Source: Candidatus Nomurabacteria bacterium
Lineage (GTDB): Bacteria > Patescibacteriota > Patescibacteriia > HK-STAS-PATE-3
Length of the DNA stretch: 64,000 nt
Reading direction: 5' to 3'
Assembly: GCA_023898465.1 (NCBI GenBank)
Contig: CP060223.1
Coordinates: forward strand, 224,001-288,000
In this document: positions 1 to 64,000 of the stretch, in pieces
How the letters are laid out: each line of letters opens with the position of its first letter
Position numbering within the stretch: position 1 is the first letter of the stretch
Position numbers and translations under genes: made by a program
Notes under the pieces: generated by a model
What the model was told of the DNA's origin: nothing
Seen by the model: only the letters and a program-made list of their open reading frames with translations
Database searches by the model: none

Positions 1-111
1 TGTATGATTATGATGCTAATATTGGAGCGCCACCGCTTTGTATCGATGAAAGTCTGCCTTGTGAAGTAAGCTAATTACAAAATGGAAATGAAAGGGGGTG
101 AGACAGAAAGA

Positions 112-666
112 ATGAAAAAAGGATTCACACTTATTGAGCTCTTGGTCGTGATCGCGATCATCGGTATTTTGTCTGCAATTGGGCTCGTCTCACTAAACGG
201 TGCACGTGAAAAGGCCCGTGACGCCCAAGCCAAGTCTGACCTTGGTCAGATGCGAACTGCTTTGACCTTGTTTGCTGATGATAATGGTGGAGAGTATCCG
301 GGAGAAGGTACAAACGGACAGCCAGATGCTAGCGGCACGGGATCTGGCGGAGGGCTTGGTGTATGGGCTGCCAGTGGGGCAATAATAGGCCCGTATCTTA
401 GTTCTGAACTAGAGTCACCTTCGAGCACTAGCTATAGTTATCTCTCAAACAGCGGAGCTGCACCTGACACTACAGGAACGGATTTCGTTTTGTATTATCA
501 GTTAGAGTCAGGCGCAGGTGATCATATCTACTCACTTTTAGCTGATGGTACTGTTCGAGACTACGATGACGGGGACACTAACTTACCTTGTTGTCAGAAT
601 GATGCGCTTTGCCACTATAATGACCCTGACCCGTTGCCGACAGATGCTTCTTGCGATGGAAGCTAG
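112..666 (+). CDS. type IV pilin / pseudopilin with prepilin-type N-terminal cleavage-methylation motif
   Basis: N-terminus MKKGFTLIELLVVIAIIGIL has the canonical G|FTLIE prepilin motif followed by a hydrophobic helix. The ORF in the track starts at 82, but ATG at 112 gives the canonical short leader. Confidence 0.8.
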   Translation: MKKGFTLIELLVVIAIIGILSAIGLVSLNGAREKARDAQAKSDLGQMRTALTLFADDNGGEYPGEGTNGQPDASGTGSGGGLGVWAASGAIIGPYLSSELESPSSTSYSYLSNSGAAPDTTGTDFVLYYQLESGAGDHIYSLLADGTVRDYDDGDTNLPCCQNDALCHYNDPDPLPTDASCDGS

Positions 667-687
667 TTAGTCAAACACTATGTGTAA

Positions 688-718
688 GAATCAAAAAAGA
701 GCAGAAATGCTCTTTTTT
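688..718 (+). terminator. intrinsic terminator hairpin (aagagca-gaaa-tgctctt) followed by a T-run
   Basis: GC-poor stem-loop immediately 3' of the first pilin gene, followed by TTTTTTG. Confidence 0.5.
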
Positions 719-813
719 GAATTTGGTGTAGCAGGTAGTTCCGGGAGTTTAAGTTATGTAATGCAAGGTGGTTGCCTTGGTGATTTTCGCTATTTCTTGT
801 ATAATAATACTAC

Positions 814-1404
814 ATGTCGAATTCGCTTTATCACGGTTTGCTTAGTCTGATCTTGCTTGCTCCCTACATTGCGACTGTCCAATGGCGGAAAGCGATGAGT
901 CGTAAGATTTTTATTTGGTCAGTCAGCGGTATCATTGTTCTGATGTGTATACAAATGAGTATTCAGAGTGTCCAACTTTGGAATGAATACTCTAACGATC
1001 CGGTTGCCGCCTATTTACTACCACCTCATTCGAATGTCGTTTATTCGCATATTCTGAGATTAGGACAGCCGATACTTGTAGCAGTTATTACCGCACTAGT
1101 TACCTTTTCTGTTCTTTACTTTGCAAAAAAATACTTCCGACTCGGACAGTATGATGCTGAGGATATTCGCTGGTTGAGTTTGTCAGCTCTCTTGAGTTCT
1201 TGGCCAGGCGTCCTTATTACTTTTGTAAGCATATTTCTCATTGCTGTGTTGGCTCAGATAGTACGGGTGCTCATGGCAATGCGTAGTTCAGCTGAGCCAC
1301 CTCGACTTGTCCTCACCCCCTTTGTCGCCCCTGTCACCATTTTTATCCTCTGGTTTCTCCCAGATATTCTCCATGTTACCGGACTTGAAAAAATCCGATT
1401 CTAG
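814..1404 (+). CDS. hypothetical polytopic membrane protein
   Basis: 196-aa ORF with several hydrophobic segments, sited between two pilin genes. No recognisable catalytic motif. Confidence 0.5.
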   Translation: MSNSLYHGLLSLILLAPYIATVQWRKAMSRKIFIWSVSGIIVLMCIQMSIQSVQLWNEYSNDPVAAYLLPPHSNVVYSHILRLGQPILVAVITALVTFSVLYFAKKYFRLGQYDAEDIRWLSLSALLSSWPGVLITFVSIFLIAVLAQIVRVLMAMRSSAEPPRLVLTPFVAPVTIFILWFLPDILHVTGLEKIRF

Positions 1405-1897
1405 AAAAGGATTTACCCTAATCGAATTATTAGTAGTGATTGCAATTATCGGCATACTTTCGGGTATTGGTATTACACAATTTAATAAGTCGCGCGAAAA
1501 AGCACGTGATGCACAACGTAAATCAGACCTGGCGAATATTAGATCCGCACTATTGCTTTATTATGATGATTACGATTTTCTTTATCCAACAACCGTGACT
1601 GTAGGTGCACCGGACGCTTCCTTAGACGGCGTAGGTGTATTTGATGCGGATGAGGGCAATAATCCAATAGTACCCGAATATCTTGCGTCTGTGATATTAC
1701 CAAAAACTGACGACACCAATCATGAGTATTGGTATGACGCGACTGATGATGGGAGTGCGTATCTTCTGTATACTCATTTAGAGGGAGCTGATACAGACTG
1801 GTATTGGCTTGATTCTAACGGCAAAAACGGTGTTGAGTTAAATGCCAATACCCATACGGCAGATAATTGCAATGCAGGAACTAGCTGTACGTGGTAA
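1373..1897 (+). CDS. type IV pilin / pseudopilin (prepilin N-terminal motif)
   Basis: The ORF contains KGFTLIELLVVIAIIGILSGIG. The true start is probably ATG 1373 or the in-frame TTG 1385, which would give MKKSDSRKGFTLIEL. The upstream part of the track ORF overlaps the preceding gene. Confidence 0.75.
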   Translation: MLPDLKKSDSRKGFTLIELLVVIAIIGILSGIGITQFNKSREKARDAQRKSDLANIRSALLLYYDDYDFLYPTTVTVGAPDASLDGVGVFDADEGNNPIVPEYLASVILPKTDDTNHEYWYDATDDGSAYLLYTHLEGADTDWYWLDSNGKNGVELNANTHTADNCNAGTSCTW

Positions 1898-1906
1898 AAT
1901 ACATAT

Positions 1907-2326
1907 ATGGAAAACGCTAAGCAAAAAGGATTAGGACTAATTGAGCTCATTATCATTATCGGCCTTTTTGGCTTATTGATCGTGCTTGGCGTGATAATGT
2001 TAGGGAACGAGCGGGCTCGGACGCGGGATAGCCAGCGTTTGGCTGATATGACACGGGTGCAGGCAGCTTTTCAGCTGCTCTATTACACACAGGCAAGCTA
2101 CGCCGAGGCAGCGGATGGCTGTGATGAGGTGGGGACTGCGGTGGCTGCGTGTGGATTAGATCGCTACCTGAACGGAATTGGTACTTTGCAAGATCCGGGG
2201 TCTTTCTCTTACCGCATTGCCAAAGTGCCGGATGAGCACGGCTACGCGGTTGAGTTTACCTTAGAGCGCGGATATGGCACCCTAGCCCCGGGGTCGCATT
2301 TCTTGACTGAGCAGGGGATTCAATAA
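1907..2326 (+). CDS. pilin-like protein with a degenerate prepilin motif (GLGLIELIIIIGLFG)
   Basis: N-terminus MENAKQKGLGLIELIII retains E at +5 after G, followed by a hydrophobic helix. Confidence 0.6.
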   Translation: MENAKQKGLGLIELIIIIGLFGLLIVLGVIMLGNERARTRDSQRLADMTRVQAAFQLLYYTQASYAEAADGCDEVGTAVAACGLDRYLNGIGTLQDPGSFSYRIAKVPDEHGYAVEFTLERGYGTLAPGSHFLTEQGIQ

Positions 2327-2334
2327 CGATTCAG

Positions 2335-3099
2335 ATGGGGGATATGGACCAAAGCATCGCACTCATTGGCGCTATTGCGGTAGCTGTCTTTGGTTTGATT
2401 ATTGGCAGCTTTTTAAATGCAGCGCTCTGGCGGATGCGGGTACGGCGCTCTTTAGTAAGCGATCGTTCGCGATGTCCACATTGCAAGCACGTGCTTGGTC
2501 CAGCTGAACTCATCCCAGTGTTTAGTTTTTTCTGGCAGCGTGGTCGCTGTCGGCACTGCCGCCGCAAAATTTCCTGGTGGTATCCCGGCATAGAGCTGGC
2601 AACAGCGGCAGTGTTTTGCGTGAACTGGTTTCGTTTTGGTTTATCAACTGAGTTTTTTTACGTCACTGTTATTTCCGCTTTCCTCATTGTCATTTTCGTC
2701 TATGATGCGCGCTACAGTTTAATTCTCGATCGAGTTTCTTTGCCAGGCGCGGCATTGGCCTTCATCGGCAGTTTGTTACTTGGTGTGCCTTTTTGGGACG
2801 TGCTGCTCGGCGCGCTGATTGGTGGAGGATTCTTTTTCCTGCAGTATGTCATTTCCCGTGGTCGCTGGATTGGCGGAGGTGATATGCGTCTCGGGCTGCT
2901 GCTTGGTGCCTTCTTAGCCTGGCCGGAAATTGTCTTTGCACTGTGCCTCGCCTATATATTGGGATCGTTATATGGCATTGGTCTGGTTTTGAGTAAGAAG
3001 AAGTCTTGGCAAAGCGCTATTCCCTTCGGCACCTTTTTGAGTTTAGCAGCATACATTTTTTATTTAATGAGCGATCGTGTCCTTCCATACCTCACCTAA
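2335..3099 (+). CDS. pilD: prepilin leader peptidase / N-methyltransferase (peptidase A24, PilD family)
   Basis: A CxxC...CxxC zinc-binding tetracysteine (CPHCKH...CRHCRR) is followed by polytopic membrane segments and a GGGDMRLG active-site-like motif. Confidence 0.85.
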   Translation: MGDMDQSIALIGAIAVAVFGLIIGSFLNAALWRMRVRRSLVSDRSRCPHCKHVLGPAELIPVFSFFWQRGRCRHCRRKISWWYPGIELATAAVFCVNWFRFGLSTEFFYVTVISAFLIVIFVYDARYSLILDRVSLPGAALAFIGSLLLGVPFWDVLLGALIGGGFFFLQYVISRGRWIGGGDMRLGLLLGAFLAWPEIVFALCLAYILGSLYGIGLVLSKKKSWQSAIPFGTFLSLAAYIFYLMSDRVLPYLT

Positions 3100-3751
3100 A
3101 AAATCGCAGCACGGTTTCACAATGATTGAGCTAGTTGTCTCAATCGCAATTTTTGGCATACTCGCCGGGATTCTTGGTTGGAATTTTAGCCGCTTCCGAG
3201 AAAATGATGATTTACGTCTAGCCGCTGAACAGCTGATGACTGATCTTCGTACTGCGCAAAATACTGCCATGACCGGTCAGGTGATTGATGATCCAGGACC
3301 AGGAGATCCAGCCGTGCCAATTGGCGGCTATGGCATTCATTTTAATCTCAACATAGGCAACAACGAATATTGGATGTTTGCGGATCGAGAGAGTTACAGT
3401 GGGACAACTTGTGTTCCTGTACGCAACGAGCGCTTTGATCAATTAGTAGCCGACCCTCCGAGCACGTGTATGACTGATGGGGTGAATGATGATTTAGATG
3501 CAGCGCCTAATCCGGTACAATTACCCGGCGATGTGATTATTGAAGCCTTGCGAGTAGATGGAACACAAAGCATTACCGACGTGGCCTTTTTGCCTCCTAA
3601 ACCACTCCCTTATGTAGCTTACGGCGATCTGACAAATGCCGCCGTAGCTGGGAAAACTATTGAGATTGACCTCCGTCATACCGTGACAAACCAGCTCCGA
3701 AGGGTTACTGTAGTAGGAGCATCAGGTCAAATAAGTGTCAGCACACCATAA
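3077..3751 (+). CDS. pseudopilin / minor pilin (prepilin N-terminal motif)
   Basis: Contains HGFTMIELVVSIAIFGILAG. The start overlaps the 3' end of pilD. Confidence 0.7.
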   Translation: MSFHTSPKKSQHGFTMIELVVSIAIFGILAGILGWNFSRFRENDDLRLAAEQLMTDLRTAQNTAMTGQVIDDPGPGDPAVPIGGYGIHFNLNIGNNEYWMFADRESYSGTTCVPVRNERFDQLVADPPSTCMTDGVNDDLDAAPNPVQLPGDVIIEALRVDGTQSITDVAFLPPKPLPYVAYGDLTNAAVAGKTIEIDLRHTVTNQLRRVTVVGASGQISVSTP

Positions 3752-3757
3752 TTATCT

Positions 3758-4342
3758 ATGCATCGATTTTCACACAATCAAGAAGGTCAAACCCTGGTCG
3801 AGGTGATTATCGCGGTTTCGATTCTCTTGGCTGGTATTGTTACCTCCTTAACCCTTGGCATTGTGACGGTGCGGGCTGGTCAAGTGTCCCAAAACCGTAC
3901 GATTGCAGATAATCTAGCTCGGGAGGGTTTAGAGTTGGTGCGTACTATGCGCGATACCAATTGGCTGCAGGATAATGTATGGGACCAGGGCTTATGTGCC
4001 TCTGATGACACTACTGCTATTCCAGATTTTTTACCGGATGTAAATGCGTGGAGTCTTGATTTCAGCGTAGATGATTTTGCGGACGCCAATGCACAGGTCT
4101 TATATAGAGAAGATCGAGAAAATTCACTTCGCCCGCTTGATTACTACATGCAAACAGCTGGACCTCGACCGGACGGATCAACGCCGAGTCGCTTCCGTCG
4201 TTTATTAACGATTAGTTCTGATGACGGTAGCTGTGTCGATGCTGATGTCTCGTATACAGTGAAGTCAGAAGTGCAGTGGGATGAGGGTGGAACAACCCAT
4301 TCCTCAATAGTAGAAGAGCGACTCTTTGATTGGAGGACATGA
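3758..4342 (+). CDS. pseudopilin, PilV-like (prepilin motif GQTLVEVIIAVSILLAG)
   Basis: N-terminal G-QTLVE motif plus a hydrophobic helix. Confidence 0.65.
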   Translation: MHRFSHNQEGQTLVEVIIAVSILLAGIVTSLTLGIVTVRAGQVSQNRTIADNLAREGLELVRTMRDTNWLQDNVWDQGLCASDDTTAIPDFLPDVNAWSLDFSVDDFADANAQVLYREDRENSLRPLDYYMQTAGPRPDGSTPSRFRRLLTISSDDGSCVDADVSYTVKSEVQWDEGGTTHSSIVEERLFDWRT

Positions 4343-5175
4343 TGAGGTTGCGACGCTTATTGTATAAGAAAATATTTGCCCGAGAAGAAAAAGGATTCAC
4401 CTTGGTGGAAATTCTCATGGTGCTCGGCATTTTCTCAACCGCACTACTTATGGTGGTGAATATTTTTGTTACCTCGACTCGTTTGCAGCAGCGCACACTG
4501 ACTGCCCAGCGCCTGAGTGCTGATGCGCGATTTACTTTAGAGACCATGGCCCGGGCAATTCGAAGTGGTACGGTTGACTATGATTTTTATCACGCACGAA
4601 CGCCATACGTTTCAACAGAGTACGAGATGAAGATTACCGACCCTAGCTATCCTCTGCATGTGTTGTCAGTTATTGATCCGGATGGAAACCGTACGATTTT
4701 TCGCCGTCAGAGTCTGGATCCGGTAAATGACCCCTGGGGGAATGATAAGAGTGGCGGATTTGAAAAAGTTGGAGACAAGCTAGAAGTATGTTTAGAGAGC
4801 AACCTTTGTATAGATCCAACAGATTATGAGGGTTCCTCAAAAACGCTTTGCAACTCTGACAGTGAGTGCGGAGAGACTGGTGAATCTTGTTTGCTTTCCT
4901 GTAATTACCAAGGTGCTTGGAGCGACATTACTCCAGAGGGCGTCCGTTTAACCGGTGGATCACAACATCCCACCGAGCCCTATGGCTTTAAGGTAACCTT
5001 GACCCCCCCGTATAGTCCTTTCTTAATTCAGAATAATGAAACTGGCGAATATAAAGCTGATGAGCAGCCCCGGGTTTCCATACTCATGATAACCAAGGGC
5101 AATGGCAATGACCAAGATGAGCTGAAAGAAGTGAAATTACAAACAACCGTAAGTACGCGTGTGTATGGACGTTAA
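4330..5175 (+). CDS. minor pilin, PilW-like (prepilin motif KGFTLVEILMVLGIF)
   Basis: N-terminal prepilin motif. The C-terminal part is Cys-rich. Confidence 0.6.
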   Translation: MEDMMRLRRLLYKKIFAREEKGFTLVEILMVLGIFSTALLMVVNIFVTSTRLQQRTLTAQRLSADARFTLETMARAIRSGTVDYDFYHARTPYVSTEYEMKITDPSYPLHVLSVIDPDGNRTIFRRQSLDPVNDPWGNDKSGGFEKVGDKLEVCLESNLCIDPTDYEGSSKTLCNSDSECGETGESCLLSCNYQGAWSDITPEGVRLTGGSQHPTEPYGFKVTLTPPYSPFLIQNNETGEYKADEQPRVSILMITKGNGNDQDELKEVKLQTTVSTRVYGR

Positions 5176-6034
5176 GCAATTTTCACATTCGCAAAAAGAT
5201 GAACGCGGTATCGTGATGCTTTTGTCTTTACTCGTATTAAGCGCCTTAACTGCGGTAGCGATTGGCACCTCGGTGCTGATTATTAAAGAAGTCCAACAGT
5301 CTTCAAACATTGATCGTTCTCTGATGGCCTACTACGCAGCAGAAACGGGAATTGAAAAAGGACTCTACACCGTTAAGATTGGTCGACAGACGAATCAAGA
5401 GCTTGCTGATATTCTCAATGATCTGAATGACGGCGGCGCCATGAGCAATGGAGCAAGCTGGTCAACGGATGAGAGTACCACCAGCGAGGAATATTCCCTC
5501 AGCTCGCTAAAGGAAAATCAATCAACCGTGCTTGATCTCTACGATCCTCTCGATCCAACTGAAGGTGGTTATGAGAGCTTTGGTGTTGAGGCGCTTGATG
5601 CAAAGCCGCTCCAAAATCCAGCTTGGTTGGAAATCAGTTATTTCCCTTGGACTATAAACGGCGGCTTACTTGATTGGGACGATGATAATGTGGAGAAGCG
5701 TCTCCGCTCAGTATATGAAACCCAGCCAAATGTGCCGGCCATCTTTGACCTCTTACCAAATCAAAATTATCGCATCCGCGTGCGGGCGCTCTATGATGAT
5801 CTGCGTAATGTGCGCATTACTGCTTTCACCGAAGATGACCCGACAGATACTGATGTATGTAATCCGGCCTATAGCTGCATAAAGTCGATTCCAAATCGAG
5901 TGTTGATTCGCTCGCTTGGTGCCTCGGGCGGTAACCAGAGTGCCTTATCAGCCTCAGTGCCATATCAAGCGCCAGCCTCTGGTATCTTTGACTTCGTGCT
6001 CTTCAGTGAGCAGACGATTGATAAGAGGACCTAG
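5159..6034 (+). CDS. PilX-like pilus assembly / minor pilin protein
   Basis: The N-terminus ERGIVMLLSLLVLSALTAVAIGTSVL resembles the PilX N-terminal domain. It is the last gene of the pilin cluster. Confidence 0.55.
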   Translation: MCMDVKQFSHSQKDERGIVMLLSLLVLSALTAVAIGTSVLIIKEVQQSSNIDRSLMAYYAAETGIEKGLYTVKIGRQTNQELADILNDLNDGGAMSNGASWSTDESTTSEEYSLSSLKENQSTVLDLYDPLDPTEGGYESFGVEALDAKPLQNPAWLEISYFPWTINGGLLDWDDDNVEKRLRSVYETQPNVPAIFDLLPNQNYRIRVRALYDDLRNVRITAFTEDDPTDTDVCNPAYSCIKSIPNRVLIRSLGASGGNQSALSASVPYQAPASGIFDFVLFSEQTIDKRT

Positions 6035-6113
6035 GTTAAGGAAATCTGAAATAAGAATATCGAAACACTAGACAATTTTGAAATTGGCTATTACTTCGAT
6101 TTTCGGAATACGT

Positions 6114-9035
<2,922 letters not shown>

Positions 9036-9076
9036 GCATAGCGACAGCTGGGACGAACTTTGCTAGACTAGCCTAT

Positions 9077-9376
9077 ATGTCATCGAAATATGCAAAAATC
9101 GACCTCTTAGCTGATATGGCAAAGATTGCCCTGACTGATGAGGAGCAGAAAAAACTAGAAAAAGAACTGCAAAGCATCTTAGCCTATGTGCAGGTCCTTG
9201 ATAAGGTTGATACTTCGAGTACACCGCCTACGCGTCATGTCAGCGGTCTCATCAATCAGACAAGAGAGGATAAGATTGTCCCTTCTGATCATGCGAGTGA
9301 GATTACTCGTCAATCCCCACGACGTTCAGGATTTGAGATTCCTTCGGTACGTAGCTTATGGACTTCAAAGAAATAA
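9077..9376 (+). CDS. gatC: Asp-tRNA(Asn)/Glu-tRNA(Gln) amidotransferase subunit C
   Basis: 99-aa protein immediately upstream of gatA and overlapping it. N-terminal I...LA.M..I.L..EE pattern typical of GatC. Confidence 0.8.
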   Translation: MSSKYAKIDLLADMAKIALTDEEQKKLEKELQSILAYVQVLDKVDTSSTPPTRHVSGLINQTREDKIVPSDHASEITRQSPRRSGFEIPSVRSLWTSKK

Positions 9377-10818
9377 CCCTTAGCCGAGCTCTGGAGGGAT
9401 TACGCTCGGGAGAATATAGCGCGATTGAGTTGACGCAAAGTTTGCTAGAACGCAGTGCTCAACTTAACCCCAAACTCAACGCCTACATTTCCATTCATGC
9501 TGAGCAGGCTATGGCCGCAGCCCAAGAGGCTGATGCCAAACTTTCTCGGGGTGAGGACATTGGACCCTTAACTGGCATCCCAATAGCAGTGAAGGATGGA
9601 ATTGTGACGAAGGGCCCATCAACGGCCGGCTCTCACATGCTTGAGCATTTTAGCGCTACGTATAATGCCAGTGTGGTGGAGCGATTACAGCAGGCCGGCG
9701 CTATTATCTTAGGCAAGACAAACTGCGATGAATTTGCTTTTGGCGTATCAGGTGAGTACTCAGCTTTTGGGCCAAGTCGTAACCCATGGGACACTGAGCG
9801 AGTGCCAGGTGGTTCATCATCCGGCTCAGCTGTTGCGGTTGCCGCAGGCTTAGCGCTTGGGTCACTTGGTAGTGATACCGGCGGATCAGTTCGTCAGCCG
9901 GCGAGCATGACTAATCTTGTCGGTATCCGCCCGAGTTATGGACGAGTAAGTCGATATGGTTTAATCGGCACCGCTTCCTCGCTTGATACGATTGGCGTCT
10001 TTGGTCGTAACGTTGAGGATGCCGTGCGCATCTTCCAGGCAATAGCCGGACATGATACTAAGGACGCAACTTCGTTGCCTGATGCAGTGCCGGACTATTT
10101 AGCGCTTATGCAGGAAAAAAATCGTAAACTGCGTATTGGTATACCAAAGGAATATTTTAGCGACGCCTTACGAGATGATGTGCGTGCAGTGGTAGAGCAG
10201 GCGATTATGACTTTGCGGCAGCTTGGTCACGAGCCAGTGGAGATTTCTTTGCCGCACACCGAGGAGTCGCTGGCAGTCTATTACATTCTCAACCCTTCTG
10301 AATCATCTTCCAACCTCGCACGCTTTGATGGCATTCGTTACGGACACTCAGCGCTGGAGAAAAATGAGAAAGCGCCGCTAGGTGAAGTGTTTGCGAAAAG
10401 TCGTGATGAGGGTTTTGGTCCAGAAGCAAAGCGACGCATTTTACTCGGCACCTTTGCCTTATCCAGCGGCTATGCAGCGAAATATTATGTGAAGGCGCAG
10501 CAAGTTCGCACTTTAGTAAAAGAGGACTTCACAAATGCCTTTCAATCGGTTGACCTGATTGTTACCCCGACTGTACCAGAGCCAGCCTGGAAAATCGGCG
10601 AAGTGCAAGATCCTTTGAAGCTCTATCTGGCTGATATTTTCATGACGGCGACCAGCTTAGCCGGACTGCCAGCCATTTCCGTTCCTGCTGGCTTTGTCGA
10701 CGGATTACCCGTTGGTATGCAGATTATTGGCAAGTCATTAGCCGAAGCAGAAATATTTGCCCTGGCTCAGCAATATGAGAATTCAAGTGAATGGGTAAAG
10801 CAATTTCCCAAACTTTAG
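9358..10818 (+). CDS. gatA: Glu-tRNA(Gln)/Asp-tRNA(Asn) amidotransferase subunit A (amidase signature family)
   Basis: Amidase signature GGSSSGSAVAVAAG...GSDTGGSVRQPAS. Length 486 aa. Confidence 0.95.
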   Translation: MDFKEITLSRALEGLRSGEYSAIELTQSLLERSAQLNPKLNAYISIHAEQAMAAAQEADAKLSRGEDIGPLTGIPIAVKDGIVTKGPSTAGSHMLEHFSATYNASVVERLQQAGAIILGKTNCDEFAFGVSGEYSAFGPSRNPWDTERVPGGSSSGSAVAVAAGLALGSLGSDTGGSVRQPASMTNLVGIRPSYGRVSRYGLIGTASSLDTIGVFGRNVEDAVRIFQAIAGHDTKDATSLPDAVPDYLALMQEKNRKLRIGIPKEYFSDALRDDVRAVVEQAIMTLRQLGHEPVEISLPHTEESLAVYYILNPSESSSNLARFDGIRYGHSALEKNEKAPLGEVFAKSRDEGFGPEAKRRILLGTFALSSGYAAKYYVKAQQVRTLVKEDFTNAFQSVDLIVTPTVPEPAWKIGEVQDPLKLYLADIFMTATSLAGLPAISVPAGFVDGLPVGMQIIGKSLAEAEIFALAQQYENSSEWVKQFPKL

Positions 10819-10882
10819 CACTTGTCAAAAGTCACTTTTTATTGTAGACTTATCGCGTTCCTAATCTGAAATCGCAGTAACT

Positions 10883-11260
10883 ATGGCGGAAAAAAAGACC
10901 AAGGTCCTTATTGTAGAAGACGAGAAAATGCTCGCCGATATGTATGGGACGAAATTCAGTATGGAGGGGTATGAAGTAGAAAAGGCGAATGATGGTGCGG
11001 CTGGTTTAGAAAAAGCAAAAACCATGCAGCCGGATATCATTCTCTTGGATGTTATTATGCCAAAGATGGACGGTTTTACCGTGCTTAAGGCGCTGAAAGA
11101 AGAGTCAAGGTTAAAAGATACCCCAGTCATCTTGTTGACCAATCTAGGTCAGGACGATGATGTAAAAAAAGGGAAAGAGCTCGGAGCAAATGATTATTAT
11201 GTGAAATCAAATCACAGTCCTTCCGAGATCGTCGAAAAAGTAAAACAAGTTATTCAGTAA
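10883..11260 (+). CDS. single-domain response regulator (CheY-like receiver)
   Basis: KVLIVEDE...DIILLDVIMPKMDG...K receiver motifs. No output domain. Confidence 0.85.
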   Translation: MAEKKTKVLIVEDEKMLADMYGTKFSMEGYEVEKANDGAAGLEKAKTMQPDIILLDVIMPKMDGFTVLKALKEESRLKDTPVILLTNLGQDDDVKKGKELGANDYYVKSNHSPSEIVEKVKQVIQ

Positions 11261-11284
11261 GATATTTTAATTTATCAAACGCGC

Positions 11285-11890
11285 ATGTCAGAGACACAGC
11301 CGAATTTTATCGAACGCACCGTTGTCTTGGTGAAACCAGATGGTGTGAAGCGGGGATTAGTCGGGGAAATAATTGGCCGATTTGAAAAGACCGGCTTAAA
11401 AATAGTCGGAATGAAAATGATCTGGGTTGATAAAGAGCTGGTGGCTAAGCACTACCCAGAATCACGCACCGAATTGCTGCGAGGTATCGGTGAAAAAACT
11501 TTGAAGACCTATCAAGAGTACGGCATGGATCCAAACGAGCAATTGGGAACTATGGATCCGCTGGAAATTGGTAAGATGGTGAATAACTGGAATATTGATT
11601 TCCTCACCTCAGGTCCAGTTATGGCTATGGTGCTCGAAGGTCTGCACGCCATTTCTAACGTACGACAAATAGTTGGTAATACTTTACCGGTCTTTGCTGA
11701 TCCAGGTACCATTCGTGGTGATTACTCACTGGATTCTCCGGCTATGGCCAATCAACAGAAGCGAACGGTCCGTAACCTGATTCACGCTTCAGGTAACGCT
11801 GAAGAAGCAAAGTATGAAGTTGAGCTATGGTTCCGTGAGAACGAGCTCTATACCTACAAGCGCAGCGACGAAGCGGTGATGTACGAGTAG
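11285..11890 (+). CDS. ndk: nucleoside-diphosphate kinase-like protein
   Basis: ERT(V/L)VLVKPDGV... and NLIHASG (NxIHxSD-like) motifs. It is longer than the canonical NDK because of inserted segments. Confidence 0.8.
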   Translation: MSETQPNFIERTVVLVKPDGVKRGLVGEIIGRFEKTGLKIVGMKMIWVDKELVAKHYPESRTELLRGIGEKTLKTYQEYGMDPNEQLGTMDPLEIGKMVNNWNIDFLTSGPVMAMVLEGLHAISNVRQIVGNTLPVFADPGTIRGDYSLDSPAMANQQKRTVRNLIHASGNAEEAKYEVELWFRENELYTYKRSDEAVMYE

Positions 11891-11905
11891 TTTATTCTCT
11901 GAAGC

Positions 11906-11940
11906 AAAAAAAAGACCGGGCCACGTGCCCGGTTTTTTAA
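11906..11940. terminator. bidirectional intrinsic terminator (aaaaaaaa-gaccgggc-cacg-tgcccggtc... tttttt)
   Basis: Perfect GC-rich hairpin flanked by an A-run and a T-run. It sits between the convergent ndk and the 11937..12569 gene. Confidence 0.7.
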
Positions 11941-12569
11941 ATGTGTTCTTTCGCTAGCCGTTTAAGTTTTTGGCCCGCAGAGGTTGTTGTAATTTTATTT
12001 GTAATGGCGAGTCCGTGCTTTAATTGGCTCACTGTTTTTTCAGGGGCATATGAATGCGGTGAGTCTGCAAACTTATCTAAAAAGTTTTCTTTTAGTGTTT
12101 TAAATTTTTGCTCATCAAATTTGTTAGAGTTACGATCGTAGCTGAGTTCATAAATTGTCGCTAGTTTGTCTTGATATACTTCAGCTCTATGTTCTGTTGT
12201 TACCCAAAAGAAATCATTATCTTTTTTTGAGGATTCTTGCATTGCTTCACATTGGCTATAAAAAACACTTATTTCTTGTAGTTCATCTTGATCAAAGTCC
12301 GCAGCAAAAAGATACGAGAAGTCTCTCCAGCTATTATTAGGTAAAATATGAGGAAAATCTTTTGCACCTCTCTCCACTAAGCCTCGTATTTCTTCGATCC
12401 TTTGTTCAGCGTTACGAATTTCGGTTAATAATATTCGCGCTACATCAGTTTTTTTATCTTTTCTCTGACGTCGATATAATATTAACGTAGATAGTCCAAG
12501 TAGGCCGACTAGAAATGTAGAGAACGCTTCAACGTGATCGATAAATAAGTAAGAAATAATATGATTCAT
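11937..12569 (-). CDS. hypothetical N-terminally membrane-anchored protein (AT-rich gene)
   Basis: 210-aa ORF with one N-terminal hydrophobic helix followed by a charged soluble region. No recognisable family. Confidence 0.5.
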   Translation of the reverse strand: MNHIISYLFIDHVEAFSTFLVGLLGLSTLILYRRQRKDKKTDVARILLTEIRNAEQRIEEIRGLVERGAKDFPHILPNNSWRDFSYLFAADFDQDELQEISVFYSQCEAMQESSKKDNDFFWVTTEHRAEVYQDKLATIYELSYDRNSNKFDEQKFKTLKENFLDKFADSPHSYAPEKTVSQLKHGLAITNKITTTSAGQKLKRLAKEHI

Positions 12570-12590
12570 ATAGAGTATTAGTTATTTGTA

Positions 12591-12667
12591 TGGTCGGGGT
12601 GGCGGGACTTGAACCCACGACCTCATGCACCCCATGCATGCGCGCTAGCCAACTGCGCCACACCCCG
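12591..12667 (-). tRNA. tRNA-Pro (anticodon GGG)
   Basis: The reverse complement folds as a cloverleaf: acceptor CGGGGTG/CACCCCG, D-stem GCGC/GCGC, anticodon stem CATGC/GCATG with loop ATGGGGT, T-arm GTGGG-TTCAAGT-CCCGC, discriminator A and an encoded CCA. Confidence 0.9.
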
Positions 12668-12742
12668 ACGGCGGCATAACCTTAGCACCTAGGGGAATGT
12701 CTCGTAAAGCGCTATACTGAGCTTGTAATAGGGTATGGGTAT

Positions 12743-13348
12743 ATGCGCATTCGTCAATGGATAATTGGCATTCTCGTGCTCGCCACTGGACTGACAGTGT
12801 CTATTCAAGCTGGTAACTTTGTGTCGAATCATTGGGCTACTCATCCCAGCGTGCATGACATTGTGCTTGAGCATATTCCTTATGTGAATTTATTTTTTAT
12901 AGGCGAGATGTTGTACTGGCTAGTGCTGGCTACATATTTGCTTTTGTATATTCGTTATCAACGCGCACAGATTCCTTACATTCTTTGCTTGGTCGGCATC
13001 TATTATCTCTTGCGTTCTCTCTTCCTTATTCTTTTACCCATTGGTCATCCGTTTAGTGCGCCAGAGTATGGAGAACGCTGGAGTGCCTATCCGCAATTTG
13101 CTTATTTTCCCAGCGGTCACCTTGGCTTCCTCACCATCATCACGCTTGGCTTAGGGCCGATTCGTTTTCACCGTTGGTTTTGGTTGCTCGTACTTTTCTT
13201 TGGTGTAGGCATGATCGTCACGCGGGCACATTACACTGTGGATATACTTGGAGCAGTGGTTATTGCGTATGCCGTGTACGCGTTTGCGGAACAACATTTA
13301 CGTTCGCGTTGGTTTGCAAAAAACACTCAGCCGGCGCTGGGCAAATAA
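12743..13348 (+). CDS. PAP2-superfamily membrane protein (phosphatidic-acid-phosphatase-like)
   Basis: Six hydrophobic segments with PSGH and RAHYTVD motifs, matching PAP2 motifs 2 and 3. Confidence 0.6.
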   Translation: MRIRQWIIGILVLATGLTVSIQAGNFVSNHWATHPSVHDIVLEHIPYVNLFFIGEMLYWLVLATYLLLYIRYQRAQIPYILCLVGIYYLLRSLFLILLPIGHPFSAPEYGERWSAYPQFAYFPSGHLGFLTIITLGLGPIRFHRWFWLLVLFFGVGMIVTRAHYTVDILGAVVIAYAVYAFAEQHLRSRWFAKNTQPALGK

Positions 13349-13361
13349 TTTTTCCTAGTGC

Positions 13362-14024
13362 TTATCTCAACCCTTCACTAAGCACCGCGTCTAAATCCCA
13401 ACGCACTCGGCGACGCTCTGGCTTGGCAAAAATATATTCAAAAACTTTTTGCATAAATCCAAACACTGCAGATCTCAATGAAAAGTCAGTTGGGCCAAGG
13501 AGTTTTTCACGCTCGCTGTTATTCAGTGGTCGGGCGCCAGCACTTTGTCTCAGCTCATCAAAGGCCTCATCGCCAATTTTTTGGTGTAAGGCATCCATAA
13601 AGCGGCGGAGCAATTTTCTTGCCCGCGCATAATCACGCAGATTCCAATCAGGGTTAAAAAAGAGCGAGAGGGTGCGCACGGCATGCTCCTCATTTGTCAT
13701 ACCCTGATGTACTGCCAGGTCTTGAATAAGGTGGATAGCAAAACCCAGCCAGACTAATCGCTCAGAGCTAGGGCTGTGTTGTATTTGCGCTATGTATTCT
13801 TTTAGCTGCGCACTGGTTGCTTGAGAGGCGAGCTTCGGGTCGGTAGGTTCGCCGTACTCAGTAGTACTCGGAGTTGCTGCATTTGGGATGCATTTATTCC
13901 AGCGGTGCCAATCAGTCCACTGGGCACTTTGGCCTAGGATGCCAGCAGTTTCTTTGCTAAAGCCGTATTCACGCGCTACAGCCATTGCTTGTCGTTTATG
14001 GAGGTAGGGGATCATGTTCTCCAT
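13362..14024 (-). CDS. hypothetical protein
   Basis: 220-aa ORF. It contains HLIQDLAVHQGMTNEEH (an H-x3-D...H pattern) but I cannot assign a family. Confidence 0.5.
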   Translation of the reverse strand: MENMIPYLHKRQAMAVAREYGFSKETAGILGQSAQWTDWHRWNKCIPNAATPSTTEYGEPTDPKLASQATSAQLKEYIAQIQHSPSSERLVWLGFAIHLIQDLAVHQGMTNEEHAVRTLSLFFNPDWNLRDYARARKLLRRFMDALHQKIGDEAFDELRQSAGARPLNNSEREKLLGPTDFSLRSAVFGFMQKVFEYIFAKPERRRVRWDLDAVLSEGLR

Positions 14025-14071
14025 AGTAGCCTGAAAAACTGAGTAAAGCGAATGGATATACTTGACAAATT

Positions 14072-14100
14072 ATATAATTAGTAGTATAATACTCAGTTCT
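14072..14100 (+). promoter_or_regulatory. consensus sigma70-type promoter (TTGACA - 17 nt - TATAAT) reading into the GC-rich islet
   Basis: Exact -35 TTGACA and -10 TATAAT with a 17-nt spacer. A second TTGACA lies about 35 nt downstream. Confidence 0.5.
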
Positions 14101-14265
14101 ACGCTAAAAATAGCGAAATTTGTCAAGCGTATGAACCCCCTCCGTATTGGCCTCGGACAAAATCGAGGTCAGTGCGGAGGGGCGCACATTGAGAATTCAT
14201 CTCGTGTATGTTACTCCGGCTTGCTTCGACGGAAGTAGGTCTAGACCAAACGTTTGGGGGAAGAA

Positions 14266-15516
14266 ATGCAAAGCAAGGGTTTCTGGTTCACGTTGATCAT
14301 GACCAGCTTGGTCATGTTGCTTCTCTCCGCGGCTATGGCGCAAGCCACGTCGCAACCGATGATTCCGAGGAGCCTCCTGGCAACCCCTTGGCACACTGCC
14401 GAGGACGCGAGTGGCGATCTCATCGTCACTACCCAGGATTCCGACATCAACGGTATCTGGTCTTCGTCTCACGCAGACTCGTCTGCCGAGGCCGTGGCTA
14501 TGTGGGCGGACATCGTCGCCTACAACAAGCAGCATGGAATGACTGGGAAGGACTTCACCCGGATGATTCCGGGCGAGACCACCTACCGTGTGCCTGTCTG
14601 GCGGGCGGAGCAGTTCAAAGCGTGGTACAAGTCTCGCAACAACGTGCCGACGGCCACGTCTGCAATCGAGTCTGCTCCGGAATCGACCAACCCTGGTCGC
14701 GGATTCCCAGGCTTCCTCGGCGGTCTACTGGCTGCTGGAGCTCTGGTCGGTGCGACTACTCTCGGAACCCGGCAACGGAGGCGCTTGCTTCAACCGTCCA
14801 ACGCAAACCCGATGCGGCAAAGCCCGCTCGAGAATGTCGAGGACGCGGCGACAGAGGTTCGGGAGCAGATCCTGGCCTTCAGTCGTCTCAACCCCACGTC
14901 TCCGGAATCTCTGGTGAATCCGGAGGAATGGACCATCGTCAGCGCTGTCCGTGGCCTCGGTAACGGGGCGGTCGAGTCCCACTTCAGCAACGGTTCCACG
15001 AGGAAGGAGAACTTCCACAACGAGCCGTGCTACGAAGTGACGGCGCGCAACACTTCGGGTGAGGAGCGCAAGTTCTACATCCGGATCAAGTGCGCGAACC
15101 AGCTCACCGGCCTGACGGGTCAGTTCGGGCTCGACGACTTCACCTTCACTCCTGGAGGCGATGCAGTCGAGCTGAACATGCCTTTCGTACCCGCCGCTGA
15201 CCCCACCCCCGCCACCACTGCTACCGCTGACTCGACTCCGGCTGCTACTTCGACCGAAAGCGCTCCTGCGCCGACGGACGAAGCTGCTCCGACCGAGGCT
15301 GCTCAGGTTCCGGCCGAGACCGAGGCAGATCTTGACCTGGTCAAGATCGAGGCTCTGGGCGAGGGTCAGTTCCGGATCACGCGATCTGGACAGCCCCTCG
15401 AAGTGAATGGTGACTACATCACCATTACTAGCTGGAAGGGCTTCAGCTTCTTTCATCGGGGGAATGAGACCCTGGTGATTCCGCCGAAGTCCACCGACAC
15501 CACCCCGCAGGCCTAA
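14266..15516 (+). CDS. secreted protein with Thr/Pro/Ala-rich linker (G+C-rich gene, probably horizontally acquired)
   Basis: Signal peptide MQSKGFWFTLIMTSLVMLLLSAAMAQA|TS. The low-complexity linker PTPATTATADSTPAATSTESAPAPTDEAAPTEAA is typical of high-GC Gram-positive secreted proteins. Codon usage is G/C-rich, unlike the flanking sequence. Confidence 0.6.
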   Translation: MQSKGFWFTLIMTSLVMLLLSAAMAQATSQPMIPRSLLATPWHTAEDASGDLIVTTQDSDINGIWSSSHADSSAEAVAMWADIVAYNKQHGMTGKDFTRMIPGETTYRVPVWRAEQFKAWYKSRNNVPTATSAIESAPESTNPGRGFPGFLGGLLAAGALVGATTLGTRQRRRLLQPSNANPMRQSPLENVEDAATEVREQILAFSRLNPTSPESLVNPEEWTIVSAVRGLGNGAVESHFSNGSTRKENFHNEPCYEVTARNTSGEERKFYIRIKCANQLTGLTGQFGLDDFTFTPGGDAVELNMPFVPAADPTPATTATADSTPAATSTESAPAPTDEAAPTEAAQVPAETEADLDLVKIEALGEGQFRITRSGQPLEVNGDYITITSWKGFSFFHRGNETLVIPPKSTDTTPQA

Positions 15517-15550
15517 GAGCCTAGCGGACACGAGATGAACCCGAGCCCCG

Positions 15551-15592
15551 TTTGCTACATGCAGCGGGGCTCTTTTCTTTGCTATACTGTAC
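15551..15592 (+). terminator. intrinsic terminator (gagccccg-...-cggggctc + TTTTCTTTG)
   Basis: GC-rich hairpin followed by a T-tract directly 3' of the secreted-protein gene. Confidence 0.6.
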
Positions 15593-15619
15593 ATAGACGT
15601 GCTTACACAGGAGGGAGTC

Positions 15620-15904
15620 ATGTCAGACGCTCATTGCAACGGTACTGCACAGGGAGTTCCTGAGATTCGCGAGGTGCAGATTGGACTTCACGAAGGGGTG
15701 GTACGTGCGCATCTGCTGCACGGGACTGGTCCTTTTGATCATGTAGAGCTCAAGGATGCCGGTAACTGCCTCTTGGTGACCGCTGATGGCACCGTGCTAT
15801 CGCTCACGCTTGCTTCGGAGACCATCATGGCTGCTACCTGGCATGGGCGACTTCAATCAGTGCAGGAAGCTGCTGAACGAGGTAGCGATGTGCCGCAGCA
15901 GTGA
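15620..15904 (+). CDS. hypothetical small protein (G+C-rich)
   Basis: ATG at 15620 is preceded by GGAGGGAG. The 94-aa protein begins MSDAHCNG. No family recognised. Confidence 0.4.
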   Translation: MSDAHCNGTAQGVPEIREVQIGLHEGVVRAHLLHGTGPFDHVELKDAGNCLLVTADGTVLSLTLASETIMAATWHGRLQSVQEAAERGSDVPQQ

Positions 15905-16029
15905 GACAAACACAATCAATATCCCACCTGCCTAGGTTTCATTACGAGACATGGGCAGGTTTCACATGTTGACAGCTTTTAGGGGATTCTCTAGAATCGA
16001 ACAGTCTTACTGGCTAAATAGAAAAACAC

Positions 16030-16344
16030 ATGCGCGAAAGCGAAGGATTCTCCCCAGAATTTATGGAAAACGAAAGCGACAGTGCGATGAGCGCTGAAGC
16101 GGCCGAAGCAAATTTCATTGATGAGGGAGCCCAACAGTGCGTGGTGATTGAGCCAGGCAATATTGACGTACAAACTGTCACCCAATTTGCCACAGAGCAG
16201 GGAGCGCTCATCGAGGACGAAGACGGTGGCAATCAGGATCGTTATGTGATTCGTTTCCCCGAGGGTGAACAGCAAGCGCTGACCTACGAGGAATTACGCG
16301 ACCAGATCGAAGTACATGCCCAGGAATGGGCCGAGGCAGCCTAG
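16030..16344 (+). CDS. hypothetical small acidic protein
   Basis: 104-aa, strongly acidic (E/D-rich) ORF preceded by a TTGACA-17-TAGAAT promoter at about 15969-15997. Confidence 0.45.
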   Translation: MRESEGFSPEFMENESDSAMSAEAAEANFIDEGAQQCVVIEPGNIDVQTVTQFATEQGALIEDEDGGNQDRYVIRFPEGEQQALTYEELRDQIEVHAQEWAEAA

Positions 16345-16717
16345 CCTAAAGAACGCAGCTCTTGTGCCCTAATGAGCAAGAGTGCGCTTTTCTATTGGGC
16401 GAAGTTTTAGTACAATGCAAAAACCGGCGACATGTCTTGCCTAGTACCGGTCTTTCCACTTACGCTTTCTGCTTCTGGTTGTGGGTTCGGATGCAAGAAG
16501 TGCAAGCCTTTACGCGCTTGCCATCAACCAGCAAGGTCTGCAAATTCACATGCTGCTTGCGCTTCGTAGCGATATTTGAGTGGCTGCGGCTGACTGCATT
16601 CATAGCTCCTCGACCGCAGATTGTACATGTCCGTGCCATACTGGCCTTTCCTTATTTCCAACAAGTAGTAACGCACCATAGACTAGCAGTCGACCCTAGT
16701 CTGGTCAAGTCCTTCCT

Positions 16718-17344
16718 ATGATTCTCGACCTCCTTTTCACCGATCCAGCCATATTCCTCATCTACCTAGGGGCAATAATCGTGCCAATTGCTTTGCATGA
16801 GTTTGCGCACGCGTTATCAGCCACGATGCAGGGCGATCCAACCCCAAAGGCTATGGGACGCCTGACCTTCAACCCATTGGCGCATATTGACCCCATGGGC
16901 ATCCTGCTCCTCCTTATTGCGGGATTTGGATGGGGGAAGCCAACCCCATTTAACCCAATAAACCTTAAAAATCCGCGTTTGGGTACGGTTTGGGTGGCCT
17001 TAGCCGGTCCTTTGTCAAACCTTATCCAGATCATAGTTTTTGGTATTTTCTTGAAATTTGTAGCGTTTTTAGGGCCAAGCAACTACCTGGTGATTTTCTT
17101 AGCCGCCTTGTTACAAATTAATATTATTCTCATGCTCTTTAACCTTATTCCCATTCCGCCTTTGGATGGATCAAAAGTACTTTTTGGTTTTTTGCCTCCC
17201 TCTACCTTGGAATTTCAAGCAAGATTTGAGCGTATTGGGCCGCTGGTGTTGCTGGGGATTATTATCGTAGATCAGTTTACCGGAATTGGAGTCTTTCACT
17301 GGATATTTAGCGGAATAACCAACGCAATCTTTTCATTTTTTTAA
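16718..17344 (+). CDS. site-2-protease-like zinc metalloprotease (peptidase M50 family), membrane
   Basis: HEFAH (HExxH) lies within the first TM helix of a polytopic membrane protein, the typical M50/SpoIVFB-like architecture. Confidence 0.7.
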   Translation: MILDLLFTDPAIFLIYLGAIIVPIALHEFAHALSATMQGDPTPKAMGRLTFNPLAHIDPMGILLLLIAGFGWGKPTPFNPINLKNPRLGTVWVALAGPLSNLIQIIVFGIFLKFVAFLGPSNYLVIFLAALLQINIILMLFNLIPIPPLDGSKVLFGFLPPSTLEFQARFERIGPLVLLGIIIVDQFTGIGVFHWIFSGITNAIFSFF

Positions 17345-17490
17345 AGAAAAGCACCTGAAGCGCAAAAAAGCCTCGTCGGCTTGACGAAGTGCCATGCTCA
17401 TGGTACCGTGCTCGTCGTTACACCCGATTTTCCGGTTGCAGCAATGTACGCGACTTTGGAAGCCAATCTGGTGCTGAATGAAGAATTTTT

Positions 17491-17907
17491 ATGCCTACAA
17501 CTAGCCAACTTGTCCGCAAAGGACGCAAACGAGAGCAAACGAAGTCAAAGACTCCGGCGCTCGAAACTACCTTAAACGCCTTGAAGCGCAAACGCACCTA
17601 CCTGAAGAAGGGTAGTCCTTTTAAGCGTGGTGTATGCGTGAAGGTAACGACTACTACCCCTAAAAAGCCAAACTCAGCTTTGCGCAAAATTGCTCGTGTA
17701 CGTCTTTCGAACGGCATGGAAGTGACTGCGTACATCCCGGGCATGGGTCATAATCTCCAAGAACACTCTGTGGTATTGATTCGTGGCGGTCGTGTCAAAG
17801 ACCTTCCAGGTGTCCGTTATCACATCGTCCGTGGCGTCTATGACACCCAGGGAGTAGCTGAACGGAAGCAAAGCCGCAGTATTTATGGAGCTAAGAAAGG
17901 AAAATAA
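17491..17907 (+). CDS. rpsL: 30S ribosomal protein S12
   Basis: [12 protein letters not shown]...[10 protein letters not shown]...[28 protein letters not shown]. Confidence 0.95.
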
Positions 17908-18371
17908 TGCGAGGAAAGCGAGCACCAAAGCGTACCATTGCCCCTGACGCACGTTACCAAAACGTCATGTTGGCAAAGTTTATCAATTTGATTATGGAGC
18001 GCGGTAAGAAGAGCGTAGCTACTCGAATCGTCTACGGCGCTTTTGATGTGATTAAGGAAAAGACTGAGCAAGATCCTATCGAGGTATTTGATCTCGCTAT
18101 CCGCAATGTCGCTCCAGTATTAGAAGTGAAATCAAAACGCGTTGGTGGTGCAAACTACCAAGTGCCGATTGAAGTCCGTGGTGATCGCCGCATTGGTTTA
18201 GCTATGCGTTGGATTATCGCTGCCGCCCAAGGCAAAAAAGGACAGCCAATGCACGTGAAATTGGCCGAAGAGCTCATTGCTGGCTCCAAAAAAGAGGGTG
18301 AAGCCATGAAGAAGCGAGAAGATGTGCATCGCATGGCCGAAGCAAACCGCGCCTTCGCTCACTTCGCGTAG
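17907..18371 (+). CDS. rpsG: 30S ribosomal protein S7
   Basis: Conserved S7 sequence. Follows rpsL in the str operon. Confidence 0.95.
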
Positions 18372-18462
18372 GGGAATGTCACATTTAAAAATGCACATTA
18401 CCCACTTGCATCTCTTGTAGATACTAGCCTTTTCAATTTTACCGCCTTAATTTTTTACCACC

Positions 18463-20550
18463 TTGCCACGAGAATATAGCCTAAATAACACCCGAAATAT
18501 TGGAATTATTGCGCACATTGACGCTGGTAAGACCACCGTGAGTGAGCGTATTTTGTATTACACCGGTAAGAAGCATAAAATCGGCGAGGTGCACGAGGGT
18601 GAAGCAGAAATGGACTGGATGGAGCAGGAGCGGGAACGTGGTATTACTATTACCGCTGCGGCTACCACCTGTTTCTGGAAAGACCATCGCATCAACATTA
18701 TCGATACCCCAGGTCACATTGACTTCACCGTAGAAGTACAGCGCTCTTTGCGCGTGCTTGATGGCGGTGTGGTGGTTTTTGATGGCGTGGCCGGTGTGGA
18801 ACCTCAGTCTGAAACTGTATGGAACCAAGCTGAGAAATTTGGCGTGCCTCGCATCTGTTTTGTGAACAAGATGGACCGCATGGGCGCAGATTTTTACAAA
18901 GACCTTGATTCAATTCATGAACGTCTTACCAAGAGCGCTCACCCGGTGCAGCTCCCAATTGGTGCTGCAGAAACCTTCCAAGGCATTATCGACCTCTTTA
19001 CCCGGACTGCTCGTGTATACACCGACGATATGGGTAAGGAATGGACAGATCAAGAAGTTCCGGAAGACATGAAAGAGCAGGTTGAGCAATATCGCAGCCA
19101 ACTCATTGAAGCAATTGTCGAGCACGATGAAGTATTGATGAATGCATACTTAGAAGGTAACGAACCTTCCATCGAAGATTTGCAAAAGACTCTCCGCAAA
19201 GCCTGCATTGCTAACCAATTAGTGCCGGTGCTTTGTGGCTCTGCTTTGAAGAACAAAGGCGTTCAGTTCTTAATGGATGCCGTAAACACGTACCTCCCAT
19301 CACCATTGGATGTGCCACCAGTGACCGGTACTGACCCGAAGACTGAACAGGAAGTGCAGCGAGAAACAGCTGATACTGCACCATTCTCAGCCTTAGCTTT
19401 CAAAATTGCTGCTGACCCATTTGTTGGTAAGCTTGCTTTCTTCCGTGTGTACTCTGGAATGATTAAGTCTGGCTCCTACATATACAATTCTACTACAGGA
19501 AATAAAGAGCGCATCGGTCGTATTGTTCGCTTGCACGCAAATCACCGAGAAGAAGTAGATGAGGTCTACGCCGGTGACATTGCCGCGGCCGTGGGATTAA
19601 AAGAAACAAAGACTGGTGACACGCTTTGCGATGAAGAGCACCCAATCGTGCTTGAATCCATTACCTTCCCAGCACCAGTTATCTCAGTGGCTATTGAGCC
19701 AAAAACCAAGGCTGACCAAGAAAAAATGGGTGTGGCGCTCGGTCGTTTGGCTGAAGAGGACCCAACTTTCCAGGTGAAATCTGACACTGAAACCGGTCAA
19801 ACCATTATTGCTGGTATGGGTGAACTTCACCTTGACATTATTGTCGATCGCATGAAGCGCGAGTTTAAAGTAGAAGCAAATGTTGGTAAGCCGCAGGTTG
19901 CCTACCGCGAAACCGTTACTGCCATGGCCGAGGGTGAAGGTAAATACATCCGTCAGTCAGGTGGACGCGGACAATATGGTCACTGTAAATTACGCGTCGA
20001 GCCTTTGGAACGCGGTACCGGCGTTGAGTTTGTTGACGCAGTAAAGGGCGGTAATATTCCTCGAGAGTACATCCCAGCTATTGAAAAAGGTATTCGCGAA
20101 GCGGCTGATAACGGTGTGTTGGCTGGTTATCCCTATGTTGACTTCCGAGCTACTGTACTTGATGGTAGTTATCACGAAGTCGACTCTTCAGAAGCGGCTT
20201 TCAAAATCGCTGGTTCTATGGGTTTGAAAGATGCCACTAAAAAGGCAAAGCCGGTTATTCTTGAGCCTGTTATGAAGATCGAAGTAGTAACTCCAGAAGA
20301 ATTCATGGGCGATGTGATTGGTGACCTGAACTCCAAGCGGGCAACTATTAAAGAAATGCGTGATCGAGCAAACACCAAAGTGATTGATGCTGATGTACCT
20401 TTGGCGGAAATGTTTGGCTATGCAACCGCACTTCGCTCCATGTCACAGGGCCGCGCTTCTTACTCTATGGAATTCTCACACTATGAGATTGTGCCACAGC
20501 ATGTTGCTGATACCATCATCGGTGAAAAGGCCAAAGCAAAAGCTGAATAG
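18463..20550 (+). CDS. fusA: elongation factor G
   Basis: GTPase motifs AHIDAGKTT and DTPGH, length 695 aa, EF-G domains III-V. Confidence 0.97.
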
Positions 20551-20626
20551 GTAAAGAAATACTTAAGAAAATATGAAGCGTTCGTGATGGACAATCACGG
20601 GCGCTTTTGGTTATAGTGATGACGGT

Positions 20627-21961
20627 ATGAAAAAGCAACTCGGGCCCCTGAGGTCACAAGGCGCAGCCCAGCGCGGTAACATACGGATTTTTGGTACCGT
20701 GCTTTTTGTTGTAGTGACTATCGCAATGAGCGTTCTTTTACTACGGTTGCCAGAAAAAAAGAATGGCAAAATTGCTGACTTGCCCTTTACTCCAGCTGAA
20801 AGAGTTGCCACACAGCCTCAAGAAGTGTTAGGAGCAAGTGATTTACCAGCAGGCAAGATAGTGCTTGCGCAACGAAGCGTTGTGGCAATTGACGGACAGG
20901 GCAATAATGCTTACCAATACGCCTTCTTTCTCAGCGATTTTACTGGGCAGCATCGTTTTACTTTTGCAAAAAGAGACGACCTACTTTACGAGGCAATGCA
21001 AGTTGTCGGCGGCGCATATTTAGCTGTATACGACGACAGCGGAGTGGGCACTAAAGACGTGTTCCGCTTTGATGGACAAGATCCATCATCCACCTTTGTT
21101 CCTCCATATCAGCCTGAAGGCGCTCTTTTTAGCGAGGATGGAAGCCAAATGGCATATGTGGAGAGTGATGAAATAGGTGATATGACGGTTATCGTGCGGA
21201 ATATGTCCACAAATGAGGTAGAGGAGTATGCCTCATCTGCGTTTTCCACAGACCCTGACGCTTCGCTGCTCCTCCAACCTTTAGCCTTTAGTATGGATAA
21301 TCAGGAGCTTTACATTGAGGCGATGCAGGATATTGGGCTCACTACTTCGCCCTATGTGCTTTATCGGGTCCAACTGTCTGATGCGTCAGTCACAACTGTA
21401 TTTCAGCAGGGTGAAGATGAGGTCAATACGCATTTTAAGCAGTTAGTAGGCCTTTTTTCCGATATGAATATGGCACTTTTTGAATCCCTCGATTATGGGG
21501 CTGCCAGTACGGCAATTGATAATGTGAATGTAAAAACCACTTTTACGACGCTCGATTTGACTACATTGGAGCAAAATGAATGGTTTCAGTATGAAAATGT
21601 AGCCTCACCCCTTGCGCACCAATACGCTTCTTTGAGTCCGGATCGGCAGTGGCTAGCCTTGGAATCGCTTGATCAGACAAATCCAGGAGTACTTCTTTGG
21701 AATACCGAGGATAAGTCATTCCGACGCTTAACAGCTACTGGTTCCTTCTTAGCCTGGAGTCCAGATAGTCGCTTTGTACTGACCGAGCAGGTGACTTTTG
21801 ATAATTCCGGGGCCTACACCTTGAGCTCAATTGACTTACAGAGCGGTAAGGAATATGTGATTTTTCAGCAAAGTGACCTAAGTGAAGGCACGGGTTTGAA
21901 TCAAATAGGCGATAGCTTTAGCTTGTTCTTGGGTATTGCCAGTGACTTATCCACAATCTAG
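20627..21961 (+). CDS. membrane-anchored protein with PD40/TolB-like beta-propeller repeats
   Basis: N-terminal TM helix (IRIFGTVLFVVVTIAMSVLLL). Repeated (L/W)SPD(R/S)..(L/V)... blades (LSPDRQWLALES, WSPDSRFVLTE). Confidence 0.55.
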   Translation: MKKQLGPLRSQGAAQRGNIRIFGTVLFVVVTIAMSVLLLRLPEKKNGKIADLPFTPAERVATQPQEVLGASDLPAGKIVLAQRSVVAIDGQGNNAYQYAFFLSDFTGQHRFTFAKRDDLLYEAMQVVGGAYLAVYDDSGVGTKDVFRFDGQDPSSTFVPPYQPEGALFSEDGSQMAYVESDEIGDMTVIVRNMSTNEVEEYASSAFSTDPDASLLLQPLAFSMDNQELYIEAMQDIGLTTSPYVLYRVQLSDASVTTVFQQGEDEVNTHFKQLVGLFSDMNMALFESLDYGAASTAIDNVNVKTTFTTLDLTTLEQNEWFQYENVASPLAHQYASLSPDRQWLALESLDQTNPGVLLWNTEDKSFRRLTATGSFLAWSPDSRFVLTEQVTFDNSGAYTLSSIDLQSGKEYVIFQQSDLSEGTGLNQIGDSFSLFLGIASDLSTI

Positions 21962-22069
21962 GTTTTTGGATAAAAGACTGCTAAAAACTTAATTTGGCTA
22001 ATATTAGCAAAATTTATTTTATCTTGAAAAACTAGGCCTAAACCCTTGCCAGGACAAAACAAGCCTGCT

Positions 22070-22098
22070 ATACTCGCCAGTGCATTCTGTCAAAGAAT
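22070..22098 (+). promoter_or_regulatory. putative sigma70 promoter (TTGCCA-17-TATACT) followed by the palindrome gcattctgtcaaagaatgc upstream of tuf
   Basis: Both hexamers and the spacing are seen in the sequence. A perfect inverted repeat lies 8 nt downstream. Confidence 0.4.
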
Positions 22099-22144
22099 GC
22101 GCCAATAATCATTGAATTTAATTGCAAATTAATCTCTAGAGAAC

Positions 22145-23329
22145 ATGGCAGAAAATTTTGAACGCTCGAAACCTCACAAGAACGTCGGTACTATTGGTCA
22201 CGTAGACCATGGTAAGACGACTTTAACTGCAGCAATCCTGAAGACATTGACTGACGCTGGTATGAAAGCGTCCAATCGTTCTGTCGATGAGATTGATAGC
22301 GCGCCTGAAGAAAAGGCACGCGGTATTACTATTGCTACTGCGCACGTTGAGTATGAGACTGAAAAGTATCACTATGCGCACGTTGACTGTCCTGGTCACG
22401 CTGACTATGTGAAAAACATGATCACCGGTGCCGCACAGATGGACGGTGCTATCTTGGTGGTGTCAGCAACTGACGGTCCTATGCCTCAGACTCGCGAACA
22501 CATTCTCTTGGCCTACCAGGTTGGTGTGCCAAAGATTGTCGTTTTCTTGAACAAAATTGACCAAGTCCAAGACCAAGAGCTTATTGAATTGGTTGAAGTT
22601 GAAATTCGCGATCTCTTGAAGAAGTACGAATATCCTGGCGATGAAGTGCCGATTATTCGCGGTTCAGCTTTGAAGGCCTTAGAAGGCGACGAAGAAGCTA
22701 AGAAATCCATCATGGAGCTTATGAAGGCTGTTGATGAGTATATTCCTGAGCCTGTTCGTGAAACAGAAAAGTCCTTCCTCATGCCTGTAGAAGATATCTT
22801 CTCCATTGAAGGTCGTGGTACCGTGGTTACCGGTCGTATTGAGAGCGGTATCATCAAGGTAAACGAAGAAGTTGAAATCGTCGGTATCCGAGACACCCAG
22901 AAGACTGTGGTGACCGGAGTAGAAATGTTCAACAAGACTTTGGACGAAGGTCGCGCTGGCGATAACGCCGGTCTCTTGATCCGCGGTTTGAAAAAGGAAG
23001 ATGTGGAGCGCGGACAAGTCTTGGCCAAGCCGGGTACTATCACCCCGCACACTGAATTTGAATGTGAAGTCTATATCTTAACCAAGGATGAAGGTGGTCG
23101 ACACACTCCATTCTTCAAGGGATATAAACCACAGTTCTACATTCGTACGACTGATGTGACCGGTGAAGTGATTCTTCCAGAAAACACTGAAATGGTTATG
23201 CCTGGCGACACCGTCAACATCAAGGTTACTCTCCAGAGTCCGATTGCCTTAACCGAGCAGCAGCGCTTCGCCATCCGCGAAGGCGGCCACACGGTCGGCG
23301 CCGGAGTCGTCACTAAGATTCTTAAGTAA
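22145..23329 (+). CDS. tuf: elongation factor Tu
   Basis: [15 protein letters not shown] and NKxD motifs. Length 394 aa. Confidence 0.97.
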
Positions 23330-23336
23330 GTGCTTA

Positions 23337-23385
23337 TCCGCCTCTCCTCACGGGACACCCAAGGACACGAGGCGGATTTGTAAAG
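23337..23385 (+). terminator. terminator/attenuator hairpin between tuf and rpsJ (atccgcctc...gaggcggat + TTTG)
   Basis: A 9-bp GC-rich inverted repeat with a short T-run. It is likely a partial terminator that allows read-through into the S10 operon. Confidence 0.5.
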
Positions 23386-23407
23386 CGATTCGATCATTCA
23401 ATCCACA

Positions 23408-23761
23408 ATGGCTGACAAGGAACACAAGGAAGCACCGAACAACGAAAGCGAAGCGCCATCGCAGCGTATTCGCATCAAGATTCGTGCATACGATCACAAG
23501 ATTGTAGACCAGTCGACTCGGACGATTATTGAAACTGCGCAGAAGTCTGGTGCAGCGGTAAAAGGACCAGTTCCTTTACCAACTGAGAAGACAAAGTACA
23601 CCGTACTGAAATCTTCCTTTGTGCATAAGAATGCTCGAGATCAATATGAAATGCGAGTGCACAAGCGCTTGCTGGACATTGTTGATCCGACACCAAAGAC
23701 TGTTGATGCATTGATGAGTTTGAGTCTACCAGCCGGTGTCGATATCGAAATTAAGATGTAA
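23408..23761 (+). CDS. rpsJ: 30S ribosomal protein S10 (with short N-terminal extension)
   Basis: [12 protein letters not shown]...[12 protein letters not shown]...[10 protein letters not shown] is the S10 core. Confidence 0.9.
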
Positions 23762-23990
23762 GTATGTCGATTGGTCAGTATATCTTACTTAATTTGCTGC
23801 CACTGATCGATTACCTTAAGTCTCTGTTTACTTAACACCTCGGTAATTGCGTTCTCGGGATGACAAGACTCGTAACGGTATAGCGTTAATCCCTAGATAA
23901 CCTTTTGCCAGCAAGCATCTCACCAACCGTGGTCATCAGGCCTCGTTCGGAAGTGATTGTCTGGCCTTCACGGTATTTTTGTGCAAGTGT

Positions 23991-24806
23991 ATGAAATTCA
24001 TTCTCGGTAAAAAACTTGGCATGTCTCAGCGCTTTCGACCTGACGGTACGAGAGTGTCAGTCACCCACGTGCAAGCCACTCCAATGGTTGTCACGCAGGT
24101 AAAGACAGCGGAAAAAGACGGCTATACTGCCGTCCAGCTTGGTATGACTGGCAAGCGTAATCTATCCAAGCCAGTTCAGCAGCACCTGAAGGATTTACCA
24201 CAAGTTGCCGAGCTGCATGAATTTCGCATGGACGACACTGCTAAATTCGAACGCGGTCAAACCTATACTGTACAGACTTTCACGCCAGGCGATGCCGTAA
24301 AGGTAACTGGAATTTCCAAAGGTAAAGGTTTCGCCGGTGTGGTAAAGCGTCATGGATTCGGCGGTAGTCCTAAAACACACGGTCATAAAGATCAACTTCG
24401 CATGCCTGGTTCCATTGGTGCAACAGACGCACAACGCGTTATGAAAGGTAAGCGCATGGCTGGTCGCATGGGCGCCGAACAAGTAACTATTCGCAATCTT
24501 GAAATCGTTGACATTGATGCCGAACATAATGAGCTCCTTATTTCCGGAGCAGTGCCTGGCGCGCGTCATGGATTGTTAATCATCACTGCTGAAGGAGATA
24601 TGCCTGAGCCAGTCCAAGAGCAAAAGCAGGAAGCTCCAGCAGAAGAGGTAAACAAGGTTGAGGAAGTTGCCAAGCCAGAAAATCCTGAAACTGAAGTAAA
24701 GGCAGAAGCGAGTGACGAAAAAACCGAAACCCCAGCAGCTGAAGTAACTCCAGAAAAGGCTGAAGAGAAAACTGAGGAAAATACCGAAGCGAAAAAGGAA
24801 GCCTAG
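23991..24806 (+). CDS. rplC: 50S ribosomal protein L3 with about 70-aa acidic/Lys-rich C-terminal tail
   Basis: MKFILGKKLGMSQ... is the L3 core. The C-terminal EAPAEEVNKVEEVAKPENPETEVKAEASDEKTET... tail is low complexity. I chose ATG 23991; the track ORF starts at 23979. Confidence 0.9.
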   Translation: MKFILGKKLGMSQRFRPDGTRVSVTHVQATPMVVTQVKTAEKDGYTAVQLGMTGKRNLSKPVQQHLKDLPQVAELHEFRMDDTAKFERGQTYTVQTFTPGDAVKVTGISKGKGFAGVVKRHGFGGSPKTHGHKDQLRMPGSIGATDAQRVMKGKRMAGRMGAEQVTIRNLEIVDIDAEHNELLISGAVPGARHGLLIITAEGDMPEPVQEQKQEAPAEEVNKVEEVAKPENPETEVKAEASDEKTETPAAEVTPEKAEEKTEENTEAKKEA

Positions 24807-24808
24807 GT

Positions 24809-25159
24809 ATGAAGAAACGGGGGCAGACCTATAACAAGCTAGTCCGCGATCTCATCCCCGAGATTATCGCCGAAGACGGTTATCACGCTGAGATCAGGGT
24901 GCTCGATGAAGTAGAGTATCTCAAAGCCCTTCGAGAAAAACTTTTCGAAGAAGCTAAAGAACTTGCCGAGGCTCCTGATGTCACCGCGATAACCAATGAA
25001 CTCATTGATCTTTATGAAGTGCTCGCCGCCTTTGAAAAGGCCTATGGACTCCGTCACAGCGAAGTGATCGAGCTCCAGGAAAAGAAGCGAGCTGAGCGCG
25101 GTGGATTCAAGAAACGCCTCTTCCTAGTTCGCACAGAGCTGGATGAGGATGAAGAATAA
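24809..25159 (+). CDS. all-alpha NTP pyrophosphohydrolase (MazG/HisE superfamily, COG4997-like) inserted in the S10 operon
   Basis: YNKLVRDLIPEII...EEAKELAEA...ELIDLYEVLAA...KKRAERGGFKKRLFL matches the small 'house-cleaning' NTP-PPase family (YNKLVRDRIPEII ... KK.ERGGF). Confidence 0.75.
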   Translation: MKKRGQTYNKLVRDLIPEIIAEDGYHAEIRVLDEVEYLKALREKLFEEAKELAEAPDVTAITNELIDLYEVLAAFEKAYGLRHSEVIELQEKKRAERGGFKKRLFLVRTELDEDEE

Positions 25160-25163
25160 TTTC

Positions 25164-25802
25164 ATGGAAAAAGTACAGACAACAATTCATGGTAAAGACG
25201 GCGCAGCTGCCGGAAATCTCGACCTCGACCCTTCAGTTTTCGGGATTGAGTGGAACGACGGATTAATCTATCAGGTCGTTCGCGTGCAGCAGCTTAATCG
25301 TCGACAGCCAGTGGCTCATACCAAAACTCGCGCAGAGGTGAGTGGTGGTGGTAAGAAGCCATGGCGTCAAAAAGGTACCGGTCGAGCCCGTCATGGTTCG
25401 ATTCGCTCGCCAATTTGGGTCGGTGGTGGTGTAGCCTTTGGTCCGCGCAATACTCGCGTGTATGCCTTAAAGGTGAACACCAAGGCCCGTCGTAAAGCGA
25501 TTCGTATGGCCTTGAGCGCCAAGTTACAGCACGATCAGATGTATGTGATTGATGATTTGCAGCTTGATCCAATGAAGACAAAGACCTTAGCTGACCTACT
25601 GAAGACGCATAAGTTAAAGAAGGTAACTCTGGTTCCTCCACAGCATATGCCTGAGCTGCGACGTATCGCAAAGAATATGCCTAATGTAAATGTTATCCGA
25701 GCTGACAGCTTAAATACCGTTGACATTCTGAACTCCAGCGTGTTATTGATGCCGAAGCAATCAGTCGAGGTAATTGAAAAAACTTTTCGTCCAAAAGAGT
25801 AA
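25164..25802 (+). CDS. rplD: 50S ribosomal protein L4
   Basis: GGGKKPWRQKGTGRARHGSIRSPIWVGGGVAFGP is the L4 core. Start chosen at ATG 25164, just after the upstream stop. Confidence 0.9.
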   Translation: MEKVQTTIHGKDGAAAGNLDLDPSVFGIEWNDGLIYQVVRVQQLNRRQPVAHTKTRAEVSGGGKKPWRQKGTGRARHGSIRSPIWVGGGVAFGPRNTRVYALKVNTKARRKAIRMALSAKLQHDQMYVIDDLQLDPMKTKTLADLLKTHKLKKVTLVPPQHMPELRRIAKNMPNVNVIRADSLNTVDILNSSVLLMPKQSVEVIEKTFRPKE

Positions 25803-25808
25803 TCCATC

Positions 25809-26330
25809 ATGGGAATTTTTGACCGCTTCACTCAGAAGCAAGACAAGAAAACACTGCAGGAAAAAGCCTCTCGTTCTGAGCGTCAGAAGGAGACAGTGAA
25901 GGCTGCAGCCAAGCGAGCTGAGGAAGAAAAGAAAAAGTCTTTTCAGTCAGTCCCGGCAGCTGGTAAAAAATCTGAAGTAAAGGAAGAGAAGAAGGAAGTG
26001 GAAAAGACAAGTGCAGCTGCACCGGTCAAAGCTAAGAAGACTGACACTGCGGCAGCTGATACTGTGCTGGTAAGGCCGATTATTACTGAAAAAGCCGGAT
26101 ATCTCAGCGCTAAGCATCAATACATTTTCGAGGTGCATCCTCAAGCAAATAAGATCATGATTCAGAAGGCGATTGAAGCAAATTATGGCGTACGGCCAAT
26201 CCGGGTAAATATTATCACGGTAGCTGGTCGAGAAGTTCGTTACGGACGCACCACTGGCCGCACAAATTTCTGGAAAAAAGCAATTGTGACATTACCAAAA
26301 GATAAGACTATTGACGTGTACGAGGTCTAA
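25809..26330 (+). CDS. rplW: 50S ribosomal protein L23 with about 80-aa Lys/Glu-rich N-terminal extension
   Basis: C-terminal core VLVRPIITEKA...FEVHPQANKIMIQKAIE. The N-terminal KE-rich extension is low complexity. Confidence 0.85.
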   Translation: MGIFDRFTQKQDKKTLQEKASRSERQKETVKAAAKRAEEEKKKSFQSVPAAGKKSEVKEEKKEVEKTSAAAPVKAKKTDTAAADTVLVRPIITEKAGYLSAKHQYIFEVHPQANKIMIQKAIEANYGVRPIRVNIITVAGREVRYGRTTGRTNFWKKAIVTLPKDKTIDVYEV

Positions 26331-26332
26331 GT

Positions 26333-27172
26333 ATGGCATTGAAGAAATACAAGCCAACCACACCTGGACGACGAGCCTCCTCAGTCGTCGATACCTCGTA
26401 TCTGACAAAGAAGCGTCCAGAGAAAAAGTTAATCTTCCGAGTGAAGAAGACGGGCGGACGTAACAGTCAGGGTAAAATTACTGTGCGTCACCGCGGCGGT
26501 GGCGAAAAGCGATTTTATCGCATGGTAGATTTTTTGCAGAATCGCTATGACGATGCAGCAAGCGTCATCGCGCTTGAGTATGATCCAAACCGCAGCGCTC
26601 ACATTGCATTGATCGAATTCCCTGATAAAGAGCGACGTTATATTCTCGCTCCACAAGGTTTGCAAGTTGGCGATACAGTTACTTCAGCTAAAGAGAAGAC
26701 TGCCATCCAAACCGGTAATCGCATGCCGATCGAGTTTATTCCAACTGGACTTTTCCTTCACAATATTGAATTGAAGCCGGGTGCAGGTGGGAAGCTTGTT
26801 CGTTCAGCTGGTATGCAGGCGAGCCTCATGGCCATCGATGGTGACTATGCGCAGATTAAGATGCCATCAGGTGAAGTACGAAAGTTTTCTAAAAAAGTGC
26901 ACGCGTCCATCGGTCAAATTGGAAATGTTGATCACGGTAATGTCCGCATTGGTAAGGCCGGTCGCGTACGCCGCATGGGTTTCCGTCCATCAGTTCGTGG
27001 TAAGGCCATGAACCCAGTTGATCACCCACACGGTGGTGGAGAAGGAAATCAGCCAATTGGTTTGAAGCATCCGAAGACCCCATGGGGCAAACCAGCCCTT
27101 GGCGTCCGTACTCGACGTCGTAAAGCGAGTGATGCATTGATTCTTCAACGTCGTAAAACTAAGAAGAGGTAA
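26333..27172 (+). CDS. rplB: 50S ribosomal protein L2
   Basis: Conserved L2 sequence (GRNSQGKITVRHRGGG...HPHGGGEG). Confidence 0.95.
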   Translation: MALKKYKPTTPGRRASSVVDTSYLTKKRPEKKLIFRVKKTGGRNSQGKITVRHRGGGEKRFYRMVDFLQNRYDDAASVIALEYDPNRSAHIALIEFPDKERRYILAPQGLQVGDTVTSAKEKTAIQTGNRMPIEFIPTGLFLHNIELKPGAGGKLVRSAGMQASLMAIDGDYAQIKMPSGEVRKFSKKVHASIGQIGNVDHGNVRIGKAGRVRRMGFRPSVRGKAMNPVDHPHGGGEGNQPIGLKHPKTPWGKPALGVRTRRRKASDALILQRRKTKKR

Positions 27173-27175
27173 GCT

Positions 27176-27511
27176 ATGTCACGAAGTCTAAAAAAAGGAC
27201 CATGGACTGACCCAAAGCTTCTCAAAAAGCTGGAGAAGTTTAAGAAGGGCGATCGCACGGTTATCAAAACTTGGTCACGCGATTCAGTTATTACGCCTGA
27301 AATGGTTGGATTCACCTTCGGTGTGCACAATGGCAAAGATCATATTTCAGTATTCGTGGTAGAAAATATGGTAGGACATCGCTTAGGTGAATTCTCCCCA
27401 TCACGTAAATTTGTTCGACACGGTGGACGTATGCAAAAAGAGGCTGAGCAAGCCGCTGCTGCAGCTCAGAAAAAGCAGACTGAGGCAGCTCAAACACCCG
27501 CCAAAAAATAA
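27176..27511 (+). CDS. rpsS: 30S ribosomal protein S19 (C-terminal Ala/Gln-rich tail)
   Basis: [10 protein letters not shown]...[11 protein letters not shown]. Confidence 0.9.
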
Positions 27512-27516
27512 TAACT

Positions 27517-28020
27517 ATGGAATTTCGAGCTCACATTTCTTATTTGCGCATTGCCCCTCGTAAGGTTCGCTTAGTAGCCGGACTCTTGCGTGGTAAGCGT
27601 GTCGATCAAGCGCTGCACCAGCTGCAGATTCTTCGTAAGGGTTCTACTAGCCCCTTACGCAAACTCTTGCTCTCGGCAGTAGCAAATGCAGCAAAGCAAG
27701 ATAAAAAGGCTGAAGATTTGTATGTTGCCACATTAGTGGTAAACGAAGGACCTCGCTTAAAGCGTTACCGCCCACGAGCCTTTGGTCGAGCTGCAGTTAT
27801 TCTGAAACGATCTTCTCACATCACCCTTACCTTGACAGATCAGCAAAAGGGTGGCAAAAAGAGCAAGTTATCTGCAAAAGAAGAAGCAAAGTCTGCTGAA
27901 GCGACTGAAGTGAAGAAAGAAGAGAAAAAGGCAGAGACAAGTAAAGCTGCGGCCCCTAAAAAGACTGCAACAAAGAAAGCTACTACTTCAACGGTAAAAA
28001 AGCCTCGCGCTAAGAAATAG
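27517..28020 (+). CDS. rplV: 50S ribosomal protein L22 (C-terminal Lys/Ala-rich tail)
   Basis: L22 core plus a KKSKLSAKEEAKSAEATEVKKEEKKAETSKAAAPKK tail. Confidence 0.9.
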   Translation: MEFRAHISYLRIAPRKVRLVAGLLRGKRVDQALHQLQILRKGSTSPLRKLLLSAVANAAKQDKKAEDLYVATLVVNEGPRLKRYRPRAFGRAAVILKRSSHITLTLTDQQKGGKKSKLSAKEEAKSAEATEVKKEEKKAETSKAAAPKKTATKKATTSTVKKPRAKK

Positions 28021-28021
28021 T

Positions 28022-28705
28022 ATGGGACAAAAAGTTCATCCAATTGGTTTTCGACTGGGTATTAATCGGAATTGGAATTCCCGATGGTTCTCAGCTCGTG
28101 CATATCGCGAATATCTGAAGCAGGATGTAAACATTCGTAAGCACATTACGAATAAGCTGAAAAATTCAGGTATTTCTCGCATCGACATCGAGCGTTCATC
28201 CGGCAGTATGACTGTCACCATTCATACCTCTAAGCCTGGCTTAGTGATCGGTCGTGGTGGCGCTGCTAGCGAAGAGTTGCGCGTTGAGATCCGCCGAAAA
28301 TTCATCCGAGACCCAAAGCTCCAACTGAAGTTGAGCATTCAAGAAATTACCCGCCCGGAAGTTGATGCAAATATCGTTGTCCAAAACGTTATTGAGCAAT
28401 TAGAAAAGCGTATGCCTTTCCGCCGCGTATTAAAGACCACGATTGAGTCAGTCAAGCGCGCAGGTGCTGAAGGTGTTAAAGTCATGGTAGCAGGTCGCCT
28501 CAACGGCGCAGAAATTGCTCGAACAGAATACTTAACCTGGGGCAAACTTCCTCTGCAAACCATTCGCGCGAACATTGATTACAGTCGCGGTGTGGCTCGA
28601 ACTATTTACGGCGCAATTGGCGTAAAGGTCTGGATTTATAAGGGTGAAGTCTTTGCTAAAGAGCAGGGCAATACTGAAGAAGAGCCTCTTGGAACGGTTC
28701 TCTAA
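28022..28705 (+). CDS. rpsC: 30S ribosomal protein S3
   Basis: MGQKVHPIGFRLG... KH domain. Confidence 0.95.
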   Translation: MGQKVHPIGFRLGINRNWNSRWFSARAYREYLKQDVNIRKHITNKLKNSGISRIDIERSSGSMTVTIHTSKPGLVIGRGGAASEELRVEIRRKFIRDPKLQLKLSIQEITRPEVDANIVVQNVIEQLEKRMPFRRVLKTTIESVKRAGAEGVKVMVAGRLNGAEIARTEYLTWGKLPLQTIRANIDYSRGVARTIYGAIGVKVWIYKGEVFAKEQGNTEEEPLGTVL

Positions 28706-28720
28706 GCCAACAATTTTTCT

Positions 28721-29137
28721 ATGTTAACTCCACGTAAAGTAAAGCATCGTAAATGGCATCGCGGCCGAGTCCGCGGTAAAGCGCAGCGCAAAATCGCGTT
28801 GAGCTTCGGCCAATACGGCATCAAGGCGCAGAGCTCGGCTTGGATGACAGCTCGTCAAATTGAAGCAGCCCGCCGTGCCATCACTCGTTTTATGCAAAAA
28901 GGTGGTAAAGTCTGGATTCGCATTTTCCCTGATAAGCCAGTGACGATTAAAGGTAATGAAATCCGCATGGGTGGAGGTAAAGGTTCAGTTGATCACTATG
29001 TTGCCGTAGTGAAGCCAGGTACAGTACTCTTTGAGATCAGCGGTGTTGATCGCGATACGGCAAAAGAAGCACTTCGGCTCGCTTCCTACAAGCTGCCGGT
29101 GCAAACACGATTTATTGAAAAAGTACACGTCGCATGA
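28721..29137 (+). CDS. rplP: 50S ribosomal protein L16
   Basis: [11 protein letters not shown]...[16 protein letters not shown]. Confidence 0.95.
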
Positions 29138-29340
29138 AACAGCAGGAATTACAAAATAAGACTGCGGCTGAGCTACAAAAAATTCTGGCTGAGAAGCGAG
29201 CTGAGTTGCGTGAATTACGTTTCAAGGTTGCGAATGGTCAGCTCAAAGACGTGCGTGATGTACGAACAGTCCGTAAGACTATTGCCCGTGTGCTGACTAT
29301 GTTGCACACTATGAAGTCAAAAGCAACGTCAAACTCCTAA
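29134..29340 (+). CDS. rpmC: 50S ribosomal protein L29
   Basis: 68 aa, KTAAELQKILAEKRAELRELRFK. Position in operon. Confidence 0.85.
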   Translation: MKQQELQNKTAAELQKILAEKRAELRELRFKVANGQLKDVRDVRTVRKTIARVLTMLHTMKSKATSNS

Positions 29341-29344
29341 TTTT

Positions 29345-29608
29345 ATGAACGAAGCATCATCAAAAAAAGTGCAGCAACGAACCCTGGAAGGTACTGTCGT
29401 ATCAACCAGCATGGATAAAACGCTTGTGGTTCGAGTAGAGCGCACAAAGCTCCATCCTAAATACGACAAGCGCTATATCACCACAAAGAAATTCTTGGTG
29501 CATGATCCAAAAAATAGCCATAAAGTCGGTGATAAAGTGCGCTTTGTTGCTTCACGTCCGATTTCCAAGCGGAAGCGATGGCTGGTTGTTGAGGAGAAAA
29601 GCTCATGA
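29345..29608 (+). CDS. rpsQ: 30S ribosomal protein S17
   Basis: [18 protein letters not shown]...HPKYDKRY. Confidence 0.9.
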
Positions 29609-29976
29609 TTCAACCTCGCACACTTCTCGTATTAGCTGATAACTCCGGCGCCCGCCGACTCCGCTGCATTAAAGTGCTTGGTGGTTACAAGAAGCGTTAT
29701 GCTCGCTTAGGCGATATCATCACTGCTTCAGTCATTGAAGCAACTCCGCACTCAGCAGTGAAGAAGGGTGAAGTCGTCCACGCGGTTATCGTACGCACTC
29801 GTAAAGAAACATTGCGCAAGGACGGATCCACTATTCGATTTGACGATAATGCCGCGGTATTAGTTGATCAAAAGAGTAAAGAACCTCGTGCCACTCGTAT
29901 TTTCGGACCAATTGGCCGTGAAATTAAGCAGCTGGGATTTGCAAAGATCGCATCTCTCGCTCCTGAAGTTTTGTAA
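29605..29976 (+). CDS. rplN: 50S ribosomal protein L14
   Basis: [17 protein letters not shown]... conserved. Confidence 0.95.
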
Positions 29977-29981
29977 AACGT

Positions 29982-30290
29982 ATGTATATCAAGAAAGGCG
30001 ACAACGTGCAGATGACCACCGGTAAAGACCGGGGAAAAAAGGGTAAAGTCACCCAAGTTTTTCCTAGTGACCAGCGGGTTGTGGTGGAAGGCTTGAATAA
30101 GATGAGTAAGAATGTCCGTGCACGAAACGCAAATGAAAAAGGCCAAGTCGTTGCCTTTGACGCGCCAGTACATATTTCTAATGTTATGTTGCTTTGCCCA
30201 AAGTGTGGTAAGACCACTCGGGTAGCCTATCATGTGGCTGATGACAAAAAGTCTCGCCAGTGCCGTAAATGTAAAGAAGCTTTTGCTTAA
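29982..30290 (+). CDS. rplX: 50S ribosomal protein L24 with C-terminal C4 zinc-ribbon
   Basis: KOW motif IKKGDNVQMTTGKDRGKKGKV, then CPKCG...CRKC at the C-terminus. Confidence 0.85.
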   Translation: MYIKKGDNVQMTTGKDRGKKGKVTQVFPSDQRVVVEGLNKMSKNVRARNANEKGQVVAFDAPVHISNVMLLCPKCGKTTRVAYHVADDKKSRQCRKCKEAFA

Positions 30291-30296
30291 ATCTCT

Positions 30297-30842
30297 ATGA
30301 CTCGGATTCGTGAACGATATGTAAAGGAAGTTGTTCCAGAGCTCAAAAAAGAGTTTGGATACACCAATGACCTTTCAGTGCCTCGATTGGAAAAAATCGT
30401 GGTAAACGTGGGCGTTGGTCGATCGCTCAAGGATCCGAAGCATATCGAGTTTGTCACGAAGGCACTTGAGCGGATCACTGGTCAGAAGCCATCTCCACGC
30501 AAGGCTCGTCTCTCCATTTCTGGATTCAAGATTCGCAAAGGCATGGTGGTTGGTCTGACTGTTACACTGCGCGGCACACGTATGGATGAATTCTTTGACC
30601 GCTTAGTAAATATCAGCCTGCCACGTGTACGTGACTTCCAAGGCTTAGACGAAAAATCTTTTGGTCAATCTGGCAATTATTCACTTGGATTAAAAGAGCA
30701 CACTGTTTTCCCAGAAACGCAATCAGATGACATTGATCAAACCTTTGGACTCGAAATTACTATTGTAACGACCGCCAAGAATGCGGCCGAAGGGAAAGCA
30801 CTCTTAACTCACTTGGGTTTCCCATTCAAGAAAGACGAGTAG
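30297..30842 (+). CDS. rplE: 50S ribosomal protein L5
   Basis: Conserved L5 sequence. Confidence 0.95.
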
Positions 30843-30843
30843 T

Positions 30844-31038
30844 ATGGCTAAAGAATCTCAAATCGCAAAGAGTCGTAAGAACAGCAAAAAGGCGAAGTAT
30901 TCAACCCGAATTGTTCGCCGATGCTGGCGCTGTGGTCGCAAACGCGGATACATGCGTAAGTTTGATCTCTGTCGTATTTGTTTCCGTGAGTTAGCCACCC
31001 GAGGTGAGATTCCGGGTGTGAAAAAGTCTTCCTGGTAA
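30844..31038 (+). CDS. rpsZ: 30S ribosomal protein S14, zinc-binding type Z
   Basis: 64 aa with [20 protein letters not shown] (C4 zinc site). Confidence 0.9.
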
Positions 31039-31049
31039 TACCATTTCCT

Positions 31050-31442
31050 ATGAGCATGTCTGACCCAATTTCCGACTTCCTTACTCGACTGCGCAATGCC
31101 GTTTTGGCAGGCCAGTGGCAGCTTGAATCACCATATTCAAAGTTGAAGCTTGCGATACTCGATATCCTCAAGCAGGAAGGTTATGTGGAATCATATAGCA
31201 CCGATGAAGGTCGTGGCGTGGTGACTATCATGCTGCAAAAGGCTGAGAACGGTCATCCAGTACTTCGTTCAATTCGTCGGGTCAGTCGACCTGGACACCG
31301 TATCTATGTGAAGCGTCAAAGTTTGCCACGCGTGGTCAATGATTATGGTATCGCAATTGTCTCTACTTCACAGGGAGTGATGACAAATCGAGAAGCGCGT
31401 AAGCGTTCCCTAGGCGGCGAAGTTATTTGTGAGGTTTCCTAA
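31050..31442 (+). CDS. rpsH: 30S ribosomal protein S8
   Basis: MSMSDPISDFLTRLRNA... conserved. Confidence 0.95.
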   Translation: MSMSDPISDFLTRLRNAVLAGQWQLESPYSKLKLAILDILKQEGYVESYSTDEGRGVVTIMLQKAENGHPVLRSIRRVSRPGHRIYVKRQSLPRVVNDYGIAIVSTSQGVMTNREARKRSLGGEVICEVS

Positions 31443-31450
31443 TATTTCCT

Positions 31451-31996
31451 ATGTCACGTATTGGTAAATTACCCATTGCAATCCCTGACGGCGTAACCGT
31501 AACACTCACTCCTGAGCTGATCACGGTGAAGGGTCCGAAAGGTGAATTACAGCAAGCCCTGCTTGCCAAGGTGCAGGTTACCCAAGAAAACGGTGCAGTG
31601 CAGGTTTCAGTGAAAGATCCTAATGAAAAGCAGCAACGTTCACTTTGGGGCTTATATCAGCGTCTAATTTCCAATATGATTATTGGAGTGACCAAGGGCT
31701 TTACGAAGCAATTGGAAATCAACGGTGTGGGATATCAAGCTGTCATGAAGGGTAAGAATTTGGTGCTGTCAGTTGGATTTTCTCACCCGGTAGAATTTCC
31801 TATTCCAGATGATTTAATTGCCACTGCCGAAAAGAACCAAATTACTATTAGCGGATCTGATAAACAGCGAGTGGGCGAGATAGCCGCGCAGATTCGTCGC
31901 ATCCGTAAGCCAGAACCATATAAAGGTAAGGGTATTAAATACTCTGATGAAATTATCCGCCGTAAGGCCGGTAAACAAGCCAAGGCTGGCGCATAA
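31451..31996 (+). CDS. rplF: 50S ribosomal protein L6
   Basis: MSRIGKLPIAIPDGVTV... Confidence 0.95.
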   Translation: MSRIGKLPIAIPDGVTVTLTPELITVKGPKGELQQALLAKVQVTQENGAVQVSVKDPNEKQQRSLWGLYQRLISNMIIGVTKGFTKQLEINGVGYQAVMKGKNLVLSVGFSHPVEFPIPDDLIATAEKNQITISGSDKQRVGEIAAQIRRIRKPEPYKGKGIKYSDEIIRRKAGKQAKAGA

Positions 31997-32005
31997 GGTA
32001 TAGTT

Positions 32006-32365
32006 ATGAGCACACATTTAATGCACAAACAAGCAAAATTACAGCGACGAAAGCGCCGAGTTCGCGCGCGAGTTTCTGGCACTGCTGAACGACCTCGTTT
32101 AAGCGTCAGCCGCAGCGTGAAACACGTGCTTGTTCAGTTAATTGATGACACTACGCATCGCACACTTTTAACTATGACTGATCGTGGAGCAAAAGATATC
32201 ACCGGTACGAAGACCGAACGAGCTCGCGAATTAGGAAAGCGTTTTGCCAAGGCCGCCCAAGAAAAGGGTCTTACCCAAGCAGTTTTTGATCGAGGCGGAC
32301 GACTTTATCACGGCCGTGTCCAAGCAATCGCTGAAGGCGCCCGAGAAGCCGGACTTAAATTATAA
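32006..32365 (+). CDS. rplR: 50S ribosomal protein L18
   Basis: RLSVSRS.KH...QLIDD... L18 core. Confidence 0.9.
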   Translation: MSTHLMHKQAKLQRRKRRVRARVSGTAERPRLSVSRSVKHVLVQLIDDTTHRTLLTMTDRGAKDITGTKTERARELGKRFAKAAQEKGLTQAVFDRGGRLYHGRVQAIAEGAREAGLKL

Positions 32366-32369
32366 GACT

Positions 32370-32885
32370 ATGAGCAATCAGCAACGACGATCTCGACGAG
32401 ATGTAGAACAAAAAGACCGCGAATTTGAGCAGCGGGTTGTAGAAATTAGTCGTGTTACCCGTGTGGTAGCCGGCGGTAAGCGCATGCGATTTCGTGCTAC
32501 GGTTGTGTTGGGTGATGCCAAGGGTCGGGTTGGTTACGGTACTCGGAAAGGTCTCGATGTCAGTGGTGCAGTCAGTAAGGCTTCTGCGGCAGCGCGTAAA
32601 ACCATGATGCGAGTTCCGATGCAAGAGACTACCATTCCTCATGAAGTAAATACGCATTACGGTGCCGCTCATGTGCTTTTGAAGCCAGCTCCAGCCGGTC
32701 GTGGTGTTATTGCTGGTGGTGCGGTCCGCATTGTCATGGAATTAGCAGGCGTTAAGGATGTGGTGGCAAAAATGTTTGGCTCACGTAATAAATTGAACAA
32801 CATTAAGGCTACGTTCCGTGCCTTAGAGCAACTCCGTCCACCAAAGCCAAAGAAGACGGAAGAGAAGGAGAAGTCACATGACTAA
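32370..32885 (+). CDS. rpsE: 30S ribosomal protein S5
   Basis: The internal ATG at 32370 (MSNQQRR...) gives a 171-aa S5 (RVVEISRVTRVVAGGKRMRFRA...). The longer track ORF starts at 32244 and overlaps L18. rplO follows directly, with no rpmD (L30). Confidence 0.9.
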   Translation: MSNQQRRSRRDVEQKDREFEQRVVEISRVTRVVAGGKRMRFRATVVLGDAKGRVGYGTRKGLDVSGAVSKASAAARKTMMRVPMQETTIPHEVNTHYGAAHVLLKPAPAGRGVIAGGAVRIVMELAGVKDVVAKMFGSRNKLNNIKATFRALEQLRPPKPKKTEEKEKSHD

Positions 32886-33357
32886 AGGTTTGCACACACT
32901 TCGCCAACCAAAAGGTGCTAAGTCTGGCAAGCGACGAGGTCGCGGTCATGGCAGCGGTTTAGGTACCTATTCCGGACGCGGTATGAAGGGTCAGCGAGCT
33001 CGTACTGGTGGACGCCAAGGAACCCTGCGACGTACCATGAAGCAGTTGATTGCTCGCATACCAAAGACGCGAGGTTTTTCCAGCGGCAAAAAAGCAGCAA
33101 CTGAAGTATACCTCAGTCAGCTCAATGTTTTTCCTGAGGGCAGTGAAGTATATCCTGGCTTATTGAAGAAACAGGGGATTATTCAGAGTGATCGACTCGT
33201 GAAGGTGATCGGCAACGCTGGATTGGAAAAAAGGCTTGATGTGAAGGCACATCGCTTTTCTGAAGGTGCTCGACGTGCTATAACTGAAAAAGGTGGCAAA
33301 GTTGTTCTCCTTCCTTTACCAATCGGTCCGCAACCAAAGCGACATCAAAGCTCATAG
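32878..33357 (+). CDS. rplO: 50S ribosomal protein L15
   Basis: Gly/Arg-rich N-terminus GKRRGRGHGSG...GRGMKGQ. Confidence 0.9.
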   Translation: MTKGLHTLRQPKGAKSGKRRGRGHGSGLGTYSGRGMKGQRARTGGRQGTLRRTMKQLIARIPKTRGFSSGKKAATEVYLSQLNVFPEGSEVYPGLLKKQGIIQSDRLVKVIGNAGLEKRLDVKAHRFSEGARRAITEKGGKVVLLPLPIGPQPKRHQSS

Positions 33358-33360
33358 CCC

Positions 33361-34638
33361 ATGTGGGAAAAAATCTCACTCATCTGGCGAATTCCTGAAA
33401 TACGAAAAAAGATTCTGATTGTACTCGGACTCTTAGTTGTTTTTCGTGTCGCCGCACACATTCCAATTCCTGGCGTGAACACCTCTGAGTTGCAGAGTTT
33501 TTTTAATTCAAACCAATTCCTCGGACTCCTCAATATTTTTTCTGGAGGAGCCTTAGAGAATTTCTCCATTGTCATGTTGGGCGTAGGTCCATACATTACA
33601 GCTTCAATTATTTTCCAATTGTTGGTGATGATTATCCCTCGCTTAGAAGAGTTGCAAAAAGAAGGCGAGCGTGGACAGCAAAAAATCAACCAATGGACGC
33701 GTCTGCTTACTGTGCCGCTGGCCGTGTTGCAGGGCTATGCCACTATTACTTTTTTGAAACAGCAGCAGGGTGCCCAACTCATTGGCACACTCAGTAGCTT
33801 TGATCTCGTTGTTGCGCTTGTTACCGTTACTGCTGGTACTATTTTCTTAATGTGGATTGGTGAATTGATTTCTGAGCAGAAAGTAGGCAACGGTATTTCC
33901 TTACTTATTTTTGCCGGTATTGTTGCGCAAATTCCATTACAAATTCAACAACTCGCTGCCACCTTTGATGCAACCCAGATACTCAATGTTGGTGTCTTTG
34001 TCCTCATTGGACTTATCACCATCGCTGGGGTGGTCTATGTGACTGAAGCGCAACGAAACATTCCGGTGTCCTACGCTCGCCGCATTCGTGGTAATCGTAT
34101 GTTTGGTGGCGTCAATACCCATTTGCCTTTGCGCGTGAACCAGGCTGGTGTGATTCCAATCATCTTCGCAGTTTCGCTTGTGCTTTTTCCATCCTTGATT
34201 GCGCAGTTTTTTGTGAATTCAACTAATGCTACGGTGGCGGGTATTGCGCAATGGGTGACAACCGCTTTTCAAGGTGGATGGCTCTATGGCACTCTTTATT
34301 TCATCCTCGTGTTTGCCTTTACCTACTTCTACACCTCAGTAGTTTTCCATCCCAATCAGGTTGCAGAGAATTTGCAGAAGCAAGGCGGCTTTATTCCCGG
34401 CATCCGGCCTGGTCGACATACCGAAGAGTACCTAGGCTATGTTTCTAATCGCATCATTTTAGCCGGTGCGCTTTTCCTAGGTATCGTGGCAGTATTACCA
34501 ATTGCCCTCCAATCAGCCGCTCCATCTCAATCCCTCGTGATTGGTGGCACTAGCTTGCTGATTGTGGTAAGCGTGGTCATCGAAACCGTGCGACAAATTG
34601 AGTCCCAGTTGATTGTCCGGGACTACGAAGGATTTTAA
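33361..34638 (+). CDS. secY: preprotein translocase subunit SecY
   Basis: 10-TM protein of 425 aa with conserved SecY segments (GxxPYITASII, QxxxGxxP). Confidence 0.95.
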   Translation: MWEKISLIWRIPEIRKKILIVLGLLVVFRVAAHIPIPGVNTSELQSFFNSNQFLGLLNIFSGGALENFSIVMLGVGPYITASIIFQLLVMIIPRLEELQKEGERGQQKINQWTRLLTVPLAVLQGYATITFLKQQQGAQLIGTLSSFDLVVALVTVTAGTIFLMWIGELISEQKVGNGISLLIFAGIVAQIPLQIQQLAATFDATQILNVGVFVLIGLITIAGVVYVTEAQRNIPVSYARRIRGNRMFGGVNTHLPLRVNQAGVIPIIFAVSLVLFPSLIAQFFVNSTNATVAGIAQWVTTAFQGGWLYGTLYFILVFAFTYFYTSVVFHPNQVAENLQKQGGFIPGIRPGRHTEEYLGYVSNRIILAGALFLGIVAVLPIALQSAAPSQSLVIGGTSLLIVVSVVIETVRQIESQLIVRDYEGF

Positions 34639-34646
34639 CTACGCCT

Positions 34647-35246
34647 ATGGACACTACTTCAACGAGTGCGTCGTCTGAGCAGTCGAGTGCTTTGCATATT
34701 ATCATTTTAGGGCCGCAAGGTTCTGGCAAGGGCACCCAGGCTGAGGTGTTGGCGCAAAAGTATAACCTTTTTCACTTAGAAACAGGTAAATTAATGCGAG
34801 CAGCTGCTCAGGAAGAGAGCGACTTAGGTCGTCAGGTGAATGAATACATCAACGTGAAGGGAGAACTTGTGCCCTTCGATATTGTGATGGAAATTTTCCG
34901 GCGAGAAGTTGAACGTGTACCGCTCACTCAAGGAATTGTTTTTGATGGTACACCACGGCGAATGCCAGAAGTGGCATATTGGGATAAAGAGCTGCCCAAG
35001 TTGGGCCGGCGATTTACGCACATCTTTTCGCTGAGTTTATCCGAAGAGAAAACCATGGAGCGACTCATGCTGCGGAAACGAGAAGACGATACTGAGGAAA
35101 CTATTCGCAAGCGCTTGGATGAATACTATCGACAAACTGCTCCAGTATTAGCGCACTATAAAGAGGCAGGGGAGTTGATTGAAATTAACGGCGATCAAAG
35201 TATTGAAGAGGTATTTCGCGACCTTGAAAAGCATTTTCAAGTATGA
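34647..35246 (+). CDS. adk: adenylate kinase (short form without zinc lid)
   Basis: P-loop GPQGSGKGTQ. Follows secY. Confidence 0.9.
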   Translation: MDTTSTSASSEQSSALHIIILGPQGSGKGTQAEVLAQKYNLFHLETGKLMRAAAQEESDLGRQVNEYINVKGELVPFDIVMEIFRREVERVPLTQGIVFDGTPRRMPEVAYWDKELPKLGRRFTHIFSLSLSEEKTMERLMLRKREDDTEETIRKRLDEYYRQTAPVLAHYKEAGELIEINGDQSIEEVFRDLEKHFQV

Positions 35247-36016
35247 GTCAATTGAAGCAGCCAAATGAAATAAAGAAAATGGCTGCGTCTGGTCGTCAGC
35301 TGGCTGAGATATTAGACGAAGTCAAAAAGCATGTGCGGGTTGGGATAAGCACAGGCGAGCTTGATCGGATTGCCGCAAAACTGATGCAAGATGCCGGCGT
35401 GAAGCCAGCCTTCTTGGGATATCGCGGTTACCCCGGCGTATTGTGTACCTCACGCAATGAACAGGTGGTGCATGGAATTCCTTCAAACGATGAAATATTA
35501 CAGAACGGTGACTTACTGAGTATCGATATCGGCATAGTGAAAGAAGGTTGGTATGCTGACATGGCTGAAACGGTCGCAGTTGGGAACATAAGCTATGCGG
35601 CAGAGCGTTTAATGAGTACCACTCGCGAAGCGCTGCAACGTGGTATTGCCGCTTTAAAAATCGGTGAGCCATTAGGCAGGGTTGGTGCTGCGGTACAGAG
35701 CTTTAGCGAATCGCGTGGTTACGGAGTTGTGCGAGATCTTTGCGGACACGGCATTGGCCGAGCTATGCACGAGGATCCCATGGTGCCGAACTACGGTAGT
35801 GCGGAGAGTGGTCCTATTGTGCAGCCGGGTCTAGTTATTGCGATTGAGCCAATGATCACGGCAGGAAAATGGCAGGTAAAAACTTTAGCCGATGGATGGA
35901 CAGTGGTCACTGCCGATGGAGGCTTAAGCGCCCATTTTGAAAAAACAGTAGCGGTGACCGAACACGGTGTGGAGATATTAACCGGACTCAGCCATGGCAA
36001 GAATTCTCGCGCTTGA
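35243..36016 (+). CDS. map: methionine aminopeptidase type I
   Basis: MetAP fold motifs (HGIP...D...D...H...E...E). Follows adk. Confidence 0.95.
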   Translation: MSQLKQPNEIKKMAASGRQLAEILDEVKKHVRVGISTGELDRIAAKLMQDAGVKPAFLGYRGYPGVLCTSRNEQVVHGIPSNDEILQNGDLLSIDIGIVKEGWYADMAETVAVGNISYAAERLMSTTREALQRGIAALKIGEPLGRVGAAVQSFSESRGYGVVRDLCGHGIGRAMHEDPMVPNYGSAESGPIVQPGLVIAIEPMITAGKWQVKTLADGWTVVTADGGLSAHFEKTVAVTEHGVEILTGLSHGKNSRA

Positions 36017-36398
36017 TCTAGGTAAACAAAAGACCGGTCTTGCTTTATCAGACCCTGATCAGCGCTGGGCCTTTGGACGTGGTATCGTCAAGGGCAGTAT
36101 TGAAGATGTAGTAAAGGCGATTACTGACATTCGGACTACTGATGAGATTGAGCGCGTGGTAATTGGCTTACCGCTTTCTCTGCAAGGTACGGGTATAGGG
36201 GAGCAAGAGCAGTGGGTCCGCGAACAGGCTGAAAAGATTCGCCAAGGTGTGCAATTGCCCGTAGAGTTTATGGAAGAACGTTTTAGCAGCGAGATGGGGA
36301 GGCGTTTGCAGCAAGAGGCGGGCAAAAAAGGGGACGATGATGAGGCGGCAGCGAAAATTATTTTGCAGTCTTATTTAGATCAGCGTTTTCGCACATGA
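35994..36398 (+). CDS. ruvX: Holliday-junction-resolvase-like / pre-16S rRNA nuclease YqgF (RuvX)
   Basis: MARILALDLGKQKTGLALSD is the YqgF/RNase H-like fold N-terminus. Confidence 0.85.
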   Translation: MARILALDLGKQKTGLALSDPDQRWAFGRGIVKGSIEDVVKAITDIRTTDEIERVVIGLPLSLQGTGIGEQEQWVREQAEKIRQGVQLPVEFMEERFSSEMGRRLQQEAGKKGDDDEAAAKIILQSYLDQRFRT

Positions 36399-37495
36399 GT
36401 TTTTGGCTTGTCAACGGTATTTTTTTCCTAAGCAGTTTTGTGCTGGCTGCCTTGAGCACGCCGCTTTTTCGCCGGATCGCATATCGATTTCATTTACTTG
36501 ACACCCCGGCCAGCGCACCAGAACGAAAACTGCAGACTCAGCCAATTCCTTTACTTGGAGGTTGGGCGATTTTCTTTTCCTTTACCATGGTTATTCTTTT
36601 GGGTGCGTGGCTCGGCTGGTTTCAGGATGGAGTCATAAGCGCAAAAGCCTTGTATGGTGTGCTCCTCGGTGGTGGACTCATTATGGTTGGCGGTACAATA
36701 GATGATAAGTGGGGAGTAGGCCCGGCTAAGCAACTTATTTGGTCCTTCCTCGCTTGTGCTATTGTTGTGGTTTCAGGAATTGGCATCAGCTTCATTACCA
36801 ATCCATTTGGGGGTGAGTTACGCTTAGACACGCTTTCCTGGTCCGTGTTCACCATGAATGATATTTCTTATCAATTTGTGGTGTGGGCTGATCTGCTCAC
36901 TTTAGCTTGGCTCATGGGCATGATGTATACGACCAAGCTGCTTGATGGTTTAGATGGACTAGTGTCCGGAGTTGGTGCAATTGCCAGCCTTATTCTTTTT
37001 GGCGTCACCCAACTGCAAGATGTGCAGCAAGCGACCACGGGATATATTGCGCTCGCGCTGGCCGGGGCTTGTCTGGGTTTCCTTATATATAATTTTTCGC
37101 CAGCGAAGATATATTTGGGACAAGGTGGAAGTTTGCTTATCGGATTTTTCTTAGGTGTGCTTTCCATCGTGAGTGGAGGAAAAATTGCTACCGCACTTCT
37201 GGTGATGGGGATTCCGATACTGGATGTGGCGTGGGTGATTCTTCGTCGAGTGATTATCGAAAAGCGTTCGCCGCTCTCGGCAGATCGTAAGCATTTGCAT
37301 TTTCGTTTACTCGATGTTGGCTTTAGTCATCGCGGCGCCGTTCTTTTTCTCTATCTGCTCACAGCATTATTCGGTAGTGCGACATTATTCTTCCGAGGAG
37401 TGGCCAAGCTATACGCGCTCGGAGCGCTTCTCTTGGTTATGTGTGCCTTGGGTATCTGGCTCGTACGTCGATATCAAGGTTTCAATAAATCGTAG
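36395..37495 (+). CDS. glycosyltransferase family 4 polyprenyl-phosphate sugar-1-phosphate transferase (MraY/WecA family)
   Basis: 10-11 TM protein with LLDGLDGL and the conserved MraY/WecA cytoplasmic loops. It is not in a dcw context, so WecA/TagO-like is more likely than MraY. Confidence 0.75.
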   Translation: MSFWLVNGIFFLSSFVLAALSTPLFRRIAYRFHLLDTPASAPERKLQTQPIPLLGGWAIFFSFTMVILLGAWLGWFQDGVISAKALYGVLLGGGLIMVGGTIDDKWGVGPAKQLIWSFLACAIVVVSGIGISFITNPFGGELRLDTLSWSVFTMNDISYQFVVWADLLTLAWLMGMMYTTKLLDGLDGLVSGVGAIASLILFGVTQLQDVQQATTGYIALALAGACLGFLIYNFSPAKIYLGQGGSLLIGFFLGVLSIVSGGKIATALLVMGIPILDVAWVILRRVIIEKRSPLSADRKHLHFRLLDVGFSHRGAVLFLYLLTALFGSATLFFRGVAKLYALGALLLVMCALGIWLVRRYQGFNKS

Positions 37496-37498
37496 TCT

Positions 37499-37993
37499 AT
37501 GCAGCGACGTTTTTTCATTGGCCTCATTGTCGTGCTGCTAGGGCTGGCGGCCGGCATAGTTTGGTGGCTTTGGTTCGCGCCAGTGAGCACAAGCGGTACG
37601 CCGACGAGTGGCGATGGTCAGGCAAAGCTGACTATTCATGAACATGAGTTCCTTGTTGATCTAGCTATTCGATCAGAAACGCAAGCTACTGGCTTAGCCT
37701 ATCGTGATGATTTGGCGAGTGACAGGGGAATGTTGTTCCTTTTTACCGAGCCGCAGAGATTGAGTTTTTGGATGAAAGGTATGCGTTTTCCTCTTGATAT
37801 TATTTGGATACGAGATCAGCGGGTCATCGCTATTAGCCCTGAGGTCCCGCTAGCGCCTCGACGGGGCATTTTGCCAACCTATGCACCAAAAAGCCCAGCC
37901 GATGCCGTGCTTGAGGTCAGAGCGGGATTAGCAAAAAACCTAGGAATTTCGGTCGGTGACACAGTTTCTTGGGAGATATTGACGTCAGAGTGA
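37499..37993 (+). CDS. DUF192 (COG1430) family protein with N-terminal membrane anchor
   Basis: FWMKGMRFPLDIIWIRDQRVIAI matches the DUF192 core. Confidence 0.65.
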   Translation: MQRRFFIGLIVVLLGLAAGIVWWLWFAPVSTSGTPTSGDGQAKLTIHEHEFLVDLAIRSETQATGLAYRDDLASDRGMLFLFTEPQRLSFWMKGMRFPLDIIWIRDQRVIAISPEVPLAPRRGILPTYAPKSPADAVLEVRAGLAKNLGISVGDTVSWEILTSE

Positions 37994-38016
37994 GTGCGTG
38001 CTAGCATACTGCCGTT

Positions 38017-38346
38017 ATGCCTAAAGAAGAAAACAAGCAACTCGCGGTTATTGCCCAGGGCGGACGTCAATATGTAGTTCGGCCAAACGCAAAAATTACG
38101 GTCAATTCTTTCACCCATGAAGGCGACACTGTCACGCTCGATAATGTGCTTTTAGTGCATGATGGAAAAACCACCAAGGTTGGTAAGCCTCAAGTGGAGG
38201 GTGCCACGGTTACCGCAAAAGTGCTGAAAGTAGGCAAAGGTAAAAAAGTAGTTATTCAAAAGTACAAGCCAAAGGTACGATACCGTCGCAAGACCGGTCA
38301 TCGCCAAGGTATTGTTGAATTGCAGATACAGGATATTCATTCCTAA
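38017..38346 (+). CDS. rplU: 50S ribosomal protein L21
   Basis: AVIAQGGRQYVVRPN... with a basic C-terminus. No rpmA (L27) downstream. Confidence 0.9.
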   Translation: MPKEENKQLAVIAQGGRQYVVRPNAKITVNSFTHEGDTVTLDNVLLVHDGKTTKVGKPQVEGATVTAKVLKVGKGKKVVIQKYKPKVRYRRKTGHRQGIVELQIQDIHS

Positions 38347-38375
38347 GCACGAAGTTCGAATTTCGAAACAATATT

Positions 38376-38408
38376 AAAACACGAATGTTTCAAACATTCT
38401 GTTTTTTG
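38376..38408. terminator. intrinsic terminator (gaatgtttcaaacattc + TGTTTTTT), probably bidirectional
   Basis: Hairpin plus T-run between rplU (+) and recR (-). Confidence 0.55.
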
Positions 38409-38434
38409 TAATAAAGCTTGTTAGTATTTCGAGA

Positions 38435-39058
38435 TTAGGAATTTTGAGTTTGGTCAGCCTGCATGGCACTTCTCCCTTTTATCGCATTGGAGAGCGTTAC
38501 CTCGTCAGTGTATTCCAAATCGCTTCCCATTGGTAAGCCACGGGCCAGGCGGGTGACTTTTACATGCAGGGGTTTTAACTGCTGATGAAGATATAAGCCG
38601 GTTGCCTCACCCTCCATATCGGGGTTTGTAGCGATAATAAGTTCCTCGATAGATTCTTTCTGCACTCGATCAAGGAGTTGAGTCACGCGCAGTTGCTCAG
38701 GACCGATGCCGTCAATTGGATTGAGTACGCCGCCTAAAACATGATAGCGTCCCTGATACTCACCAGTACTCTCAATAGCCAGCATGTCAGCGCTGGTTGC
38801 TACTACACAGAGGGTATGCAAATCGCGTTGCGTGTCACGGCAAATGCGACAGGGAGAGGATTCAGTATAGGTTCCACAGATCTCGCAGCTGCGCACCTGC
38901 TCTTTAAGCACGCGCAAACTATCCACCAGATGTTCAATCTGTTCCGGGGGCCGAGTGAGGAGATAGAGCACATAGCGCTCGGCGGTTTTACGACCAACAC
39001 CGGGCAGACGAGCAAAATCCTCGATCAAATCATGAATCGGGGCGGGGAATTGCGTCAT
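38435..39058 (-). CDS. recR: recombination protein RecR
   Basis: C4 zinc finger CEICGTYTESSPCRIC and Toprim domain. Length 207 aa. Confidence 0.95.
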   Translation of the reverse strand: MTQFPAPIHDLIEDFARLPGVGRKTAERYVLYLLTRPPEQIEHLVDSLRVLKEQVRSCEICGTYTESSPCRICRDTQRDLHTLCVVATSADMLAIESTGEYQGRYHVLGGVLNPIDGIGPEQLRVTQLLDRVQKESIEELIIATNPDMEGEATGLYLHQQLKPLHVKVTRLARGLPMGSDLEYTDEVTLSNAIKGRSAMQADQTQNS

Positions 39059-39067
39059 ACACGTACG

Positions 39068-39364
39068 CTAGCCTAAGCCAGGGATCTGCATGCCTGAGGA
39101 ACGCATTTTCATTGCTACAGCTTTTTGTACTTTTTTTGTAGCCTCAGAAAAAAGTTCCTTGAGAGCCTTTTCCAGTTCATCCTTTTTCTCAGGATTGAGA
39201 AATTCCGGATCAATGGATAGGGAGAGCACTTCTTGATTTCCATCCATGACCAGGGAGATTTTTCCACCCTTTACGTCGTGGTGGATAGTTTCTTGTGCCA
39301 GCATATTTTGCAGCACTTTTGCTTGGTCTCGGAGGTCTTTGATTTGCTTGAGTTTGTTGAACAT
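39068..39364 (-). CDS. ybaB: nucleoid-associated protein YbaB/EbfC
   Basis: 98 aa, lies between dnaB-side genes and recR as in the canonical dnaX-ybaB-recR arrangement. Conserved GG.ISL...G fold. Confidence 0.85.
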   Translation of the reverse strand: MFNKLKQIKDLRDQAKVLQNMLAQETIHHDVKGGKISLVMDGNQEVLSLSIDPEFLNPEKKDELEKALKELFSEATKKVQKAVAMKMRSSGMQIPGLG

Positions 39365-39436
39365 AGTATGGGAAGTTTAGCAAAAATACCCAATTCTGTC
39401 ACTCTGAAACAAGTTCAGGGTGACAACTGCTTGTGT

Positions 39437-40786
39437 TTAAAATGGTTCCTGAACTCGGGTTTCGAGGTTTTTGAAACTCACCGTGTTCTCATCGAAGAAC
39501 ATTTGCACGATGCCGGTAGGGCCATTACGGTGCTTGGCAATGTGAATTTCAGCCACATTGCGTCGGTCGGTCTCGGGCTTATAGAGTGCTTCACGATAGA
39601 TAAACATCACCACGTCGGCATCTTGCTCAATAGAACCGGATTCGCGCAGGTCGGCCAGCTTTGGTATCGGAGGAGTGCGGGATTCCACTGCACGAGAAAG
39701 CTGAGAAAGTGCTAAGACCGGCACATCGAGCTCTTTTGCAATACCCTTGAGTCCACGCGTGATTTCCGCAACCTGCTGCACACGGCTCTCTGAATCAACA
39801 CGTCCTTCCATTAACTGGAGGTAGTCGACAACAAGTAAGCCGAGGCCGTGTTCAGTTTTGAGGCGACGGGCCTTGGTGCGCATTTCCATGACCGAGGTCA
39901 CTGCTGAGTCATCGATGAAAATTTGTGCTTCGGATAGCGTACCAATCGCGTGGCCAATGCGAGGGAAGTCATCATCCTGTTCATCAGATGAGAGTTTACC
40001 AGTACGCATTTTCCAAAGGCTAACACCAGCTTCAGCACAGATCATACGATCGACCAATTGCTCCTTGGACATTTCTAAGCTGAAAATGCCAACCGGTTGC
40101 TTGCTCTTAATCGCCACATTACGGGCCAGGTCCATTGCCAGCGAAGTTTTACCAACTGATGGACGGGCAGCTAAAATAATGAGGTCAGAACGTTGTAAGC
40201 CCGCCAGGATATTATCAAGATCAGTGTAGCCAGTTGGTAAACCGCGCAGAGTACCACTTTGCTTATGCAGCTCGTCGATGCGTTCAAAAGCATCTGATAG
40301 GGCGCTTTGCAGACTGATAAACTGCTGGCGCATGTATTTTTGCGAGACCTCGAAGAGTCGCTGTTCAGCTTGGTCCAGCAGAATATCAACCTCGTCGGTT
40401 TCTTTATAGCCCAGCGCATTAATTTCCTGAGAAGCACCAATCAAGCGACGCAGCGTAGCCTTGCGTTGCACAATATTGGAATGATGCACGATATTTGAGG
40501 CAGTTGCTACGGCGTTAGAAAGTTCCGCCAAATAACTACGTCCGCCAATCATCTCGAGCTGTTTTCGCTCATTCAGGCGATTGGTGAGCGAGAGGATGTC
40601 GATAGGCTCCTGCTTGGCATAGAGCTCCAACATAGCCTCAAAAATCATTCGATGCGTGTCCTTATAAAAGTCCTCTGGCCGCAGCTGGTCCGCAATCTTA
40701 ATAATGGCGTCTTTATCTATAAGTAGACTGCCAAGAGTGGCCTGCTCTGCTTCGATATTCTGGGGTGGGATGATTTCCTGTGGCAT
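39437..40786 (-). CDS. dnaB: replicative DNA helicase DnaB
   Basis: EAEQATLGSLL N-terminal domain, Walker A ARPSVGKTS and RecA-like core. Length 449 aa. Confidence 0.95.
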   Translation of the reverse strand: MPQEIIPPQNIEAEQATLGSLLIDKDAIIKIADQLRPEDFYKDTHRMIFEAMLELYAKQEPIDILSLTNRLNERKQLEMIGGRSYLAELSNAVATASNIVHHSNIVQRKATLRRLIGASQEINALGYKETDEVDILLDQAEQRLFEVSQKYMRQQFISLQSALSDAFERIDELHKQSGTLRGLPTGYTDLDNILAGLQRSDLIILAARPSVGKTSLAMDLARNVAIKSKQPVGIFSLEMSKEQLVDRMICAEAGVSLWKMRTGKLSSDEQDDDFPRIGHAIGTLSEAQIFIDDSAVTSVMEMRTKARRLKTEHGLGLLVVDYLQLMEGRVDSESRVQQVAEITRGLKGIAKELDVPVLALSQLSRAVESRTPPIPKLADLRESGSIEQDADVVMFIYREALYKPETDRRNVAEIHIAKHRNGPTGIVQMFFDENTVSFKNLETRVQEPF

Positions 40787-40914
40787 AGGCGTGGGTTGAT
40801 TGTAGGCTGAGCCGGCGGCAAAGGCAAGTCAGCGCTCCACAGCTTTTTCCCCATAATTTTCCCCTGTTTCTCCTGCTTGAAAAGGTGGGAGCTCTTCAGT
40901 ATAATGATCCGGTT

Positions 40915-41442
40915 ATGGGGCAAAATAATCTTGAACTCGTCGTCCTGGATGTAGAAACATCAGGCATGCGGCCAGAAGATGGTCATTGCGTGATTGAATT
41001 GGGCGCCCAACGCTTACGGGGCACCGAAATATTGGCGTCTTTTGATTATCTTATCAAGCCCTCACGTCCATTAGACCCTGAGTCGCAGGCCGTGCACGGT
41101 ATTACCGAAGCGGAATTGCTAGAAAAGGGGAGAGAGCCGGCCGAGGTCTTTGCAGAGTTTCGGGAATTTAGCAAGGATGCAGTTTTAGTGGGACACAATG
41201 TAGGTTTTGATCTTGCCTTCATAAATGCTGAATATCGCCGTTTAGGGCAGGAAGCCTTAACAAACGAAATTCTCGATACTATTGCCTTAGCACGACGTTA
41301 TCTTATTTTACCAAGCTACAGCTTAAAAAACGTCGCAGCATATTTGAAAGTGCCTCAACCAAGCGCCCACCGAGCCTTAGCCGACGTGCAAACAACAACC
41401 GAAGTGCTACTCAAATTGATTGAGCGGGCGAAGCAGCGTTGA
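40915..41442 (+). CDS. DnaQ-like 3'-5' exonuclease (DNA polymerase III epsilon family)
   Basis: Exo I VVLDVETSG, Exo II LVGHNVGFDLAF and Exo III H...ALADV motifs. Confidence 0.8.
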   Translation: MGQNNLELVVLDVETSGMRPEDGHCVIELGAQRLRGTEILASFDYLIKPSRPLDPESQAVHGITEAELLEKGREPAEVFAEFREFSKDAVLVGHNVGFDLAFINAEYRRLGQEALTNEILDTIALARRYLILPSYSLKNVAAYLKVPQPSAHRALADVQTTTEVLLKLIERAKQR

Positions 41443-41523
41443 GAGAGGTTTCCCTTGCTAGGACTTGAAAAAATATCAGCATTTTGCTATGTTCCCTACG
41501 ATTTAAGGGAAACATAAGAATCT

Positions 41524-41598
41524 GGGTCCATAGCTCAATGGTAGAGCAACTGCCTTTTAAGCAGTGGGTTGGTGGTTCGAGCCCACCTGGACCCACCA
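41524..41598 (+). tRNA. tRNA-Lys (anticodon TTT)
   Basis: Cloverleaf: acceptor GGGTCCA/TGGACCC, D-arm GCTC-AATGGTA-GAGC, anticodon stem ACTGC/GCAGT with loop CTTTTAA, T-arm GGTGG-TTCGAGC-CCACC, encoded CCA. Confidence 0.9.
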
Positions 41599-42100
41599 GT
41601 CATATCGCGCTTTTTGCATACCCAAGAAGCGAGACCCAGCATAGCGTGGGTCTCGTGTGAGTTCAGACGCCTTTGCGGGCGTGGGGATTGTGGCGATAGA
41701 TCGCCATTCCCGGCTTTGCGGTACTGGGAACCTCGATCAGGATATCTCCGCTAGCACCGAAGACGTTTCGCGTCGTTGCCCCGAGGTCAACACGCAGGGT
41801 TGTCAGAGGCGCTGCTCCGAGCGGATCCCCGAGACAAATAATGTCTCGATCATGCAGCGTCACTCCTTGTTTGAGGCTGGCCGTATGCGTTCGTTGGAAC
41901 TGCACACTGCCGAGTACGCCAATCTTGATCCAGTCGGTCTGCGTAGCCGCTTGCGTCGACATAGTACCCCCATTCTTCCAGTGAAAGGCACGCACGGATC
42001 TCATCCTGAGAATGTGCAAATCTTGCCACGGAGTGTAGCGCTGTGGATTTTCTTTGTCAAGCAAAACGGACACACTCAAGTGAGGTGTCCGTAGTTGGGG

Positions 42101-42898
42101 TTAGTTGACGGAGGCGATCTCTTCATCAGGGATTGCGGCTATCAAGCGTCCGAGCGCCTTTTGCAGCGAAAGATTAGAGCGGGCTAAGCGTTCATCATAT
42201 CGGAAGAAGTGAAAGGGGATAGCAGAGGGGTCGGTCAACGCCATTTGTCCAAGCGCTCCAAGCTGCTGGAATACTGCCCCAAGATCGAGTTCGAGGTCGA
42301 ACAGGAGCTCCCAATCAATGCAAGATCGAAGCGCTTCCCAGGGTAGTGGCTCTTCCATGCAGCATGAGCGCCCGGCCAGCATTCTGACAAAGTGGCAGAG
42401 CCCAGGGTTGAAGAAGCTTTTTCTCCTTTGATCAGTCAGCAAGGTGCTTCTTGGGTCAAAGGGGTACACGGTGTCGTCCTCTCCCTGCATGAGCCATCCC
42501 TTGAGCAGCTCAAGATCAACCACGCTGGTGACCAAATCTTGGGTGGCGAGGGCCTTGCGATCAAAGCTCACGATGTCGCCCCAGGGGATCGGCAGACAGA
42601 TTGAGGCAACAAGTTCCACCCAAGCACCTAGTGTGTCTTGGCGATCCTCTGGGACAACCAAGAGAAAAGAATCAAGAGTTCTGGGAAGTGCCATAGCACC
42701 AAGGGCGGAGAGAAAGTTCCCGGCTTTTTTTCCTACAGCGTCGATGATGAGGCTTCGTATAGGCTCACCATCAGTATCTTCCAAGATGCTTTGAGAATCC
42801 TCAAGACTTGAGCAGACGGTGATGGTGTGGCAGTTGATCCGAGCTGCCAAATGGCGGGCTCGTTTCTGACTACCAGAAAAAACCAAGAGGTGTGCCAT
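42101..42898 (-). CDS. hypothetical protein (G+C-rich island gene)
   Basis: 265-aa ORF whose G+C-rich codon usage matches the island. No family recognised. Confidence 0.45.
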   Translation of the reverse strand: MAHLLVFSGSQKRARHLAARINCHTITVCSSLEDSQSILEDTDGEPIRSLIIDAVGKKAGNFLSALGAMALPRTLDSFLLVVPEDRQDTLGAWVELVASICLPIPWGDIVSFDRKALATQDLVTSVVDLELLKGWLMQGEDDTVYPFDPRSTLLTDQRRKSFFNPGLCHFVRMLAGRSCCMEEPLPWEALRSCIDWELLFDLELDLGAVFQQLGALGQMALTDPSAIPFHFFRYDERLARSNLSLQKALGRLIAAIPDEEIASVN

Positions 42899-42972
42899 AC
42901 TCAGACCTCCGTTGAGTTATGAAGGTGCTTCCTCCTATAGAGAAGTGTAGACGCATTGCGCATCTTCGACAA

Positions 42973-43391
42973 TACTTGACAACCCACTTCACAGGAGTAC
43001 ACTAAATGCACAATTGGTGGCGATCTCTGCCTGGCACTGACCAGGTTGTCCGGAGACGCCATGTTTTTGTATGCGCGTGTTCTTCCTCCTTGCCGCAGGG
43101 TGTAGCTCGGCTCCGCTCGCTACCCATTTCTCGGCATCGGTCTCTTTGCGATGATCGAAACGAAGAGCGTCTTTTTCTACTCTCCTGCAGGGGCGGTGCG
43201 GGAGCGCGGAATAGTTCCGGGCTTCATTTCCTCACATGAGGAAAGCGGCTTTGTTGCCGTTTTGCACCTTGAAATGCATGGAGGTTCGCCATGACTTGGC
43301 GTTTCCGACTCTTCCTGCTCATGGCCATCGCGTTGACCATGACACCCCTCGCTTTCATGACCGGCTGCCAGGAGCTGCCGACGGAGGGGGA
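42973..43391 (+). repeat. direct repeat copy A: promoter + 5' leader + signal-peptide cassette (partner at 46570..46894)
   Basis: Near-identical to copy B apart from one insertion of about 94 nt and scattered substitutions. It spans TTGACA through the first about 34 codons of the lipoprotein gene. Confidence 0.85.
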
Positions 43392-44028
43392 TTCACAGGA
43401 TCAAGTGGTTGAGAGTCCGGAAGCTCAACCCGGTCCAGCGATTCAGTCTACTGGGCCCGAATGGTATAATCAGGTCGTAAGTGAAGCAAAGTACACATTG
43501 TGCCAGCTTCGAAACGGCACATCGCATGAGGTCTATCAGGGTAAGGCTATGGGTGATTGGCCCTACCCACATCAAGGGGATTGTTGTAACGCCCTTGGTG
43601 TAGTCCGTCAATATATGTACGGTGGTGGCTCTCCAGGACCGCTTGGCGAATGGAATGGCTTCCAGCAAGGCGGTTGGTGCAAGTTCTTTGTCAACTTGGT
43701 GCTCTACCGCTCTAGCTATGGCTACCCGGGCGGACATTTGCTCTTGCCCACTTCTACGTATCGTTACAATAATCCACGCCCGGTTTCCGAAGCACAACCT
43801 GGATGGATCTTGCAGTCAGAAACACTACCTCATACTGCGATCGTAGTAGAACGACTAGGCGGTGGCTTGGATGTAATCGATTCAAACTGGATCGGAACTT
43901 ACAAGCGTCCGGACGGAAGTTATTACTACTCATATGCCATCGCAAGGCATGAAATCACAAATACGGAGTTGGATCGCTACGATTTCATGGCATATCGTCC
44001 GCATGAGGCGTGCGTGCTGCATAACTAG
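43291..44028 (+). CDS. lipoprotein with CHAP-like (cysteine, histidine-dependent amidohydrolase/peptidase) domain
   Basis: Signal peptide plus lipobox LAFMTG|C. QGDCCNALGVVRQY (Cys motif) and LPHTAIVVERLGGGLDVIDSNW (His motif) resemble the CHAP catalytic dyad. Confidence 0.55.
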   Translation: MTWRFRLFLLMAIALTMTPLAFMTGCQELPTEGDSQDQVVESPEAQPGPAIQSTGPEWYNQVVSEAKYTLCQLRNGTSHEVYQGKAMGDWPYPHQGDCCNALGVVRQYMYGGGSPGPLGEWNGFQQGGWCKFFVNLVLYRSSYGYPGGHLLLPTSTYRYNNPRPVSEAQPGWILQSETLPHTAIVVERLGGGLDVIDSNWIGTYKRPDGSYYYSYAIARHEITNTELDRYDFMAYRPHEACVLHN

Positions 44029-44101
44029 ATAGTGGGGGGTGCTGGAAAGTTTTTCAGTTCCCCCCACCTCCCACAAAGTCAATTATTTACTTCATAAGTA
44101 T

Positions 44102-44617
44102 ATGAAAAAAATCCAAATAGTCTTTCTCTTATTTTCAAGCATTGTTCTTGCGTCGGTGATTTTTTATTCCGGACATGCTATTTCATATAAAAATACAACC
44201 TACGGATATTCTTTTAGTACAATAAAAAAGTCTAATATTAAAGTTCTTGATCCAGCGCTTGTTCAAGTTTCAATTATAGGAGAAGAGGTTATTGAGGAGA
44301 GTCCAATAATAAACATATATGCTATTAAGTTGGAGCAAGATTCTTTGTCTGCAACCCAAGAACTTGAAACGTGGGTAGGGGAAGATCTTAATGGTTTCTC
44401 TGATATTAATATTCAGAGTACAACGACCGAAACAGAAAAAATAATTAACGTTACTTATACGGGAGGGGGGATGTCTGGAAGTATTAAATACGTCGGATTT
44501 TATGTTTTCAATCAGGAAGAAAAAACAATAATTAAGGTAGTAGCTTCTCAGTATAATGATAATATGGAATTGTTTGAGGCCTACAAAAAAATTCTTTCTT
44601 CCTTTCAGTTAATATAA
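44102..44617 (+). CDS. hypothetical membrane-anchored protein (AT-rich insert within the island)
   Basis: MKKIQIVFLLFSSIVLASVIFYSGH N-terminal anchor. 171 aa. Confidence 0.45.
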   Translation: MKKIQIVFLLFSSIVLASVIFYSGHAISYKNTTYGYSFSTIKKSNIKVLDPALVQVSIIGEEVIEESPIINIYAIKLEQDSLSATQELETWVGEDLNGFSDINIQSTTTETEKIINVTYTGGGMSGSIKYVGFYVFNQEEKTIIKVVASQYNDNMELFEAYKKILSSFQLI

Positions 44618-45255
44618 TGACCACCACTCATCGTCTCCTCATATTACTCATTGTCGTAGTTGCCGCAGGCTTTCTCTATCTTGGATTAAGATCAGATTCC
44701 TCCGATGTAACAACGACGAACAAAACAGTCAACAAAGATTTCCGTGAACTTGAAATGCTCAGTTCAGCTGGTCACAAGGTGTTTCAATCAGAGAATTATG
44801 ATTTCACCTATACGATTGATCATGGTGTTGACTGGAGCGTTAGCGAGGCTGCAGAGCCGACTTTGCTCACCACTTGGTTTTCTTTACCAAATCCAAATAG
44901 TGAAGAGGAAGAAAGAGATGATATTCCGAATGGGTTTAATACCTTTGAAAAAAATAGTTTTCGACTTGATGTATATCCTAACTCAGGTTCAGTAAGTCCA
45001 AATGGAGAAGCGGAGCTAAAAGATTGGTTAAAAAATGATCTTAATAGTGAGTATATTCCTGGAAGCTTTTTAACCTTATCCATTGCAAGAAACCGTTTAT
45101 TCAAAGTAGTTGATTTTCAGGGGATTGATGTGCGAGAGGCGCATTATTATCTATTTGGCTCTGCATTTGTATATGTCTTTTCAAGCGGTGATTTCACTGA
45201 GCAAGAAATGCGCGAGTTTATTAGCGGTTTTACCTACGAAAGAGCGCCTTTATAA
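44617..45255 (+). CDS. hypothetical membrane-anchored protein (AT-rich)
   Basis: Start overlaps the upstream stop (TAATG). N-terminal TM anchor. 212 aa. Confidence 0.45.
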   Translation: MTTTHRLLILLIVVVAAGFLYLGLRSDSSDVTTTNKTVNKDFRELEMLSSAGHKVFQSENYDFTYTIDHGVDWSVSEAAEPTLLTTWFSLPNPNSEEEERDDIPNGFNTFEKNSFRLDVYPNSGSVSPNGEAELKDWLKNDLNSEYIPGSFLTLSIARNRLFKVVDFQGIDVREAHYYLFGSAFVYVFSSGDFTEQEMREFISGFTYERAPL

Positions 45256-45462
45256 GCGCTTCATCTCATCTTTATTTCTTTACTTGACGCATCTCAGTAG
45301 TCCGAGCATAATCATTTTTGGGTAGTAACCCACGTTTTGATAAGCAGGAGAAGTACGGTAGATTCGATGGATGCGCCATGCGCACCCCATCTGCGTTGGA
45401 TTGTCACACTGAACCTCGGGTCAGGATAGCACCCTGACAAATCTGGAAAGAAAGGAGGCGTC

Positions 45463-46470
45463 ATGAACCGCCTGTTTGTCGTACTCGCGCTGATCACCAT
45501 CGGGGCTCTGGGTTTTGTTGGCTGCGGCGGTAAGGACGCCGCTACGAAGCCGGAAGAAATCCGCAGTCCAGATCAGATCGTGCAGTCTGAGATTGTCTAT
45601 ACCGTGAACCCAGACTACTCAGGGGTGAATGTTTCGTGGAAAACAAACATCCCGACAGTTGGAAGGGTGTACTATGGTAGGACTCCTCAACCAACTGACT
45701 ACGTCATCGAGGAGGTGAGCACTACTCAACATTTGTTGTGTGCACCTCGACTCAGGGGAGATGCGCTCTTCTACTTCCAAGTGCAATCATCCTTTTCCGA
45801 GGAAGTGATTAGCGCTCGGGAACCGAGCGAAGGCGATACACTTCGCACCCCACGATGGGTTGATTGGTCTCCACCTACCGTAAGATGGGTCGATCCTCGA
45901 GAAGGCGCAATAAAGGGCGGGACGATTGATCTCACTGTTTCGGCAAACGAATACGTTGTCAACGGGGTGGTAGAGGTGAAATTCTTTATCGATGGCAGGG
46001 TCATCGCTGTAGTGACTGAACCCGATGACGGTGATAAGATCTTCGTCGTGCATGACTTCAATACTACCCAGCTCACCGATGGCTTGCATAGCTTTCACGC
46101 GTTGGCAACAGATGTAAACGGTAACAGAGAGTCAAGGGGAATTACGGTCGACATCGACAACTCGAAGCCGGTCATCTATCGATGGGATGCTCCGAGAAAT
46201 CAGCGGGAGATCGGGAATTCTATCAATTTGCGAGTGGTGGCTCAGGACTTTCGTGGTGAACACGTCGATGATGTGTACATCACCCTCGATGGTCAACCAT
46301 TTGCGAGGCTTGAGGTGTGTGAACTGCGAGCTAGCGGCGTAGGAGATGTGTGGTGTAGAGACGTTGATACGTCGACGCTGTCACCCGGTCAGCACTACTT
46401 CGGTGCCGTTTCAGTAGATCATGCTGGCAACGAGTCAGATCCGGTCTACATCGGCGTCATCAAGCAGTAG
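45463..46470 (+). CDS. lipoprotein with Ig-like/FN3-like beta-sandwich repeats (G+C-rich)
   Basis: Lipobox LGFVG|C. Repeated beta-strand-rich segments (VNVSWKTN...VYYGRTPQ, IDLTVSANE..., FHALATDVNGN..., FGAVSVDHAGNES) typical of Big/FN3 folds. Confidence 0.5.
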   Translation: MNRLFVVLALITIGALGFVGCGGKDAATKPEEIRSPDQIVQSEIVYTVNPDYSGVNVSWKTNIPTVGRVYYGRTPQPTDYVIEEVSTTQHLLCAPRLRGDALFYFQVQSSFSEEVISAREPSEGDTLRTPRWVDWSPPTVRWVDPREGAIKGGTIDLTVSANEYVVNGVVEVKFFIDGRVIAVVTEPDDGDKIFVVHDFNTTQLTDGLHSFHALATDVNGNRESRGITVDIDNSKPVIYRWDAPRNQREIGNSINLRVVAQDFRGEHVDDVYITLDGQPFARLEVCELRASGVGDVWCRDVDTSTLSPGQHYFGAVSVDHAGNESDPVYIGVIKQ

Positions 46471-46569
46471 CCTTTCCAGTCCGTCAGGAATCCAACAGAG
46501 CCTGGGATCATCGATCTCGGGCTCTTCTCTTTTTGATACGCTCCAGAATGAAAAAGTGAAGTTTACTAT

Positions 46570-46894
46570 TACTTGACAACCCACTTCACAGGAGTACACT
46601 AAATGCACAATTGGTGGCGATCTCTGCCTGGCACTGACCAGGATGTCTGGAGACGCCATGTTTTTGTATAGGCGTATTCCACCCTCCCTTGCCGTGGCGT
46701 TGGGGAGCGCGGAATAGTTCCGGGCTTCATTTCCTCACATGAGGAAAGCGGCTTTGTTGCCGTTTTGCACTTTGAAATGCATGGAGGTTCGCCATGACTT
46801 GGCGTTTCCGACTCTTCCTGCTCATGGCCATCGCGTTGACCATGACACCCCTCGCTTTCATGACCGGCTGTCAGGAGCTGCCGACGGAGGGGGA
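46570..46894 (+). repeat. direct repeat copy B of the promoter/leader/signal-peptide cassette
   Basis: See copy A. This copy lacks the segment of about 94 nt. Confidence 0.85.
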
Positions 46895-47492
46895 GACTTC
46901 GGTGATCTCTGATGAGTTGCCGGATGCTTCACCCTCAGCTCAGTCAAGCCCGATGACTTGGCCCTCTTCGATCCAGGATTTCAAACTCCCTTATGATGGG
47001 ATCCGGGATGCATGCGGGGGTCAGATTTGGAAGGTTGTTTGCGGGTACGGATGTGGTTATCATCACAACACAAACTACATGGCCGCCGCGTACCATTCGA
47101 TTGATCTTGTACGGCAGGATGCGCCGACCACTCATAGCGCAGTACTCGCTCCGGCGCGTGGCATCGTTTCGTTTGTCGGATGGAGGAATGGGTACGGTTG
47201 GTGCGTGGAGATGGATCATCGAAACGGCTGGAAGTCGCTTGTGGCCCATCTCGAAACGGATCCTTGGGAATTCGTCCATACCTATGACGACCTGCGGCAG
47301 GGGACTTTCCTGGGCTATGCAGGGAACAGCGGAGCGAGTACGACACCCCACATTCACTTCTCGGTGTGGCGGAACAACGTCACTCATACGCTCGATGGCG
47401 TATCGTTGATCAACCCGCGTCTAAATGGGCGATACAATTCCGGCAATGATTATGTTGCGCCACCGACGGGAAATCCGAACCCGATTCCTTAA
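46794..47492 (+). CDS. lipoprotein peptidase M23 family (LytM/lysostaphin-like peptidoglycan endopeptidase)
   Basis: Identical signal peptide and lipobox to the 43291 gene. HSIDLV (HxxxD) and TPHIHFSVW (HxH) are M23 zinc ligand motifs. Confidence 0.7.
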   Translation: MTWRFRLFLLMAIALTMTPLAFMTGCQELPTEGETSVISDELPDASPSAQSSPMTWPSSIQDFKLPYDGIRDACGGQIWKVVCGYGCGYHHNTNYMAAAYHSIDLVRQDAPTTHSAVLAPARGIVSFVGWRNGYGWCVEMDHRNGWKSLVAHLETDPWEFVHTYDDLRQGTFLGYAGNSGASTTPHIHFSVWRNNVTHTLDGVSLINPRLNGRYNSGNDYVAPPTGNPNPIP

Positions 47493-47498
47493 CACGAT

Positions 47499-47535
47499 AG
47501 CGGAGAAGGTTTTTCATTAGAAAGCCTTCTCCGCT
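47499..47535. terminator. long perfect hairpin (agcggagaagg-...-ccttctccgct) at the 3' boundary of the GC-rich island
   Basis: 11-bp perfect inverted repeat with no strong T-run. It is a terminator-like or boundary element. Confidence 0.45.
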
Positions 47536-47668
47536 GTCTCTCCTCTCTATGAATAGTCATGTTGCTATTCTTTCTGTTAGCGATCACCATCCTTTTAGTT
47601 GATTTAGGATTAAAACTATAATTACGTTATTCTGGAGCATTTTCTCATAATATCGTAATCTTACTACT

Positions 47669-48682
47669 ATGAATCGTTTTTCTATCTTCATCGCAGTGTT
47701 CGTTCTTATCAGCGCAGTGGTTTATGCTTTCTTTTTTGCTACATTATTTGGGGAAAAGAAAGCTATTGAAGGAGTGCAGGGACCTGCTTTTATGTTTGCA
47801 ACCCTGCCTGACTCAGATGCATCTGCCGCGATAAGCATTTTTGAGATTCCTACAATGTCGAAGCGAAAGGCTGAAGACACATCTTTGCCAATGCATTTTC
47901 TTAAAAAACTAGGAGATCCGAGAGAGTATTTTGATCCCATACTTTCTTCAAGTGGTGCATATTTGGCTTTTAATCGTAATATTGGGGAGCCGAAACAGGA
48001 TAAGACAAATTTAGTAATACTTGCAGCTGACGGAAAAGAAAGGAGCGTGGAGAGCGGCTCTGCTGGAGATATAGGAATAGGAATGCTCACGCCCTTGCAG
48101 TGGAGTGCTGATGAAAAAACGCTCTACGCTTTTTATACACACGCAACTGAAGGTAATATCGTAGGCCTGGTGGCAATTGATGTGGCAACTTTAAGCCAAC
48201 AACGAATTGAAAAAATTGATGATCTACGTGTAAGTAACTACGTCTTTGATGAAGTCGGAAATACCTACGGTTTTGAACCGCACTATCGATTCCGCCCTGA
48301 AGACGAGGCTCAAACAACCTTTTATCGAATTTCTTTGACTAGTGGCGAAACAAAAAGCTTTACACTCCAGCAATCGAGTTTGGACGATCTCTTGACCGTA
48401 GATCCAAGCGGGAGATACCTCGTGTACGCAAACGGAGATGATTTTAATTCTCGTAACATTTGGATGTATGACATGGAAACCGGTGAGGAGCGCGCGTTGA
48501 CTGAAAATGCTGTTGTTAATGAAATTTTGCCCTGGAAAGATGGATATTTGGTATTTCTGGAGGAAAGTGTAAACACCCCCGCAGAAAAAACACTTGTATC
48601 ATACGATGTAAATTCTGGCATTCGCAAAGTTCTTTTAGAAAATGTTACAGGGACGTTCCGGCTTCTTGGTTGGTATCCCTAA
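47669..48682 (+). CDS. membrane-anchored PD40/TolB-like beta-propeller protein (paralog-type of 20627..21961)
   Basis: N-terminal TM helix. WSADEKTLYAF and DPSGRYLVYANGDD blades. Confidence 0.5.
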   Translation: MNRFSIFIAVFVLISAVVYAFFFATLFGEKKAIEGVQGPAFMFATLPDSDASAAISIFEIPTMSKRKAEDTSLPMHFLKKLGDPREYFDPILSSSGAYLAFNRNIGEPKQDKTNLVILAADGKERSVESGSAGDIGIGMLTPLQWSADEKTLYAFYTHATEGNIVGLVAIDVATLSQQRIEKIDDLRVSNYVFDEVGNTYGFEPHYRFRPEDEAQTTFYRISLTSGETKSFTLQQSSLDDLLTVDPSGRYLVYANGDDFNSRNIWMYDMETGEERALTENAVVNEILPWKDGYLVFLEESVNTPAEKTLVSYDVNSGIRKVLLENVTGTFRLLGWYP

Positions 48683-48715
48683 TTTCATATATCAGTTGGG
48701 AGGTTTTTATTAAAC

Positions 48716-48746
48716 CTTGCCCCTCCCCTTAAAAAGTGGTATAGTC
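48716..48746 (+). promoter_or_regulatory. putative promoter with extended -10 (TTGCCC-17-TGgTATAGT) for the sensor-module array operon
   Basis: Hexamers and spacing seen directly in the sequence. It is followed by an untranslated leader of about 190 nt before the first paralog. Confidence 0.4.
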
Positions 48747-48940
48747 ATTGAGCTATTCTGAATATCTCAATATTCTAGCAACCGCGTGAAAATGTCAGCA
48801 AAAACAGACATCGCGGAGGGGGAAATCACTCAAGAGCAGCACATACTCTTGTATACTCAAGCGTCCCTAGTAAAAAGGGATGTTTTTTGTGTGCAAAGTA
48901 GCCTCGTAGCTGCCACAAGTTCTGAAAGGAGCGAAGGCGC

Positions 48941-49600
48941 ATGTTAGGTTATCTTTTGCTCATTATATCGGTTGTAGAGTTTTTTATTGGCCTGTACCTT
49001 ATTTTTCGCTATGAAAAAAGCCAGGCAACAACATATTACGGTCTCTTTGCAATAAGTGTTGCGATCTATGTTGCCGCGAACGGTTTCGGATTTACCCGAG
49101 CTTCTGATAACGAGTTTATTTTTGAGCAACTTGCTTGGTTTGGCGGCTTACTTAGCGCCCCATTTATCCTTGGCTTCAGTTATAGCTTTCCTAGCCCTAA
49201 AAAATATCCCACTGAGCTATTTCCGTGGGTAATTTGGCCAGTAGTGTTATTTGGCGCAGGAATTTTTACTTCAAATATTTTCCTGGAGAAAACGTATATT
49301 TATTCCTTTGCCGAAGGCTACACTGCGCCAATCGGTGTCTTTTTCTGGTTCGCCATTGCAGTATTTGCGATGTATTGGATATGGGCAATACGAAACCTGC
49401 TGTATACGAGATTGCACACAAGCGGTTTTTATAGGAATTTTCTTACCATTGTGCTCATAGGGCTTTTTTCATCACTGCTTATTTCAGCAATTTTTGATAT
49501 TTACATTCCCTTAGTTTCAGTCACGCGCTACGGATATATTGGAGCATTATTCTCGTCTATTTGGCTGTTTACTACCGCGTATTTAATGGTGAGGAAGTAA
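48941..49600 (+). CDS. standalone 7TM membrane protein, paralog 1 (homologous to the HisKA_7TM-type N-terminal sensor module of the downstream histidine kinase)
   Basis: 219 aa, about 7 hydrophobic helices. Conserved blocks (N/R)xFLxIxLIGLxxSLL(I/V)S and GY(I/M)G(A/P)L(F/A)SSIWLF...YL(M/I)(V/L)RK are shared with the other paralogs and with HK residues about 190-230. Confidence 0.7.
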   Translation: MLGYLLLIISVVEFFIGLYLIFRYEKSQATTYYGLFAISVAIYVAANGFGFTRASDNEFIFEQLAWFGGLLSAPFILGFSYSFPSPKKYPTELFPWVIWPVVLFGAGIFTSNIFLEKTYIYSFAEGYTAPIGVFFWFAIAVFAMYWIWAIRNLLYTRLHTSGFYRNFLTIVLIGLFSSLLISAIFDIYIPLVSVTRYGYIGALFSSIWLFTTAYLMVRK

Positions 49601-49601
49601 G

Positions 49602-50261
49602 ATGATTGGATATATATTACTCATTATCTCAGTTGTTGAAGTAATACTCGGTTTTTATTTGATTTTTCGATATGTAAAAAGTCCAGCAACTATATATTAC
49701 GGCCTATTCGCGCTAAGTGTAGCACTCTATGTAGGTGCAAACGGGTATGGTTTTAGTCCGTTTTCAGAAAATGATATATGGCTGGAAATAATTGCCTGGA
49801 TTGGCGGGACCTTTACCGCTCCTTTTATTCTTGGCTTCAGTTACTCATTCCCTTATCCACGTAAGTCCAATAAGGAAATACTGTCTTTAGTTCTTAGTCC
49901 ACTCGTTTTTTTCTTCGTCGTAATACTTTTTTCTAATACTTTTGTAGATCATAATAGTGTTATCAGCTTTGATGAAGGATTTCAAAGACCTGTCGGGGAG
50001 TTACACTGGTTTGTATTATCAGTATTCTTTTTCTATTGGGTTTGGTCTTTTATTGAACTAGTAAAGAGTCGAAAAAAATCCGACGGCTTTAATAAGAATT
50101 TTCTTCTTATTTTAATTATAGGCTTAGTTTTTTCTTTGTTGGTTTCGGTATTTACTAACATCATTCATCCACTTGTCGATGTTTCAAAGTTAGGTTATAT
50201 GGGCCCCTTAGCCTCTTCAATCTGGCTATTTATTACTGGGTACTTGATATTGAGGAAGTAA
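49602..50261 (+). CDS. standalone 7TM sensor-module paralog 2
   Basis: 219 aa. Starts 1 nt after the paralog 1 stop, with an RBS aggaag. About 60% identical to paralog 1 by eye. Confidence 0.7.
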   Translation: MIGYILLIISVVEVILGFYLIFRYVKSPATIYYGLFALSVALYVGANGYGFSPFSENDIWLEIIAWIGGTFTAPFILGFSYSFPYPRKSNKEILSLVLSPLVFFFVVILFSNTFVDHNSVISFDEGFQRPVGELHWFVLSVFFFYWVWSFIELVKSRKKSDGFNKNFLLILIIGLVFSLLVSVFTNIIHPLVDVSKLGYMGPLASSIWLFITGYLILRK

Positions 50262-50932
50262 TGAACACCTTTCATTTAGTTTTACTTTTTACACTTTTCT
50301 TTATTCACGCGACTCTCGCAATATGGATGTTGCGTAGATATGTGCAGACGCTATCCATTCGTTATTACTCAGGCTTTTTATTTGGACTAGCACTTATTGC
50401 ACTATTAAATGGTTTATTGCTGTTATTTGGCGGTCAGGAGAGTCAAACAGTCCTTCATAAGATCGGCTTTATCTCAGGCACCTTCACTTTTGTGATGTTC
50501 TTTATGTTTAGTAAGTACTTTCCAATTTCTACTGCAAGACCAAACTCCCGCGACATTCTTTTTTGGGTAATTCCGATTACATTTTTTATTCCATTCATAC
50601 TTTTTAATCAGCAGTTTATCCAGTCTGTGATTATAGAAAATGGAATAAGTAAGCCTACATTTGGAGTCTGGTATACACCATTTATGTTAGTTTTGGCCAC
50701 CTTTGTTCTGGGGGCTATCTATAATCTCATACAGAAATATAAAATAACCACTGAACTTGAAATTAGGAAGAACATTAGAGACATTACGGCAGTATTTTTC
50801 GTATCAGGACTCCTTGGCTTTTTGTTGGACGTTGTGTTGCCAAGGTTTAATGTTTATACGGCACATTACTTTGCCATTGAATCTTCACTTTTTGTTGCGC
50901 TAACTACTGCAATTATTATTGCAAAGAAGTAA
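50261..50932 (+). CDS. standalone 7TM sensor-module paralog 3 (divergent)
   Basis: 223 aa. TAATG stop/start overlap with paralog 2. Confidence 0.65.
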   Translation: MNTFHLVLLFTLFFIHATLAIWMLRRYVQTLSIRYYSGFLFGLALIALLNGLLLLFGGQESQTVLHKIGFISGTFTFVMFFMFSKYFPISTARPNSRDILFWVIPITFFIPFILFNQQFIQSVIIENGISKPTFGVWYTPFMLVLATFVLGAIYNLIQKYKITTELEIRKNIRDITAVFFVSGLLGFLLDVVLPRFNVYTAHYFAIESSLFVALTTAIIIAKK

Positions 50933-50933
50933 G

Positions 50934-51605
50934 ATGAAAGAGTTTCTCATCATTGCAAATTATCTGGTTGGAATAGGGGAGTTGATGCTCGCTGGATATT
51001 TTTGGAAAACAAACAGCGGCAGCGCAATTCGGAAGGTGATGGTGTTGTTGGCGTTTTCGACTGGTATGTGGGTCATTTTTACCGGAACCTTTACCTACCG
51101 CTGGATTTTGCTTGATTACTTTGATCTCGGCATATCATTTGTATATTTCTTTGGAATTTTGTTCCTTACCGCCTTACTTCATTTAGTAATTCTCTTTCCT
51201 CACAAGATTTTCCCGTTTGATAGGCTACATACAGTTTTGTTGTATATTCCAACACTCATATTAGGTTTTGCCGCTTTTACTCCAGCGATAATTAAAGAAA
51301 ATATCACTCCGTCGAGCGGGTATACCACAAGTTATCCCGGACCAGCACATTGGATGTTTAATAGCTATCTTTTTCTCATGTATGCAATGGTGATAATCCT
51401 ACTCATTGTTAAGATCAAGCGTTTTGATGGATTTAGCAGAGATAACGCAAAAACTTTGCTTTGGGGTATTATTTTAGGCGGCCTACCCATCGTTTTCTTA
51501 GATTTGGTTTTGACAACTTTGGGCATCTACCCAAATGCTGCCGTTGCCAGCCTTTTCACAGTTGTCTGGCTTGGGTTTACTACTTACATAATTGTACGGA
51601 AATGA
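50934..51605 (+). CDS. standalone 7TM sensor-module paralog 4 (divergent)
   Basis: ATG 50934 lies 1 nt after the paralog 3 stop. The track ORF at 50919 uses an upstream TTG. C-terminus ...YIIVRK. Confidence 0.65.
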   Translation: MKEFLIIANYLVGIGELMLAGYFWKTNSGSAIRKVMVLLAFSTGMWVIFTGTFTYRWILLDYFDLGISFVYFFGILFLTALLHLVILFPHKIFPFDRLHTVLLYIPTLILGFAAFTPAIIKENITPSSGYTTSYPGPAHWMFNSYLFLMYAMVIILLIVKIKRFDGFSRDNAKTLLWGIILGGLPIVFLDLVLTTLGIYPNAAVASLFTVVWLGFTTYIIVRK

Positions 51606-52288
51606 ACGGAGAAATAGTATTTTTTGATTTAATTTTACTTAGCGTTGTTGGATTATTAGAATTAGCCTTTGGGATTTATTTAATAGTCCGTTATGTGAGG
51701 ACAAGTTCGATAGTATTTTTTGCACTTTTCGTTTTCTTTCTTTCTTTGTGGGTGCTTACAAATGCGGCTGCTTTCGTAATACCAATACATAATGTCTTCT
51801 TTGATATTGATTCAAAGTTGAGTTTTGTTTTTGCAATATTACTTTTTCCAGCGCTATACTTATATGTAATTAATTTTCCCATCCCTACAATATTAATAAA
51901 TTGGCGTTTAATACTTTTTGTGTTTACTGCGCCAATACTTCTTAGTACAATGATTTTAGGGTCGGGAACGGTTGTATTTGGATTTGATAAATTGATAGAG
52001 AATCAGCCAACTATATTTGGAGAAGCTTTTTGGGCCTATTCTTTTTATATGTTGTTCATGTATGCAATTATTTTATTTGAATTAATAAGGCAGATTAATA
52101 AGTCCAAGGGTTCTCACAGATGGTATGCACAAATTTTATTTTTTGCTGTTTTCATTTCTGGCGCAATAGGGCTATTATTTAATCTTGTTCTGCCTTCGAT
52201 GTTCGATATTAGAATTGCTTATTGGATAGCCCCATCTAGTTCAATTATTTGGCTTGCTCTTGTTTGGTGGGCGACGCAGAGGAAATAA
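51602..52288 (+). CDS. standalone 7TM sensor-module paralog 5
   Basis: ATGA start/stop overlap with paralog 4. Conserved YLIVRYVRTS and C-terminal ...WWATQRK. Confidence 0.65.
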   Translation: MNGEIVFFDLILLSVVGLLELAFGIYLIVRYVRTSSIVFFALFVFFLSLWVLTNAAAFVIPIHNVFFDIDSKLSFVFAILLFPALYLYVINFPIPTILINWRLILFVFTAPILLSTMILGSGTVVFGFDKLIENQPTIFGEAFWAYSFYMLFMYAIILFELIRQINKSKGSHRWYAQILFFAVFISGAIGLLFNLVLPSMFDIRIAYWIAPSSSIIWLALVWWATQRK

Positions 52289-52290
52289 TT

Positions 52291-52959
52291 ATGGATTATG
52301 GTGTATACTTATTATTAGTTATTGCGGGCCTAGAACTTTGGTTGACAATATACATATTTACTCGCTACCAAAGAACAAAAGCTATTTTTTTCTTTGGACT
52401 CTTTACTGCTTGTGTGACTGGATGGGTGCTAACTAATTCTATTCCGCTTCTTTTTTCCTATTCAAGTTGGCAATCTGATTTTTTGCAACGCCTCTCGTTT
52501 TCTTTTGCTGCATTTATTTTTCCTTTTCTTTATTATTATATTCTTTTACATCCATTTCCAAGCATTGATATCAACAAGCGATTCATATTATTCACATCCC
52601 TCCCGGCCTTCTTTGTTTCTATTGCCACTCTCTTTGATAAAAACTTTGTTATAGGATTCTATGATACCTCAGTAAGGGCAACAATATACGGCGACTCTTT
52701 TTGGATGTATGCGGTAGTTATGTTGCTATTTGCAATTCTTATTCCTGTGGAAATAATTTTAAAAAGAAGAAGACTGGATGGATATTATCGCTACCAATTC
52801 AAATTATTATTCAGCGCCTATTTGTTTTCAGCGGCAGTAGGATTACTAATTAATTTAATATTGCCATATTTTTTCGACTTAAAAATTAACTATTGGCTTG
52901 GGCCCGCGTCATCGATTATTTGGGTGAGTATGGTTTGGTGGGTTATTAATAGAAGGTAA
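52291..52959 (+). CDS. standalone 7TM sensor-module paralog 6
   Basis: Starts 2 nt after the paralog 5 stop. C-terminal WLGPASSIIWVSMVWWVINRR matches the HK GFGPLSTLFLLFFISYAIIRHR block. Confidence 0.65.
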   Translation: MDYGVYLLLVIAGLELWLTIYIFTRYQRTKAIFFFGLFTACVTGWVLTNSIPLLFSYSSWQSDFLQRLSFSFAAFIFPFLYYYILLHPFPSIDINKRFILFTSLPAFFVSIATLFDKNFVIGFYDTSVRATIYGDSFWMYAVVMLLFAILIPVEIILKRRRLDGYYRYQFKLLFSAYLFSAAVGLLINLILPYFFDLKINYWLGPASSIIWVSMVWWVINRR

Positions 52960-52981
52960 TGTTTAATTGCGATTTTCAAAA

Positions 52982-53641
52982 ATGACAATAGGACATGTAG
53001 TTGAAGAATTTAAAAGTCGGTATATTAAAAGACAACTAGATCATAATTTTATTGTTTTAGAGACTCAAAATAACAACCAACTAAATTTATCATATAGATT
53101 AAGATACGAAGTATATTGTCTAGAATGTAAATATTTAGACGTGAATAATTATCCCAATAGGTCTGAAAAGGATGAGTATGATGATTGTTCAATACATTTC
53201 ATCGCAATAAATAAAAAGACAAAAAATGTTGTTGGCACAATTCGACTTATTAAACGCACTAATAGGAATTTGCCAATAGAGCATGATTTTGGAATTTCTC
53301 TGAATGGATCAATTAGTTCTAAAAAAGTTGTGGAGATTTCTAGACTAGCGGTTGATAAAAAATTTAGGAAGTCGAGTTTAAAGCATCCAAGTATTATGTT
53401 AGGTTTATTAAAAGCATGCTATAGATACGCCGAAGAAAATGGAATTGCAATGTTTGTAGCGGCAATAGATCAAAATGTATATAATATGTTAAAAAAGTTT
53501 CGTTTTTCATTTAATTTATTAGGGGAACCAAAACATTATATGGGTTCAATCTCAGTACCCGTGTTAATTGATATCGAAAAAGAATCGCAGTGGTTAAAAA
53601 TAGTAAATCCTGGACTATGGACATTTCTTTCAAGCAATTAG
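52982..53641 (+). CDS. GNAT-fold N-acyltransferase resembling LuxI/FeeM-type autoinducer / N-acyl amino acid synthases
   Basis: LRYEVYCLECKYL...EKDEYDDCSIHFIAINKKTKNVVGTIRLI...LPIEHDFGISL...VVEISRLAVDKKFRK follows the R.EVF...E.D.YD...(Y/H)(L/F).A......G..RL.P......E..F...E.SR.AV pattern of the Autoind_synth/Acetyltransf_5 families. Confidence 0.5.
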   Translation: MTIGHVVEEFKSRYIKRQLDHNFIVLETQNNNQLNLSYRLRYEVYCLECKYLDVNNYPNRSEKDEYDDCSIHFIAINKKTKNVVGTIRLIKRTNRNLPIEHDFGISLNGSISSKKVVEISRLAVDKKFRKSSLKHPSIMLGLLKACYRYAEENGIAMFVAAIDQNVYNMLKKFRFSFNLLGEPKHYMGSISVPVLIDIEKESQWLKIVNPGLWTFLSSN

Positions 53642-54276
53642 CTCATAAAATTGTATTATTCTATTTAAGACGGGCTAGCCACAAAAAATACCTAACATTT
53701 AGCTTTAGCGATCTTATTATACTCTGTCCCCCAAACGTGTTCCCGCCTAATTCGTTTACCACTGACCTAATGGCTAAGTGGCTAGTAAACGAAGAGATGG
53801 AAGGTAAACAGGTTTTAGAGATGGGTTGTGGAAGTGGATACATTTCGATTATTGCCGCACGAAAAGGGGCAAAAGTAATTGCAAGCGACATCAGCCCTAT
53901 CGCGGTTGATGCCGCAAAAATCAATACCATAATAAATAAGATAAAAAATGTCGAATGTTATTGCTCGGACTTATTTTCTAACTTAGAAGGAAAGTTTGAT
54001 TTAATTCTCTTCAACGCACCTTTTTTTCATGGAGAACCCACTTCTTTATTAGATAACAATTGGATGAGTAAGGATGGGGAGGTGGTCAGTAAATTTTTTA
54101 AAGACGCAAGAGAATATATTAATCCAATGGGGAAGGTAGTTATTACTAGTTCGACTCTAGTTAATCAAGATGCTCTGAAAATATTAATTAAAGAAAGCGG
54201 ATTTAATATTGAAAACGTGAAAACAAAAAATATTATTATTGAAAAATTTTTCTTGTATGAATGTAGAGCTTTTTAA
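53617..54276 (+). CDS. class I SAM-dependent methyltransferase, small-domain (HemK/Mtq2-like)
   Basis: The VFPPNSFTTDL entry motif resembles the Mtq2/HemK N-terminal motif. GxGxG is VLEMGCGSGYISI, followed by an acidic loop ASDIS and DLILFNAPFF (NPP(Y/F)-like). The start overlaps the GNAT gene by 25 nt. Confidence 0.7.
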   Translation: MDISFKQLAHKIVLFYLRRASHKKYLTFSFSDLIILCPPNVFPPNSFTTDLMAKWLVNEEMEGKQVLEMGCGSGYISIIAARKGAKVIASDISPIAVDAAKINTIINKIKNVECYCSDLFSNLEGKFDLILFNAPFFHGEPTSLLDNNWMSKDGEVVSKFFKDAREYINPMGKVVITSSTLVNQDALKILIKESGFNIENVKTKNIIIEKFFLYECRAF

Positions 54277-55021
54277 TAGAAATCAACCATTTATAACTAA
54301 AAAAGAACAAAAAATTCTCACAAAACAGAAAGTTTGTTTTATTGGATGTGGTCTTGCAAGTCAAGCCGCACTCCTTATTGCCAGGACAGGTATTGGAAAA
54401 ATAGTACTTTGTGATGGAGACAAGGTCGAGTTGAGTAATCTTAACAGGCAAGCATTTGACATTGGTGATATTGGAGAAAACAAAGCAGAAAGCTTAATGA
54501 GAAAGATATTAAGCATCAATTCAAATATTGAAGTGGAGCAGTATCCGGTTTTTTTAAAAAAATCGATTATTTCAAATGTAATAAAAGATTCAGATATTGT
54601 AGTGAGCACAGTTGATGCGGGTCCTTTATATTTTGAAATTCAGGAATATATTAATAAAAAAGGCATTATGGGAATATTCCCCATGAATATTGCCTTTGGA
54701 TCACTCGTATTCGTATCAAAAAATGGAAAGGGTGATTTTAAATCGTTATTTGGGGAGAAATTACCTGAAAATAATTCTGAATTTTTTTATCAACTTTACA
54801 ATAAACTTAAACAAAATGTACCAAGCTATTTATCTCCTCATATTGAAATCTTATTAAGTGGATTTAAAACAAACAGTCCAATTCCACAGCTAGGATTAAC
54901 GACTTTACTTACCGCATCTTTGATTACTGAGATAATACTGGCTGGGAACAGGGCTGAGCAATTATTGTTAACTCCAAGATTCTATTATTTTGATATTCGT
55001 GAATTCGTTCGAAATGGATAA
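54257..55021 (+). CDS. ThiF/MoeB/E1-like adenylyltransferase
   Basis: Rossmann VCFIGCGLASQ followed by DGDKVELSNLNRQ, the ThiF signature. The core is 254 aa with no rhodanese or peptide-clamp extension. Confidence 0.75.
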   Translation: MNVELFNRNQPFITKKEQKILTKQKVCFIGCGLASQAALLIARTGIGKIVLCDGDKVELSNLNRQAFDIGDIGENKAESLMRKILSINSNIEVEQYPVFLKKSIISNVIKDSDIVVSTVDAGPLYFEIQEYINKKGIMGIFPMNIAFGSLVFVSKNGKGDFKSLFGEKLPENNSEFFYQLYNKLKQNVPSYLSPHIEILLSGFKTNSPIPQLGLTTLLTASLITEIILAGNRAEQLLLTPRFYYFDIREFVRNG

Positions 55022-57785
55022 ATTGCTAATCCCACAAAATTTAGCACTTATTATATTGCTCTTCGGATATTTAAGTCTGATAATTCTTCTTTTGAGACGC
55101 GAGAACACAAGTAGTAGATTATTTGGTGCTACCGTTATTACTCTCTCTCTTTGGATATTATCAATTTTACTTTTAAATATCAGCTCCTCAAAAGAAGAAA
55201 TTTTATTCTTTTCGCGATCGTCATTTATCGGGCCAATTATTCTCATACCAACATTCCTTCTTTTTTCTTGGTATTTTCCGAAAAAAACTATACATCTAAG
55301 GAAAAGTATTATTATTGTCGTTTCTTTAACGGCATGCTTCTTTTTAATTGCGACGTTTACGCCGTATGTAATTCAAGATGTCACAATAAAAGTAGGTGAA
55401 GGAGTCAGTCTAACCTATCAACTTGGAACACTATATTTTTTCCAATTTATTTTTTTAGCATTCTCATTACTTTATTCTTTTTTTATTCTTTATAAAAAAT
55501 ATAAAAAATCAAAAGGCCTAGAAAAATTACAAATTAGATATCTTTTTCTTGGCACCGTTATTACTGCAGTATTGACCTTGAGTACTAACGTAATTTTACC
55601 AATTTTTAATTTTTCATCTCTTGCTGGATTTGGCCCTCTTAGTACTCTATTTCTCTTATTTTTTATTTCATATGCCATCATCCGCCACCGCCTCCTCGAC
55701 ATCCGTCTTGTTATCACGCGTTCCTTAATTTATTTTTTCCTTATCCTGTTCGTCGCAGGATCATTTACTGGAATTACCTTACTCGCAAAGTTATTATTTG
55801 AAGAATTTGTTGGTGAAATAACCGCTACAATACTTGTTTCTCTCATCATCGTTATTGGTTTCGAGCCATTGAAGCGATGGGTCTCTCGTTCTACTGACTC
55901 GGTTTTTTATAAGGCAAAAATTGACTACGCTGATGTGTTGCGGGAAATCAGCGAAATTATTAACCGTGAAATTGTCCTGGATCCGCTCGTCACCTCCATC
56001 AGCGCCACGCTTGAGAGTAGGCTCAAGCTCAAGCACGCGGGCATTGCATTGAAAAGCGCCAAGGGGGATTTTGTTGAATACATAAACCACGATCACTTTG
56101 ATCCCAAAACCTTTTCCAGCCGATCCGGTATGATCGGATTCTTACGTTTCACATCTCGTATCACCATTTTAGAATCGCTCGAGCGCAAAATTCAGGACAC
56201 GAGCGAAGGGGACGAATTAAAAGAGTTGAAGCGATCGCGCGAGGAAATGGAAACGAACCACATTGCCTTAGCTGCTCCGATTGTGGCGCAAGGCAAATTC
56301 AACGCAGTCCTCATCCTGGGGCCGAAACTTTCCGGTGATAGCTTCTCGACCGAAGAGTTGAAGATGATTGAAACGTTGACTCCGCAGATCGGATCAGCGA
56401 TTGAGAAATCCATGCTCTTCGAAGAGGTGAAGAACTTCTCCAGTCAATTAAAGGTGAAAGTTGATGAGGCGACAAAGGAGTTGAAAGAGCGCAATCGTTT
56501 CCTTGGCGCTTTGCAGGATATCACGAGCACCATTACGCACTCTCTTGATTACAAAAAAGTAGGACAGGACATTGTGGACGGAGTAGCCAAGAAGCTCGGT
56601 TACATCGGTGCCGTGCTCCTGCTCTATGATCCAAAGACTGGCCAGTCATGGGCTGAGGCAATTACGCAAACGCCGGTTACTCGCGCGGCAATGAAATTAC
56701 TGCCCAAGCCGGTGAACGAATACCATGGGCACGTGGATGAGAATTCCATGACCGACCAAGTTATTTTGACTGGTGAAATGCGCGAAAGTGATTCACTAGC
56801 TGAATTCTTAGCACCGGCCGTGCCTAAAGCTTTTTGTTTCGCCATGCAGAAGTTGATTCGCGCAAAGTATATTGTGGCAGTGCCAATCTATGCCGAGGGT
56901 GAAATTCTCGGTGCCTTGGTTTTTGTGCTCGGGAAGAAGAAAGAGGAGATCAGTAGTCAGGAGCGGGCTATGATGATCGCTTTAGGTGACCAGGCCGGAA
57001 TCGTGCTGCACAATATTAAACTCTTTGATCGCATCCAGGATACGAATAAGCAGTTGGAGCAGGCGAATGAACACTTGAAGCAGCTTGATCAAGCTAAGTC
57101 GGAATTCGTCTCCATTGCCTCGCACCAATTACGCACGCCGATGACTGGCATTATGGGCTATCTTTCCATGATGGTGCAGGGGGATTTCGGTAAAATGGAG
57201 CCGGAGCACACCAAACTGCTGACTGAATTGTTGAGTGAGAGTCAGCGCATGATTCGTCTCATCAACCTCTTCTTGAACGTCTCAAAGATTGAGTCAGGTA
57301 AGATGACGATTAACAAGCAGCCGACGCAGATTAAGGATCTCATTGACCAACAGATTAAGGATCAGAAAAAGCCAGCCGAGGATAAAGGATTGGTGCTGAA
57401 AGTGGAAGTTGATAAAGAGCTGCCGATAATTGAAGCTGACGGTGATAAGCTCATGAACGTGGTGCAGAACCTGATTGATAACGCTATCAAATATACAGAG
57501 CGGGGAAGCGTGACTGTTCGCGCCTTTCAGACCGATGGCCATATCCAGGTAGAAATTCAAGACACTGGCGTTGGTATTAAGCGCGAAGATGTGCATGAAC
57601 TCTTTGGTAAGTTTGTGCGCGGGTCTGGCATTGCGCAGATCAATCCTGATGGCTCCGGTCTCGGACTCTTTATTGCCAAGTCAATTGTGGAAATGCACGG
57701 CGGTAAGATTTGGGTAGAATCAGAAGGTGAAGGGAAAGGTACTAAATTCGCATTCACGATACCAATTACACAGCCGAAAAAATGA
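54990..57785 (+). CDS. sensor histidine kinase: N-terminal 7TM (HisKA_7TM-like) sensor, GAF domains, HisKA, HATPase_c
   Basis: N-terminal about 230 aa are hydrophobic and homologous to the six upstream paralogs. H-box SIASHQLRTPMTGIMGY. N/G1/G2 boxes NLIDNAIKYT, DTGVGI and GSGLGL. ATG 55014 would give an ATGGATAA start/stop overlap with the E1-like gene. Confidence 0.85.
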   Translation: MIFVNSFEMDKLLIPQNLALIILLFGYLSLIILLLRRENTSSRLFGATVITLSLWILSILLLNISSSKEEILFFSRSSFIGPIILIPTFLLFSWYFPKKTIHLRKSIIIVVSLTACFFLIATFTPYVIQDVTIKVGEGVSLTYQLGTLYFFQFIFLAFSLLYSFFILYKKYKKSKGLEKLQIRYLFLGTVITAVLTLSTNVILPIFNFSSLAGFGPLSTLFLLFFISYAIIRHRLLDIRLVITRSLIYFFLILFVAGSFTGITLLAKLLFEEFVGEITATILVSLIIVIGFEPLKRWVSRSTDSVFYKAKIDYADVLREISEIINREIVLDPLVTSISATLESRLKLKHAGIALKSAKGDFVEYINHDHFDPKTFSSRSGMIGFLRFTSRITILESLERKIQDTSEGDELKELKRSREEMETNHIALAAPIVAQGKFNAVLILGPKLSGDSFSTEELKMIETLTPQIGSAIEKSMLFEEVKNFSSQLKVKVDEATKELKERNRFLGALQDITSTITHSLDYKKVGQDIVDGVAKKLGYIGAVLLLYDPKTGQSWAEAITQTPVTRAAMKLLPKPVNEYHGHVDENSMTDQVILTGEMRESDSLAEFLAPAVPKAFCFAMQKLIRAKYIVAVPIYAEGEILGALVFVLGKKKEEISSQERAMMIALGDQAGIVLHNIKLFDRIQDTNKQLEQANEHLKQLDQAKSEFVSIASHQLRTPMTGIMGYLSMMVQGDFGKMEPEHTKLLTELLSESQRMIRLINLFLNVSKIESGKMTINKQPTQIKDLIDQQIKDQKKPAEDKGLVLKVEVDKELPIIEADGDKLMNVVQNLIDNAIKYTERGSVTVRAFQTDGHIQVEIQDTGVGIKREDVHELFGKFVRGSGIAQINPDGSGLGLFIAKSIVEMHGGKIWVESEGEGKGTKFAFTIPITQPKK

Positions 57786-58216
57786 AACAGGTAAGGGGGA
57801 AACAACCAAAACGCATCCTACTTGTCGAGGACGAGCCGCTCTTAGCAACGATGTATATGTTGGCGTTGCAGCAACGAGTAAAGGCTGAGGTGTACGGGGC
57901 TAAGACACGCGAAGAAGCGGAGCGCATTATTGAGCGTGTGAAGCCGGATTTAGTGCTGCTTGATCTCATGATTCCCTCGATTACCATCCAAGACACGGAG
58001 CAGGATTTTCATCATCCAGTAGGGCTGCAATTCTTAGCCCAAATTCGGAAGAGTCCAAAGACGCGTTCAATCAAGGTAATGATTCTCTCCAACCTTGATG
58101 CGGATGAGCAACGCAAGCGGGCCATTGATTTAGGTGCCGAGGATTACCTATTAAAAGCCAGTCTGCAGCCGCACGCGATTGTGGAAAAGGTAAAGCATAG
58201 TTTAGGGATAAAATAA
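57782..58216 (+). CDS. single-domain response regulator (receiver only)
   Basis: RILLVEDEPLL...DLVLLDLMIP...K receiver motifs. ATGA overlap with the HK stop. No output domain. Confidence 0.85.
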   Translation: MKQVRGKQPKRILLVEDEPLLATMYMLALQQRVKAEVYGAKTREEAERIIERVKPDLVLLDLMIPSITIQDTEQDFHHPVGLQFLAQIRKSPKTRSIKVMILSNLDADEQRKRAIDLGAEDYLLKASLQPHAIVEKVKHSLGIK

Positions 58217-58333
58217 GCCAGTCAATAATCTCATCCTTGACAGAGCCGGTGGTTTTTGTATACTTTCTGGCCCTGTTCTTTCCCATCGCGAATATCGGCA
58301 ACGGCCTCATTCTTAACATGTTTGGGAGGCCGT

Positions 58334-58531
58334 ATGTCGATTGCGTTTACTCCCACTGAGCTTATTCTCCTCGGAGGATTTCTCGTCTGGATCATGGCCC
58401 AAATCTATGCTCCAATGAAAGGTCGCCGCAAAGCTGTCAGCTTCGGCGCCATCGAGATTGTCTTCCTGCTCGTGGGTCTCGCGGTATTGCTCCTCGGAGC
58501 AATCACCCTTGCACAGAATCCTGCCTTCTAG
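58334..58531 (+). CDS. putative small two-TM membrane protein
   Basis: A 65-aa ORF from ATG 58334 with two hydrophobic helices. A TTGACA-16-TATACT promoter lies at about 58231-58262 and a terminator overlaps the 3' end. Confidence 0.3.
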   Translation: MSIAFTPTELILLGGFLVWIMAQIYAPMKGRRKAVSFGAIEIVFLLVGLAVLLLGAITLAQNPAF

Positions 58532-58548
58532 GCGGGATTCTTTTTTTA
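58510..58548 (+). terminator. intrinsic terminator (gaatcctgcc...ggcgggattc + TTTTTTT)
   Basis: GC-rich inverted repeat followed by a 7-T run. Confidence 0.5.
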
Positions 58549-58568
58549 AAAGATGCTAGAGTATAGCT

Positions 58569-59003
58569 ATGAAAAATATTTTTCCAAAAGGGGTCGAGGT
58601 AGTAGCGGGGGTAATAATATTCCATAAAGGGAAGATTCTGATTGCACGCTCACCGAAGTGGTCAGATAAATGGACATTGCCGGGCGGCCATATTGATCCC
58701 GGAGAAACAATTGCAGAGGCGGCTATGCGAGAAGCGGAAGAAGAGACGGGCTTAAAGGTTCATCCACTTGGTTTTGTGAAAGCAGGTGAACTTATTTATT
58801 CAAAGGATTTTCACCGGCCTGCGCATTTTCTCTATTTTGATTATGCTGTTGAAGCAGATGATGGTAATGCAACACTTGATAAGCGCGAATTAACGGAAAT
58901 GCAATGGTGTTCTCCAAAAGAAGCGCTCCAGATGGACTTAGCAGAAAGTTTTTCTGAATCAATCCAAGCTTTTTTAGAAAAGTTTCCGCAATACGCCGGG
59001 TAG
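58569..59003 (+). CDS. NUDIX hydrolase
   Basis: Nudix box GGHIDPGETIAEAAMREAEEETGL (GX5EX7REUXEEXGU). Confidence 0.85.
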   Translation: MKNIFPKGVEVVAGVIIFHKGKILIARSPKWSDKWTLPGGHIDPGETIAEAAMREAEEETGLKVHPLGFVKAGELIYSKDFHRPAHFLYFDYAVEADDGNATLDKRELTEMQWCSPKEALQMDLAESFSESIQAFLEKFPQYAG

Positions 59004-59045
59004 TGCTGCTTTTCTGAAGCGCGAAAAAATGGTATAGTAGGGCGC

Positions 59046-61721
59046 ATGACAGGGGGGCAAACCTGGCACAAATACAGCACAAAAGACACAATACAAAAAC
59101 TGCGGGGGAGCCGACAGGGTCTTCGTTCTAAGCAAGCGCAGCAACGGCTCAAGCAGTACGGACCAAATGTGTTACCCGCGGCAGCTGGACGTACCGCGCT
59201 GCAAATTTGGGGTAGGCAATTTGCCAGTCCATTGATGTTGTTATTGATCGCGGCAGCTGGAGTGAGCTTTGCCCTGCGCGATACCATCGATGCACAAGTA
59301 ATTCTCGCCGCAGTTGTTTTAAATGTGGTGGTAGGATTTATCCAGGAGTATCGAGCCGAACGTACTTTGGAATCTTTGCGCAAGGTGGTTACTTTTGATG
59401 CGCTGGTGTTGCGCGATGGAGTAGAGCGGAGCGTGGCGGCGCAGGATATTGTGCCCGGTGATGTTTTGGTAGTGCGGGCCGGGATGCGAGTGGTGGCTGA
59501 TGCGCGTCTTCTCGAAGTAAATGATTTGCAGGTAAATGAAGCAAGTCTCACCGGTGAAAGCACGCCAGTAGAGAAAATACATAGTGCCCTCGACGGACAT
59601 TTGGGTTTAGGCGACCAGCACAACATGCTTTTTAACGGAACAACGGTTATTGCCGGTTCAGGTCAGGCAATAGTCGTAGCGACCGGCACCTCGACCGAGT
59701 TCGGTCAAATTGCTCAAACCGTGCAGAATGTAAAAGAGGATGCGACACCCTGGCAGCAGCGTTTGCAACGATTTAGCCGTTTTATTACCCTGGTCGTCCT
59801 GGGCGTTGCGGCAGCAATTTTCATATTAGGTGCTTTTACTGGCCGTTCCTTGCCTGAAATGTTTGCTGTGTCGGTAGCCATCGCTGTTGCCGCAATTCCG
59901 GAGGGTTTGGCTATTGGGGTAACTGTGGTGCTGGTGATTGGCATGCGACGTATTTTGCAGCAGCAAGCGCTGACTCGACAGCTGGTCGCCGTGGAAACGC
60001 TCGGTGCAATCAGTGTGCTGTGCTTTGATAAGACAGGCACGGTGACTGAAGGCAACATGGCTGTAGTGCGCGTGGTAACCGAAAACCATGATCTGCACGC
60101 CTCCTCCGACGAGCTGCACGCGCATAGTAAAGATGTGGCTTCAACCAAGAGCACTGTCCGACTTTTCAAAATCGCTCTGCTCTGCAATGACGCGCATATT
60201 GAAAATGAAGATAAAGCGCTGGAGCATCGCCTGGTCACGGGTAATCCCACTGAGCGCGCGCTCGTAAATGCAGCCCACGCTCTAGGATTGACTCGACATG
60301 CCCTCGAATCTGACGCGCCTCGAGTCGCCAGCATACCCTTTAGCTCAAATCGTAAATTCATGCTAACCGTGCATCATGATGCGCAAGGCGATGTGGCCTA
60401 TGCAAAAGGCGCGCCAGAGGTAATTTTACAGGCCACGCATGCTATAGATTTGGATGGGAAGGAAGTAAAGATACACAATGATCGTCGTCGTGAGCTTCTC
60501 CAACGCGCTGAGACTTTGAGTCGCGAAGGCCTCCGCGTCCTCGCTTTTGCCTATGCACGCTTGCCTGATCATAAGAATGACGAGCCAAGTGCGCTGCCGC
60601 AACTCACCTTTGTCGGATTTGCCGGCTTAAAAGATCCACTCCGCGCTGAGGCAAAAACAGCTGTGCAGGCGCTCCAACACGCTGGCATTCACGCTGCCAT
60701 GATTACCGGTGATCACAAATTTACTGCTCAGGCAATTGCGAAAGAGTTAGGCTTACCCATTGCGGCAAAACACATCCTAACTGGCCAGGACCTAGAGCGA
60801 CTCAGCGATGCGGACCTGCAAAAGAAAATTCGCGGCATCCATGTGTACGCTCGCGTGTCGGCAAAAGACAAGATACGCATTGTAAAAGCCTGGAAAGCCT
60901 TAGGCGAGGTGGTGGCTATGACCGGCGATGGTATCAACGACGCCGCAGCCTTGAAAGCAGCTGACGTTGGCATTGGTTTAGGGTCAGGTACTGAGGTAGC
61001 CAAAGAAGCTGCTAAGGTAATTCTGCTCAACGATAATATTCAAACGATTGAGTCAGCAGTGGAGCAGGGGAGGATAATTTTTGAAAATATTAAAAAGGTG
61101 ACGCTGTATTTACTTTCCGATGCCTTTTCCGCAGTTATTTTAGTCGCACTCAGTTTACTTGGCGGTTTACCACTGGCGCTTTCAGCTGCGCAGATACTCT
61201 GGATAAACCTTGTTACCGACGGCCTGCCAAACATGGCCCTGACTATTGAGCCAAAGGAGCGTAATGTGATGGCAGAAAAACCGCGTCCACGCAGCGAGCC
61301 ACTGCTTGATCAGACCGGTAAAATCTTTGTCGCCAGTATCAGTGCAGTTACGGGCGTGTTGTCTTTCATACTCTTCTTCATTGTGTTGCGGGAAAGTGGC
61401 AATGAAATTCTGGCTCGCTCGGTTGCCTATGCCGCCTTAGGCACTACGACTTTGCTATACGCCTTTAGCCTGCGTCATATCCGACAAGGCTTATTTAGTG
61501 GTAATCCATTTCAGAATCGTTGGCTCAATCTCGCGGTCGGTGTTGGACTCATTCTCCAAATCGGCGTGTTGTATTGGGCTCCTTTGCAGCATTTCCTTGG
61601 CACAACTGCGATTGACTGGACGCATTGGAAGTTAATTTTTGTTATGAATATCACGGTCTTGCTCTTTATTGAAGCGTTGAAGCTTTTTGTCCACAGTGGA
61701 AAGAAAAAGGCAGCTGCGTAG
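59046..61721 (+). CDS. cation-transporting P-type ATPase (type IIA-like, Ca2+/Mg2+ family)
   Basis: Phosphorylation motif CFDKTGTVT, TM4 PEGL, ITGDHKFTA and hinge MTGDGINDAAALKAADVGIGLG. Length 891 aa. Confidence 0.9.
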   Translation: MTGGQTWHKYSTKDTIQKLRGSRQGLRSKQAQQRLKQYGPNVLPAAAGRTALQIWGRQFASPLMLLLIAAAGVSFALRDTIDAQVILAAVVLNVVVGFIQEYRAERTLESLRKVVTFDALVLRDGVERSVAAQDIVPGDVLVVRAGMRVVADARLLEVNDLQVNEASLTGESTPVEKIHSALDGHLGLGDQHNMLFNGTTVIAGSGQAIVVATGTSTEFGQIAQTVQNVKEDATPWQQRLQRFSRFITLVVLGVAAAIFILGAFTGRSLPEMFAVSVAIAVAAIPEGLAIGVTVVLVIGMRRILQQQALTRQLVAVETLGAISVLCFDKTGTVTEGNMAVVRVVTENHDLHASSDELHAHSKDVASTKSTVRLFKIALLCNDAHIENEDKALEHRLVTGNPTERALVNAAHALGLTRHALESDAPRVASIPFSSNRKFMLTVHHDAQGDVAYAKGAPEVILQATHAIDLDGKEVKIHNDRRRELLQRAETLSREGLRVLAFAYARLPDHKNDEPSALPQLTFVGFAGLKDPLRAEAKTAVQALQHAGIHAAMITGDHKFTAQAIAKELGLPIAAKHILTGQDLERLSDADLQKKIRGIHVYARVSAKDKIRIVKAWKALGEVVAMTGDGINDAAALKAADVGIGLGSGTEVAKEAAKVILLNDNIQTIESAVEQGRIIFENIKKVTLYLLSDAFSAVILVALSLLGGLPLALSAAQILWINLVTDGLPNMALTIEPKERNVMAEKPRPRSEPLLDQTGKIFVASISAVTGVLSFILFFIVLRESGNEILARSVAYAALGTTTLLYAFSLRHIRQGLFSGNPFQNRWLNLAVGVGLILQIGVLYWAPLQHFLGTTAIDWTHWKLIFVMNITVLLFIEALKLFVHSGKKKAAA

Positions 61722-61784
61722 TCATTAGGGTAAAGTTGACGTTTCGCTTCAGAATAAGTACAATTTTAAGGTATTTACTGAACT

Positions 61785-63077
61785 ATGCCGACACTTCGGA
61801 TATCGGATATTGCTGAGCGTACCGGAGAGGAAATCACGCTCAAGGGTTGGGTAGCGAACCTGCGTTCCTCAGGTTCCATACTTTTTGTGCAGTTTCGTGA
61901 CGGAAGCGGCTTATTGCAGGCAATAGTGAGCAAAGACGCAGTTGGCGAGGAGCTTTTTCAGCAGGCAAAAACACTTACCATAGAGTCGTCCCTTAGCTTA
62001 ACCGGCGTCGTGCAGCAGGATGATCGCGCTCCGGGCGGCTATGAAATGCAGGTAAGTGCCTTGCACATCGTGCAGGTAGGTCAGGAATACCCCATAGGTA
62101 AAAAGGAGCACGGCGTTGATTTCCTCATGGATCATCGCCATTTGTGGCTGCGTTCACCGCGTCAGACTGCGATTTTGCGTATTCGCGACGAGATTATTTG
62201 GCAGTTGCGCAAATGGATGAAGGAAAACGGTTTTGTGTTAACTGATACGCCGATTCTCACTCCAACCTCTTGCGAAGGAACTACTACGCTTTTTGAAACT
62301 GATTACTTTGGCGAACCAGCGTATCTCGCACAGTCAGGTCAACTCTATTTAGAGGCAACCACTGCGGCCTTTGGGCGCGCCTATGACTTTGGACCGACCT
62401 TCCGGGCAGAAAAATCCAAAACCCGTCGCCATTTAACCGAATTCTGGATGCTCGATGCTGAAGCGGCTTTTGTGGACTTTGCCGGCAACATGGAAATTCA
62501 AGAGCAAATGATTTCGGCGGTCGTGCAAAATGTGTTACGGGAGCGTCAAAGTGATTTTGCCTTACTTGAACGCGATACCAGCTTCCTCGAAAAAGTAAAA
62601 GCGCCATTTCCACGACTCCGTTACGACGATGCCGTGAAAAAACTTCAGGAATTAGGAAATCCCATTAAAGTTGGTGACGATATTGGGGCTGACGAGGAAA
62701 TGCTTTTAACTAAGGAGTACGACACACCTTTCTTCCTCACGCATTTCCCCGCAGCGATTAAGGGATTTTATTTCCAGCCTGAGGAGGGGAACCCAGAGCG
62801 CGTCTTGGGCAGTGATTTACTCGCTCCTGAGGGTTATGGAGAGATTATTGGCGGCGCCCAGCGTATTCATGATCTCGCTTTACTCGAACAAAAAATGAAG
62901 GAATATAAGTTGCCGGTCAAAGACTACCAATGGTATCTCGACCTGCGTCGCTATGGTTCTTTCCCACATTCCGGTTTTGGACTCGGCTTGGAGCGAGTTG
63001 TGGCCTGGATGTGTGGATTGGATCACGTGCGAGAGAGTATTCCTTTTCCTCGACTCTTAACCAGACTACGCCCATGA
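61785..63077 (+). CDS. asnS: asparagine--tRNA ligase
   Basis: Class IIb aa[23 protein letters not shown] (motif 2) and GEIIGGAQR...[27 protein letters not shown]...IPFPR closely follow the AsnRS pattern. Confidence 0.8.
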
Positions 63078-63487
63078 ACAAACAATGGATCATCTCCATC
63101 GTGAGTATTGCAGTTCTTTCTTTTGCTGCTGGCGTTTTCTTACTTGCTCGCGAGCAAAATAACTCTATCGATGCAGAAGTGCGCGGAGCAACCGATACGC
63201 GCGGTGTGTACAGTGTCTTAGTGCAAGCACATAGCCAAACAAGCGCTGATTTAAGCGGAATTCAGATTGAGGCGAGTCAATTAGGGACTGTGCAAGGTGA
63301 AAATCCTTTTTCTCAAATCTTAGCGATTGATACACAAAACGAGATTGTTTTTTCTCTTCCTGAAGGCAAATATTTACTGCATCCGGTGGATCAGGAATCC
63401 TATGCCGGTAGCACAGTTGTCGAGTTAAAGGGAAATACTACGGTTGATTTACGACTTGTTATGAAAACCCAAGAGGAAGCGCAATGA
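63074..63487 (+). CDS. hypothetical membrane-anchored protein
   Basis: ATG 63074 ([25 protein letters not shown]) has an ATGA overlap with the asnS stop and ends 4 nt into aspS. 137 aa. Confidence 0.4.
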
Positions 63488-64000
63488 ATCGACGATTAAC
63501 TCGGGAAACGCCGGAACTTGTTGGCGAGGAAATAGTCTTAAAAGGATGGGTACATGCTCGCCGAAACATGGGTAAGCTTGTGTTTGTAGATTTGCGCGAC
63601 CGCTCTGGACTTGTACAGCTGGTTTTTTCGCAGGAAAACGCTGAGGTATACGCGATTGGTAAAAGTTTCCGCTCTGAGTTTGTGGTGAGCGTGCAAGGCA
63701 AGGTAGTGGAAAGAGAGGCAAATCGCGTTTCTGATGCGCCAAATGGTAAAGTTGAGGTGCTAGTGGAAAAAGCCGAGATTATCAGCCAATCTGAAACGCC
63801 TCCCTTTGAAATCGTGAATGAGGATCGCCAGGCAAATGACGAGCTGCGCTTGCAATATCGCTATCTAGATTTGCGACATGAACGCATGCAGCGAAATATC
63901 AAGAAGCGACATCAGATGGCACAGTTTGTTCGCCGCTATTTAAGCGAGCAGGATTTCACTGAAATTCACACGCCGATTTTATCGAAATCGACTCCAGAAG
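63484..64000 (+). CDS. aspS: aspartate--tRNA ligase, bacterial type (5' part; continues beyond window)
   Basis: N-terminal OB fold followed by the LRLQYRYLDLR signature of bacterial AspRS. Truncated at the window end. Confidence 0.85.
   Translation, partial: MNRRLTRETPELVGEEIVLKGWVHARRNMGKLVFVDLRDRSGLVQLVFSQENAEVYAIGKSFRSEFVVSVQGKVVEREANRVSDAPNGKVEVLVEKAEIISQSETPPFEIVNEDRQANDELRLQYRYLDLRHERMQRNIKKRHQMAQFVRRYLSEQDFTEIHTPILSKSTPE

Follow-up and report, generated by a model that had tools for sequence, protein, structure and literature searches.

A ribosomal protein supercluster lacking an L30 gene, with a rearranged 3' end, extended ribosomal proteins and a candidate leader RNA, in a probable Patescibacteria contig

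The window, i.e. the whole 64-kb stretch of DNA that was analysed, most probably carries the str and S10-spc ribosomal protein supercluster of a Patescibacteria bacterium (CPR, Parcubacteria group). The genes recognised follow the order rpsJ-rplC-rplD-rplW-rplB-rpsS-rplV-rpsC-rplP-rpmC-rpsQ-rplN-rplX-rplE-rpsN-rpsH-rplF-rplR-rpsE-rplO-secY-adk-map, and the features described below lie on the plus strand unless stated otherwise. At the centre of the analysis are rplR (uL18, 32006-32365, assigned from its translation and from PF00861 on an identical Logan contig), rpsE (uS5, 32370-32885, 171 aa, PF00333 and PF03719) and rplO (uL15, 32878-33357, 159 aa, PF00828). The ATG of rpsE at 32370 and its TAA at 32885 were read directly, and rplO starts with the ATG at 32878. 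The two genes thus overlap by 8 nt at 32878-32885 (ATGACTAA; the same bases are also given as cacATGACTAAagg), and therefore no rpmD is present at its canonical site. On this point the coordinates and the sequence agree with the earlier note, which had rpsE running directly into rplO. For comparison, we used as relatives the best 80 S5 loci found among 185,579 species genomes.

Upstream, rpsJ and rplC are parted by a structured spacer of 229 nt. This spacer and a MazG-type gene located after rplC had both been overlooked by the earlier note. The spacer contains a structured RNA motif (23843-23919) formed by a helix P0 (GUAAUU/UUUUGC in the window), an internal loop in which GUUC and GA.AAC are invariant, a helix P1 (CUCGGGAU/AUCCCUAG) and a variable hairpin. 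Its covariance model gave 34 + 11 = 45 matches, all of them on the gene strand, placed between S10 and L3 and upstream of rplC. Compensatory changes were found in 13 of the 15 pairs, both helices covarying strongly. Taken by itself, the window leader does not stand out in fold energy (z -0.22); the structure is supported by covariation and not by stability. Searching Rfam 15 with the motif gave no match at the gathering score or at E<=10, save chance matches to snoRNA and sRNA families.

The motif is followed by a terminator-like hairpin (23926-23974 in the MFE fold) and a U-run (UAUUUUUG), the whole spanning 23926-23982 and stopping 9 nt before the rplC ATG at 23991. In 28 of the 34 spacers that bear the motif, a hairpin of this kind with its U-run separates the motif from rplC. 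A simple scan for consensus promoters and terminators detected no promoter and missed the long hairpin. We also looked at a possible anti-terminator, in which the 3' flank of the motif would pair with the terminator's 3' arm: about one third of the instances displayed it, with z between -1.7 and -6.4, and the overall mean z was -0.70 (p = 0.064). A universal anti-terminator thus lacks support over the whole set. Mimicry of rRNA was considered as well, both loop words being present in E. coli 23S 797-817 (GGAGAUAGCUGGUUCUCC). We make no such claim, because positions 812-817 pair with 1190-1195 in the secondary structure of 23S.

The motif has a defined structure and a fixed position upstream of rplC, making it a candidate for a new operon leader. 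Our tentative reading, which we place a little short of an even chance, is that the spacer 23843-23982 acts as a new cis-regulatory attenuator of the ~14-kb rplC-to-rplU operon, widespread in the sampled Parcubacteria-group Patescibacteria. Neither Rfam 15 nor the r-leader survey of Eckert and Weinberg 2020 has a counterpart of it, which suggests that the RNA may be new, and attenuation would be its proposed mode of action. By analogy with E. coli, the ligand of such a leader might be the operon-encoded L4 or L3; it might otherwise be the NusB-S10 pair, the loop being similar to a split BoxA. A different explanation, quite possible though clearly below even, is that the RNA represents the 3' end and terminator of the tuf-rpsJ unit or a BoxA-like NusB/S10 site, and not an autoregulatory leader bound by a ribosomal protein. 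Consistent with this, 22 of the 29 spacers devoid of the motif have a terminator-like hairpin too, the motif directly follows the gene of S10/NusE, and two invariant words of its loop, GUUCU and GA.AAC, look like the halves of GYUCUUUAANA, the BoxA consensus that Baniulyte et al. quote. However, the motif precedes the hairpin, which ends so near the rplC ATG (9 nt in the window, up to a few tens of nt in others) that no room is left for a separate promoter and 5' UTR. Moreover, neither a plain terminator nor a linear BoxA would need the strong covariation of the two helices. If the spacer is a true regulatory leader, it would provide a first handle on the control of ribosome synthesis in these uncultured, reduced bacteria, and this by-product of the analysis may then matter more than the L30 finding.

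Between rplC and rplD, a 116-aa ORF (24809-25159) encodes a protein for which a large protein search gave 456 homologues. Many of them go by the name 'house-cleaning noncanonical NTP pyrophosphatase (MazG superfamily)', and PF01503 is present in some; the identification comes from this search only. No identity was obtained for this ORF from the Pfam or NCBIfam thresholds or from PDB sequences, and its single-sequence AlphaFold model was poor (pLDDT 53) and led to no identification. Among the loci, an insertion of a MazG gene between rplC and rplD was found only in the window and in the loci L001 and L002.

Four ribosomal proteins of the cluster extend beyond their known domains. uL3 (gene 23991-24806) ends with an acidic E/A/K-rich tail of 65 aa (residues 207-271, 24609-24803), TIGR03625 covering residues 4-198. 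uL23 (gene 25809-26330) begins with a basic K/A/E-rich extension of 83 aa (residues 1-83, 25809-26057), PF00276 starting at residue 86. uS19 (gene 27176-27511) carries an A/K/E/Q-rich C-terminal tail of 23 aa (residues 89-111, 27440-27508) after PF00203, which reaches residue 82, and uL22 (gene 27517-28020) a basic K/A-rich C-terminal tail of 57 aa (residues 111-167, 27847-28017) after PF00237, which reaches residue 106. K, E and A together make up 53-70% of each extension; the uL3 tail is strongly acidic, with a net charge of -12, and those of uL22 and uL23 are basic. Both the domain limits and the composition bear out the K/E/A-rich extensions that had been reported earlier on these four proteins.

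Extensions of at least 20 aa were found in 63 of 65 relatives for uL23, 68 of 73 for uL22 and 60 of 70 for uS19, and in only 22 of 63 for uL3. The description of the tails as lineage-specific is thus correct clade-wide for S19, L22 and L23, and has to be restricted to a subset for L3. The extensions of uS19, uL22 and uL23 would be inherited throughout the clade and that of uL3 within a sub-clade, and all would probably be exposed on the ribosome surface and functional. The uL23 extension opens with MGIFDRF, and the corresponding motif M-x-[ILFV][FLI][DNESK][RK] is shared by 47 of the 65 relatives; from this conserved start we argue that the extension is translated and under selection. uL23 lines the tunnel exit. 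In the excerpts of Tsurumaki et al. 2022 (bioRxiv 10.1101/2022.01.07.475337) that we used, S19, L22 and L23 are described as enlarged in CPR, with an N-terminal L23 region in part of CPR, and L3 is placed in a list separate from the CPR-enlarged proteins. The same excerpts warn that N-terminal extensions hinge on which start codon was predicted, and wrong starts or read-through could have created low-complexity tails that are absent from the mature proteins. We regard such an ORF-definition artefact as very unlikely: no tail leaves more than 1-6 nt to the gene that follows, the L23 ORF opens 6 nt past the L4 stop, the alternative being an unusually long non-coding gap in a tight operon, 60-68 of about 70 relatives have the extensions as well, and the L23 start motif is conserved in the proportion given above.

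The uL24 protein (gene 29982-30290, 102 aa) displays a CxxC...CxxC pattern (Cys72, 75, 94 and 97; 30195-30272), which the earlier note had taken for a C4 zinc ribbon ending the protein. The four cysteines are indeed present. They are not part of an added tail, since they replace residues within the ordinary C-terminal PF17136 domain (residues 38-100) and align with the D/T and A/S of Firmicute L24 chains; we thus describe the protein as a C4 variant of the standard domain. The pattern was found in 46 of 75 relatives; the others, among them the near relative L002, have lost it. S14 has the short C4 form in 76 of 76 relatives. uL24 and uS14 are thus both of the cysteine-bearing, presumably zinc-binding form. 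Makarova and colleagues reportedly distinguished, in 2001, cysteine-bearing from cysteine-less zinc-ribbon ribosomal proteins, L24 not being known to figure in that classic list. The C4 form of S14 and the occurrence of L24 with and without cysteines among the relatives are reminiscent of that system.

Regarding uL30, S5 is followed by L15 in 76 relatives, i.e. wherever both genes could be called among the best 80 S5 loci, and no ORF of the size of L30 was found between them in any of these cases. In the 78 sequences measured, the median S5-L15 gap is 7 nt and the widest 257 nt, and 55 of the gaps do not exceed 34 nt. The possibility of an L30 hidden in the wide gaps was rejected, as six-frame translation of the eight widest gave only stop-riddled sequence. 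We also searched by tblastn using E. coli or B. subtilis proteins as queries. L30 had no match in the 64-kb window and no accepted match in 81 loci (~1.4 Mb); the one hit, in locus L025 (E = 0.006), sits in the map/ruvX region and was taken as chance. Because L30 is short and the L29 control, of comparable size, was recovered in just 29 sources, tblastn alone is weak evidence for the absence of L30, and the argument at the canonical site is therefore carried by the missing space between S5 and L15.

These results are consistent with the excerpts of Tsurumaki et al. 2022, in which all CPR are said to be without L30 and to have S5 close to L15, and in which 69 complete CPR genomes yielded no L30. 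The loss of L30, the S5-L15 adjacency and the enlarged S19, L22 and L23 are thus already known from that work. In the present lineage the uL30 gene would have been lost, leaving rpsE to run straight into rplO, and the ribosome would probably work without uL30. Alternatively, rpmD could have moved elsewhere in the genome, a fate presumably shared by rpmA and the alpha-operon genes. The search covered 64 kb of a genome of ~1 Mb, one deposited contig with an identical protein measuring 1,082,586 bp, and other ribosomal protein genes have clearly departed from the cluster. A displaced rpmD nevertheless appears very unlikely in view of the 69 complete genomes lacking L30 and of the negative searches in the window and the related loci.

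The earlier note had used the loss of L30 as a pointer to CPR. The affiliation stands, on the basis of the closest S5 relatives, of ribosomal protein identity and of a deposited name; the loss is not diagnostic by itself, because L30 is frequently lost outside CPR as well, according to the excerpts of Tsurumaki et al. 2022. The best 80 S5 relatives include Doudna-, Uhr-, Buchanan-, Kerfeld- and Komeilibacteria together with 'Patescibacteria group' MAGs. Most of the named ones are Patescibacteria, as is every close relative bearing a specific candidate-phylum label. On 16 concatenated ribosomal proteins, the nearest named neighbour was a Kerfeldbacteria MAG (58% identity). A sequence identical to the 116-aa ORF of the window is deposited under 'Candidatus Nomurabacteria bacterium', and Candidatus Nomurabacteria belongs to the Patescibacteria/Parcubacteria group. 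S12 has the long form in the window, a form found in almost all CPR in the excerpts of Tsurumaki et al. 2022. All three stop codons are in use, therefore the genetic code is the standard one. No rRNA genes were found in the window or the related loci. The CPR assignment is thus supported by evidence independent of L30.

An objection to this assignment would be that the organism belongs to a non-CPR lineage having lost L30 independently. Besides the frequency of that loss outside CPR, one could invoke the relatives' titles, many of which read 'uncultured Gammaproteobacteria bacterium' or plain 'bacterium' and one 'Pirellulales'. These are probably placeholder labels. The oddly titled records share the L30-less cluster, the synteny and an S5 identity of 52-69%, and, given the candidate-phylum labels and the deposited Nomurabacteria protein, we hold a non-CPR origin to be extremely unlikely.

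Downstream of rplO, the cluster continues with secY (33361-34638), adk (34647-35246) and map (35243-36016), recognised on the identical contig L081, for which the Pfam matches SecY, ADK and Peptidase_M24 were precomputed. They are followed by ruvX (35994-36398, TIGR00250 above cutoff), a Glycos_transf_4 transferase of the MraY/WecA family (36395-37495, partial WecA and MraY matches below both equivalog cutoffs), a DUF192 gene (37499-37993, PF02643) and a solitary rplU (L21, 38017-38346, profile match and same order in relatives). These four genes (35994-38346) fill the place where infA-rpmJ-rpsM-rpsK-rpsD-rpoA-rplQ is expected. On the 3' side of rplU, RecR, YbaB and DnaB are encoded on the minus strand, in a converging orientation.

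The products of the missing block and their companions (IF1, L36, S13, S11, S4, RpoA, L17, L27 and L9) had no tblastn match in the 64-kb window or in the 81 loci, and the equivalent controls S19, L14, L24, S17, L21 and L29 all matched the window. Overall, rpmD, infA, rpmJ, rpsM, rpsK, rpsD, rpoA, rplQ and rpmA were undetected in the 64-kb window, and the series infA-rpmJ-rpsM-rpsK-(rpsD)-rpoA-rplQ had no match within 10 kb in the window or any of the 80 relatives. The genes that follow map, and the absence of the infA-rplQ block and of rpmA from the window, are thus as initially described. The block and rpmA are probably located elsewhere in the genome. Among the 67 loci that extend 4.5 kb or more beyond S5, Map was found in 47 and RuvX in 44, at no more than 200 nt from Map in 34; among the 64 reaching at least 6.5 kb, the transferase was present in 26, DUF192 in 18 and L21 in 24. 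No L27 was detected in the ~4 kb after L21 in these loci. The order map-ruvX-GT4-DUF192-rplU recurs in many of the best 80 S5 relatives, so that the spc/alpha operon, formerly called truncated, does lack its end and is better described as a lineage-wide rearranged synteny. The cluster stops after secY-adk-map, to which ruvX, a putative polyprenyl-phosphate sugar-phosphate transferase, DUF192 and rplU are attached. An assembly or binning artefact, i.e. a chimeric join after map or a deletion of rpmD, could be feared with a metagenome-assembled genome and is a negligible prospect, as an independent assembly from another run (Logan SRR12358676, 15,993 bp) has the identical order from S19 to DnaB, the same joins occur in dozens of divergent genomes and the composition is uniform over 22-42 kb.

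Taken together, we estimate at about 90% the probability that the locus is a ribosomal protein supercluster of Patescibacteria (Parcubacteria group) with a lost uL30, a rearranged end and inherited extensions. It is a further genomic example of the slimmed but decorated CPR ribosome, a pattern already well documented. In practice, the gene order marks the contig as Patescibacteria and shows that it was faithfully assembled. The order map-ruvX-GT4-DUF192-rplU was not found in the excerpts of Tsurumaki et al. 2022, a paper that nowhere uses the term 'operon'. Conserved across several candidate phyla, the synteny made by the break after map, with ruvX, the transferase, DUF192 and rplU joined on, is a modest addition to print, as is the conserved M-G-I-F-D-R-F-like start of uL23.

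Several known systems can be compared with this locus. The canonical S10-spc-alpha supercluster of E. coli and B. subtilis contains rpmD, and infA-rpmJ-rpsM-rpsK-rpsD-rpoA-rplQ follow map. The window keeps its order from rpsJ to map, as listed at the beginning, and differs from it in having no rpmD, no infA-to-rplQ genes after map, an rplU without rpmA, and the structured spacer parting rpsJ from rplC. The S10-operon leader of E. coli mediates transcription attenuation and translational repression by L4. The RNA of the window is similar in being a structured leader followed by a terminator-like hairpin just upstream of the L3-L4-L23-L2 block; it differs in its location downstream of rpsJ, in the lack of a match in Rfam 15 and in an anti-terminator restricted to about one third of instances. 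Eckert and Weinberg 2020 (PMC7247131) described an L4 r-leader candidate upstream of rplC in Archaeoglobi, which also precedes rplC-rplD-rplW-rplB. That candidate is archaeal, however, and PMC7247131 names neither Parcubacteria nor Patescibacteria; the window motif, for its part, is not matched in Rfam 15. A further counterpart is the L30-less S10-spc cluster of CPR (Brown et al. 2015, cited in the excerpts of Tsurumaki et al. 2022), with which the window shares the absence of uL30 and the S5-L15 adjacency and, according to the latter excerpts, the enlarged S19, L22 and L23, the N-terminal region of L23 and the long S12. The window departs from that cluster in the acidic 65-aa tail of uL3, a trait of a sub-clade only, and in the MazG gene between rplC and rplD, which is peculiar to this sub-lineage.

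The genes rpsL, rpsG, fusA, a 444-aa ORF, tuf and rpsJ occupy positions 17491-23761 (+) and are followed on the same strand, from 23991, by rplC, a 116-aa ORF, rplD, rplW, rplB, rpsS, rplV, rpsC, rplP, rpmC, rpsQ, rplN and rplX and then, up to 36016, by rplE, rpsN, rpsH, rplF, rplR, rpsE, rplO, secY, adk and map. The stop of L18 is at 32365, S5 runs from an ATG at 32370 to a TAA at 32885 and the L15 ATG is at 32878. The 8-nt overlap was read directly from the sequence cacATGACTAAagg: rpsE is immediately followed by rplO, as proposed in the earlier note, and there is no physical room for rpmD between them. From rplC to rplU the genes are closely packed, with overlaps or few-base gaps only, consistent with a single long transcription unit.

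The ruvX gene (35994-36398, +; 55 bits with TIGR00250, whose cutoff is 43) begins inside the last bases of map. It is followed on the same strand by a 366-aa Glycos_transf_4 protein, whose partial similarity to WecA and MraY is well below both equivalog cutoffs, a DUF192 protein and L21 (38017-38346, +), after which recR, ybaB and dnaB lie on the opposite strand. L30, IF1, L36, S13, S11, S4, RpoA, L17, L27 and L9 were searched for by tblastn within the 64-kb window, using E. coli or B. subtilis protein sequences, and none was detected. As controls, E. coli S19, L14, L24, S17, L21 and L29 submitted to the same procedure matched the window and 27-76 sources. No further r-proteins were recovered when the other larger ORFs of the window were scanned with Pfam. 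Together, the junction read, the negative tblastn and the positive controls confirm the factual part of the earlier note: infA-rpmJ-rpsM-rpsK-rpsD-rpoA-rplQ are absent after secY-adk-map and, according to the profile matches and the negative L27 search, ruvX, a WecA/MraY-family transferase, DUF192 and a solitary rplU without rpmA are found there.

Relatives were collected by searching with the S5 protein in 185,579 species, each represented by a single genome; 80 loci, none longer than 20 kb, were obtained. Between the S5 stop and the L15 ATG, the spacing in the 78 sequences whose L15 start could be called had a median of 7 nt and a maximum of 257 nt, 55 of them not exceeding 34 nt, and no L30-sized open frame was present in the widest gaps. 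Alpha-operon genes, IF1, L36 and L27 were found within 10 kb in none of the 80 loci. Among the 67 loci extending 4.5 kb past S5, 47 contain Map and 44 RuvX, the latter at less than 200 nt from Map in 34; the transferase, DUF192 and L21 were detected in 26, 18 and 24 of the 64 loci extending 6.5 kb past S5, respectively. No L27 match was obtained in the median 4 kb available downstream of L21 across the loci. A gene order particular to this organism is ruled out by this recurrence across the loci, and so is an assembly break after map. An independent Logan assembly (SRR12358676, 15,993 bp) also contains an identical SecY and, from S19 to DnaB, an unchanged gene order. What had been described as a truncated operon thus corresponds to a conserved, lineage-wide synteny.

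Outside the Pfam and NCBIfam domain boundaries, uL3, uL22 and uS19 exhibit C-tails of 65, 57 and 23 aa (net charges of -12, +13 and +1, respectively) and uL23 an N-extension of 83 aa (+9). The description of these extensions as K/E/A-rich holds for all four, with a K+E+A share of 53-70% each. Each tail stops a few bases before the next gene and is therefore coding. Extensions of at least 20 residues are common in relatives for uL22 (68/73), uS19 (60/70) and uL23 (63/65), whereas a uL3 tail of this length exists in just 22 of 63. The uL23 extension begins with the motif M-x-[ILFV]-[FLI]-[DNESK]-[RK] in 47 of 65 relatives (MGIFDRF in the window), and the conservation of this motif speaks against a wrongly predicted start. 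The extensions of uL22 and uL23, which are basic, and the uS19 tail, which is rich in Ala, probably decorate the surface and touch rRNA or neighbouring proteins; binding of rRNA by the acidic uL3 tail seems unlikely. L24 had been reported to end in a C4 zinc ribbon. Its four cysteines are present, but they lie within PF17136, opposite D/T and A/S of Firmicute L24 chains, in a protein of normal length (102 aa for a clade median of 105). Of 75 relatives, 46 have the cysteine motif and the others have lost it; uS14 is of the C4 form in 76/76.

A two-helix RNA motif and a terminator-like hairpin (23843-23982, +) are located between the rpsJ stop (23761) and the rplC ATG (23991), in a spacer that is long across the clade (median 228 nt, 63 loci). 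RNAalifold applied to 29 hand-collected spacers yielded two helices flanking an internal loop in which GUUC and GA.AAC are invariant. The covariance model had 34 matches in the 1.47 Mb of window and loci, all on the gene strand and none outside the rpsJ-rplC spacer. Paired cells reach 89.8% in these matches (shuffles, 65%; slid controls, 33-50%), compensatory changes affect 13 of the 15 pairs, and the covariation score is 0.669 versus 0.215. A hairpin with a U-run separates the motif from the rplC ATG in 28 of the 34 (23926-23982 in the window). A pattern scan of JGI metagenomes retrieved 64 stretches, 11 of which passed the covariance model (E <= 3e-12); 10 are situated between S10 and L3 and the 11th precedes L3, the contig end being too near to show S10. 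All 45 matches from CPR loci and metagenomes are thus upstream of rplC. Three motif instances had no match in Rfam 15 at gathering score or E <= 10. In their r-leader survey, Eckert and Weinberg (PMC7247131) describe an L4 leader before rplC for Archaeoglobi only and do not mention Patescibacteria. We propose the motif and its hairpin as a candidate for a new attenuator-type r-protein operon leader. Anti-terminator pairing is evident in just a subset of the instances. The loop resembles a split BoxA (consensus GYUCUUUAANA, Baniulyte et al.), which is a lead and not a result. The Buchananbacteria-like loci L006, L016, L017, L019, L024, L046, L066, L076 and L078 have motif-less S10-L3 spacers; these share the words GGGAAAACCUCYAU, then UUUGCCAGC...CUGGCUUUUUGAGGCAGAUUUUU, which may represent a second leader variant.

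The 116-aa protein encoded between rplC and rplD (24809-25159, +) belongs to the MazG superfamily of "house-cleaning" NTP pyrophosphatases, an unusual cargo for an S10 operon. Among the loci, this insertion is limited to the window and the two relatives nearest to it (L001 and L002). The 444-aa ORF of the str operon (20627-21961, +), between fusA and tuf, matches no Pfam family; its only similarity, a faint one (E = 0.0025), is to the TolB beta-propeller. A 420-aa low-complexity Ala/Thr/Pro-rich ORF (14254-15516), also without Pfam family, underlies a local GC peak of 0.57 at 14001-16000. A low-GC island at 48941-57785 (+; GC of 0.33-0.36 versus about 0.47 elsewhere) comprises a run of similar multi-pass membrane ORFs of ~220-275 aa; of two scanned, one matches the stand-alone HisKA_7TM domain and the other has no family. 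The island also encodes a FeeM/autoinducer-synthase-like GNAT, a methyltransferase and a ThiF-family protein, followed by a 7TM-GAF histidine kinase and a response regulator. A duplicate of about 160 nt with two mismatches (43231-43391 and 46734-46894, +) spans, for two proteins that differ in their other parts, the upstream region and the lipoprotein-type signal peptide (MTWRFRLFLLMAIALTMTPLAFMTGCQELPTEG); one of the two is an M23 peptidase. At 82-6034 (+) lies a cluster of type IV pilin- or pseudopilin-like genes with the N_methyl motif, accompanied by a membrane protein resembling a prepilin peptidase; clusters of this kind seem to be common in CPR genomes.

The named S5 relatives are Candidatus Doudna-, Uhr-, Buchanan-, Kerfeld- and Komeilibacteria and "Patescibacteria group" MAGs. 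Over 16 r-proteins (2,479 trimmed columns), the nearest genomes are two MAGs (67% and 66% identity), then a Kerfeldbacteria MAG (58%). The 116-aa protein is 100% identical to [quoted passage not shown]. As the Kerfeldbacteria and Nomurabacteria labels both fall within the Patescibacteria/Parcubacteria group, relatives, r-protein identity and deposited label support the CPR affiliation suggested earlier. Many third-party assemblies among the S5 matches are titled "uncultured Gammaproteobacteria", and one "Pirellulales"; their cluster is the same and these titles would be placeholders. TAA, TAG and TGA are all used as stops (47, 22 and 17 times), so that the organism is not among the recoded CPR lineages.

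In the passages of Tsurumaki et al. (bioRxiv 10.1101/2022.01.07.475337) considered here, L30 is absent from all CPR (citing Brown et al. 2015), with 0 L30 in 69 complete CPR genomes, S5 is near L15, S19, L22 and L23 are among the enlarged r-proteins and part of the CPR has an L23 N-terminal region. According to these statements the core of the finding is already known and the interpretation of the earlier note is supported; the large subunit would be assembled without uL30, as the literature and the conserved gene loss suggest. The same source states that L30 is frequently absent outside CPR too, hence its loss is not by itself diagnostic. The map-ruvX-transferase-DUF192-rplU order, the conserved uL23 start motif and the acidic uL3 tail of the sub-clade, which do not appear in those passages, are modest additions to the published picture. 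Finally, uS12 of the window (17491-17907, +; 138 aa) is of the long form, with an internal insertion otherwise seen in Firmicutes: it aligns end-to-end with Firmicute chains of 136-138 residues and over just 123 residues with those of Thermus and E. coli. This agrees with the long S12 form that the passages of Tsurumaki et al. attribute to almost all CPR.

Follow-up and report, generated by a model that had tools for sequence, protein, structure and literature searches.

Two lipoproteins predicted to hydrolyse peptidoglycan, one a cysteine enzyme of NlpC/P60-CHAP fold and the other an unrelated M23 metallopeptidase, are encoded 3' of a tRNA-Lys gene in the window (the whole 64-kb stretch of DNA analysed), and each of their genes is preceded by a near-identical module with the sequence hallmarks of a sigma-70-like promoter, of a structured 5' leader and of a 33-codon signal peptide. 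The duplicated module and its recurrence in related genomes constitute a new finding. The stretch 41599-47540 that contains both genes probably makes up the leftmost third of a lineage-variable, CPR-native locus of ~17.4 kb for cell-envelope and signalling functions, an explanation that, taken in full and on the sequence comparisons described here, we hold with moderate confidence. The features are compiled in Table 1.

Table 1. Features of the locus and its flanks, with positions in the window and supporting evidence.
Feature	Position	Strand	Evidence or properties
tRNA-Lys(UUU), left anchor of variable zone	41524-41598	+	ARAGORN; Rfam 75 bits
G+C-rich hairpin between tRNA and convergent minus-strand ORF	41630-41655		fold of 41596-41665: -26.3 kcal/mol, z = -4.6
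Uncertain ORF, 99-138 aa	41663-42079	-	minus strand chosen by gene callers on independent Logan contigs
Receiver-like orphan, 265 aa	42101-42898	-	N-terminal receiver (CheY-like) fold, uncharacterised helical C-terminal half
Module copy A	42973-43391	+	promoter scan; covariance-model match 82.6 bits; leader fold z = -2.8
NlpC/P60-CHAP papain-like-fold lipoprotein, 245 aa	43291-44028	+	Cys26
Two A+T-rich genes	44039 or 44102-44617; 44617-45255	+	GC3 0.27-0.32
Ig-like lipoprotein, 335 aa	45463-46470	+	Cys21; Big_7 E = 5e-10, Big_13 E = 7e-5
Terminator-like hairpin after Ig-like gene	46497-46525	+	terminator scan and fold, -21 kcal/mol
Module copy B	46570-46894	+	promoter scan; covariance-model match 85.5 bits; leader fold z = -4.0
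M23 metallopeptidase lipoprotein, 232 aa	46794-47492	+	Cys26; PF01551 66.8 bits (cutoff 28.7), E = 2e-18
Terminator-type hairpin of M23 gene	47496-47538	+	18-nt arms, 89% complementary; 4 nt past M23 stop codon
Membrane-anchored hypothetical, 337 aa	47669-48682	+	adjoins M23 in L086 too (45% identity)
Six tandem stand-alone paralogues, 219-275 aa	48941-52959	+	HisKA_7TM PF16927 in three; block A+T-rich
FeeM/autoinducer-synthase-like N-acyl synthase, SAM methyltransferase, ThiF-family enzyme	52967-55021	+	Pfam; syntenic in L086, L107
Histidine kinase, 931 aa, then response regulator, 144 aa	54990-58216	+	NCBIfam and Pfam
NUDIX gene, then P-type ATPase gene (59046-61721), right anchor of variable zone	58569-61721	+	

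The extent of the locus was derived from a comparison of 64 kb of this genome, confirmed to be that of a Patescibacteria/CPR bacterium as had been suspected, with partial contigs of relatives. ARAGORN and Rfam placed the tRNA-Lys gene directly before the flagged stretch, as originally stated, and this gene is orthologous to the tRNA-Lys beside dnaQ/dnaB in L001-L006 and L008. Since the P-type ATPase gene adjoins tRNA-Lys or dnaB in eight related Patescibacteria loci (L003-L008, L010 and L011), the variable segment spans 41.6-59.0 kb, from tRNA-Lys to the ATPase gene; this zone 3' of tRNA-Lys is absent from many relatives. The right border had been set at the hairpin at ~47.5 kb, which is contradicted by synteny across this hairpin in L086 (53% identity for M23, 45% for the next gene and 47% for the histidine kinase). 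The hairpin itself, described as long and perfect at 47499-47535, is strong (19 bp including G·U pairs, -31.3 kcal/mol, z = -6.8) but lies at 47496-47538 and is not perfect; judged by its fold and position it is the predicted terminator of the M23 gene and not an island border. Inspection for attL/attR repeats near 47.5 kb revealed no copy of the tRNA-Lys 3' end anywhere up to 64 kb, and, in agreement with the original prediction, no integrase or transposase domain was present in any ORF scanned. An IS30-family transposase was observed in the equivalent region of L002. At the same site, L001 and L002, the closest pair of relatives, have related content in the form of REC-like paralogues, proteins with a membrane anchor, M23 and the leader motif, which dates the arrangement to before their split.

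The flagged stretch had been described as markedly G+C-rich. Its two G+C-rich parts reach 0.533 (41599-44030) and 0.527 (45301-47540) compared to 0.476 in positions 1-41523, and the rise is real at third codon positions: GC3 is 0.541 in the NlpC/P60-like, 0.562 in the Ig-like, 0.571 in the REC-like and 0.622 in the M23 gene, versus 0.463 ± 0.031 (range 0.396-0.511) in 22 core genes. Codon-usage log-likelihood is ~0 in the G+C-rich genes and 0.13-0.41 in core genes. The rise is modest, however, and other parts of the window depart from the average by as much or more (0.561 at 14.0-16.2 kb and 0.347 at 48.9-55.0 kb). The reported shadow ORFs on both strands were seen again, and the reported A+T-rich interruption (0.366 for 44031-45300) indeed holds two membrane-anchored hypotheticals, each with an N-terminal hydrophobic anchor and an extracytoplasmic domain of ~150 aa; these two genes gave neither family matches nor homologues, and pairwise comparison with the analogous neighbours in relatives showed no similarity. 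The gene-by-gene GC3 ranking in L086 and L107 is the same as here at 35-54% identity of the orthologous proteins, so the mosaic is no mark of recent import. Concordantly, the NlpC/P60-like homologues are G+C-richer than their own flanks in 14 of 16 loci. On these comparisons the G+C richness is best read as a property of the gene families that is conserved at this type of locus, not as a recent import from a high-G+C phylum. As the codon usage of the hydrolase genes is truly atypical for this genome, exchange between CPR lineages differing in G+C content may have taken place.

The original prediction envisaged a classical genomic island at the 3' end of tRNA-Lys, acquired from a high-G+C actinobacterial-type donor, bounded by the hairpin and since deprived of its integrase. 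Adjacency to the tRNA, GC3 values 2.5-5 SD above those of core genes, the atypical codon usage and the absence of the segment from several relatives speak for it, and the accessory surface functions are a further trait common to tRNA-linked islands. Unlike such islands, the locus has neither a mobility gene nor direct repeats at its borders, and these borders are not those first proposed, synteny passing through the right one; moreover, its content, including the leader, is common to the nearest relatives at the same site, and its composition pattern is repeated in orthologous loci. No actinobacterial names were found among the NlpC/P60-like proteins (about 37) and the closest contig-placed M23 relatives, and all members of both groups that could be placed on contigs lie in a CPR-like context, contrary to the proposed donor. 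The classical island is thus very improbable: a tRNA-Lys island from an actinobacterial donor is largely refuted by the missing att repeat, the synteny over the border and the CPR context of the homologues. What stands of the proposal is a compositionally atypical zone beside the tRNA that encodes lipid-anchored peptidoglycan hydrolases and is free of mobility genes, while the actinobacterial import and the hairpin border fall.

An old island, comprising the whole 41.6-59.0 kb or modules of it and exchanged among Patescibacteria of varied G+C, overlaps with our explanation and is a possible but, as a full account, unlikely alternative. It would have entered the gap that separates tRNA-Lys from the ATPase gene in the common ancestor of the window genome, L001 and L002 and been reshuffled later, with the G+C-rich genes coming from CPR donors of 56-62% G+C. 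This would be consistent with the absence of the block in eight relatives, the span of CPR relatives from 32% to 62% G+C (56.5% in L001), the transposase in L002 and the varying gene at the head of the kinase locus, which is M23 in L086, NlpC/P60-like in L107 and both here. Patescibacteria gene transfers detected in a survey were also mostly from Patescibacteria to Patescibacteria (PMC12455944). However, a GC3 ranking shared by three loci at 35-54% identity is poorly compatible with repeated fresh imports, and in L007 and L008 the ATPase gene already has a histidine kinase gene beside it, so that some of the block could be ancestral. A CPR-native, lineage-variable locus is the reading we prefer.

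Within this locus, lipid-anchored peptidoglycan hydrolases had been predicted and put forward as candidate host-cell-wall effectors. The translations agree with the lipid anchors: the lipobox cysteine ends the motif FMTGC in the two hydrolases and FVGC in the Ig-like protein, and the M23 and Ig-like assignments were substantiated by matches to PF01551 and Big_7. The label 'CHAP-like' for the first enzyme holds at the level of the fold, but Pfam and NCBIfam searches, including CHAP (PF05257), gave no match; the protein is a candidate cysteine peptidase or amidase acting on peptidoglycan. Apart from lacking these matches, it differs from NlpC/P60 (PF00877) and CHAP hydrolases such as Acd24020, LysIME-EF1, SagA, LytE and RipA by an extra conserved N-terminal subdomain of ~70 residues and by belonging to a small family (about 37-50 members) that is CPR-like in every contig context examined. 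The M23 protein, which has TagE and further M23 peptidases among its PDB relatives, resembles LytM/lysostaphin-type endopeptidases in matching PF01551 above cutoff and in keeping the invariant catalytic residues His152 and His186-x-His188. In contrast to these enzymes, it is a small single-domain lipoprotein with a non-canonical first zinc motif: HxxxD is missing, and the subfamily keeps His90 and Asp104, 14 positions apart, which we take to resemble the long spacing of LasA-type M23A enzymes. Only four close relatives were found (51-53% identity); the L086 orthologue is 53% identical.

The direct repeat in front of the two hydrolase genes, which went unmentioned in the original prediction, extends over 325-419 nt at 95-99% identity. 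Copy A contains a promoter-like site (TTGACA-16-TACACT, 42976-43003) and a 5' hairpin domain (43009-43085), followed by a 94-nt stretch (~43086-43179) that is missing from copy B, where promoter-like site and hairpin domain occupy 46573-46600 and 46606-46682. The 3' part of both copies comprises a conserved 3' leader domain, an SD sequence (GGAGG in copy A) and the 33-codon lipoprotein signal peptide, which is identical in the two. A chimeric join would be conceivable because the source is a metagenome-assembled genome and short-read assemblies break at the repeat: two Logan assemblies from independent sequencing runs, 100% identical to the window, both break at 43002, within the repeat. Such an artefact is extremely improbable, since the copies differ by several substitutions and the 94-nt indel, each reads on in frame into a full mature domain typical of its family, the leader is also present on the unrelated contig L108, and tandem paralogues in L084 show comparable homogenisation of their 5' ends. 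The arrangement is reminiscent of the vsp/vpma lipoproteins of Mycoplasma, in which differing mature parts follow a common conserved 5' untranslated and signal-peptide coding region (PMC2268961). Here, however, the module occurs just twice, in direct orientation, and leads into mature enzymes whose folds are unrelated; neither a recombinase nor an invertible promoter was found, and the mature domains are not repeat-rich.

Promoter and first leader hairpin (cAgAAGGUGGCGAUCUUC...GAAGACGCC...UUUUGUAU) also stand at the head of operons for hydrolases or surface proteins on four further related CPR contigs, and in three genomes they are divergent from a rare receiver-fold orphan gene. The L108 leader retains 80-86% DNA identity, while the adjacent receiver-like gene is only 28% identical as protein. 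At sites outside its training set, the covariance model scored 28.7 bits in L002 and 23.7 bits in L001, in both cases directly upstream of membrane-protein and M23 operons at the tRNA-Lys site; nothing above 16.8 bits was obtained over 1.2 Mb of 78 other CPR loci, and the leader had no match in Rfam. In this model of five organisms only, 89% of cells pair compared to 38-55% with the partners slid, and 4 pairs changed on both sides, counts taken from the alignment fitted to the model itself.

The inverted repeat past the promoter could alternatively be a DNA operator for a dimeric repressor, e.g. the receiver-like protein or the response regulator, instead of an RNA hairpin. Its strongly conserved stem sequence (GGTGGCGATCT / AGACGCC), its position at about +8 to +60 and the divergent regulator-like gene would fit. 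Nevertheless, we regard this as rather improbable: the arm distance varies from 6 to ~45 nt among six sites, ill-suited to fixed half-site spacing, the inserted sequence folds into a separate hairpin whose stem exists in three different sequences, and the transcribed strand contains G·U pairs. Gram-positive bacteria have 5'-terminal stem-loop mRNA stabilisers and SD-sequestering leaders. Like the former, the hairpin starts a few nucleotides past the predicted transcription start, and as in the latter an alternative pairing would cover SD and AUG in two genomes, this one and L108, whereas the start regions of L001, L002 and L107 differ. Unlike in the Gram-positive leaders, the stem is conserved sequence-specifically and belongs to no Rfam family; conservation of its primary sequence suggests recognition by a factor.

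The receiver-like gene is divergent from module copy A; its structure model has low confidence beyond residues 1-113, and the protein is without the acidic pair normally needed for phosphorylation. The hairpin at 41630-41655 is probably a bidirectional terminator. The neighbouring minus-strand ORF scores about equal to a plus-strand shadow ORF (41657-42094) and gave no homologue and no hit in Pfam and PHROG searches. Downstream, those of the six paralogues that do not match PF16927 have homologues annotated as HisKA_7TM in L083, L086 or L107. For the kinase and response regulator, orthologues of 42-52% identity are found in L083, L086, L105 and L107; a hydrolase gene of one or the other family lies nearby in every case, with the M23 or NlpC/P60-like gene syntenic with 7TM/FeeM/kinase genes. 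Judging from the L086 and L083 orthologues, the kinase would combine an N-terminal region of HisKA_7TM type with a GAF domain.

Altogether, the sequence features suggest that both hydrolases would be expressed together, leave the cytoplasm through Sec, be lipidated at Cys26 and stay anchored to the outer face of the membrane, where they would cut peptidoglycan. The leader hairpin may act as RNA, as a 5' stabiliser or protein-binding site, and in this genome and L108 its 5' arm may pair in two ways, with a decoy close by (GGAGACGCCAUG) or with the true SD-start region (GGAGGUUCGCCAUG), which would provide a translational switch. Regulation is likely to come from the receiver-like protein, from the 7TM histidine kinase and response regulator encoded nearby, or from both.

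The variable DNA in the window begins at 41599, directly after the end of tRNA-Lys at 41598, as the original prediction had it. The gene order recR-ybaB-dnaB-dnaQ-tRNA-Lys is kept in four of the compared CPR contigs (L001, L002, L003 and L005), and the DnaB relatives of the window are Patescibacteria. A P-type ATPase gene follows tRNA-Lys directly or one or two genes on in L003, L004 and L005, with the AsnS gene one further gene beyond it in L003 and L004, and in L006, L007, L008, L010 and L011 at most a few kb separate the ATPase gene from dnaB. Since this gene is found near the tRNA or dnaB in the relatives, the variable stretch has to be taken as 41.6-59.0 kb, three times the flagged size. 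Its right border had been placed at a hairpin at 47.5 kb; this was not borne out, as window positions 46794-57785 are collinear with L086, a locus of another member of the CPR, and the collinearity crosses the hairpin. The relatives differ in what follows: L001 and L002, the two closest, have related genes as well as this leader at their tRNA-Lys site, while the variable segment is absent from L003-L008, L010 and L011.

The predicted lack of integrase and transposase genes was confirmed, as none of the ORFs scanned from 41.6 to 59.0 kb had a mobility or integrase domain; among the relatives, an IS30-family gene was seen in L002 only. Direct repeats of the tRNA 3' end (attL/attR) were equally missing: from 41599 to 64000 nothing longer than 11 nt matched the tRNA (E 0.28, chance level), and there was no second copy of the 28-nt 3' end at up to three mismatches as far as 64 kb.

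The tRNA-Lys site itself differs between the relatives. In L001 (4737-4811) and L002 (8834-8908), the orientation of tRNA-Lys with respect to dnaQ is the reverse of that in the window, L003 and L005. The IS30-family transposase gene of L002 (3826-4836; HTH_38 and rve) lies in the region equivalent to that of the window, and a weaker match to the leader model described below (4798-4890, minus strand; 18.3 bits) overlaps its 3' end. In L001 a ChrR-type cupin gene (3525-4058, minus strand) occupies the site; the window ORF 41663-42079, tried as its counterpart, showed no resemblance to it despite the corresponding place. In L004 the site holds the gene of a 563-aa secreted protein with Pur_ac_phosph_N and Big_13 Ig-like domains (7975-9666, minus strand), which implies that Ig-like surface proteins recur there.

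Features of the window and compared loci, with protein identities to the collinear locus L086 where available
Feature	Position	Strand	Identity to L086	Remarks
tRNA-Lys(UUU)	41524-41598	+		ARAGORN and Rfam
Receiver-like orphan	42101-42898	-		265 aa
NlpC/P60-like gene	43291-44028			245 aa; headed by module copy A
M23 gene	46794-47492		53%	232 aa; headed by module copy B
Gene after M23			45%	337 aa
Stand-alone HisKA_7TM paralogues			24-40%	
FeeM-like synthase			33%	
ThiF			34%	
7TM-GAF histidine kinase			47%	
Counterpart of relatives' P-type ATPase gene	59046-61721			
Counterpart of relatives' AsnS gene	61785-63077			
Loci with shared GC3 mosaic (0.22 to 0.81)	window 43291-57785; L086 755-11304; L107 914-11157			proteins 35-54% identical

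Composition profiling verified that the DNA next to the tRNA is richer in G+C, by a modest margin (0.533 at 41599-44030 and 0.527 at 45301-47540, compared to 0.476 at 1-41523 and 0.463 in the whole window). The A+T-rich interruption with two membrane-anchored hypotheticals was found as predicted (44031-45300, G+C 0.366), its two proteins being N-terminally anchored and without detectable relatives. Genes of the G+C-rich arms are atypical in GC3 (G+C at third codon positions; 0.54-0.62, compared to 0.463 ± 0.031, range 0.396-0.511, in 22 confidently assigned core genes) and in codon-usage log-likelihood (about 0 vs 0.13-0.41 in core genes), which implies that the shift does not merely reflect amino-acid composition. 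Excursions of equal size occur elsewhere in the window (0.561 at 14.0-16.2 kb and 0.347 at 48.9-55.0 kb), and the same mosaic is present in L086 and in a second CPR locus, L107. In all three loci the GC3 ranking is identical: the head hydrolase gene (0.54-0.81) exceeds the kinase gene (0.47-0.61), followed by the next gene and the 7TM genes (0.22-0.54) and finally by FeeM and ThiF (0.22-0.37). Synonymous sites are expected to be saturated at the protein identities of these loci, and the mosaic is therefore maintained and not freshly imported. Furthermore, in 14 of 16 loci the NlpC/P60-like gene exceeds its flanks in G+C, and in nine it is the richest window. Candidate causes of the mosaic are codon selection on individual genes and GC-biased gene conversion, the latter a hypothesis of PMC4450053.

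An actinobacterial-type donor had been proposed from the high G+C. No actinobacterial name appeared among the homologues and every contig context examined was CPR-like, which speaks against this origin. As the G+C of CPR relatives spans 32-62% and most transfers detected in a survey of Patescibacteria were within the phylum (PMC12455944), exchange within the CPR is possible. Altogether, a foreign actinobacterial island bounded at 47.5 kb is not supported; the evidence favours an envelope locus native to the CPR, with fast turnover, in a plasticity zone between tRNA-Lys and the ATPase gene. This cautions against calling islands from atypical composition beside a tRNA, which alone does not show recent foreign origin, because orthologous loci have kept the GC3 mosaic despite deep divergence.

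The most G+C-rich stretch of the window, 14000-16200, lies 1.4 kb from tRNA-Pro (12591-12667) and has heavy shadow ORFs. Its ORF 14254-15516 (G+C 0.608, GC3 0.73) encodes a 420-aa protein without Pfam match, in which the N-terminal part and the middle contain hydrophobic segments and which also has Ala/Thr/Pro-rich linkers. Shadow ORFs were also seen in the flagged stretch, where they had been predicted. The hairpin following the M23 gene starts 4 nt past the stop codon (arms 47496-47513 and 47521-47538) and is real and strong (-31.3 kcal/mol, z = -6.8), but imperfect, contrary to the earlier description.

Cultivated CPR/Patescibacteria live attached to host cells, and, to our knowledge, how they remodel their own wall or breach that of the host is largely unknown. 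All three proteins predicted to carry a lipobox have a signal peptide ending in Gly-Cys (FMTG-C26 in both hydrolases and FVG-C21 in the 335-aa Ig-like protein, which contains a Big_7 Ig-like domain), and Gly-Cys after a hydrophobic region is present in most family members. Pfam searches assigned the M23 protein to Peptidase_M23 (66.8 bits; curated cutoff 28.7), with the catalytic His152 and the HxH motif (His186, His188) invariant. It is devoid of HxxxD, which the neighbouring M23 proteins of L002 and L086 retain, and its small subfamily conserves His90 and Asp104, 14 positions apart (GYH...SID). The NlpC/P60-like protein, expected to be CHAP-like, gave no Pfam match to CHAP (PF05257) or NlpC-P60 (PF00877) at E <= 0.1 and none in NCBIfam; the resemblance is at the level of the fold, which is that of the NlpC/P60-CHAP superfamily, with a Cys-His-polar catalytic arrangement. 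Both lipoproteins are thus putative peptidoglycan hydrolases of unrelated folds. The contig index contained no exact match to either the M23 or the NlpC/P60-like protein of the window, a PDB sequence search with the NlpC/P60-like and receiver-like proteins gave nothing meaningful, and pairwise BLAST revealed no homology of the small membrane-anchored neighbours across genomes. For P0044 the context is a contig of 1.2 kb only. A phage link was dropped, as the only PHROG matches were domain-level ones to M23 and tblastn found no match in phage genomes.

The two hydrolase genes are headed by direct repeats (copy A, 42973-43391; copy B, 46570-46894) with 95% identity over 110 nt and 99% over 192 nt, and a 94-nt stretch between these blocks is found in copy A only. 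Both copies begin at a promoter-like TTGACA-16-TACACT, continue with a 5' leader, which is ~290 nt long in copy A and ~190 nt in copy B, and end after codon 33, just beyond the lipobox. Two enzymes of unrelated fold therefore have the same expression and targeting signals. An upstream ORF in the leader was rejected, since the 94-nt indel shifts the frame between the copies. Two further sequencing runs yielded Logan assemblies that match the window at 100% identity, and each of them stops at 43002, which is 30 nt inside the repeat. Position 1 of contigs L088 and L089 corresponds to window position 43002 and the end of L089 to 41523, the tRNA-Lys start; position 1 of L108 also falls within the leader module or at its edge, these being short-read contigs of two different organisms. 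Such breaks at the leader module and tRNA-Lys would be expected of sequences that have several copies in the genomes.

Shared 5' UTRs and signal-peptide regions are also known from the phase-variable vsp/vpma lipoproteins. However, the switch mechanism of that system (recombinase, invertible promoter, slippage tract) was not found here, the repeats being direct and the locus having no recombinase gene. In the CPR locus L084, a unit of an NlpC/P60-like gene and a ~400-aa gene forms a tandem 2.2-kb duplication, in which 5599-5898 and 7846-8145 are 100% identical over 300 nt (upstream region and first ~145 coding nt); the NlpC/P60-like paralogues are otherwise diverged, their proteins being 70% identical. 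This pattern points to gene conversion at the 5' end.

The leader occurs beyond this genome. The only homologue of the receiver-like gene is on a short contig, L108, where genes and leader diverge as they do in the window, with 80-86% DNA identity in promoter and leader and adjacent proteins only 28% identical. A full-leader nhmmer search yielded one weak match (L107); the remaining sites were found with a shorter covariance model that covers the 5' domain (79 positions with 16 pairs; four training sequences, all scored). Two untrained sites, both at the tRNA-Lys site of the closest relatives, were identified: L002 5631-5696 (28.7 bits), 8 nt upstream of a membrane-protein and M23 operon, and L001 1476-1416 (23.7 bits), upstream of a membrane-protein and M23 pair and divergent from a receiver-like paralogue. 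No score exceeded 16.8 bits in 78 other CPR loci (1.2 Mb). All leader sites follow a promoter-like TTGAC(A/T)-17-TAnAnT by ~8 nt. Their arms, GGUGGCGAUCUUC and GAAGACGCC, are 6 to ~45 nt apart, and long spacers fold into a hairpin of their own with three different stem sequences. As the arm spacing varies, an RNA helix is favoured over a DNA operator. In the model-fitted alignment, which is biased toward the model, 89% of cells pair compared to 38-55% with slid partners, and four pairs are changed on both sides; these counts lend the helix modest support. In Rfam 15 only tRNAs reached the gathering score and neither leader had a match at E <= 5; a riboswitch in the long leaders, including the cyclic-di-AMP class, was discarded as there was no Rfam match. 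We consider the leader a candidate new motif, tied to the rare receiver-like gene, and the promoter-plus-leader element without Rfam match is a marker of hydrolase operons in several relatives.

A different, SD-like motif, A[AG]AG[GT][GA]AGGTG[AG]T, was seen at five places in 3.09 Mb of sequence (both strands), namely L081 7918, L090 7834, L094 125, L096 7831 and L082 649 (same organism as L081), each time on the coding strand 83-170 nt upstream of an NlpC/P60-like start. As the pattern was defined after viewing the sequences, only its absence elsewhere is informative.

The orphan encoded divergently from copy A is predicted to have a receiver fold with a phospho-acceptor Asp, according to a weak model built from a two-sequence alignment. 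It carries SGSQ after strand 1, so that the acidic Mg-binding pair is missing; the L001 paralogues have Asp there. The protein has no Pfam match, its C-terminal half resembles no known output domain or anything else, and a word-indexed homologue search retrieved the protein itself only.

Hydrolase genes of either family are recurrent companions of the downstream signalling locus. In L107 an NlpC/P60-like gene (54% identity) stands at the head of the 7TM/FeeM/kinase array, whose kinase is 52% identical, L083 and L105 have an NlpC/P60-like gene within 2-3 kb of the orthologous kinase, and M23 takes part in the collinearity with L086; the window has both families beside the locus. This signalling locus (48941-58216) is quorum-sensing-like. 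Six stand-alone paralogues of 7TM type lie in tandem, three of which match HisKA_7TM in Pfam, and the locus further encodes a FeeM/autoinducer-synthase-like N-acyl synthase, a SAM methyltransferase, an enzyme of the ThiF family, a histidine kinase of 931 aa whose N-terminal region is of 7TM type, and a response regulator. L086 and L107 are collinear with it, and L083 and L105 partly so, a peptidoglycan hydrolase gene adjoining each time. Quorum-sensing genes in CPR have been surveyed (PMC7567580).

Having established the gene identities and folds and the shared module with its recurrence, we propose that both hydrolase genes are transcribed from the repeated promoters, with a predicted start ~8 nt before GGUGGCGAUC at both copies. 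The hydrolases would be exported via Sec, lipidated at Cys26 and cut peptidoglycan at the external face of the membrane, while the leader hairpin may serve as 5' stabiliser or factor-binding site. In the window and L108, the 3' arm (GGAGACGCCAUG) resembles the true SD-start (GGAGGUUCGCCAUG); the 5' arm pairs with the true SD-start in the single-sequence minimum-energy fold and with the mimic in the consensus fold. Such alternative pairing might permit a translational switch, a weak proposal because the start regions of L001, L002 and L107 differ. Candidate regulators are the receiver-like protein together with the kinase and response regulator encoded nearby. The hydrolases may act either in division of the cell itself or against the wall of a host. 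The NlpC/P60-like family, which is without Pfam match and was seen here only in CPR-like contexts, and the small M23 lipoprotein provide concrete, testable parts, as do the recurrent link of hydrolases to the quorum-sensing-like 7TM/kinase locus and the candidate regulator.

Taken together, the promoter-hairpin-leader module and the divergent receiver-like orphan might form an undescribed CPR-specific regulatory system, a joint reading that we regard as rather unlikely. In such a system, an atypical response-regulator-like protein would recognise the leader RNA and control interchangeable hydrolase cassettes (NlpC/P60-like, M23 or both) heading a locus of 7TM receptors, N-acyl-synthase and histidine kinase, and the shared 5' module would double as a portable recombination handle. 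Frequent gene conversion would then explain the persistently high GC3 via GC-biased gene conversion. If this reading is true, a signal would set the hydrolases to work, possibly on the wall of the host cell.

Follow-up and report, generated by a model that had tools for sequence, protein, structure and literature searches.

In Borrelia, the erp genes have a promoter/operator, a leader peptide and the initial mature residues in common, and the remainder of each gene is independent in origin and recombined (PMC10016077). These lipoprotein genes of Borrelia burgdorferi (ospE/ospF/elp), with their 'upstream homology box', are the closest analogue of the locus described here; the likeness is one of architecture only, with no sequence relationship. 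The vsp, vlp and vsa genes of mycoplasmas combine a conserved 5' non-coding region and a prolipoprotein signal with divergent mature regions, and their members recombine with one another. They are phase- or antigen-variable, rely on site-specific recombinases or promoter tracts, and encode repetitive mature domains. In other phyla, the c-di-AMP (ydaO/kimA) riboswitch provides a long structured leader in front of genes for NlpC/P60-type and other wall hydrolases. The genes for secreted salivary gland proteins of the Hessian fly, which form families of small secreted proteins, are reported to be better conserved in non-coding than in coding sequence (PMC2955719). Those families differ from the present case in being eukaryotic, in having introns and many copies, and in a diversification tied to positive selection on effectors. 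Their conservation reportedly involves the signal-peptide region.

For Patescibacteria (CPR), which are ultra-small and mostly episymbiotic, gene regulation is almost unknown. In a 64,000-nt stretch of DNA (the window) from a metagenome-assembled genome (MAG) of Candidatus Nomurabacteria (locus tag H6760_01260, contig of 1.08 Mb), one 5' module heads two unrelated peptidoglycan hydrolase genes, here called A and B, which lie 3.5 kb apart in the same orientation. This module would consist of a sigma-70-like promoter and a long, GC-rich untranslated leader, followed by a ribosome-binding site, a lipoprotein export signal and seven residues beyond the lipobox cysteine. We consider it likely that the complete module moved between the two hydrolase genes by non-reciprocal recombination, that this process is a recurrent one, and that the two genes would be placed under shared control.

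The repeated module and the two hydrolase genes

Repeat finding, MAFFT, nhmmer/blastn and global alignment all recovered copy A (42973-43391, forward strand, 419 nt) as a direct repeat of copy B (46570-46894, 325 nt, same orientation). The global alignment contained 14 substitutions and 94 gap columns, the latter made up of a single 93-nt block present in copy A only (43087-43179) and 1 further nt. In both the 10-kb neighbourhood and the whole window, the repeat finder returned two blocks, namely 42973-43082 against 46570-46679 (110 nt, 95% identity) and 43200-43391 against 46703-46894 (192 nt, 99% identity). The unit begins 3 nt before TTGACA and ends 2 nt into codon 34, reaching 101 nt into both coding regions, and identity within the 60 nt beyond either end is 30-40%, that is, near random. 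A preliminary description of this DNA had reported near-identical stretches of about 420 and 325 bp, starting at a TTGACA -35 box and differing by one indel of about 94 nt and a few substitutions, followed by completely divergent mature domains; all of this is borne out, and the pairwise alignment gives a similarity as long and as high as first read (95-99% in blocks). The shared coding part, put at about 34 codons, includes the signal peptide and measures 33 codons and 2 nt. One figure needed correction, since the leader given as about 300 nt in each copy is close to that length in A (about 281 nt) but only about 187 nt long in B. Within the window, the search for further copies of the leader that it had proposed was run by repeat finder, nhmmer and blastn and yielded the two copies only, with no third copy of the repeat.

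The differences between the copies are clustered. None of the substitutions falls in the first 73 nt, 12 lie within 43046-43196 on both sides of the indel, and two lie in the last 192 nt, one at 43268 in the loop of the last leader hairpin and the other at 43368, a synonymous TGC/TGT change in a Cys codon that is the sole coding difference between A and B. The insert specific to copy A is flanked by an imperfect direct repeat (CCTCCTTGCCGCAGGG / CTCTCCTGCAGGGG), read from the sequence, which suggests that B underwent a deletion of the slippage type or that A gained the block by duplication or insertion. Coordinates of the features are collected in Table 1.

Table 1. Features of the repeated module, the hydrolase genes and their neighbourhood (positions of the window)
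Feature	Position	Strand	Description
Promoter-like site, copy A	42976..43003	+	predicted; sigma-70-like TTGACA, 16-nt spacer, TACACT
5' leader, gene A	43010..43290	+	about 281 nt; non-coding; predicted from promoter
Leader 5' pairing segment	43032..43077	+	predicted partner 43287-43327 (AUG and codons 2-12)
CCUCC anti-Shine-Dalgarno-like pentamer	43085..43089	+	putative pairing with SD 43280-43284, predicted in the MFE fold
A-specific insert	43087..43179	+	93 nt, missing from copy B; from alignments
3' leader domain	43201..43278	+	four consecutive hairpins; fold z -3.5; consensus fold
SD GGAGG and ATG, gene A	43280-43284, 43291-43293	+	from sequence
Gene A	43291..44028	+	245-aa putative lipoprotein; NlpC/P60-CHAP-fold cysteine hydrolase domain; Patescibacteria-restricted family
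Lipoprotein signal peptide, gene A	43291..43368	+	putative; codons 1-26, ending in lipobox F-M-T-G-C
Exported/membrane proteins	44039-44617, 44617-45255	+	AT-rich; between the repeats; from ORF list and composition
Lipoprotein with Big_7 Ig domain	45463-46470	+	between the repeats; Pfam
Promoter-like site, copy B	46573..46600	+	predicted; identical to A; predicted start near 46607
5' leader, gene B	46607..46793	+	about 187 nt; predicted from promoter
SD and ATG, copy B	46783-46787, 46794-46796	+	equivalents of gene A
Gene B	46794..47492	+	232-aa putative lipoprotein, Peptidase_M23 domain
Beta-propeller-like exported protein	47669..48682	+	follows the M23 gene; weak TolB-propeller match

The promoter and the RNA 5' end are predictions from a consensus scan, in which the promoter-like site, identical in both copies, matched at 10 of 12 positions; transcription of gene A would start near 43010. 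The peptide common to both proteins is MTWRFRLFLLMAIALTMTPLAFMTGCQELPTEG (33 residues), laid out as MTWRFRLFLLMAIALTMTPLAFMTGC followed by QELPTEG, so that the shared region runs past Cys26 through seven mature residues. As read from the sequence, its parts are a basic n-region (MTWRFR), a hydrophobic core (LFLLMAIALTMTPLAF) and MTG-C26. Because it has this basic n-region, this core and a lipobox ending in Cys26, the shared peptide is taken to be a lipoprotein signal with seven post-Cys residues; the charged n-region, hydrophobic core and lipobox cysteine within about 35 residues are those of a bacterial lipoprotein (SPase II) signal, and both enzymes would be processed as lipoproteins. The G-C dipeptide is kept in at least 90% of gene A homologues. 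The methionine at position -3 of the lipobox (MTGC) is atypical. The lipoprotein nature of the shared signal peptide had been missed in the preliminary description.

Beyond the shared 5' end, gene A encodes a protein with the hallmark of the NlpC/P60-CHAP superfamily, an N-terminal helix carrying the nucleophile cysteine packed on a histidine-bearing beta-sheet. Residues C130, H181, D197 and N199 are invariant in 31 sequences, with C130 opening helix 130-141 and H181 opening strand 181-189. No Pfam family was found at E up to 0.1 (NLPC_P60 and CHAP included), no PDB sequence matched at E up to 10, and NCBIfam returned nothing beyond a 13-bit match to TIGR02594. Since none of the three resources gives membership, gene A represents a distant, unclassified branch; its earlier designation as CHAP-like holds at the superfamily level (fold, C130/H181) but not at the level of the Pfam CHAP and NLPC_P60 profiles. 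Homologues numbered 34 among 5.8 billion clusters; their sources are metagenomes and MAGs that carry the labels Patescibacteria, Parcubacteria or Nomurabacteria. For three of the homologues the MAG is labelled as an uncultured gammaproteobacterium (Gammaproteobacteria), where mislabelling is suspected.

Gene B is more readily classified. Its product matched PF01551 with 66.8 bits (cut-off 28.7; E 2e-18), in agreement with the M23 domain first proposed for this gene, and its matches to NCBIfam peptidoglycan hydrolase models were weak and all far under the curated cut-offs. H186-I-H188 (the HxH motif), D141-H142 and H152 are invariant in a 6-sequence alignment, and the His of YHSID, a candidate for the HxxxD motif of the family, is Tyr in two homologues.

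The context of the repeat is chromosomal, beside dnaB, recR and tRNA-Lys. Five unannotated ORFs between 41.6 and 45.3 kb had no Pfam or NCBIfam family, recombinase or other, and a scan of neighbouring ORFs from 41.6 to 48.7 kb against these two collections turned up no recombinase family. An integrated island at tRNA-Lys (41524-41595) is not supported: neither a repeat of the tRNA 3' end nor an integrase family was found. The protein encoded at 47669..48682 has a syntenic partner in a related locus, L013 (45% identity, tblastn), which keeps the order of M23 gene, beta-propeller gene and then several HisKA_7TM genes. In two further loci (L043 and L044), a gene of the family of gene A (family A) occupies the position equivalent to that of the M23 gene of the cluster. 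The two hydrolase families thus appear interchangeable at the head of the cluster, because L013 has an M23 gene there and L043 and L044 a family-A gene.

Predicted folding of the leader RNA

The leader was taken as non-coding because the length of the indel is not divisible by three, and the copies have no reading frame in common. A 77-aa upstream ORF in leader A was rejected as conserved coding sequence, as the indel destroys it in B, and so was a short ORF (MFLY...) after the look-alike initiation site described below, which has non-synonymous changes and different stops in the two copies. Both leaders fold better than dinucleotide shuffles, with minimum free energy (MFE) z values of -3.6 (A) and -4.0 (B), in line with the earlier reading of the leader as structured; the reverse strand of leader B gives an equally good fold (z -4.6), and the signal is therefore not specific to the transcribed strand. 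Folded alone, the A-specific insert was no more stable than its shuffles (z +0.16). The four hairpins of the 3' domain (43201-43225, 43227-43244, 43245-43260 and 43263-43278) contain one A/B difference, and a covariance model of this domain, run against 39 sources, found the two copies only (model R1). Among the A/B substitutions that fall in predicted stems, none destroys a pair; four paired positions are altered on one side each, three of the changes being GU to GC, UG to UA and UG to CG, and the fourth a weakening from CG to UG.

The predicted pairing of 43032-43077 with 43287-43327, in the initiation region, is present in both the MFE and the centroid folds of both transcripts. The leader segment involved contains a look-alike of the Shine-Dalgarno (SD)-AUG region, GGAGACGCCATG, at 43052-43063. 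When the coding region was left out of the fold, the extreme 5' strand (43005-43028) paired with the SD-AUG instead, and when the 5' strand was folded alone, 43016-43028 paired with the look-alike at 43052-43063; because these three folds differ, the initiation region appears to be offered mutually exclusive pairings. The duplex between leader and coding region was predicted at -43.2 kcal/mol for A and -45 kcal/mol for the other copy, which places the two at ranks 1-2 of the 65 genes in the window, and it outperformed 96.6-98.7% of composition-matched shuffled leaders (p = 0.013-0.034; 0.034 for A). Opening the initiation region would cost 13.3 kcal/mol in A and 10.1 kcal/mol in B against a median of 5.5 kcal/mol over the 65 genes; the corresponding ranks, 3 and 11 of 65, lie in the upper tail but are not extreme.

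These predictions raise the tentative possibility, modelled from folding energies, that the leader acts as a gate on translation by clamping the site of initiation. The first 60 nt or so of the leader would then be paired with the Shine-Dalgarno sequence as well as with the AUG and codons 2-12, and such pairing would turn leader and signal-peptide codons into a single structural unit, obliged to move together. A still bolder proposal, which we regard as rather unlikely, is that leader and signal-peptide codons together form an undescribed, self-contained RNA 'expression gate', in which the transcript's 5' end closes off the ribosome site and the first codons, and that it has been spread by gene conversion across exported wall enzymes in Patescibacteria and creates lineage-specific regulons. 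If true, such regulons would cover enzymes of division or of host-wall attack.

Searches for relatives of the leader covered several collections. Against Rfam 15, the region 42850-43450 gave a best E of at least 1.4 when values up to 10 were admitted, and the families concerned were irrelevant; at gathering score, the whole 64-kb window contained only two tRNAs. The ydaO-yuaA model of the c-di-AMP riboswitch did not match the leader at E up to 10. An exact 27-mer of the leader had no match in genome and metagenome contig collections, which apparently do not include the source genome, and a distant blastn search of phage and plasmid collections was likewise without a match. Homologues of the leader in related loci were sought by nhmmer/blastn (42 loci; 47 loci overall), and none was found to supply covariation. 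In L013, which holds the closest M23 orthologue, a 13-nt match (TTGCACCTTGAAA) upstream of that gene was at chance level (E ~1) and was missed by the covariance model. An invertible switch was also set aside, as the inverted repeat formed by leader and coding region is only about 70% complementary, was missed by a seed-based finder and does not flank the promoter.

The best-placed rival to a module moved by recombination holds that the leader is a new cis-acting sensor RNA, whether riboswitch, thermosensor or protein-binding element, which controls hydrolase synthesis, and that the module is kept mainly for this RNA. The length of the leader (187-281 nt), its position upstream of cell-wall hydrolases and its significantly better folding than shuffles speak for such a sensor, as do the alternative partners of strand 43016-43028 (43052-43063 or the true SD-AUG, 43280-43293) and the near-invariance of the first 73 and last 192 nt around a variable middle. 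Set against these points are the lack of an Rfam match at E up to 10 and of a leader homologue in the collections or in the 47 related loci, the equal structural signal on the reverse strand (z -4.6), and the fact that no conserved core resembling a ligand pocket could be defined; moreover, recent copying accounts for the near-identity of the two leaders. On balance, we consider a sensor RNA unlikely, and its more specific form, a ligand-sensing riboswitch, distinctly unlikely.

Recurrence in other genomes and origin of the shared 5' ends

In a database of 5.8 billion proteins, the N-terminus that they share led from each hydrolase to the other (E ~1e-13 to 1e-14) and to no further protein. 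Because no third protein was retrieved, the module is on record, at the protein level, only twice, both times in the source genome. The loci of homologues of the two proteins were each compared with themselves. In L008, from the Patescibacteria MAG STA_36, a distance of 1.5 kb separates a family-A gene (MKYFWSIAPPILAVLTLGLIVLAGCS...) from an M23 gene (MKYFWSIAPPILAILTLGLIVLAGCS...) whose protein is 50% identical to that of gene B. The pair has leader and signal peptide in common over 228 nt (82% identity, and 88% in a 168-nt core), and the similarity stops just past the lipobox cysteine. The same two gene families thus share, in a second genome, a leader and signal peptide of their own that are unrelated to those of the source genome, which is new here.

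Other loci showed related arrangements. In L045, a family-A gene resembles the gene of an unrelated 220-aa lipoprotein in its leader and signal peptide (171 nt, 73% identity). L046 contains a tandem pair of family-A paralogues with 100% identity over a tract that starts about 155 nt upstream and extends about 220 nt into the coding sequence, past which their identity falls to 40-78%. Repeats confined to the leader, between a family-A gene and neighbouring regions, occurred in L011, L024 and L035, with the gene of a 140-aa secreted protein as partner in L011 and, in L024, a truncated lipoprotein gene. Between genomes, the modules could not be aligned to one another, and of the roughly 30 residues of their signal peptides only 7-15 are shared. 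High identity within genomes combined with none between them implies concerted evolution by gene conversion or by repeated replacement of 5' ends, and these sequence comparisons indicate that such 5'-end conversion or replacement is recurrent in Patescibacteria rather than a single accident. In a narrow search of the literature on Patescibacteria/CPR peptidoglycan hydrolases, we found no description of this arrangement. The helix between leader and coding region was rejected as a general feature of these loci: it ranked well among genes in L008, L045 and L046, but this standing was lost against composition-matched shuffles, than which the helices of L008, L045 (220-aa gene) and L046 were no better. 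The two-sequence alignments of L008 and L045 contained two compensatory pairs each, a number indistinguishable from shuffles.

At the locus in the source genome, the transfer of the complete module would amount to copying between the genes, from A to B or from B to A, by 5'-end replacement or gene conversion. The copying appears recent, because only 1-5% divergence remains, and the ancestral synteny retained downstream of the M23 gene fits a replacement limited to the 5' end. Both enzymes would then share a promoter, whatever control the leader exerts, the route of export and the lipid anchor, and would form a co-expressed and co-localised wall-cleaving pair. From the shared sequence we infer co-regulation of both genes, and recombination probably keeps them under common control. 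A selective advantage may follow, and a plausible one would be the coordinated cutting of different peptidoglycan bonds, whether the wall is the cell's own or a host's. The sharing of 5' ends could be a neutral by-product of gene conversion between neighbours, with no selective meaning; recent copying explains the near-identity of the copies, which is thus not by itself a sign of selection.

The repeats could instead be the substrate for programmed or frequent rearrangement, either deletion or amplification of 3.5 kb (gene A and three further genes) or a swap of catalytic domains at a single expression site. Same-orientation repeats of 325-419 nt with 95-99% identity are ample for RecA-mediated recombination, different partner domains stand behind the shared modules of different genomes, and the small exported proteins that adjoin each hydrolase gene could be immunity or partner proteins. 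Yet there are two copies only, the gene behind each is complete, neither silent nor orphan cassettes were found, the five unannotated neighbour ORFs scanned (41.6-45.3 kb) contain no recombinase family, and no population heterogeneity was evident. The M23 gene, moreover, sits in a conserved syntenic block, which suggests a housekeeping rather than an effector role. Rearrangement of this kind therefore seems to us quite improbable as an account of the repeat. The preliminary description had spoken of a portable cassette and of effector diversification; the 5' module is real and recurrent, but effector diversification seems improbable with two complete genes and no silent cassettes found. Recombination between the repeats would delete the three intervening genes (44039..46470).

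Insertion of a small, promoter-carrying mobile or repetitive element upstream of two genes is very improbable. The boundaries are sharp, one of them at a promoter, and the 93-nt insert of copy A is bracketed by a short imperfect direct repeat; however, the unit supplies the start codon, the whole signal peptide and 101 nt of both coding regions, has neither terminal inverted repeats nor a target-site duplication, and has no further copy in the 64 kb and no phage or plasmid match. An assembly artefact, with the repeat collapsed or made chimeric where contigs were joined, is conceivable in a metagenome-assembled genome but very unlikely indeed, because the copies differ by 14 substitutions and the 94-nt indel, both genes are intact and in frame, and independently assembled MAGs have the same architecture.

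Comparison with known systems and significance

The hydrolases concerned probably act in cell division or host attachment. Unrelated wall-cleaving enzymes that are repeatedly found under one promoter, leader and lipoprotein signal would offer a testable handle on co-regulation and surface targeting in organisms of this kind. Were the leader inert, the finding would be a tidy case of gene conversion of modest import.

Among RNA-based systems, the leader resembles those that mask the ribosome-binding site, such as the thermometers of prfA and rpoH and riboswitch platforms, in that an upstream segment is predicted to pair with the SD, the start and early codons. It differs from them in having no covariation, no family match and modest statistics. 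The gene context is similar to that of the c-di-AMP riboswitch, but the Rfam model of that riboswitch gives no match to this leader.

Compared with the vsp, vlp and vsa families, the present locus has direct repeats, no recombinase family in the scanned neighbours and enzymatic mature domains. Nor does it have the features of a phase-variable switch, as the repeats are direct, both genes are complete and the scanned ORFs contain no recombinase family.

With the erp genes, the locus has in common a shared promoter region, leader peptide and first mature residues in front of unrelated mature domains. The erp genes are many-copy, reside on cp32 prophage plasmids and encode surface proteins that bind host factors, whereas here there are two chromosomal copies, without a phage or plasmid match, and the products are enzymes. 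The erp unit is not known to include a long structured 5' leader. The present case is set apart from it by a long leader, by its occurrence in Patescibacteria and by its recurrence in a second lineage, where both enzyme families are again paired. It provides an example of concerted evolution of a 5' module outside spirochaetes and mycoplasmas, and a candidate regulatory leader is named. The phenomenon as such has precedents, to which its recurrence across Patescibacteria and the candidate leader are additions.

A promoter box common to orthologues of both hydrolase families

Elsewhere in Patescibacteria, a DnaA-box-like 9-mer, (T/G)GTGGATAA, the reverse complement of TTATCCACA, occurs in the promoters of genes orthologous to either hydrolase, the NlpC/P60-CHAP-fold cysteine hydrolase (family A) or the M23 peptidase. 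The 9-mer lies 6-8 nt 5' of a TTGAC -35 box, and a GC-rich palindrome, GCCGTCGCGACGGC, often precedes it. L008 (family A; MAG STA_36) and L014 (M23), two loci from different genomes, also have the initial ~30 nt of their leaders in common (blastn E 2.5e-4). The window's own promoter-leader-signal peptide module is without the 9-mer. The box may be an operator through which hydrolase genes are controlled jointly as a regulon.

Features located in the window and at loci of hydrolase homologues from other genomes (L numbers)
Feature	Position	Strand	Remark
tRNA-Lys(UUU)	window 41524-41595		
265-aa divergent ORF	window 42101-42898	-	directly 5' of copy A of the module
DnaA-box-like 9-mer promoter site	L008:2777-2790		
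DnaA-box-like 9-mer promoter site	L014:364-380		= L015:1460
DnaA-box-like 9-mer promoter site	L018:3428-3445		= L019-L022
DnaA-box-like 9-mer promoter sites	L024:10-20 and 3256-3266		
DnaA-box-like 9-mer promoter site	L046:9855-9880		
Small exported protein family	L008:3797-4354		matching L025:1087-1665 and L003:6789-7955
Small exported protein family	L008:5328-6534		matching L015:761-1387
7TM block	L013:5682-7076		
7TM block	L043:12669-15374		
7TM block	L044:12231-14937		

Short elements within the leaders

Both L008 leaders contain GGAAGGAGGTGATCCACAA (2889-2907 and 4431-4449) ~80 nt 5' of the start codon, and 13 nt of this element would be perfectly complementary to the 3' end of 16S rRNA; it could be a stand-by or decoy ribosome site. 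The element is followed by ATG/CTG-TTTTTC, resembling GGAGACGCC-ATGTTTTTG of the window leader. A separate 13-mer, TTGCACCTTGAAA, occurs at window 43260-43272 and at L013:2050-2062, where the closest orthologue of the window's M23 gene lies; its distance 5' of the M23 start is similar at the two sites. With an E value of about 1 the match is no better than chance, a covariance model gave it no support, and it was rejected.

Genes surrounding the hydrolases

Immediately 3' of the window's family-A gene lie two genes for small exported or membrane proteins (44039-45255), with a GC content of 37% vs about 52% in the flanking hydrolase genes and no family matched in Pfam or NCBIfam. Small exported proteins of their own families also follow family-A and M23 genes in other genomes; all of these may be partner, inhibitor or immunity proteins. 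Further downstream, past the hydrolases and the beta-propeller gene, five or more paralogous genes for seven-transmembrane (7TM) proteins of 219-275 aa stand in tandem (window 48941-52288 and beyond), with overlapping or abutting stop and start codons. Their products have the HisKA_7TM N-terminal domain without a kinase. The same 7TM block, with a 7TM-GAF-HisKA kinase gene as its last member, occurs in other genomes 3' of a hydrolase gene that is M23 in some cases and family A in others. On the upstream side, the 500 nt 3' of tRNA-Lys (window 41596-42100) are elevated in GC and hold only overlapping ORFs of 138-145 aa on both strands; neither these nor the 265-aa divergent ORF matched any Pfam or NCBIfam family.

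Probable gene conversion at L046

At L046, which carries two tandem family-A paralogues, a second, separate tract of 404 nt (9285-9688 vs 11482-11885) is 99.5% identical and sits within the genes 3' of the two paralogues. Its location inside these following genes argues that gene conversion at this locus is mosaic, with the 5' ends not its limit.

Follow-up and report, generated by a model that had tools for sequence, protein, structure and literature searches.

The question raised by this locus is what an operon-like unit could do that joins six sensor-domain paralogs to a putative N-acyl amino acid synthase, a methyltransferase, a ThiF-like enzyme and a two-component system in Candidatus Nomurabacteria, a member of the CPR/Patescibacteria. 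The reading that we favor from sequence evidence, to which we would give about an even chance, is a quorum-sensing-like circuit built on two enzyme families of N-acyl-cyclolysine (ACL) synthesis. Within the window (the whole stretch of 64,000 nucleotides that was analyzed), 11 co-oriented open reading frames on the + strand, read with the most plausible ATG starts, abut or overlap from position 48941 to 58216 (Table 1). An earlier note on this DNA had described such a unit in the order six sensor paralogs, GNAT, MTase, E1, HK and RR, and the Pfam and profile domain calls agree with these labels, with "GNAT" and "E1" refined below. Single-nucleotide gaps separate P1 from P2 and P3 from P4, and 2 nt separate P5 from P6; P2/P3 share TAATG (1-nt overlap), and P4/P5 and HK/RR each share ATGA. 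The P6/GNAT gap is 7 nt from the TTG start or 22 nt from the ATG, and the remaining junctions overlap by 25 nt (GNAT/MTase), 20 nt (MTase/ThiF) and 8 nt (ThiF/HK, ATGGATAA). An independent Logan assembly was 100% identical across 13.4 kb and covered all junctions. This packing supports an operon, yet it is ordinary for this genome, as tight spacing and overlaps are widespread throughout the window.

Table 1. Positions of the gene unit and its flanking signals in the window
Feature	Position	Strand	Details
Promoter-like site TTGCCC-17-TGgTATAGT	48717-48745	+	9/12 consensus matches, TG extension; consensus match only
5' leader, 195 nt	48746-48940	+	terminator-like hairpin and uORF inside; fold z = -2.8
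P1, stand-alone HisKA_7TM, 219 aa	48941-49600	+	Pfam PF16927 34.6 bits; 53% identity to P2
P2, stand-alone HisKA_7TM, 219 aa	49602-50261	+	Pfam PF16927 41.1 bits
P3, stand-alone 7TM paralog, 223 aa	50261-50932	+	shared 7TM profile E 1e-77; 21-31% identity to others
P4, stand-alone 7TM paralog, 223 aa	50934-51605	+	PF16927 22.4 bits (below cut-off); profile E 4e-78
P5, stand-alone 7TM paralog, 228 aa	51602-52288	+	profile E 3e-79; 40% identity to P6
P6, stand-alone 7TM paralog, 222 aa	52291-52959	+	profile E 2.5e-82
FeeM/LuxI-like N-acyl amino acid synthase, GNAT fold (GNAT)	52967-53641	+	start TTG 52967 or ATG 52982
SAM-dependent methyltransferase, N-methyltransferase type (MTase)	53617-54276	+	Pfam MTS 70.9 bits
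ThiF-like adenylating enzyme or cyclase, AclA-like, 254 aa (ThiF)	54257-55021	+	Pfam ThiF 102 bits
Sensor histidine kinase (HK)	55014-57785	+	Pfam: HisKA_7TM, two GAF, HisKA, HATPase
Kinase domain HisKA_7TM	~55047-55703		
Kinase domains GAF (two)	~56163-57011		
Kinase domain HisKA	57093-57299		
Kinase domain HATPase	57438-57770		
Compositional step inside kinase gene	55750-55920	+	GC3 ~0.1-0.4 upstream, ~0.5-0.68 downstream
Receiver-only response regulator, 144 aa (RR)	57782-58216	+	Pfam Response_reg 59.7 bits, residues 12-137, sole domain
First strong intrinsic-terminator-like hairpin downstream	58515-58541	+	12-bp stem and T-run

The extended -10 promoter proposed near 48.72 kb was found as a TG-extended site. 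Between this site and P1, the leader contains a hairpin that resembles a terminator (48859-48885) as well as a uORF of 51 codons (48792-48947), the stop codon of which overlaps the ATG of P1, and an Rfam search of the leader matched no family. The claim that no terminator-like hairpin occurs before 58.51 kb holds inside the gene unit, where weak matches are at chance level (11, versus 9.7 +/- 3.5 in shuffles), but overlooked the hairpin in the leader. The terminator scan gave the downstream hairpin as the sole strong terminator of the unit; it sits where a 65-aa open reading frame (58334-58531) ends, and this frame has its own promoter-like site (58237-58264) and is also called as a gene in the Logan contig.

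The label "GNAT" is right as to the fold and can be narrowed to a FeeM/LuxI-like N-acyl amino acid synthase, with Pfam matches to FeeM (58 bits) and Autoind_synth (47 bits), a TIGR03694 score of 139.8 bits against a cut-off of 111.95, and the family-invariant residues R41, D67, R88, E118, S120 and R121 all retained. TIGR03694 describes PEP-CTERM/exosortase-associated acyltransferases, and the GNAT of another kinase-linked locus (L094) also scores above its cut-off; none of the cluster genes showed an exosortase or PEP-CTERM context, the partners here being ThiF, the methyltransferase and the kinase. "E1", in the sense of a ubiquitin-type activating enzyme, does not fit the ThiF gene, which encodes a short enzyme; among solved structures, AclA of Tenacibaculum discolor is closest to it, with a match over the full length (PDB 9egb, E 3e-21). 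The AF2 model of the protein (pLDDT 88.7) matches AclA with a Foldseek TM of 0.85, and the sequence bears the invariant DGDKVELSNLNRQ motif.

AclA is the signal synthase of ACL quorum sensing in Bacteroidota (Linares-Otoya et al., Nature 2025; AclA structure PDB 9EGB), and a receptor gene is reportedly always present at its locus, beside a short ThiF-like enzyme and a GNAT-fold acyltransferase, an enzyme pair that the window shares. The window ThiF shares DGDKVELSNLNRQ and the C-terminal PQL motif with the Bacteroidota locus proteins. In a neighbor-joining tree (no bootstrap), it belongs to a kinase-linked ThiF clade; the Bacteroidota AclA clade and a third, GNAT-linked one group with this clade, and generic ThiF/MoeB stand apart. 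The product need not be a cyclolysine, because the window ThiF has just 26% identity to AclA and, in this unbootstrapped tree, belongs to another clade, and because its GNAT is 25% identical over half its length to the Bacteroidota partner enzyme and closer to TIGR03694-type synthases. The ACL receptor is reported to be a LuxR-family repressor, whereas the window has a 7TM-GAF histidine kinase with a REC-only regulator and holds no LuxR homolog. Compared with the ACL system, the window also adds the methyltransferase and the six sensor-only paralogs, has no visible adjacent biosynthetic cluster as output, and belongs to a CPR bacterium rather than a member of the Bacteroidota.

As the next-best solved relatives of the ThiF protein are MccB and PaaA (E ~1e-13), the enzyme could instead work like these two or like a ubiquitin-like E1, as the label "E1" implies, and activate a small peptide or protein at its C-terminus, with the GNAT and methyltransferase decorating or detoxifying the product. 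Microcin C clusters also hold methyltransferase-fold and GNAT enzymes, which favors this explanation, as does the uORF before P1. We consider it very improbable. The sequence, Pfam matches and model of the 254-aa protein showed no E2, catalytic-Cys, or RRE/peptide-clamp domain and no CxxC zinc motif, the packed cluster has no gene for a ubiquitin-like or Asn-terminated precursor, and the GNAT is of the FeeM/LuxI N-acyl synthase type, not of the RimL/MccE type. In addition, GNAT+ThiF fusions and the wide co-occurrence of the pair indicate small-molecule chemistry. The region's low, island-like GC and partial PADLOC matches (ThiF to E1-E2 models, the methyltransferase to mad2) would fit an anti-phage defense island with a CBASS Cap2-like E1 and a methyltransferase. 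That reading is extremely improbable, as these matches span only the shared Rossmann and methyltransferase cores (~100 of ~600 model positions), the other genes match PADLOC models only in part (kinase ATPase, receiver domain) or not at all, the cluster holds no E2, JAB, cyclase, nuclease or effector gene, and the synteny partners are signaling proteins.

The methyltransferase scores 109 bits with TIGR00537 (HemK2/MTQ2, cut-off 87), carries an NPPY-like FNAPF motif, and has the N-methyltransferases GenN, RsmC and PrmA as its closest solved relatives. [quoted passage not shown] All characterized oxazolone pathways have an adjacent or fused flavin-dependent oxidase (nitroreductase), which the window cluster does not, and, unlike the window, they have no link to a sensor kinase; the Rv1355c family model matches the window weakly and in part (56.6 bits versus a cut-off of 476). 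The stieleriacine cluster of Stieleria (Planctomycetota) has the same gene set in adjacent positions, with an N-acyl amino acid synthase, a methyltransferase and a ThiF family protein. It differs in holding a nitroreductase, in methyltransferases of the C- or O-methyltransferase type that act on tyrosine, and in having no two-component system. The earlier proposal of the locus as the best candidate in the window for an undescribed system is thus too strong for its core, because the pair of synthase and ThiF is an already described biosynthetic module (ACL, acyl-oxazolones).

Comparison with other loci ties this module to kinases. In 12 distinct loci, mostly of Patescibacteria, a ThiF with a GNAT or ANL-like enzyme directly precedes a co-oriented kinase gene, and the kinase sensor is HisKA_7TM in 11 of them; the window kinase is 44% identical to the one that follows GNAT-ThiF in a Patescibacteria locus (L012). 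Fusion proteins join GNAT to ThiF (P0081) and the methyltransferase to GNAT (P0070, P0074, P0105, P0121). ThiF and GNAT are at most 2 kb apart in 25/35 Bacteroidota-type loci, with a LuxR-family gene between them in all four examined, and GNAT-anchored metagenome loci have an adjacent ThiF in 17 of 78 cases and an ANL/PaaK-like enzyme in 23 of 78. M23 peptidase genes recur beside these clusters.

The base composition of the kinase gene bears on the same link. Right after the membrane domain, at kinase codons 250-300, GC3 rises from ~0.25 to ~0.6 in the window and in L012, L020 and L104; the step is absent in L008, L013, L094 and L145. The low-GC block spans the synthase genes and the sensor domain and leaves the kinase core outside. 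With the step at one and the same domain boundary in at least four lineages, the synthase appears to make up a single exchangeable cassette together with the sensor domain, and the end of the block inside the kinase gene suggests that signal and receptor specificity may be exchanged together, as in agr and comQXP pherotype regions. In those systems, signal genes and only the sensor half of the kinase (agrB-agrD-agrC sensor half in agr) form one variable block, with its boundary within the kinase gene, as in the window. They show allelic variation among strains, while the window case is a compositional step across several distant lineages, and their signals are peptides, unlike the one proposed here.

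The synteny would be just as expected if the kinase controlled the pathway instead of sensing what it makes, the two being indistinguishable by this means. The operon might then be a two-component-regulated lipid or secondary-metabolite pathway that turns an N-acyl amino acid into a membrane lipid, an antibiotic or an effector aimed at the host, merely controlled by a kinase that senses another cue (membrane state, host signal), with the paralogs acting as unrelated sensors or as immunity or insertion factors for the lipid. Tyrazolones remain mostly cell-associated, which agrees with this possibility, as do the recurrent M23 peptidase neighbors. We regard it as rather unlikely, given that the nearest characterized ThiF relative is a synthase of signals, with a receptor gene invariably present at its locus, that the partner directly downstream is a sensor kinase in all 12 loci, nearly always of one 7TM family, and that the low-GC block links the synthase genes to the sensor domain without the kinase core.

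The six small proteins were correctly described as sensor paralogs. Pfam matches HisKA_7TM directly in three of them (P1, P2 and P4), and a shared profile matches all seven 7TM domains, including that of the kinase, at E <= 1e-72; the AF2 model of P2 is a confidently predicted seven-helix bundle (pLDDT 84.7). Among the loci compared, the six-paralog array was seen in this genome only. Its tandem arrangement just upstream, within the low-GC block that also holds the sensor domain of the kinase itself, and the several full-length kinases at the equivalent position in a Saccharibacteria relative would suit decaying remnants of kinase duplicates, or silent gene-conversion cassettes for the kinase sensor domain, instead of working proteins. 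This is very improbable, as all six frames are intact (219-228 codons, 21-53% mutual identity, ~35% GC DNA), with an estimated chance of ~1e-7 for a stop-free run of 220 codons at this base composition. Furthermore, each paralog has its own start, with a purine-rich SD-like motif ahead of it in 4/6, situated in the leader or in the last part of the gene before, and each stops precisely after TM7.

In the signaling circuit that we favor, whose chemistry we infer from family membership, the FeeM/LuxI-like synthase would N-acylate an amino acid and the ThiF-like enzyme would, before or after this step, adenylate the carboxylate, which an internal nucleophile could then attack to form a ring: a lactam, the ring type of ACLs, or an oxazolone, that of the Tyz, Trz and Oxz pathways. 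The methyltransferase would then N-methylate the product. As a rule, fatty-acid synthesis is not known from CPR bacteria, which counts against the model with respect to the acyl donor. The 7TM domain of the downstream kinase may detect the lipophilic product within the membrane and pass the signal through the two GAF domains to the kinase core, which would phosphorylate the receiver. As had been reported, this regulator has no DNA-binding output domain, its output would not be directly transcriptional, and no regulated target is evident. The six kinase-less proteins would be expressed sensor-domain paralogs, most likely serving as co-receptors, decoys or sinks and thereby adjusting both the identity and the amount of signal that reaches the kinase.

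The LuxM/LuxN and CqsA/CqsS systems of Vibrio, in which a dedicated synthase makes a small acylated signal and a histidine kinase from the neighboring gene senses it with its polytopic membrane domain, have the same plan as the proposed circuit, although the HisKA_7TM sensor family is unrelated and the chemistry of synthesis is not the same. In Vibrio, the kinases are of the hybrid type, with a phosphorelay to a transcription factor. The wiring of the window circuit looks undescribed, with a 7TM kinase and regulator, predicted to be translationally coupled to the synthase genes, in place of LuxR, an added methyltransferase, six sensor-only proteins and a CPR host with a tiny genome. In total, the operon suggests that chemical signaling takes place in the CPR, a group without a known example of it.

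The eleven genes of the unit, all on the plus strand, overlap or abut as the earlier note had described, with spacings (from the most plausible starts) of +1, -1, +1, -4, +2, +7 (or +22), -25, -20, -8 and -4 nt. Packing this tight is normal for this genome. The promoter that had been proposed near 48.72 kb was recovered as a promoter-like site with a TG-extended -10. The claim that no terminator-like hairpin occurs until 58.51 kb stood for the interior of the unit, where terminator-like matches are no more frequent than chance, but had overlooked a terminator-like hairpin within the leader of 195 nt. This hairpin is followed by a U-run, and its fold is more stable than those of shuffled sequences (z = -2.8). 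No Rfam family matched the leader, and a riboswitch was rejected on that search. The leader also holds a uORF of 51 codons whose stop overlaps the ATG of P1, the first of the 7TM genes, and the hairpin and uORF may form an attenuator. The sole strong terminator-like hairpin falls at the end of a 65-aa ORF 3' of the unit, and the terminator may therefore belong to this small gene and not to the operon; the promoter-like match at this ORF (11/12) is also the best in the region. The exact motif TGGTATAGT has two copies in the 64 kb, a count not significant by itself (30 of 100 shuffles attain it), one in the cluster promoter and one ending 7 nt 5' of the ATG of a P-type ATPase gene, a position that suggests a leaderless transcript for that gene. 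The source is a metagenome-assembled genome of a Candidatus Nomurabacteria (CPR/Patescibacteria) bacterium, with a contig of 1.08 Mb. An independent assembly (Logan, run SRR12358676) shows 100% identity over 13.4 kb that take in the whole unit, so the arrangement is not an artefact of one assembly.

Coordinates of the unit, its flanking features and related genes in other loci
Feature	Sequence	Position	Strand
Receiver-only response regulator gene outside the unit	window	10883-11260	
Peptidase_M23 gene	window	46794-47492	
337-aa membrane-anchored protein	window	47669-48682	
Promoter-like site, TG-extended -10	window	48717-48745	
TGGTATAGT, first copy	window	48737-48745	
Leader	window	48746-48940	
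uORF	window	48792-48947	
Leader hairpin	window	48859-48885	
Eleven-gene unit	window	48941-58216	+
7TM paralogs P1-P6	window	48941-52959	+
GNAT	window	52967-53641	+
Methyltransferase	window	53617-54276	+
ThiF	window	54257-55021	+
Kinase	window	55014-57785	+
Regulator	window	57782-58216	+
Promoter-like match at the 65-aa ORF	window	58237-58264	
65-aa ORF	window	58334-58531	
Strong terminator-like hairpin	window	58515-58541	
TGGTATAGT, second copy	window	59030-59038	
Peptidase_M23 gene	L004	6465-7223	
Peptidase_M23 gene	L008	3045-3743	
ThiF, ANL-like and kinase locus	L013	12541-20682	

The protein that had been read as an E1 proved to be a 254-aa ThiF-like adenylation domain alone, carrying the ThiF domain and adenylation motifs with its nucleotide-binding motifs intact. 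By sequence and by predicted fold, its closest solved protein is AclA, in our reading the ThiF-like enzyme of the N-acyl-cyclolysine (ACL) pathway of Bacteroidota. The best PDB match with phmmer was 9egb/9egc (E 3e-21, residues 5-244 of 254), and comparison of the predicted fold with AclA in Foldseek gave a TM of 0.85 (E 7e-19) at 26% sequence identity. PDB 9EGB, released in August 2025, is entitled “AclA from Tenacibaculum discolor in complex with substrate”, and we link it to the 2025 Nature report on ACLs by its name, organism group and date. According to two papers that cite that report, two enzymes encoded beside a luxR-family gene make secreted ACLs, which release a LuxR repressor and so de-repress neighbouring, often biosynthetic, loci in a density-dependent manner. 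A neighbour-joining tree (no bootstrap) places the kinase-linked ThiFs with the clade of AclA and with a third clade, linked to GNATs, apart from generic ThiF/MoeB, and the window ThiF falls in a sister clade rather than inside the AclA clade. Against the Rv1355c family model (NF005901), the only oxazolone-cyclase family model compared, the protein scores 56.6 bits versus a cut-off of 476, over residues 7-120. That the ThiF serves a peptide or ubiquitin-like modification system is unlikely: ubiquitin-like E1s and CBASS Cap2 have a catalytic-Cys or E2 module and a ubiquitin-like substrate, whereas the window ThiF has no RRE, E2 or Cys module and the cluster contains no precursor, ubiquitin-like, E2 or JAB gene. 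A role in anti-phage defence is also unlikely, as PADLOC models match only partially, with the E1-E2 matches covering only about 100 residues where the models have about 600 positions.

The GNAT gene lies 616 nt 5' of the ThiF gene, with the methyltransferase gene alone in between, and encodes a FeeM/LuxI-like N-acyl amino acid synthase with a conserved E-x-S-R core. Its scores are 58 bits against Pfam FeeM (cut-off 27) and 139.8 bits against TIGR03694, the model for PEP-CTERM/exosortase-associated acyltransferases (cut-off 111.95); no exosortase is present among the cluster genes. The score against Pfam Autoind_synth (47 bits) is below both of these, and the equivalog models for AHL synthases lie far under cut-off (44 versus 250; 40 versus 292). 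Acyl-homoserine-lactone quorum sensing of the LuxI/LuxR kind was rejected on these scores and on the lack of a LuxR in the window, where phmmer searches of all ORFs with LuxR-family proteins from two comparative loci (L030 and L039) gave no match at E <= 0.01. A word-indexed homologue search with the GNAT recovered the GNAT itself alone, and its relatives came from a sensitive search. The methyltransferase belongs to the HemK2/MTQ2-RsmC-PrmA group and has its NPPY motif in an FNAPF variant; its nearest solved relatives are N-methyltransferases, the small-molecule enzyme GenN among them. A FeeM-fold N-acyl amino acid synthase is also common to the window and the acyl-oxazolone synthetases of Pseudoalteromonas (OxzAB) and Mycobacterium (TyzACB/TrzAS), where it is found with a ThiF-like ATP-dependent cyclase and always with a nitroreductase-type oxidase; the stieleriacines have been assigned to a synthase-methyltransferase-ThiF-nitroreductase cluster. 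The oxazolone synthetases carry an adjacent or fused flavin-dependent oxidase, whereas the window cluster lacks one, with no nitroreductase among its eleven genes and their flanks (all assigned) or in the kinase-linked relatives.

An alignment of the ThiF subfamily, used to scan species-representative genomes, gave 80 loci. A FeeM-like GNAT lies within 2 kb in 25 of the 35 Bacteroidota-type loci, and in all four of those examined a LuxR-family gene sits between ThiF and GNAT, with radical-SAM or C39-ABC exporter genes adjoining two of them. These ThiF-LuxR-GNAT loci are acl-type loci, and the window GNAT is distantly homologous to their GNATs (25% identity, E 9e-9). The window thus has the AclA-homologous ThiF and the adjoining FeeM-type acyltransferase in common with the ACL system, whereas a histidine kinase and its regulator stand in the place of the LuxR-family receptor/repressor. 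Prevotella-like ThiF-GNAT loci on contigs binned as Lachnospiraceae, Methanobrevibacter, Firmicutes and Ruminococcus (L035, L036, L037, L049) are probably mis-binned Bacteroidota contigs and not true occurrences in those taxa. MAGs of Patescibacteria, Saccharibacteria and Dehalococcoidaceae instead have a co-oriented sensor kinase 3' of ThiF. The companion of these kinase-linked ThiFs is either a FeeM-like GNAT or an ANL/PaaK-like enzyme of about 510 aa; the latter matches PaaK, GH3 and acyl-CoA-ligase models only weakly, and we call it ANL-like with low confidence. The genome scan, look-ups and a GNAT-anchored metagenome scan together gave 12 distinct kinase-linked loci, 11 of them with a HisKA_7TM sensor; one kinase-linked locus has a methyltransferase of another family, divergently oriented. 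ThiF adjoins the GNAT in 17 of the 78 GNAT-anchored metagenome loci, many of them short, and an ANL-like gene is present in 23. Fusion proteins of GNAT with ThiF and of methyltransferase with GNAT are known. A Peptidase_M23 gene just 5' of the window cluster is also found near the synthase genes of two Patescibacteria loci (L004 and L008), and could be a recurrent neighbour or merely a common gene in these genomes.

The cluster kinase has the order 7TM, GAF, GAF, HisKA, HATPase, with matches to HisKA (58 bits) and HATPase_c (101 bits) that identify it as a two-component kinase. Its gene overlaps that of the regulator via ATGA, and the regulator is a bare receiver (Response_reg alone, 59.7 bits), which bears out the reading of a receiver with no output domain. 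The window encodes one further receiver-only response regulator, which is related to it (E 1e-14) and has no kinase gene nearby. Each of the six paralogs that open the unit (219-228 aa) consists of a free-standing HisKA_7TM sensor domain, the domain that also forms the N-terminus of the kinase. P1 and P2 are 53% identical and P5 and P6 40%; the remaining pairs, including those with the kinase's own domain, are at 21-31%. Every paralog stops with a basic dipeptide exactly where kinases run into the juxtamembrane motif R-H-R-L-L-D-I-R. As intact ORFs so diverged in AT-rich DNA cannot be neutral, the paralogs are taken to be expressed proteins. AlphaFold confidently predicts a bundle of seven helices for P2 (pLDDT 84.7), and a fold search with this model found no solved homologue; the GPCR-like likeness it returned (TM 0.5-0.68, E >= 9e-4) is generic and was read as topology, not homology. 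No polar residue is conserved across the 7TM family, which argues against an enzyme. A word-indexed search with the 7TM profile returned 5 proteins. A Saccharibacteria MAG (L013) has four consecutive sensor kinase genes 3' of a ThiF and an ANL-like gene, at least two with the same 7TM sensor, and a PlsC-type acyltransferase upstream, so that several sensors beside one synthase recur, there as full-length kinases.

The cluster is a low-GC block, with a GC3 of 0.22-0.43 compared with about 0.45-0.6 in flanking genes, and its right edge lies inside the kinase gene. There GC3 is 0.10-0.40 to codon ~275 and 0.5-0.68 from codon ~300, with the step directly after the membrane domain. An assembly chimera at this step was ruled out by the Logan identity and by two further assemblies matching the kinase-regulator end. 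Amino-acid composition does not explain the low GC3, since the soluble enzymes show it too. Three unrelated loci (L012, L020, L104) show the same step at the same domain boundary, as L174 apparently does; it is absent from the kinase genes of L008, L013, L094 and L145. In the pherotype regions of agr and comQXP, signal-producing genes and sensor domain form one module in inheritance or exchange. The simplest reading of the composition here would be that the synthase genes and sensor domain are likewise inherited or exchanged together, and the recurrence of the step in several lineages suggests that the specificities of signal and sensor are exchanged as modules. A look-up for strains with a like regulator and another cassette returned only the window contig and two 1-kb fragments. 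The 337-aa membrane-anchored protein 5' of the promoter matches no family and has a GC3 of 0.36, lowered as in the cluster, so the block may begin near 47.4 kb.

From these homologies, fusions, synteny and composition we infer, as the most likely mechanism, a series of biochemical steps and a ligand-receptor link. The GNAT would N-acylate an amino acid, the ThiF-like enzyme would adenylate the carboxylate for ring closure as a lactam or oxazolone, and the methyltransferase would then N-methylate the product. This lipophilic product would be sensed by the 7TM domain of the kinase, which would phosphorylate the receiver-only regulator, and the most plausible role of the six sensor-only paralogs would be to tune sensing, whether as co-receptors, as decoys or as sinks. 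The chief alternative reading has the kinase controlling a lipid or effector pathway instead of sensing its product. The earlier view of the unit as a candidate undescribed system is supported in part. Its biosynthetic core is of a described kind, but the coupling of that core to a 7TM kinase, the addition of an N-methyltransferase, the array of six sensor domains, the compositional boundary inside a gene and the occurrence in a CPR host make it a new variant meriting experiment.

CPR bacteria are ultra-small, mostly episymbiotic and largely uncultured, and we know of no cell-cell signalling chemistry in them. We tentatively propose, as a possibility and not as the probable outcome, that they have a chemical signalling of their own, in which an AclA-like ThiF and a LuxI/FeeM-like synthase make a cyclised, N-methylated N-acyl amino acid that a 7TM histidine kinase reads. 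Synthase and sensor domain would then be a horizontally exchanged “pherotype” cassette recombining within the kinase gene, and the six paralogs new receptor accessories (decoys or co-receptors) that determine to which signals the one kinase responds, those of hosts or neighbours possibly among them. The locus ties CPR bacteria to a signalling enzyme pair found only in 2025, in Bacteroidota, and here wired to another receptor class, a membrane histidine kinase. It gives a pathway of three enzymes that can be tested directly, and it puts forward a candidate ligand for HisKA_7TM, an uncharacterised sensor family. In the oxazolone papers the authors describe as open what N-acyl amino-acid and oxazolone metabolites do physiologically, and this locus offers a genomic hint that such metabolites can be signals.
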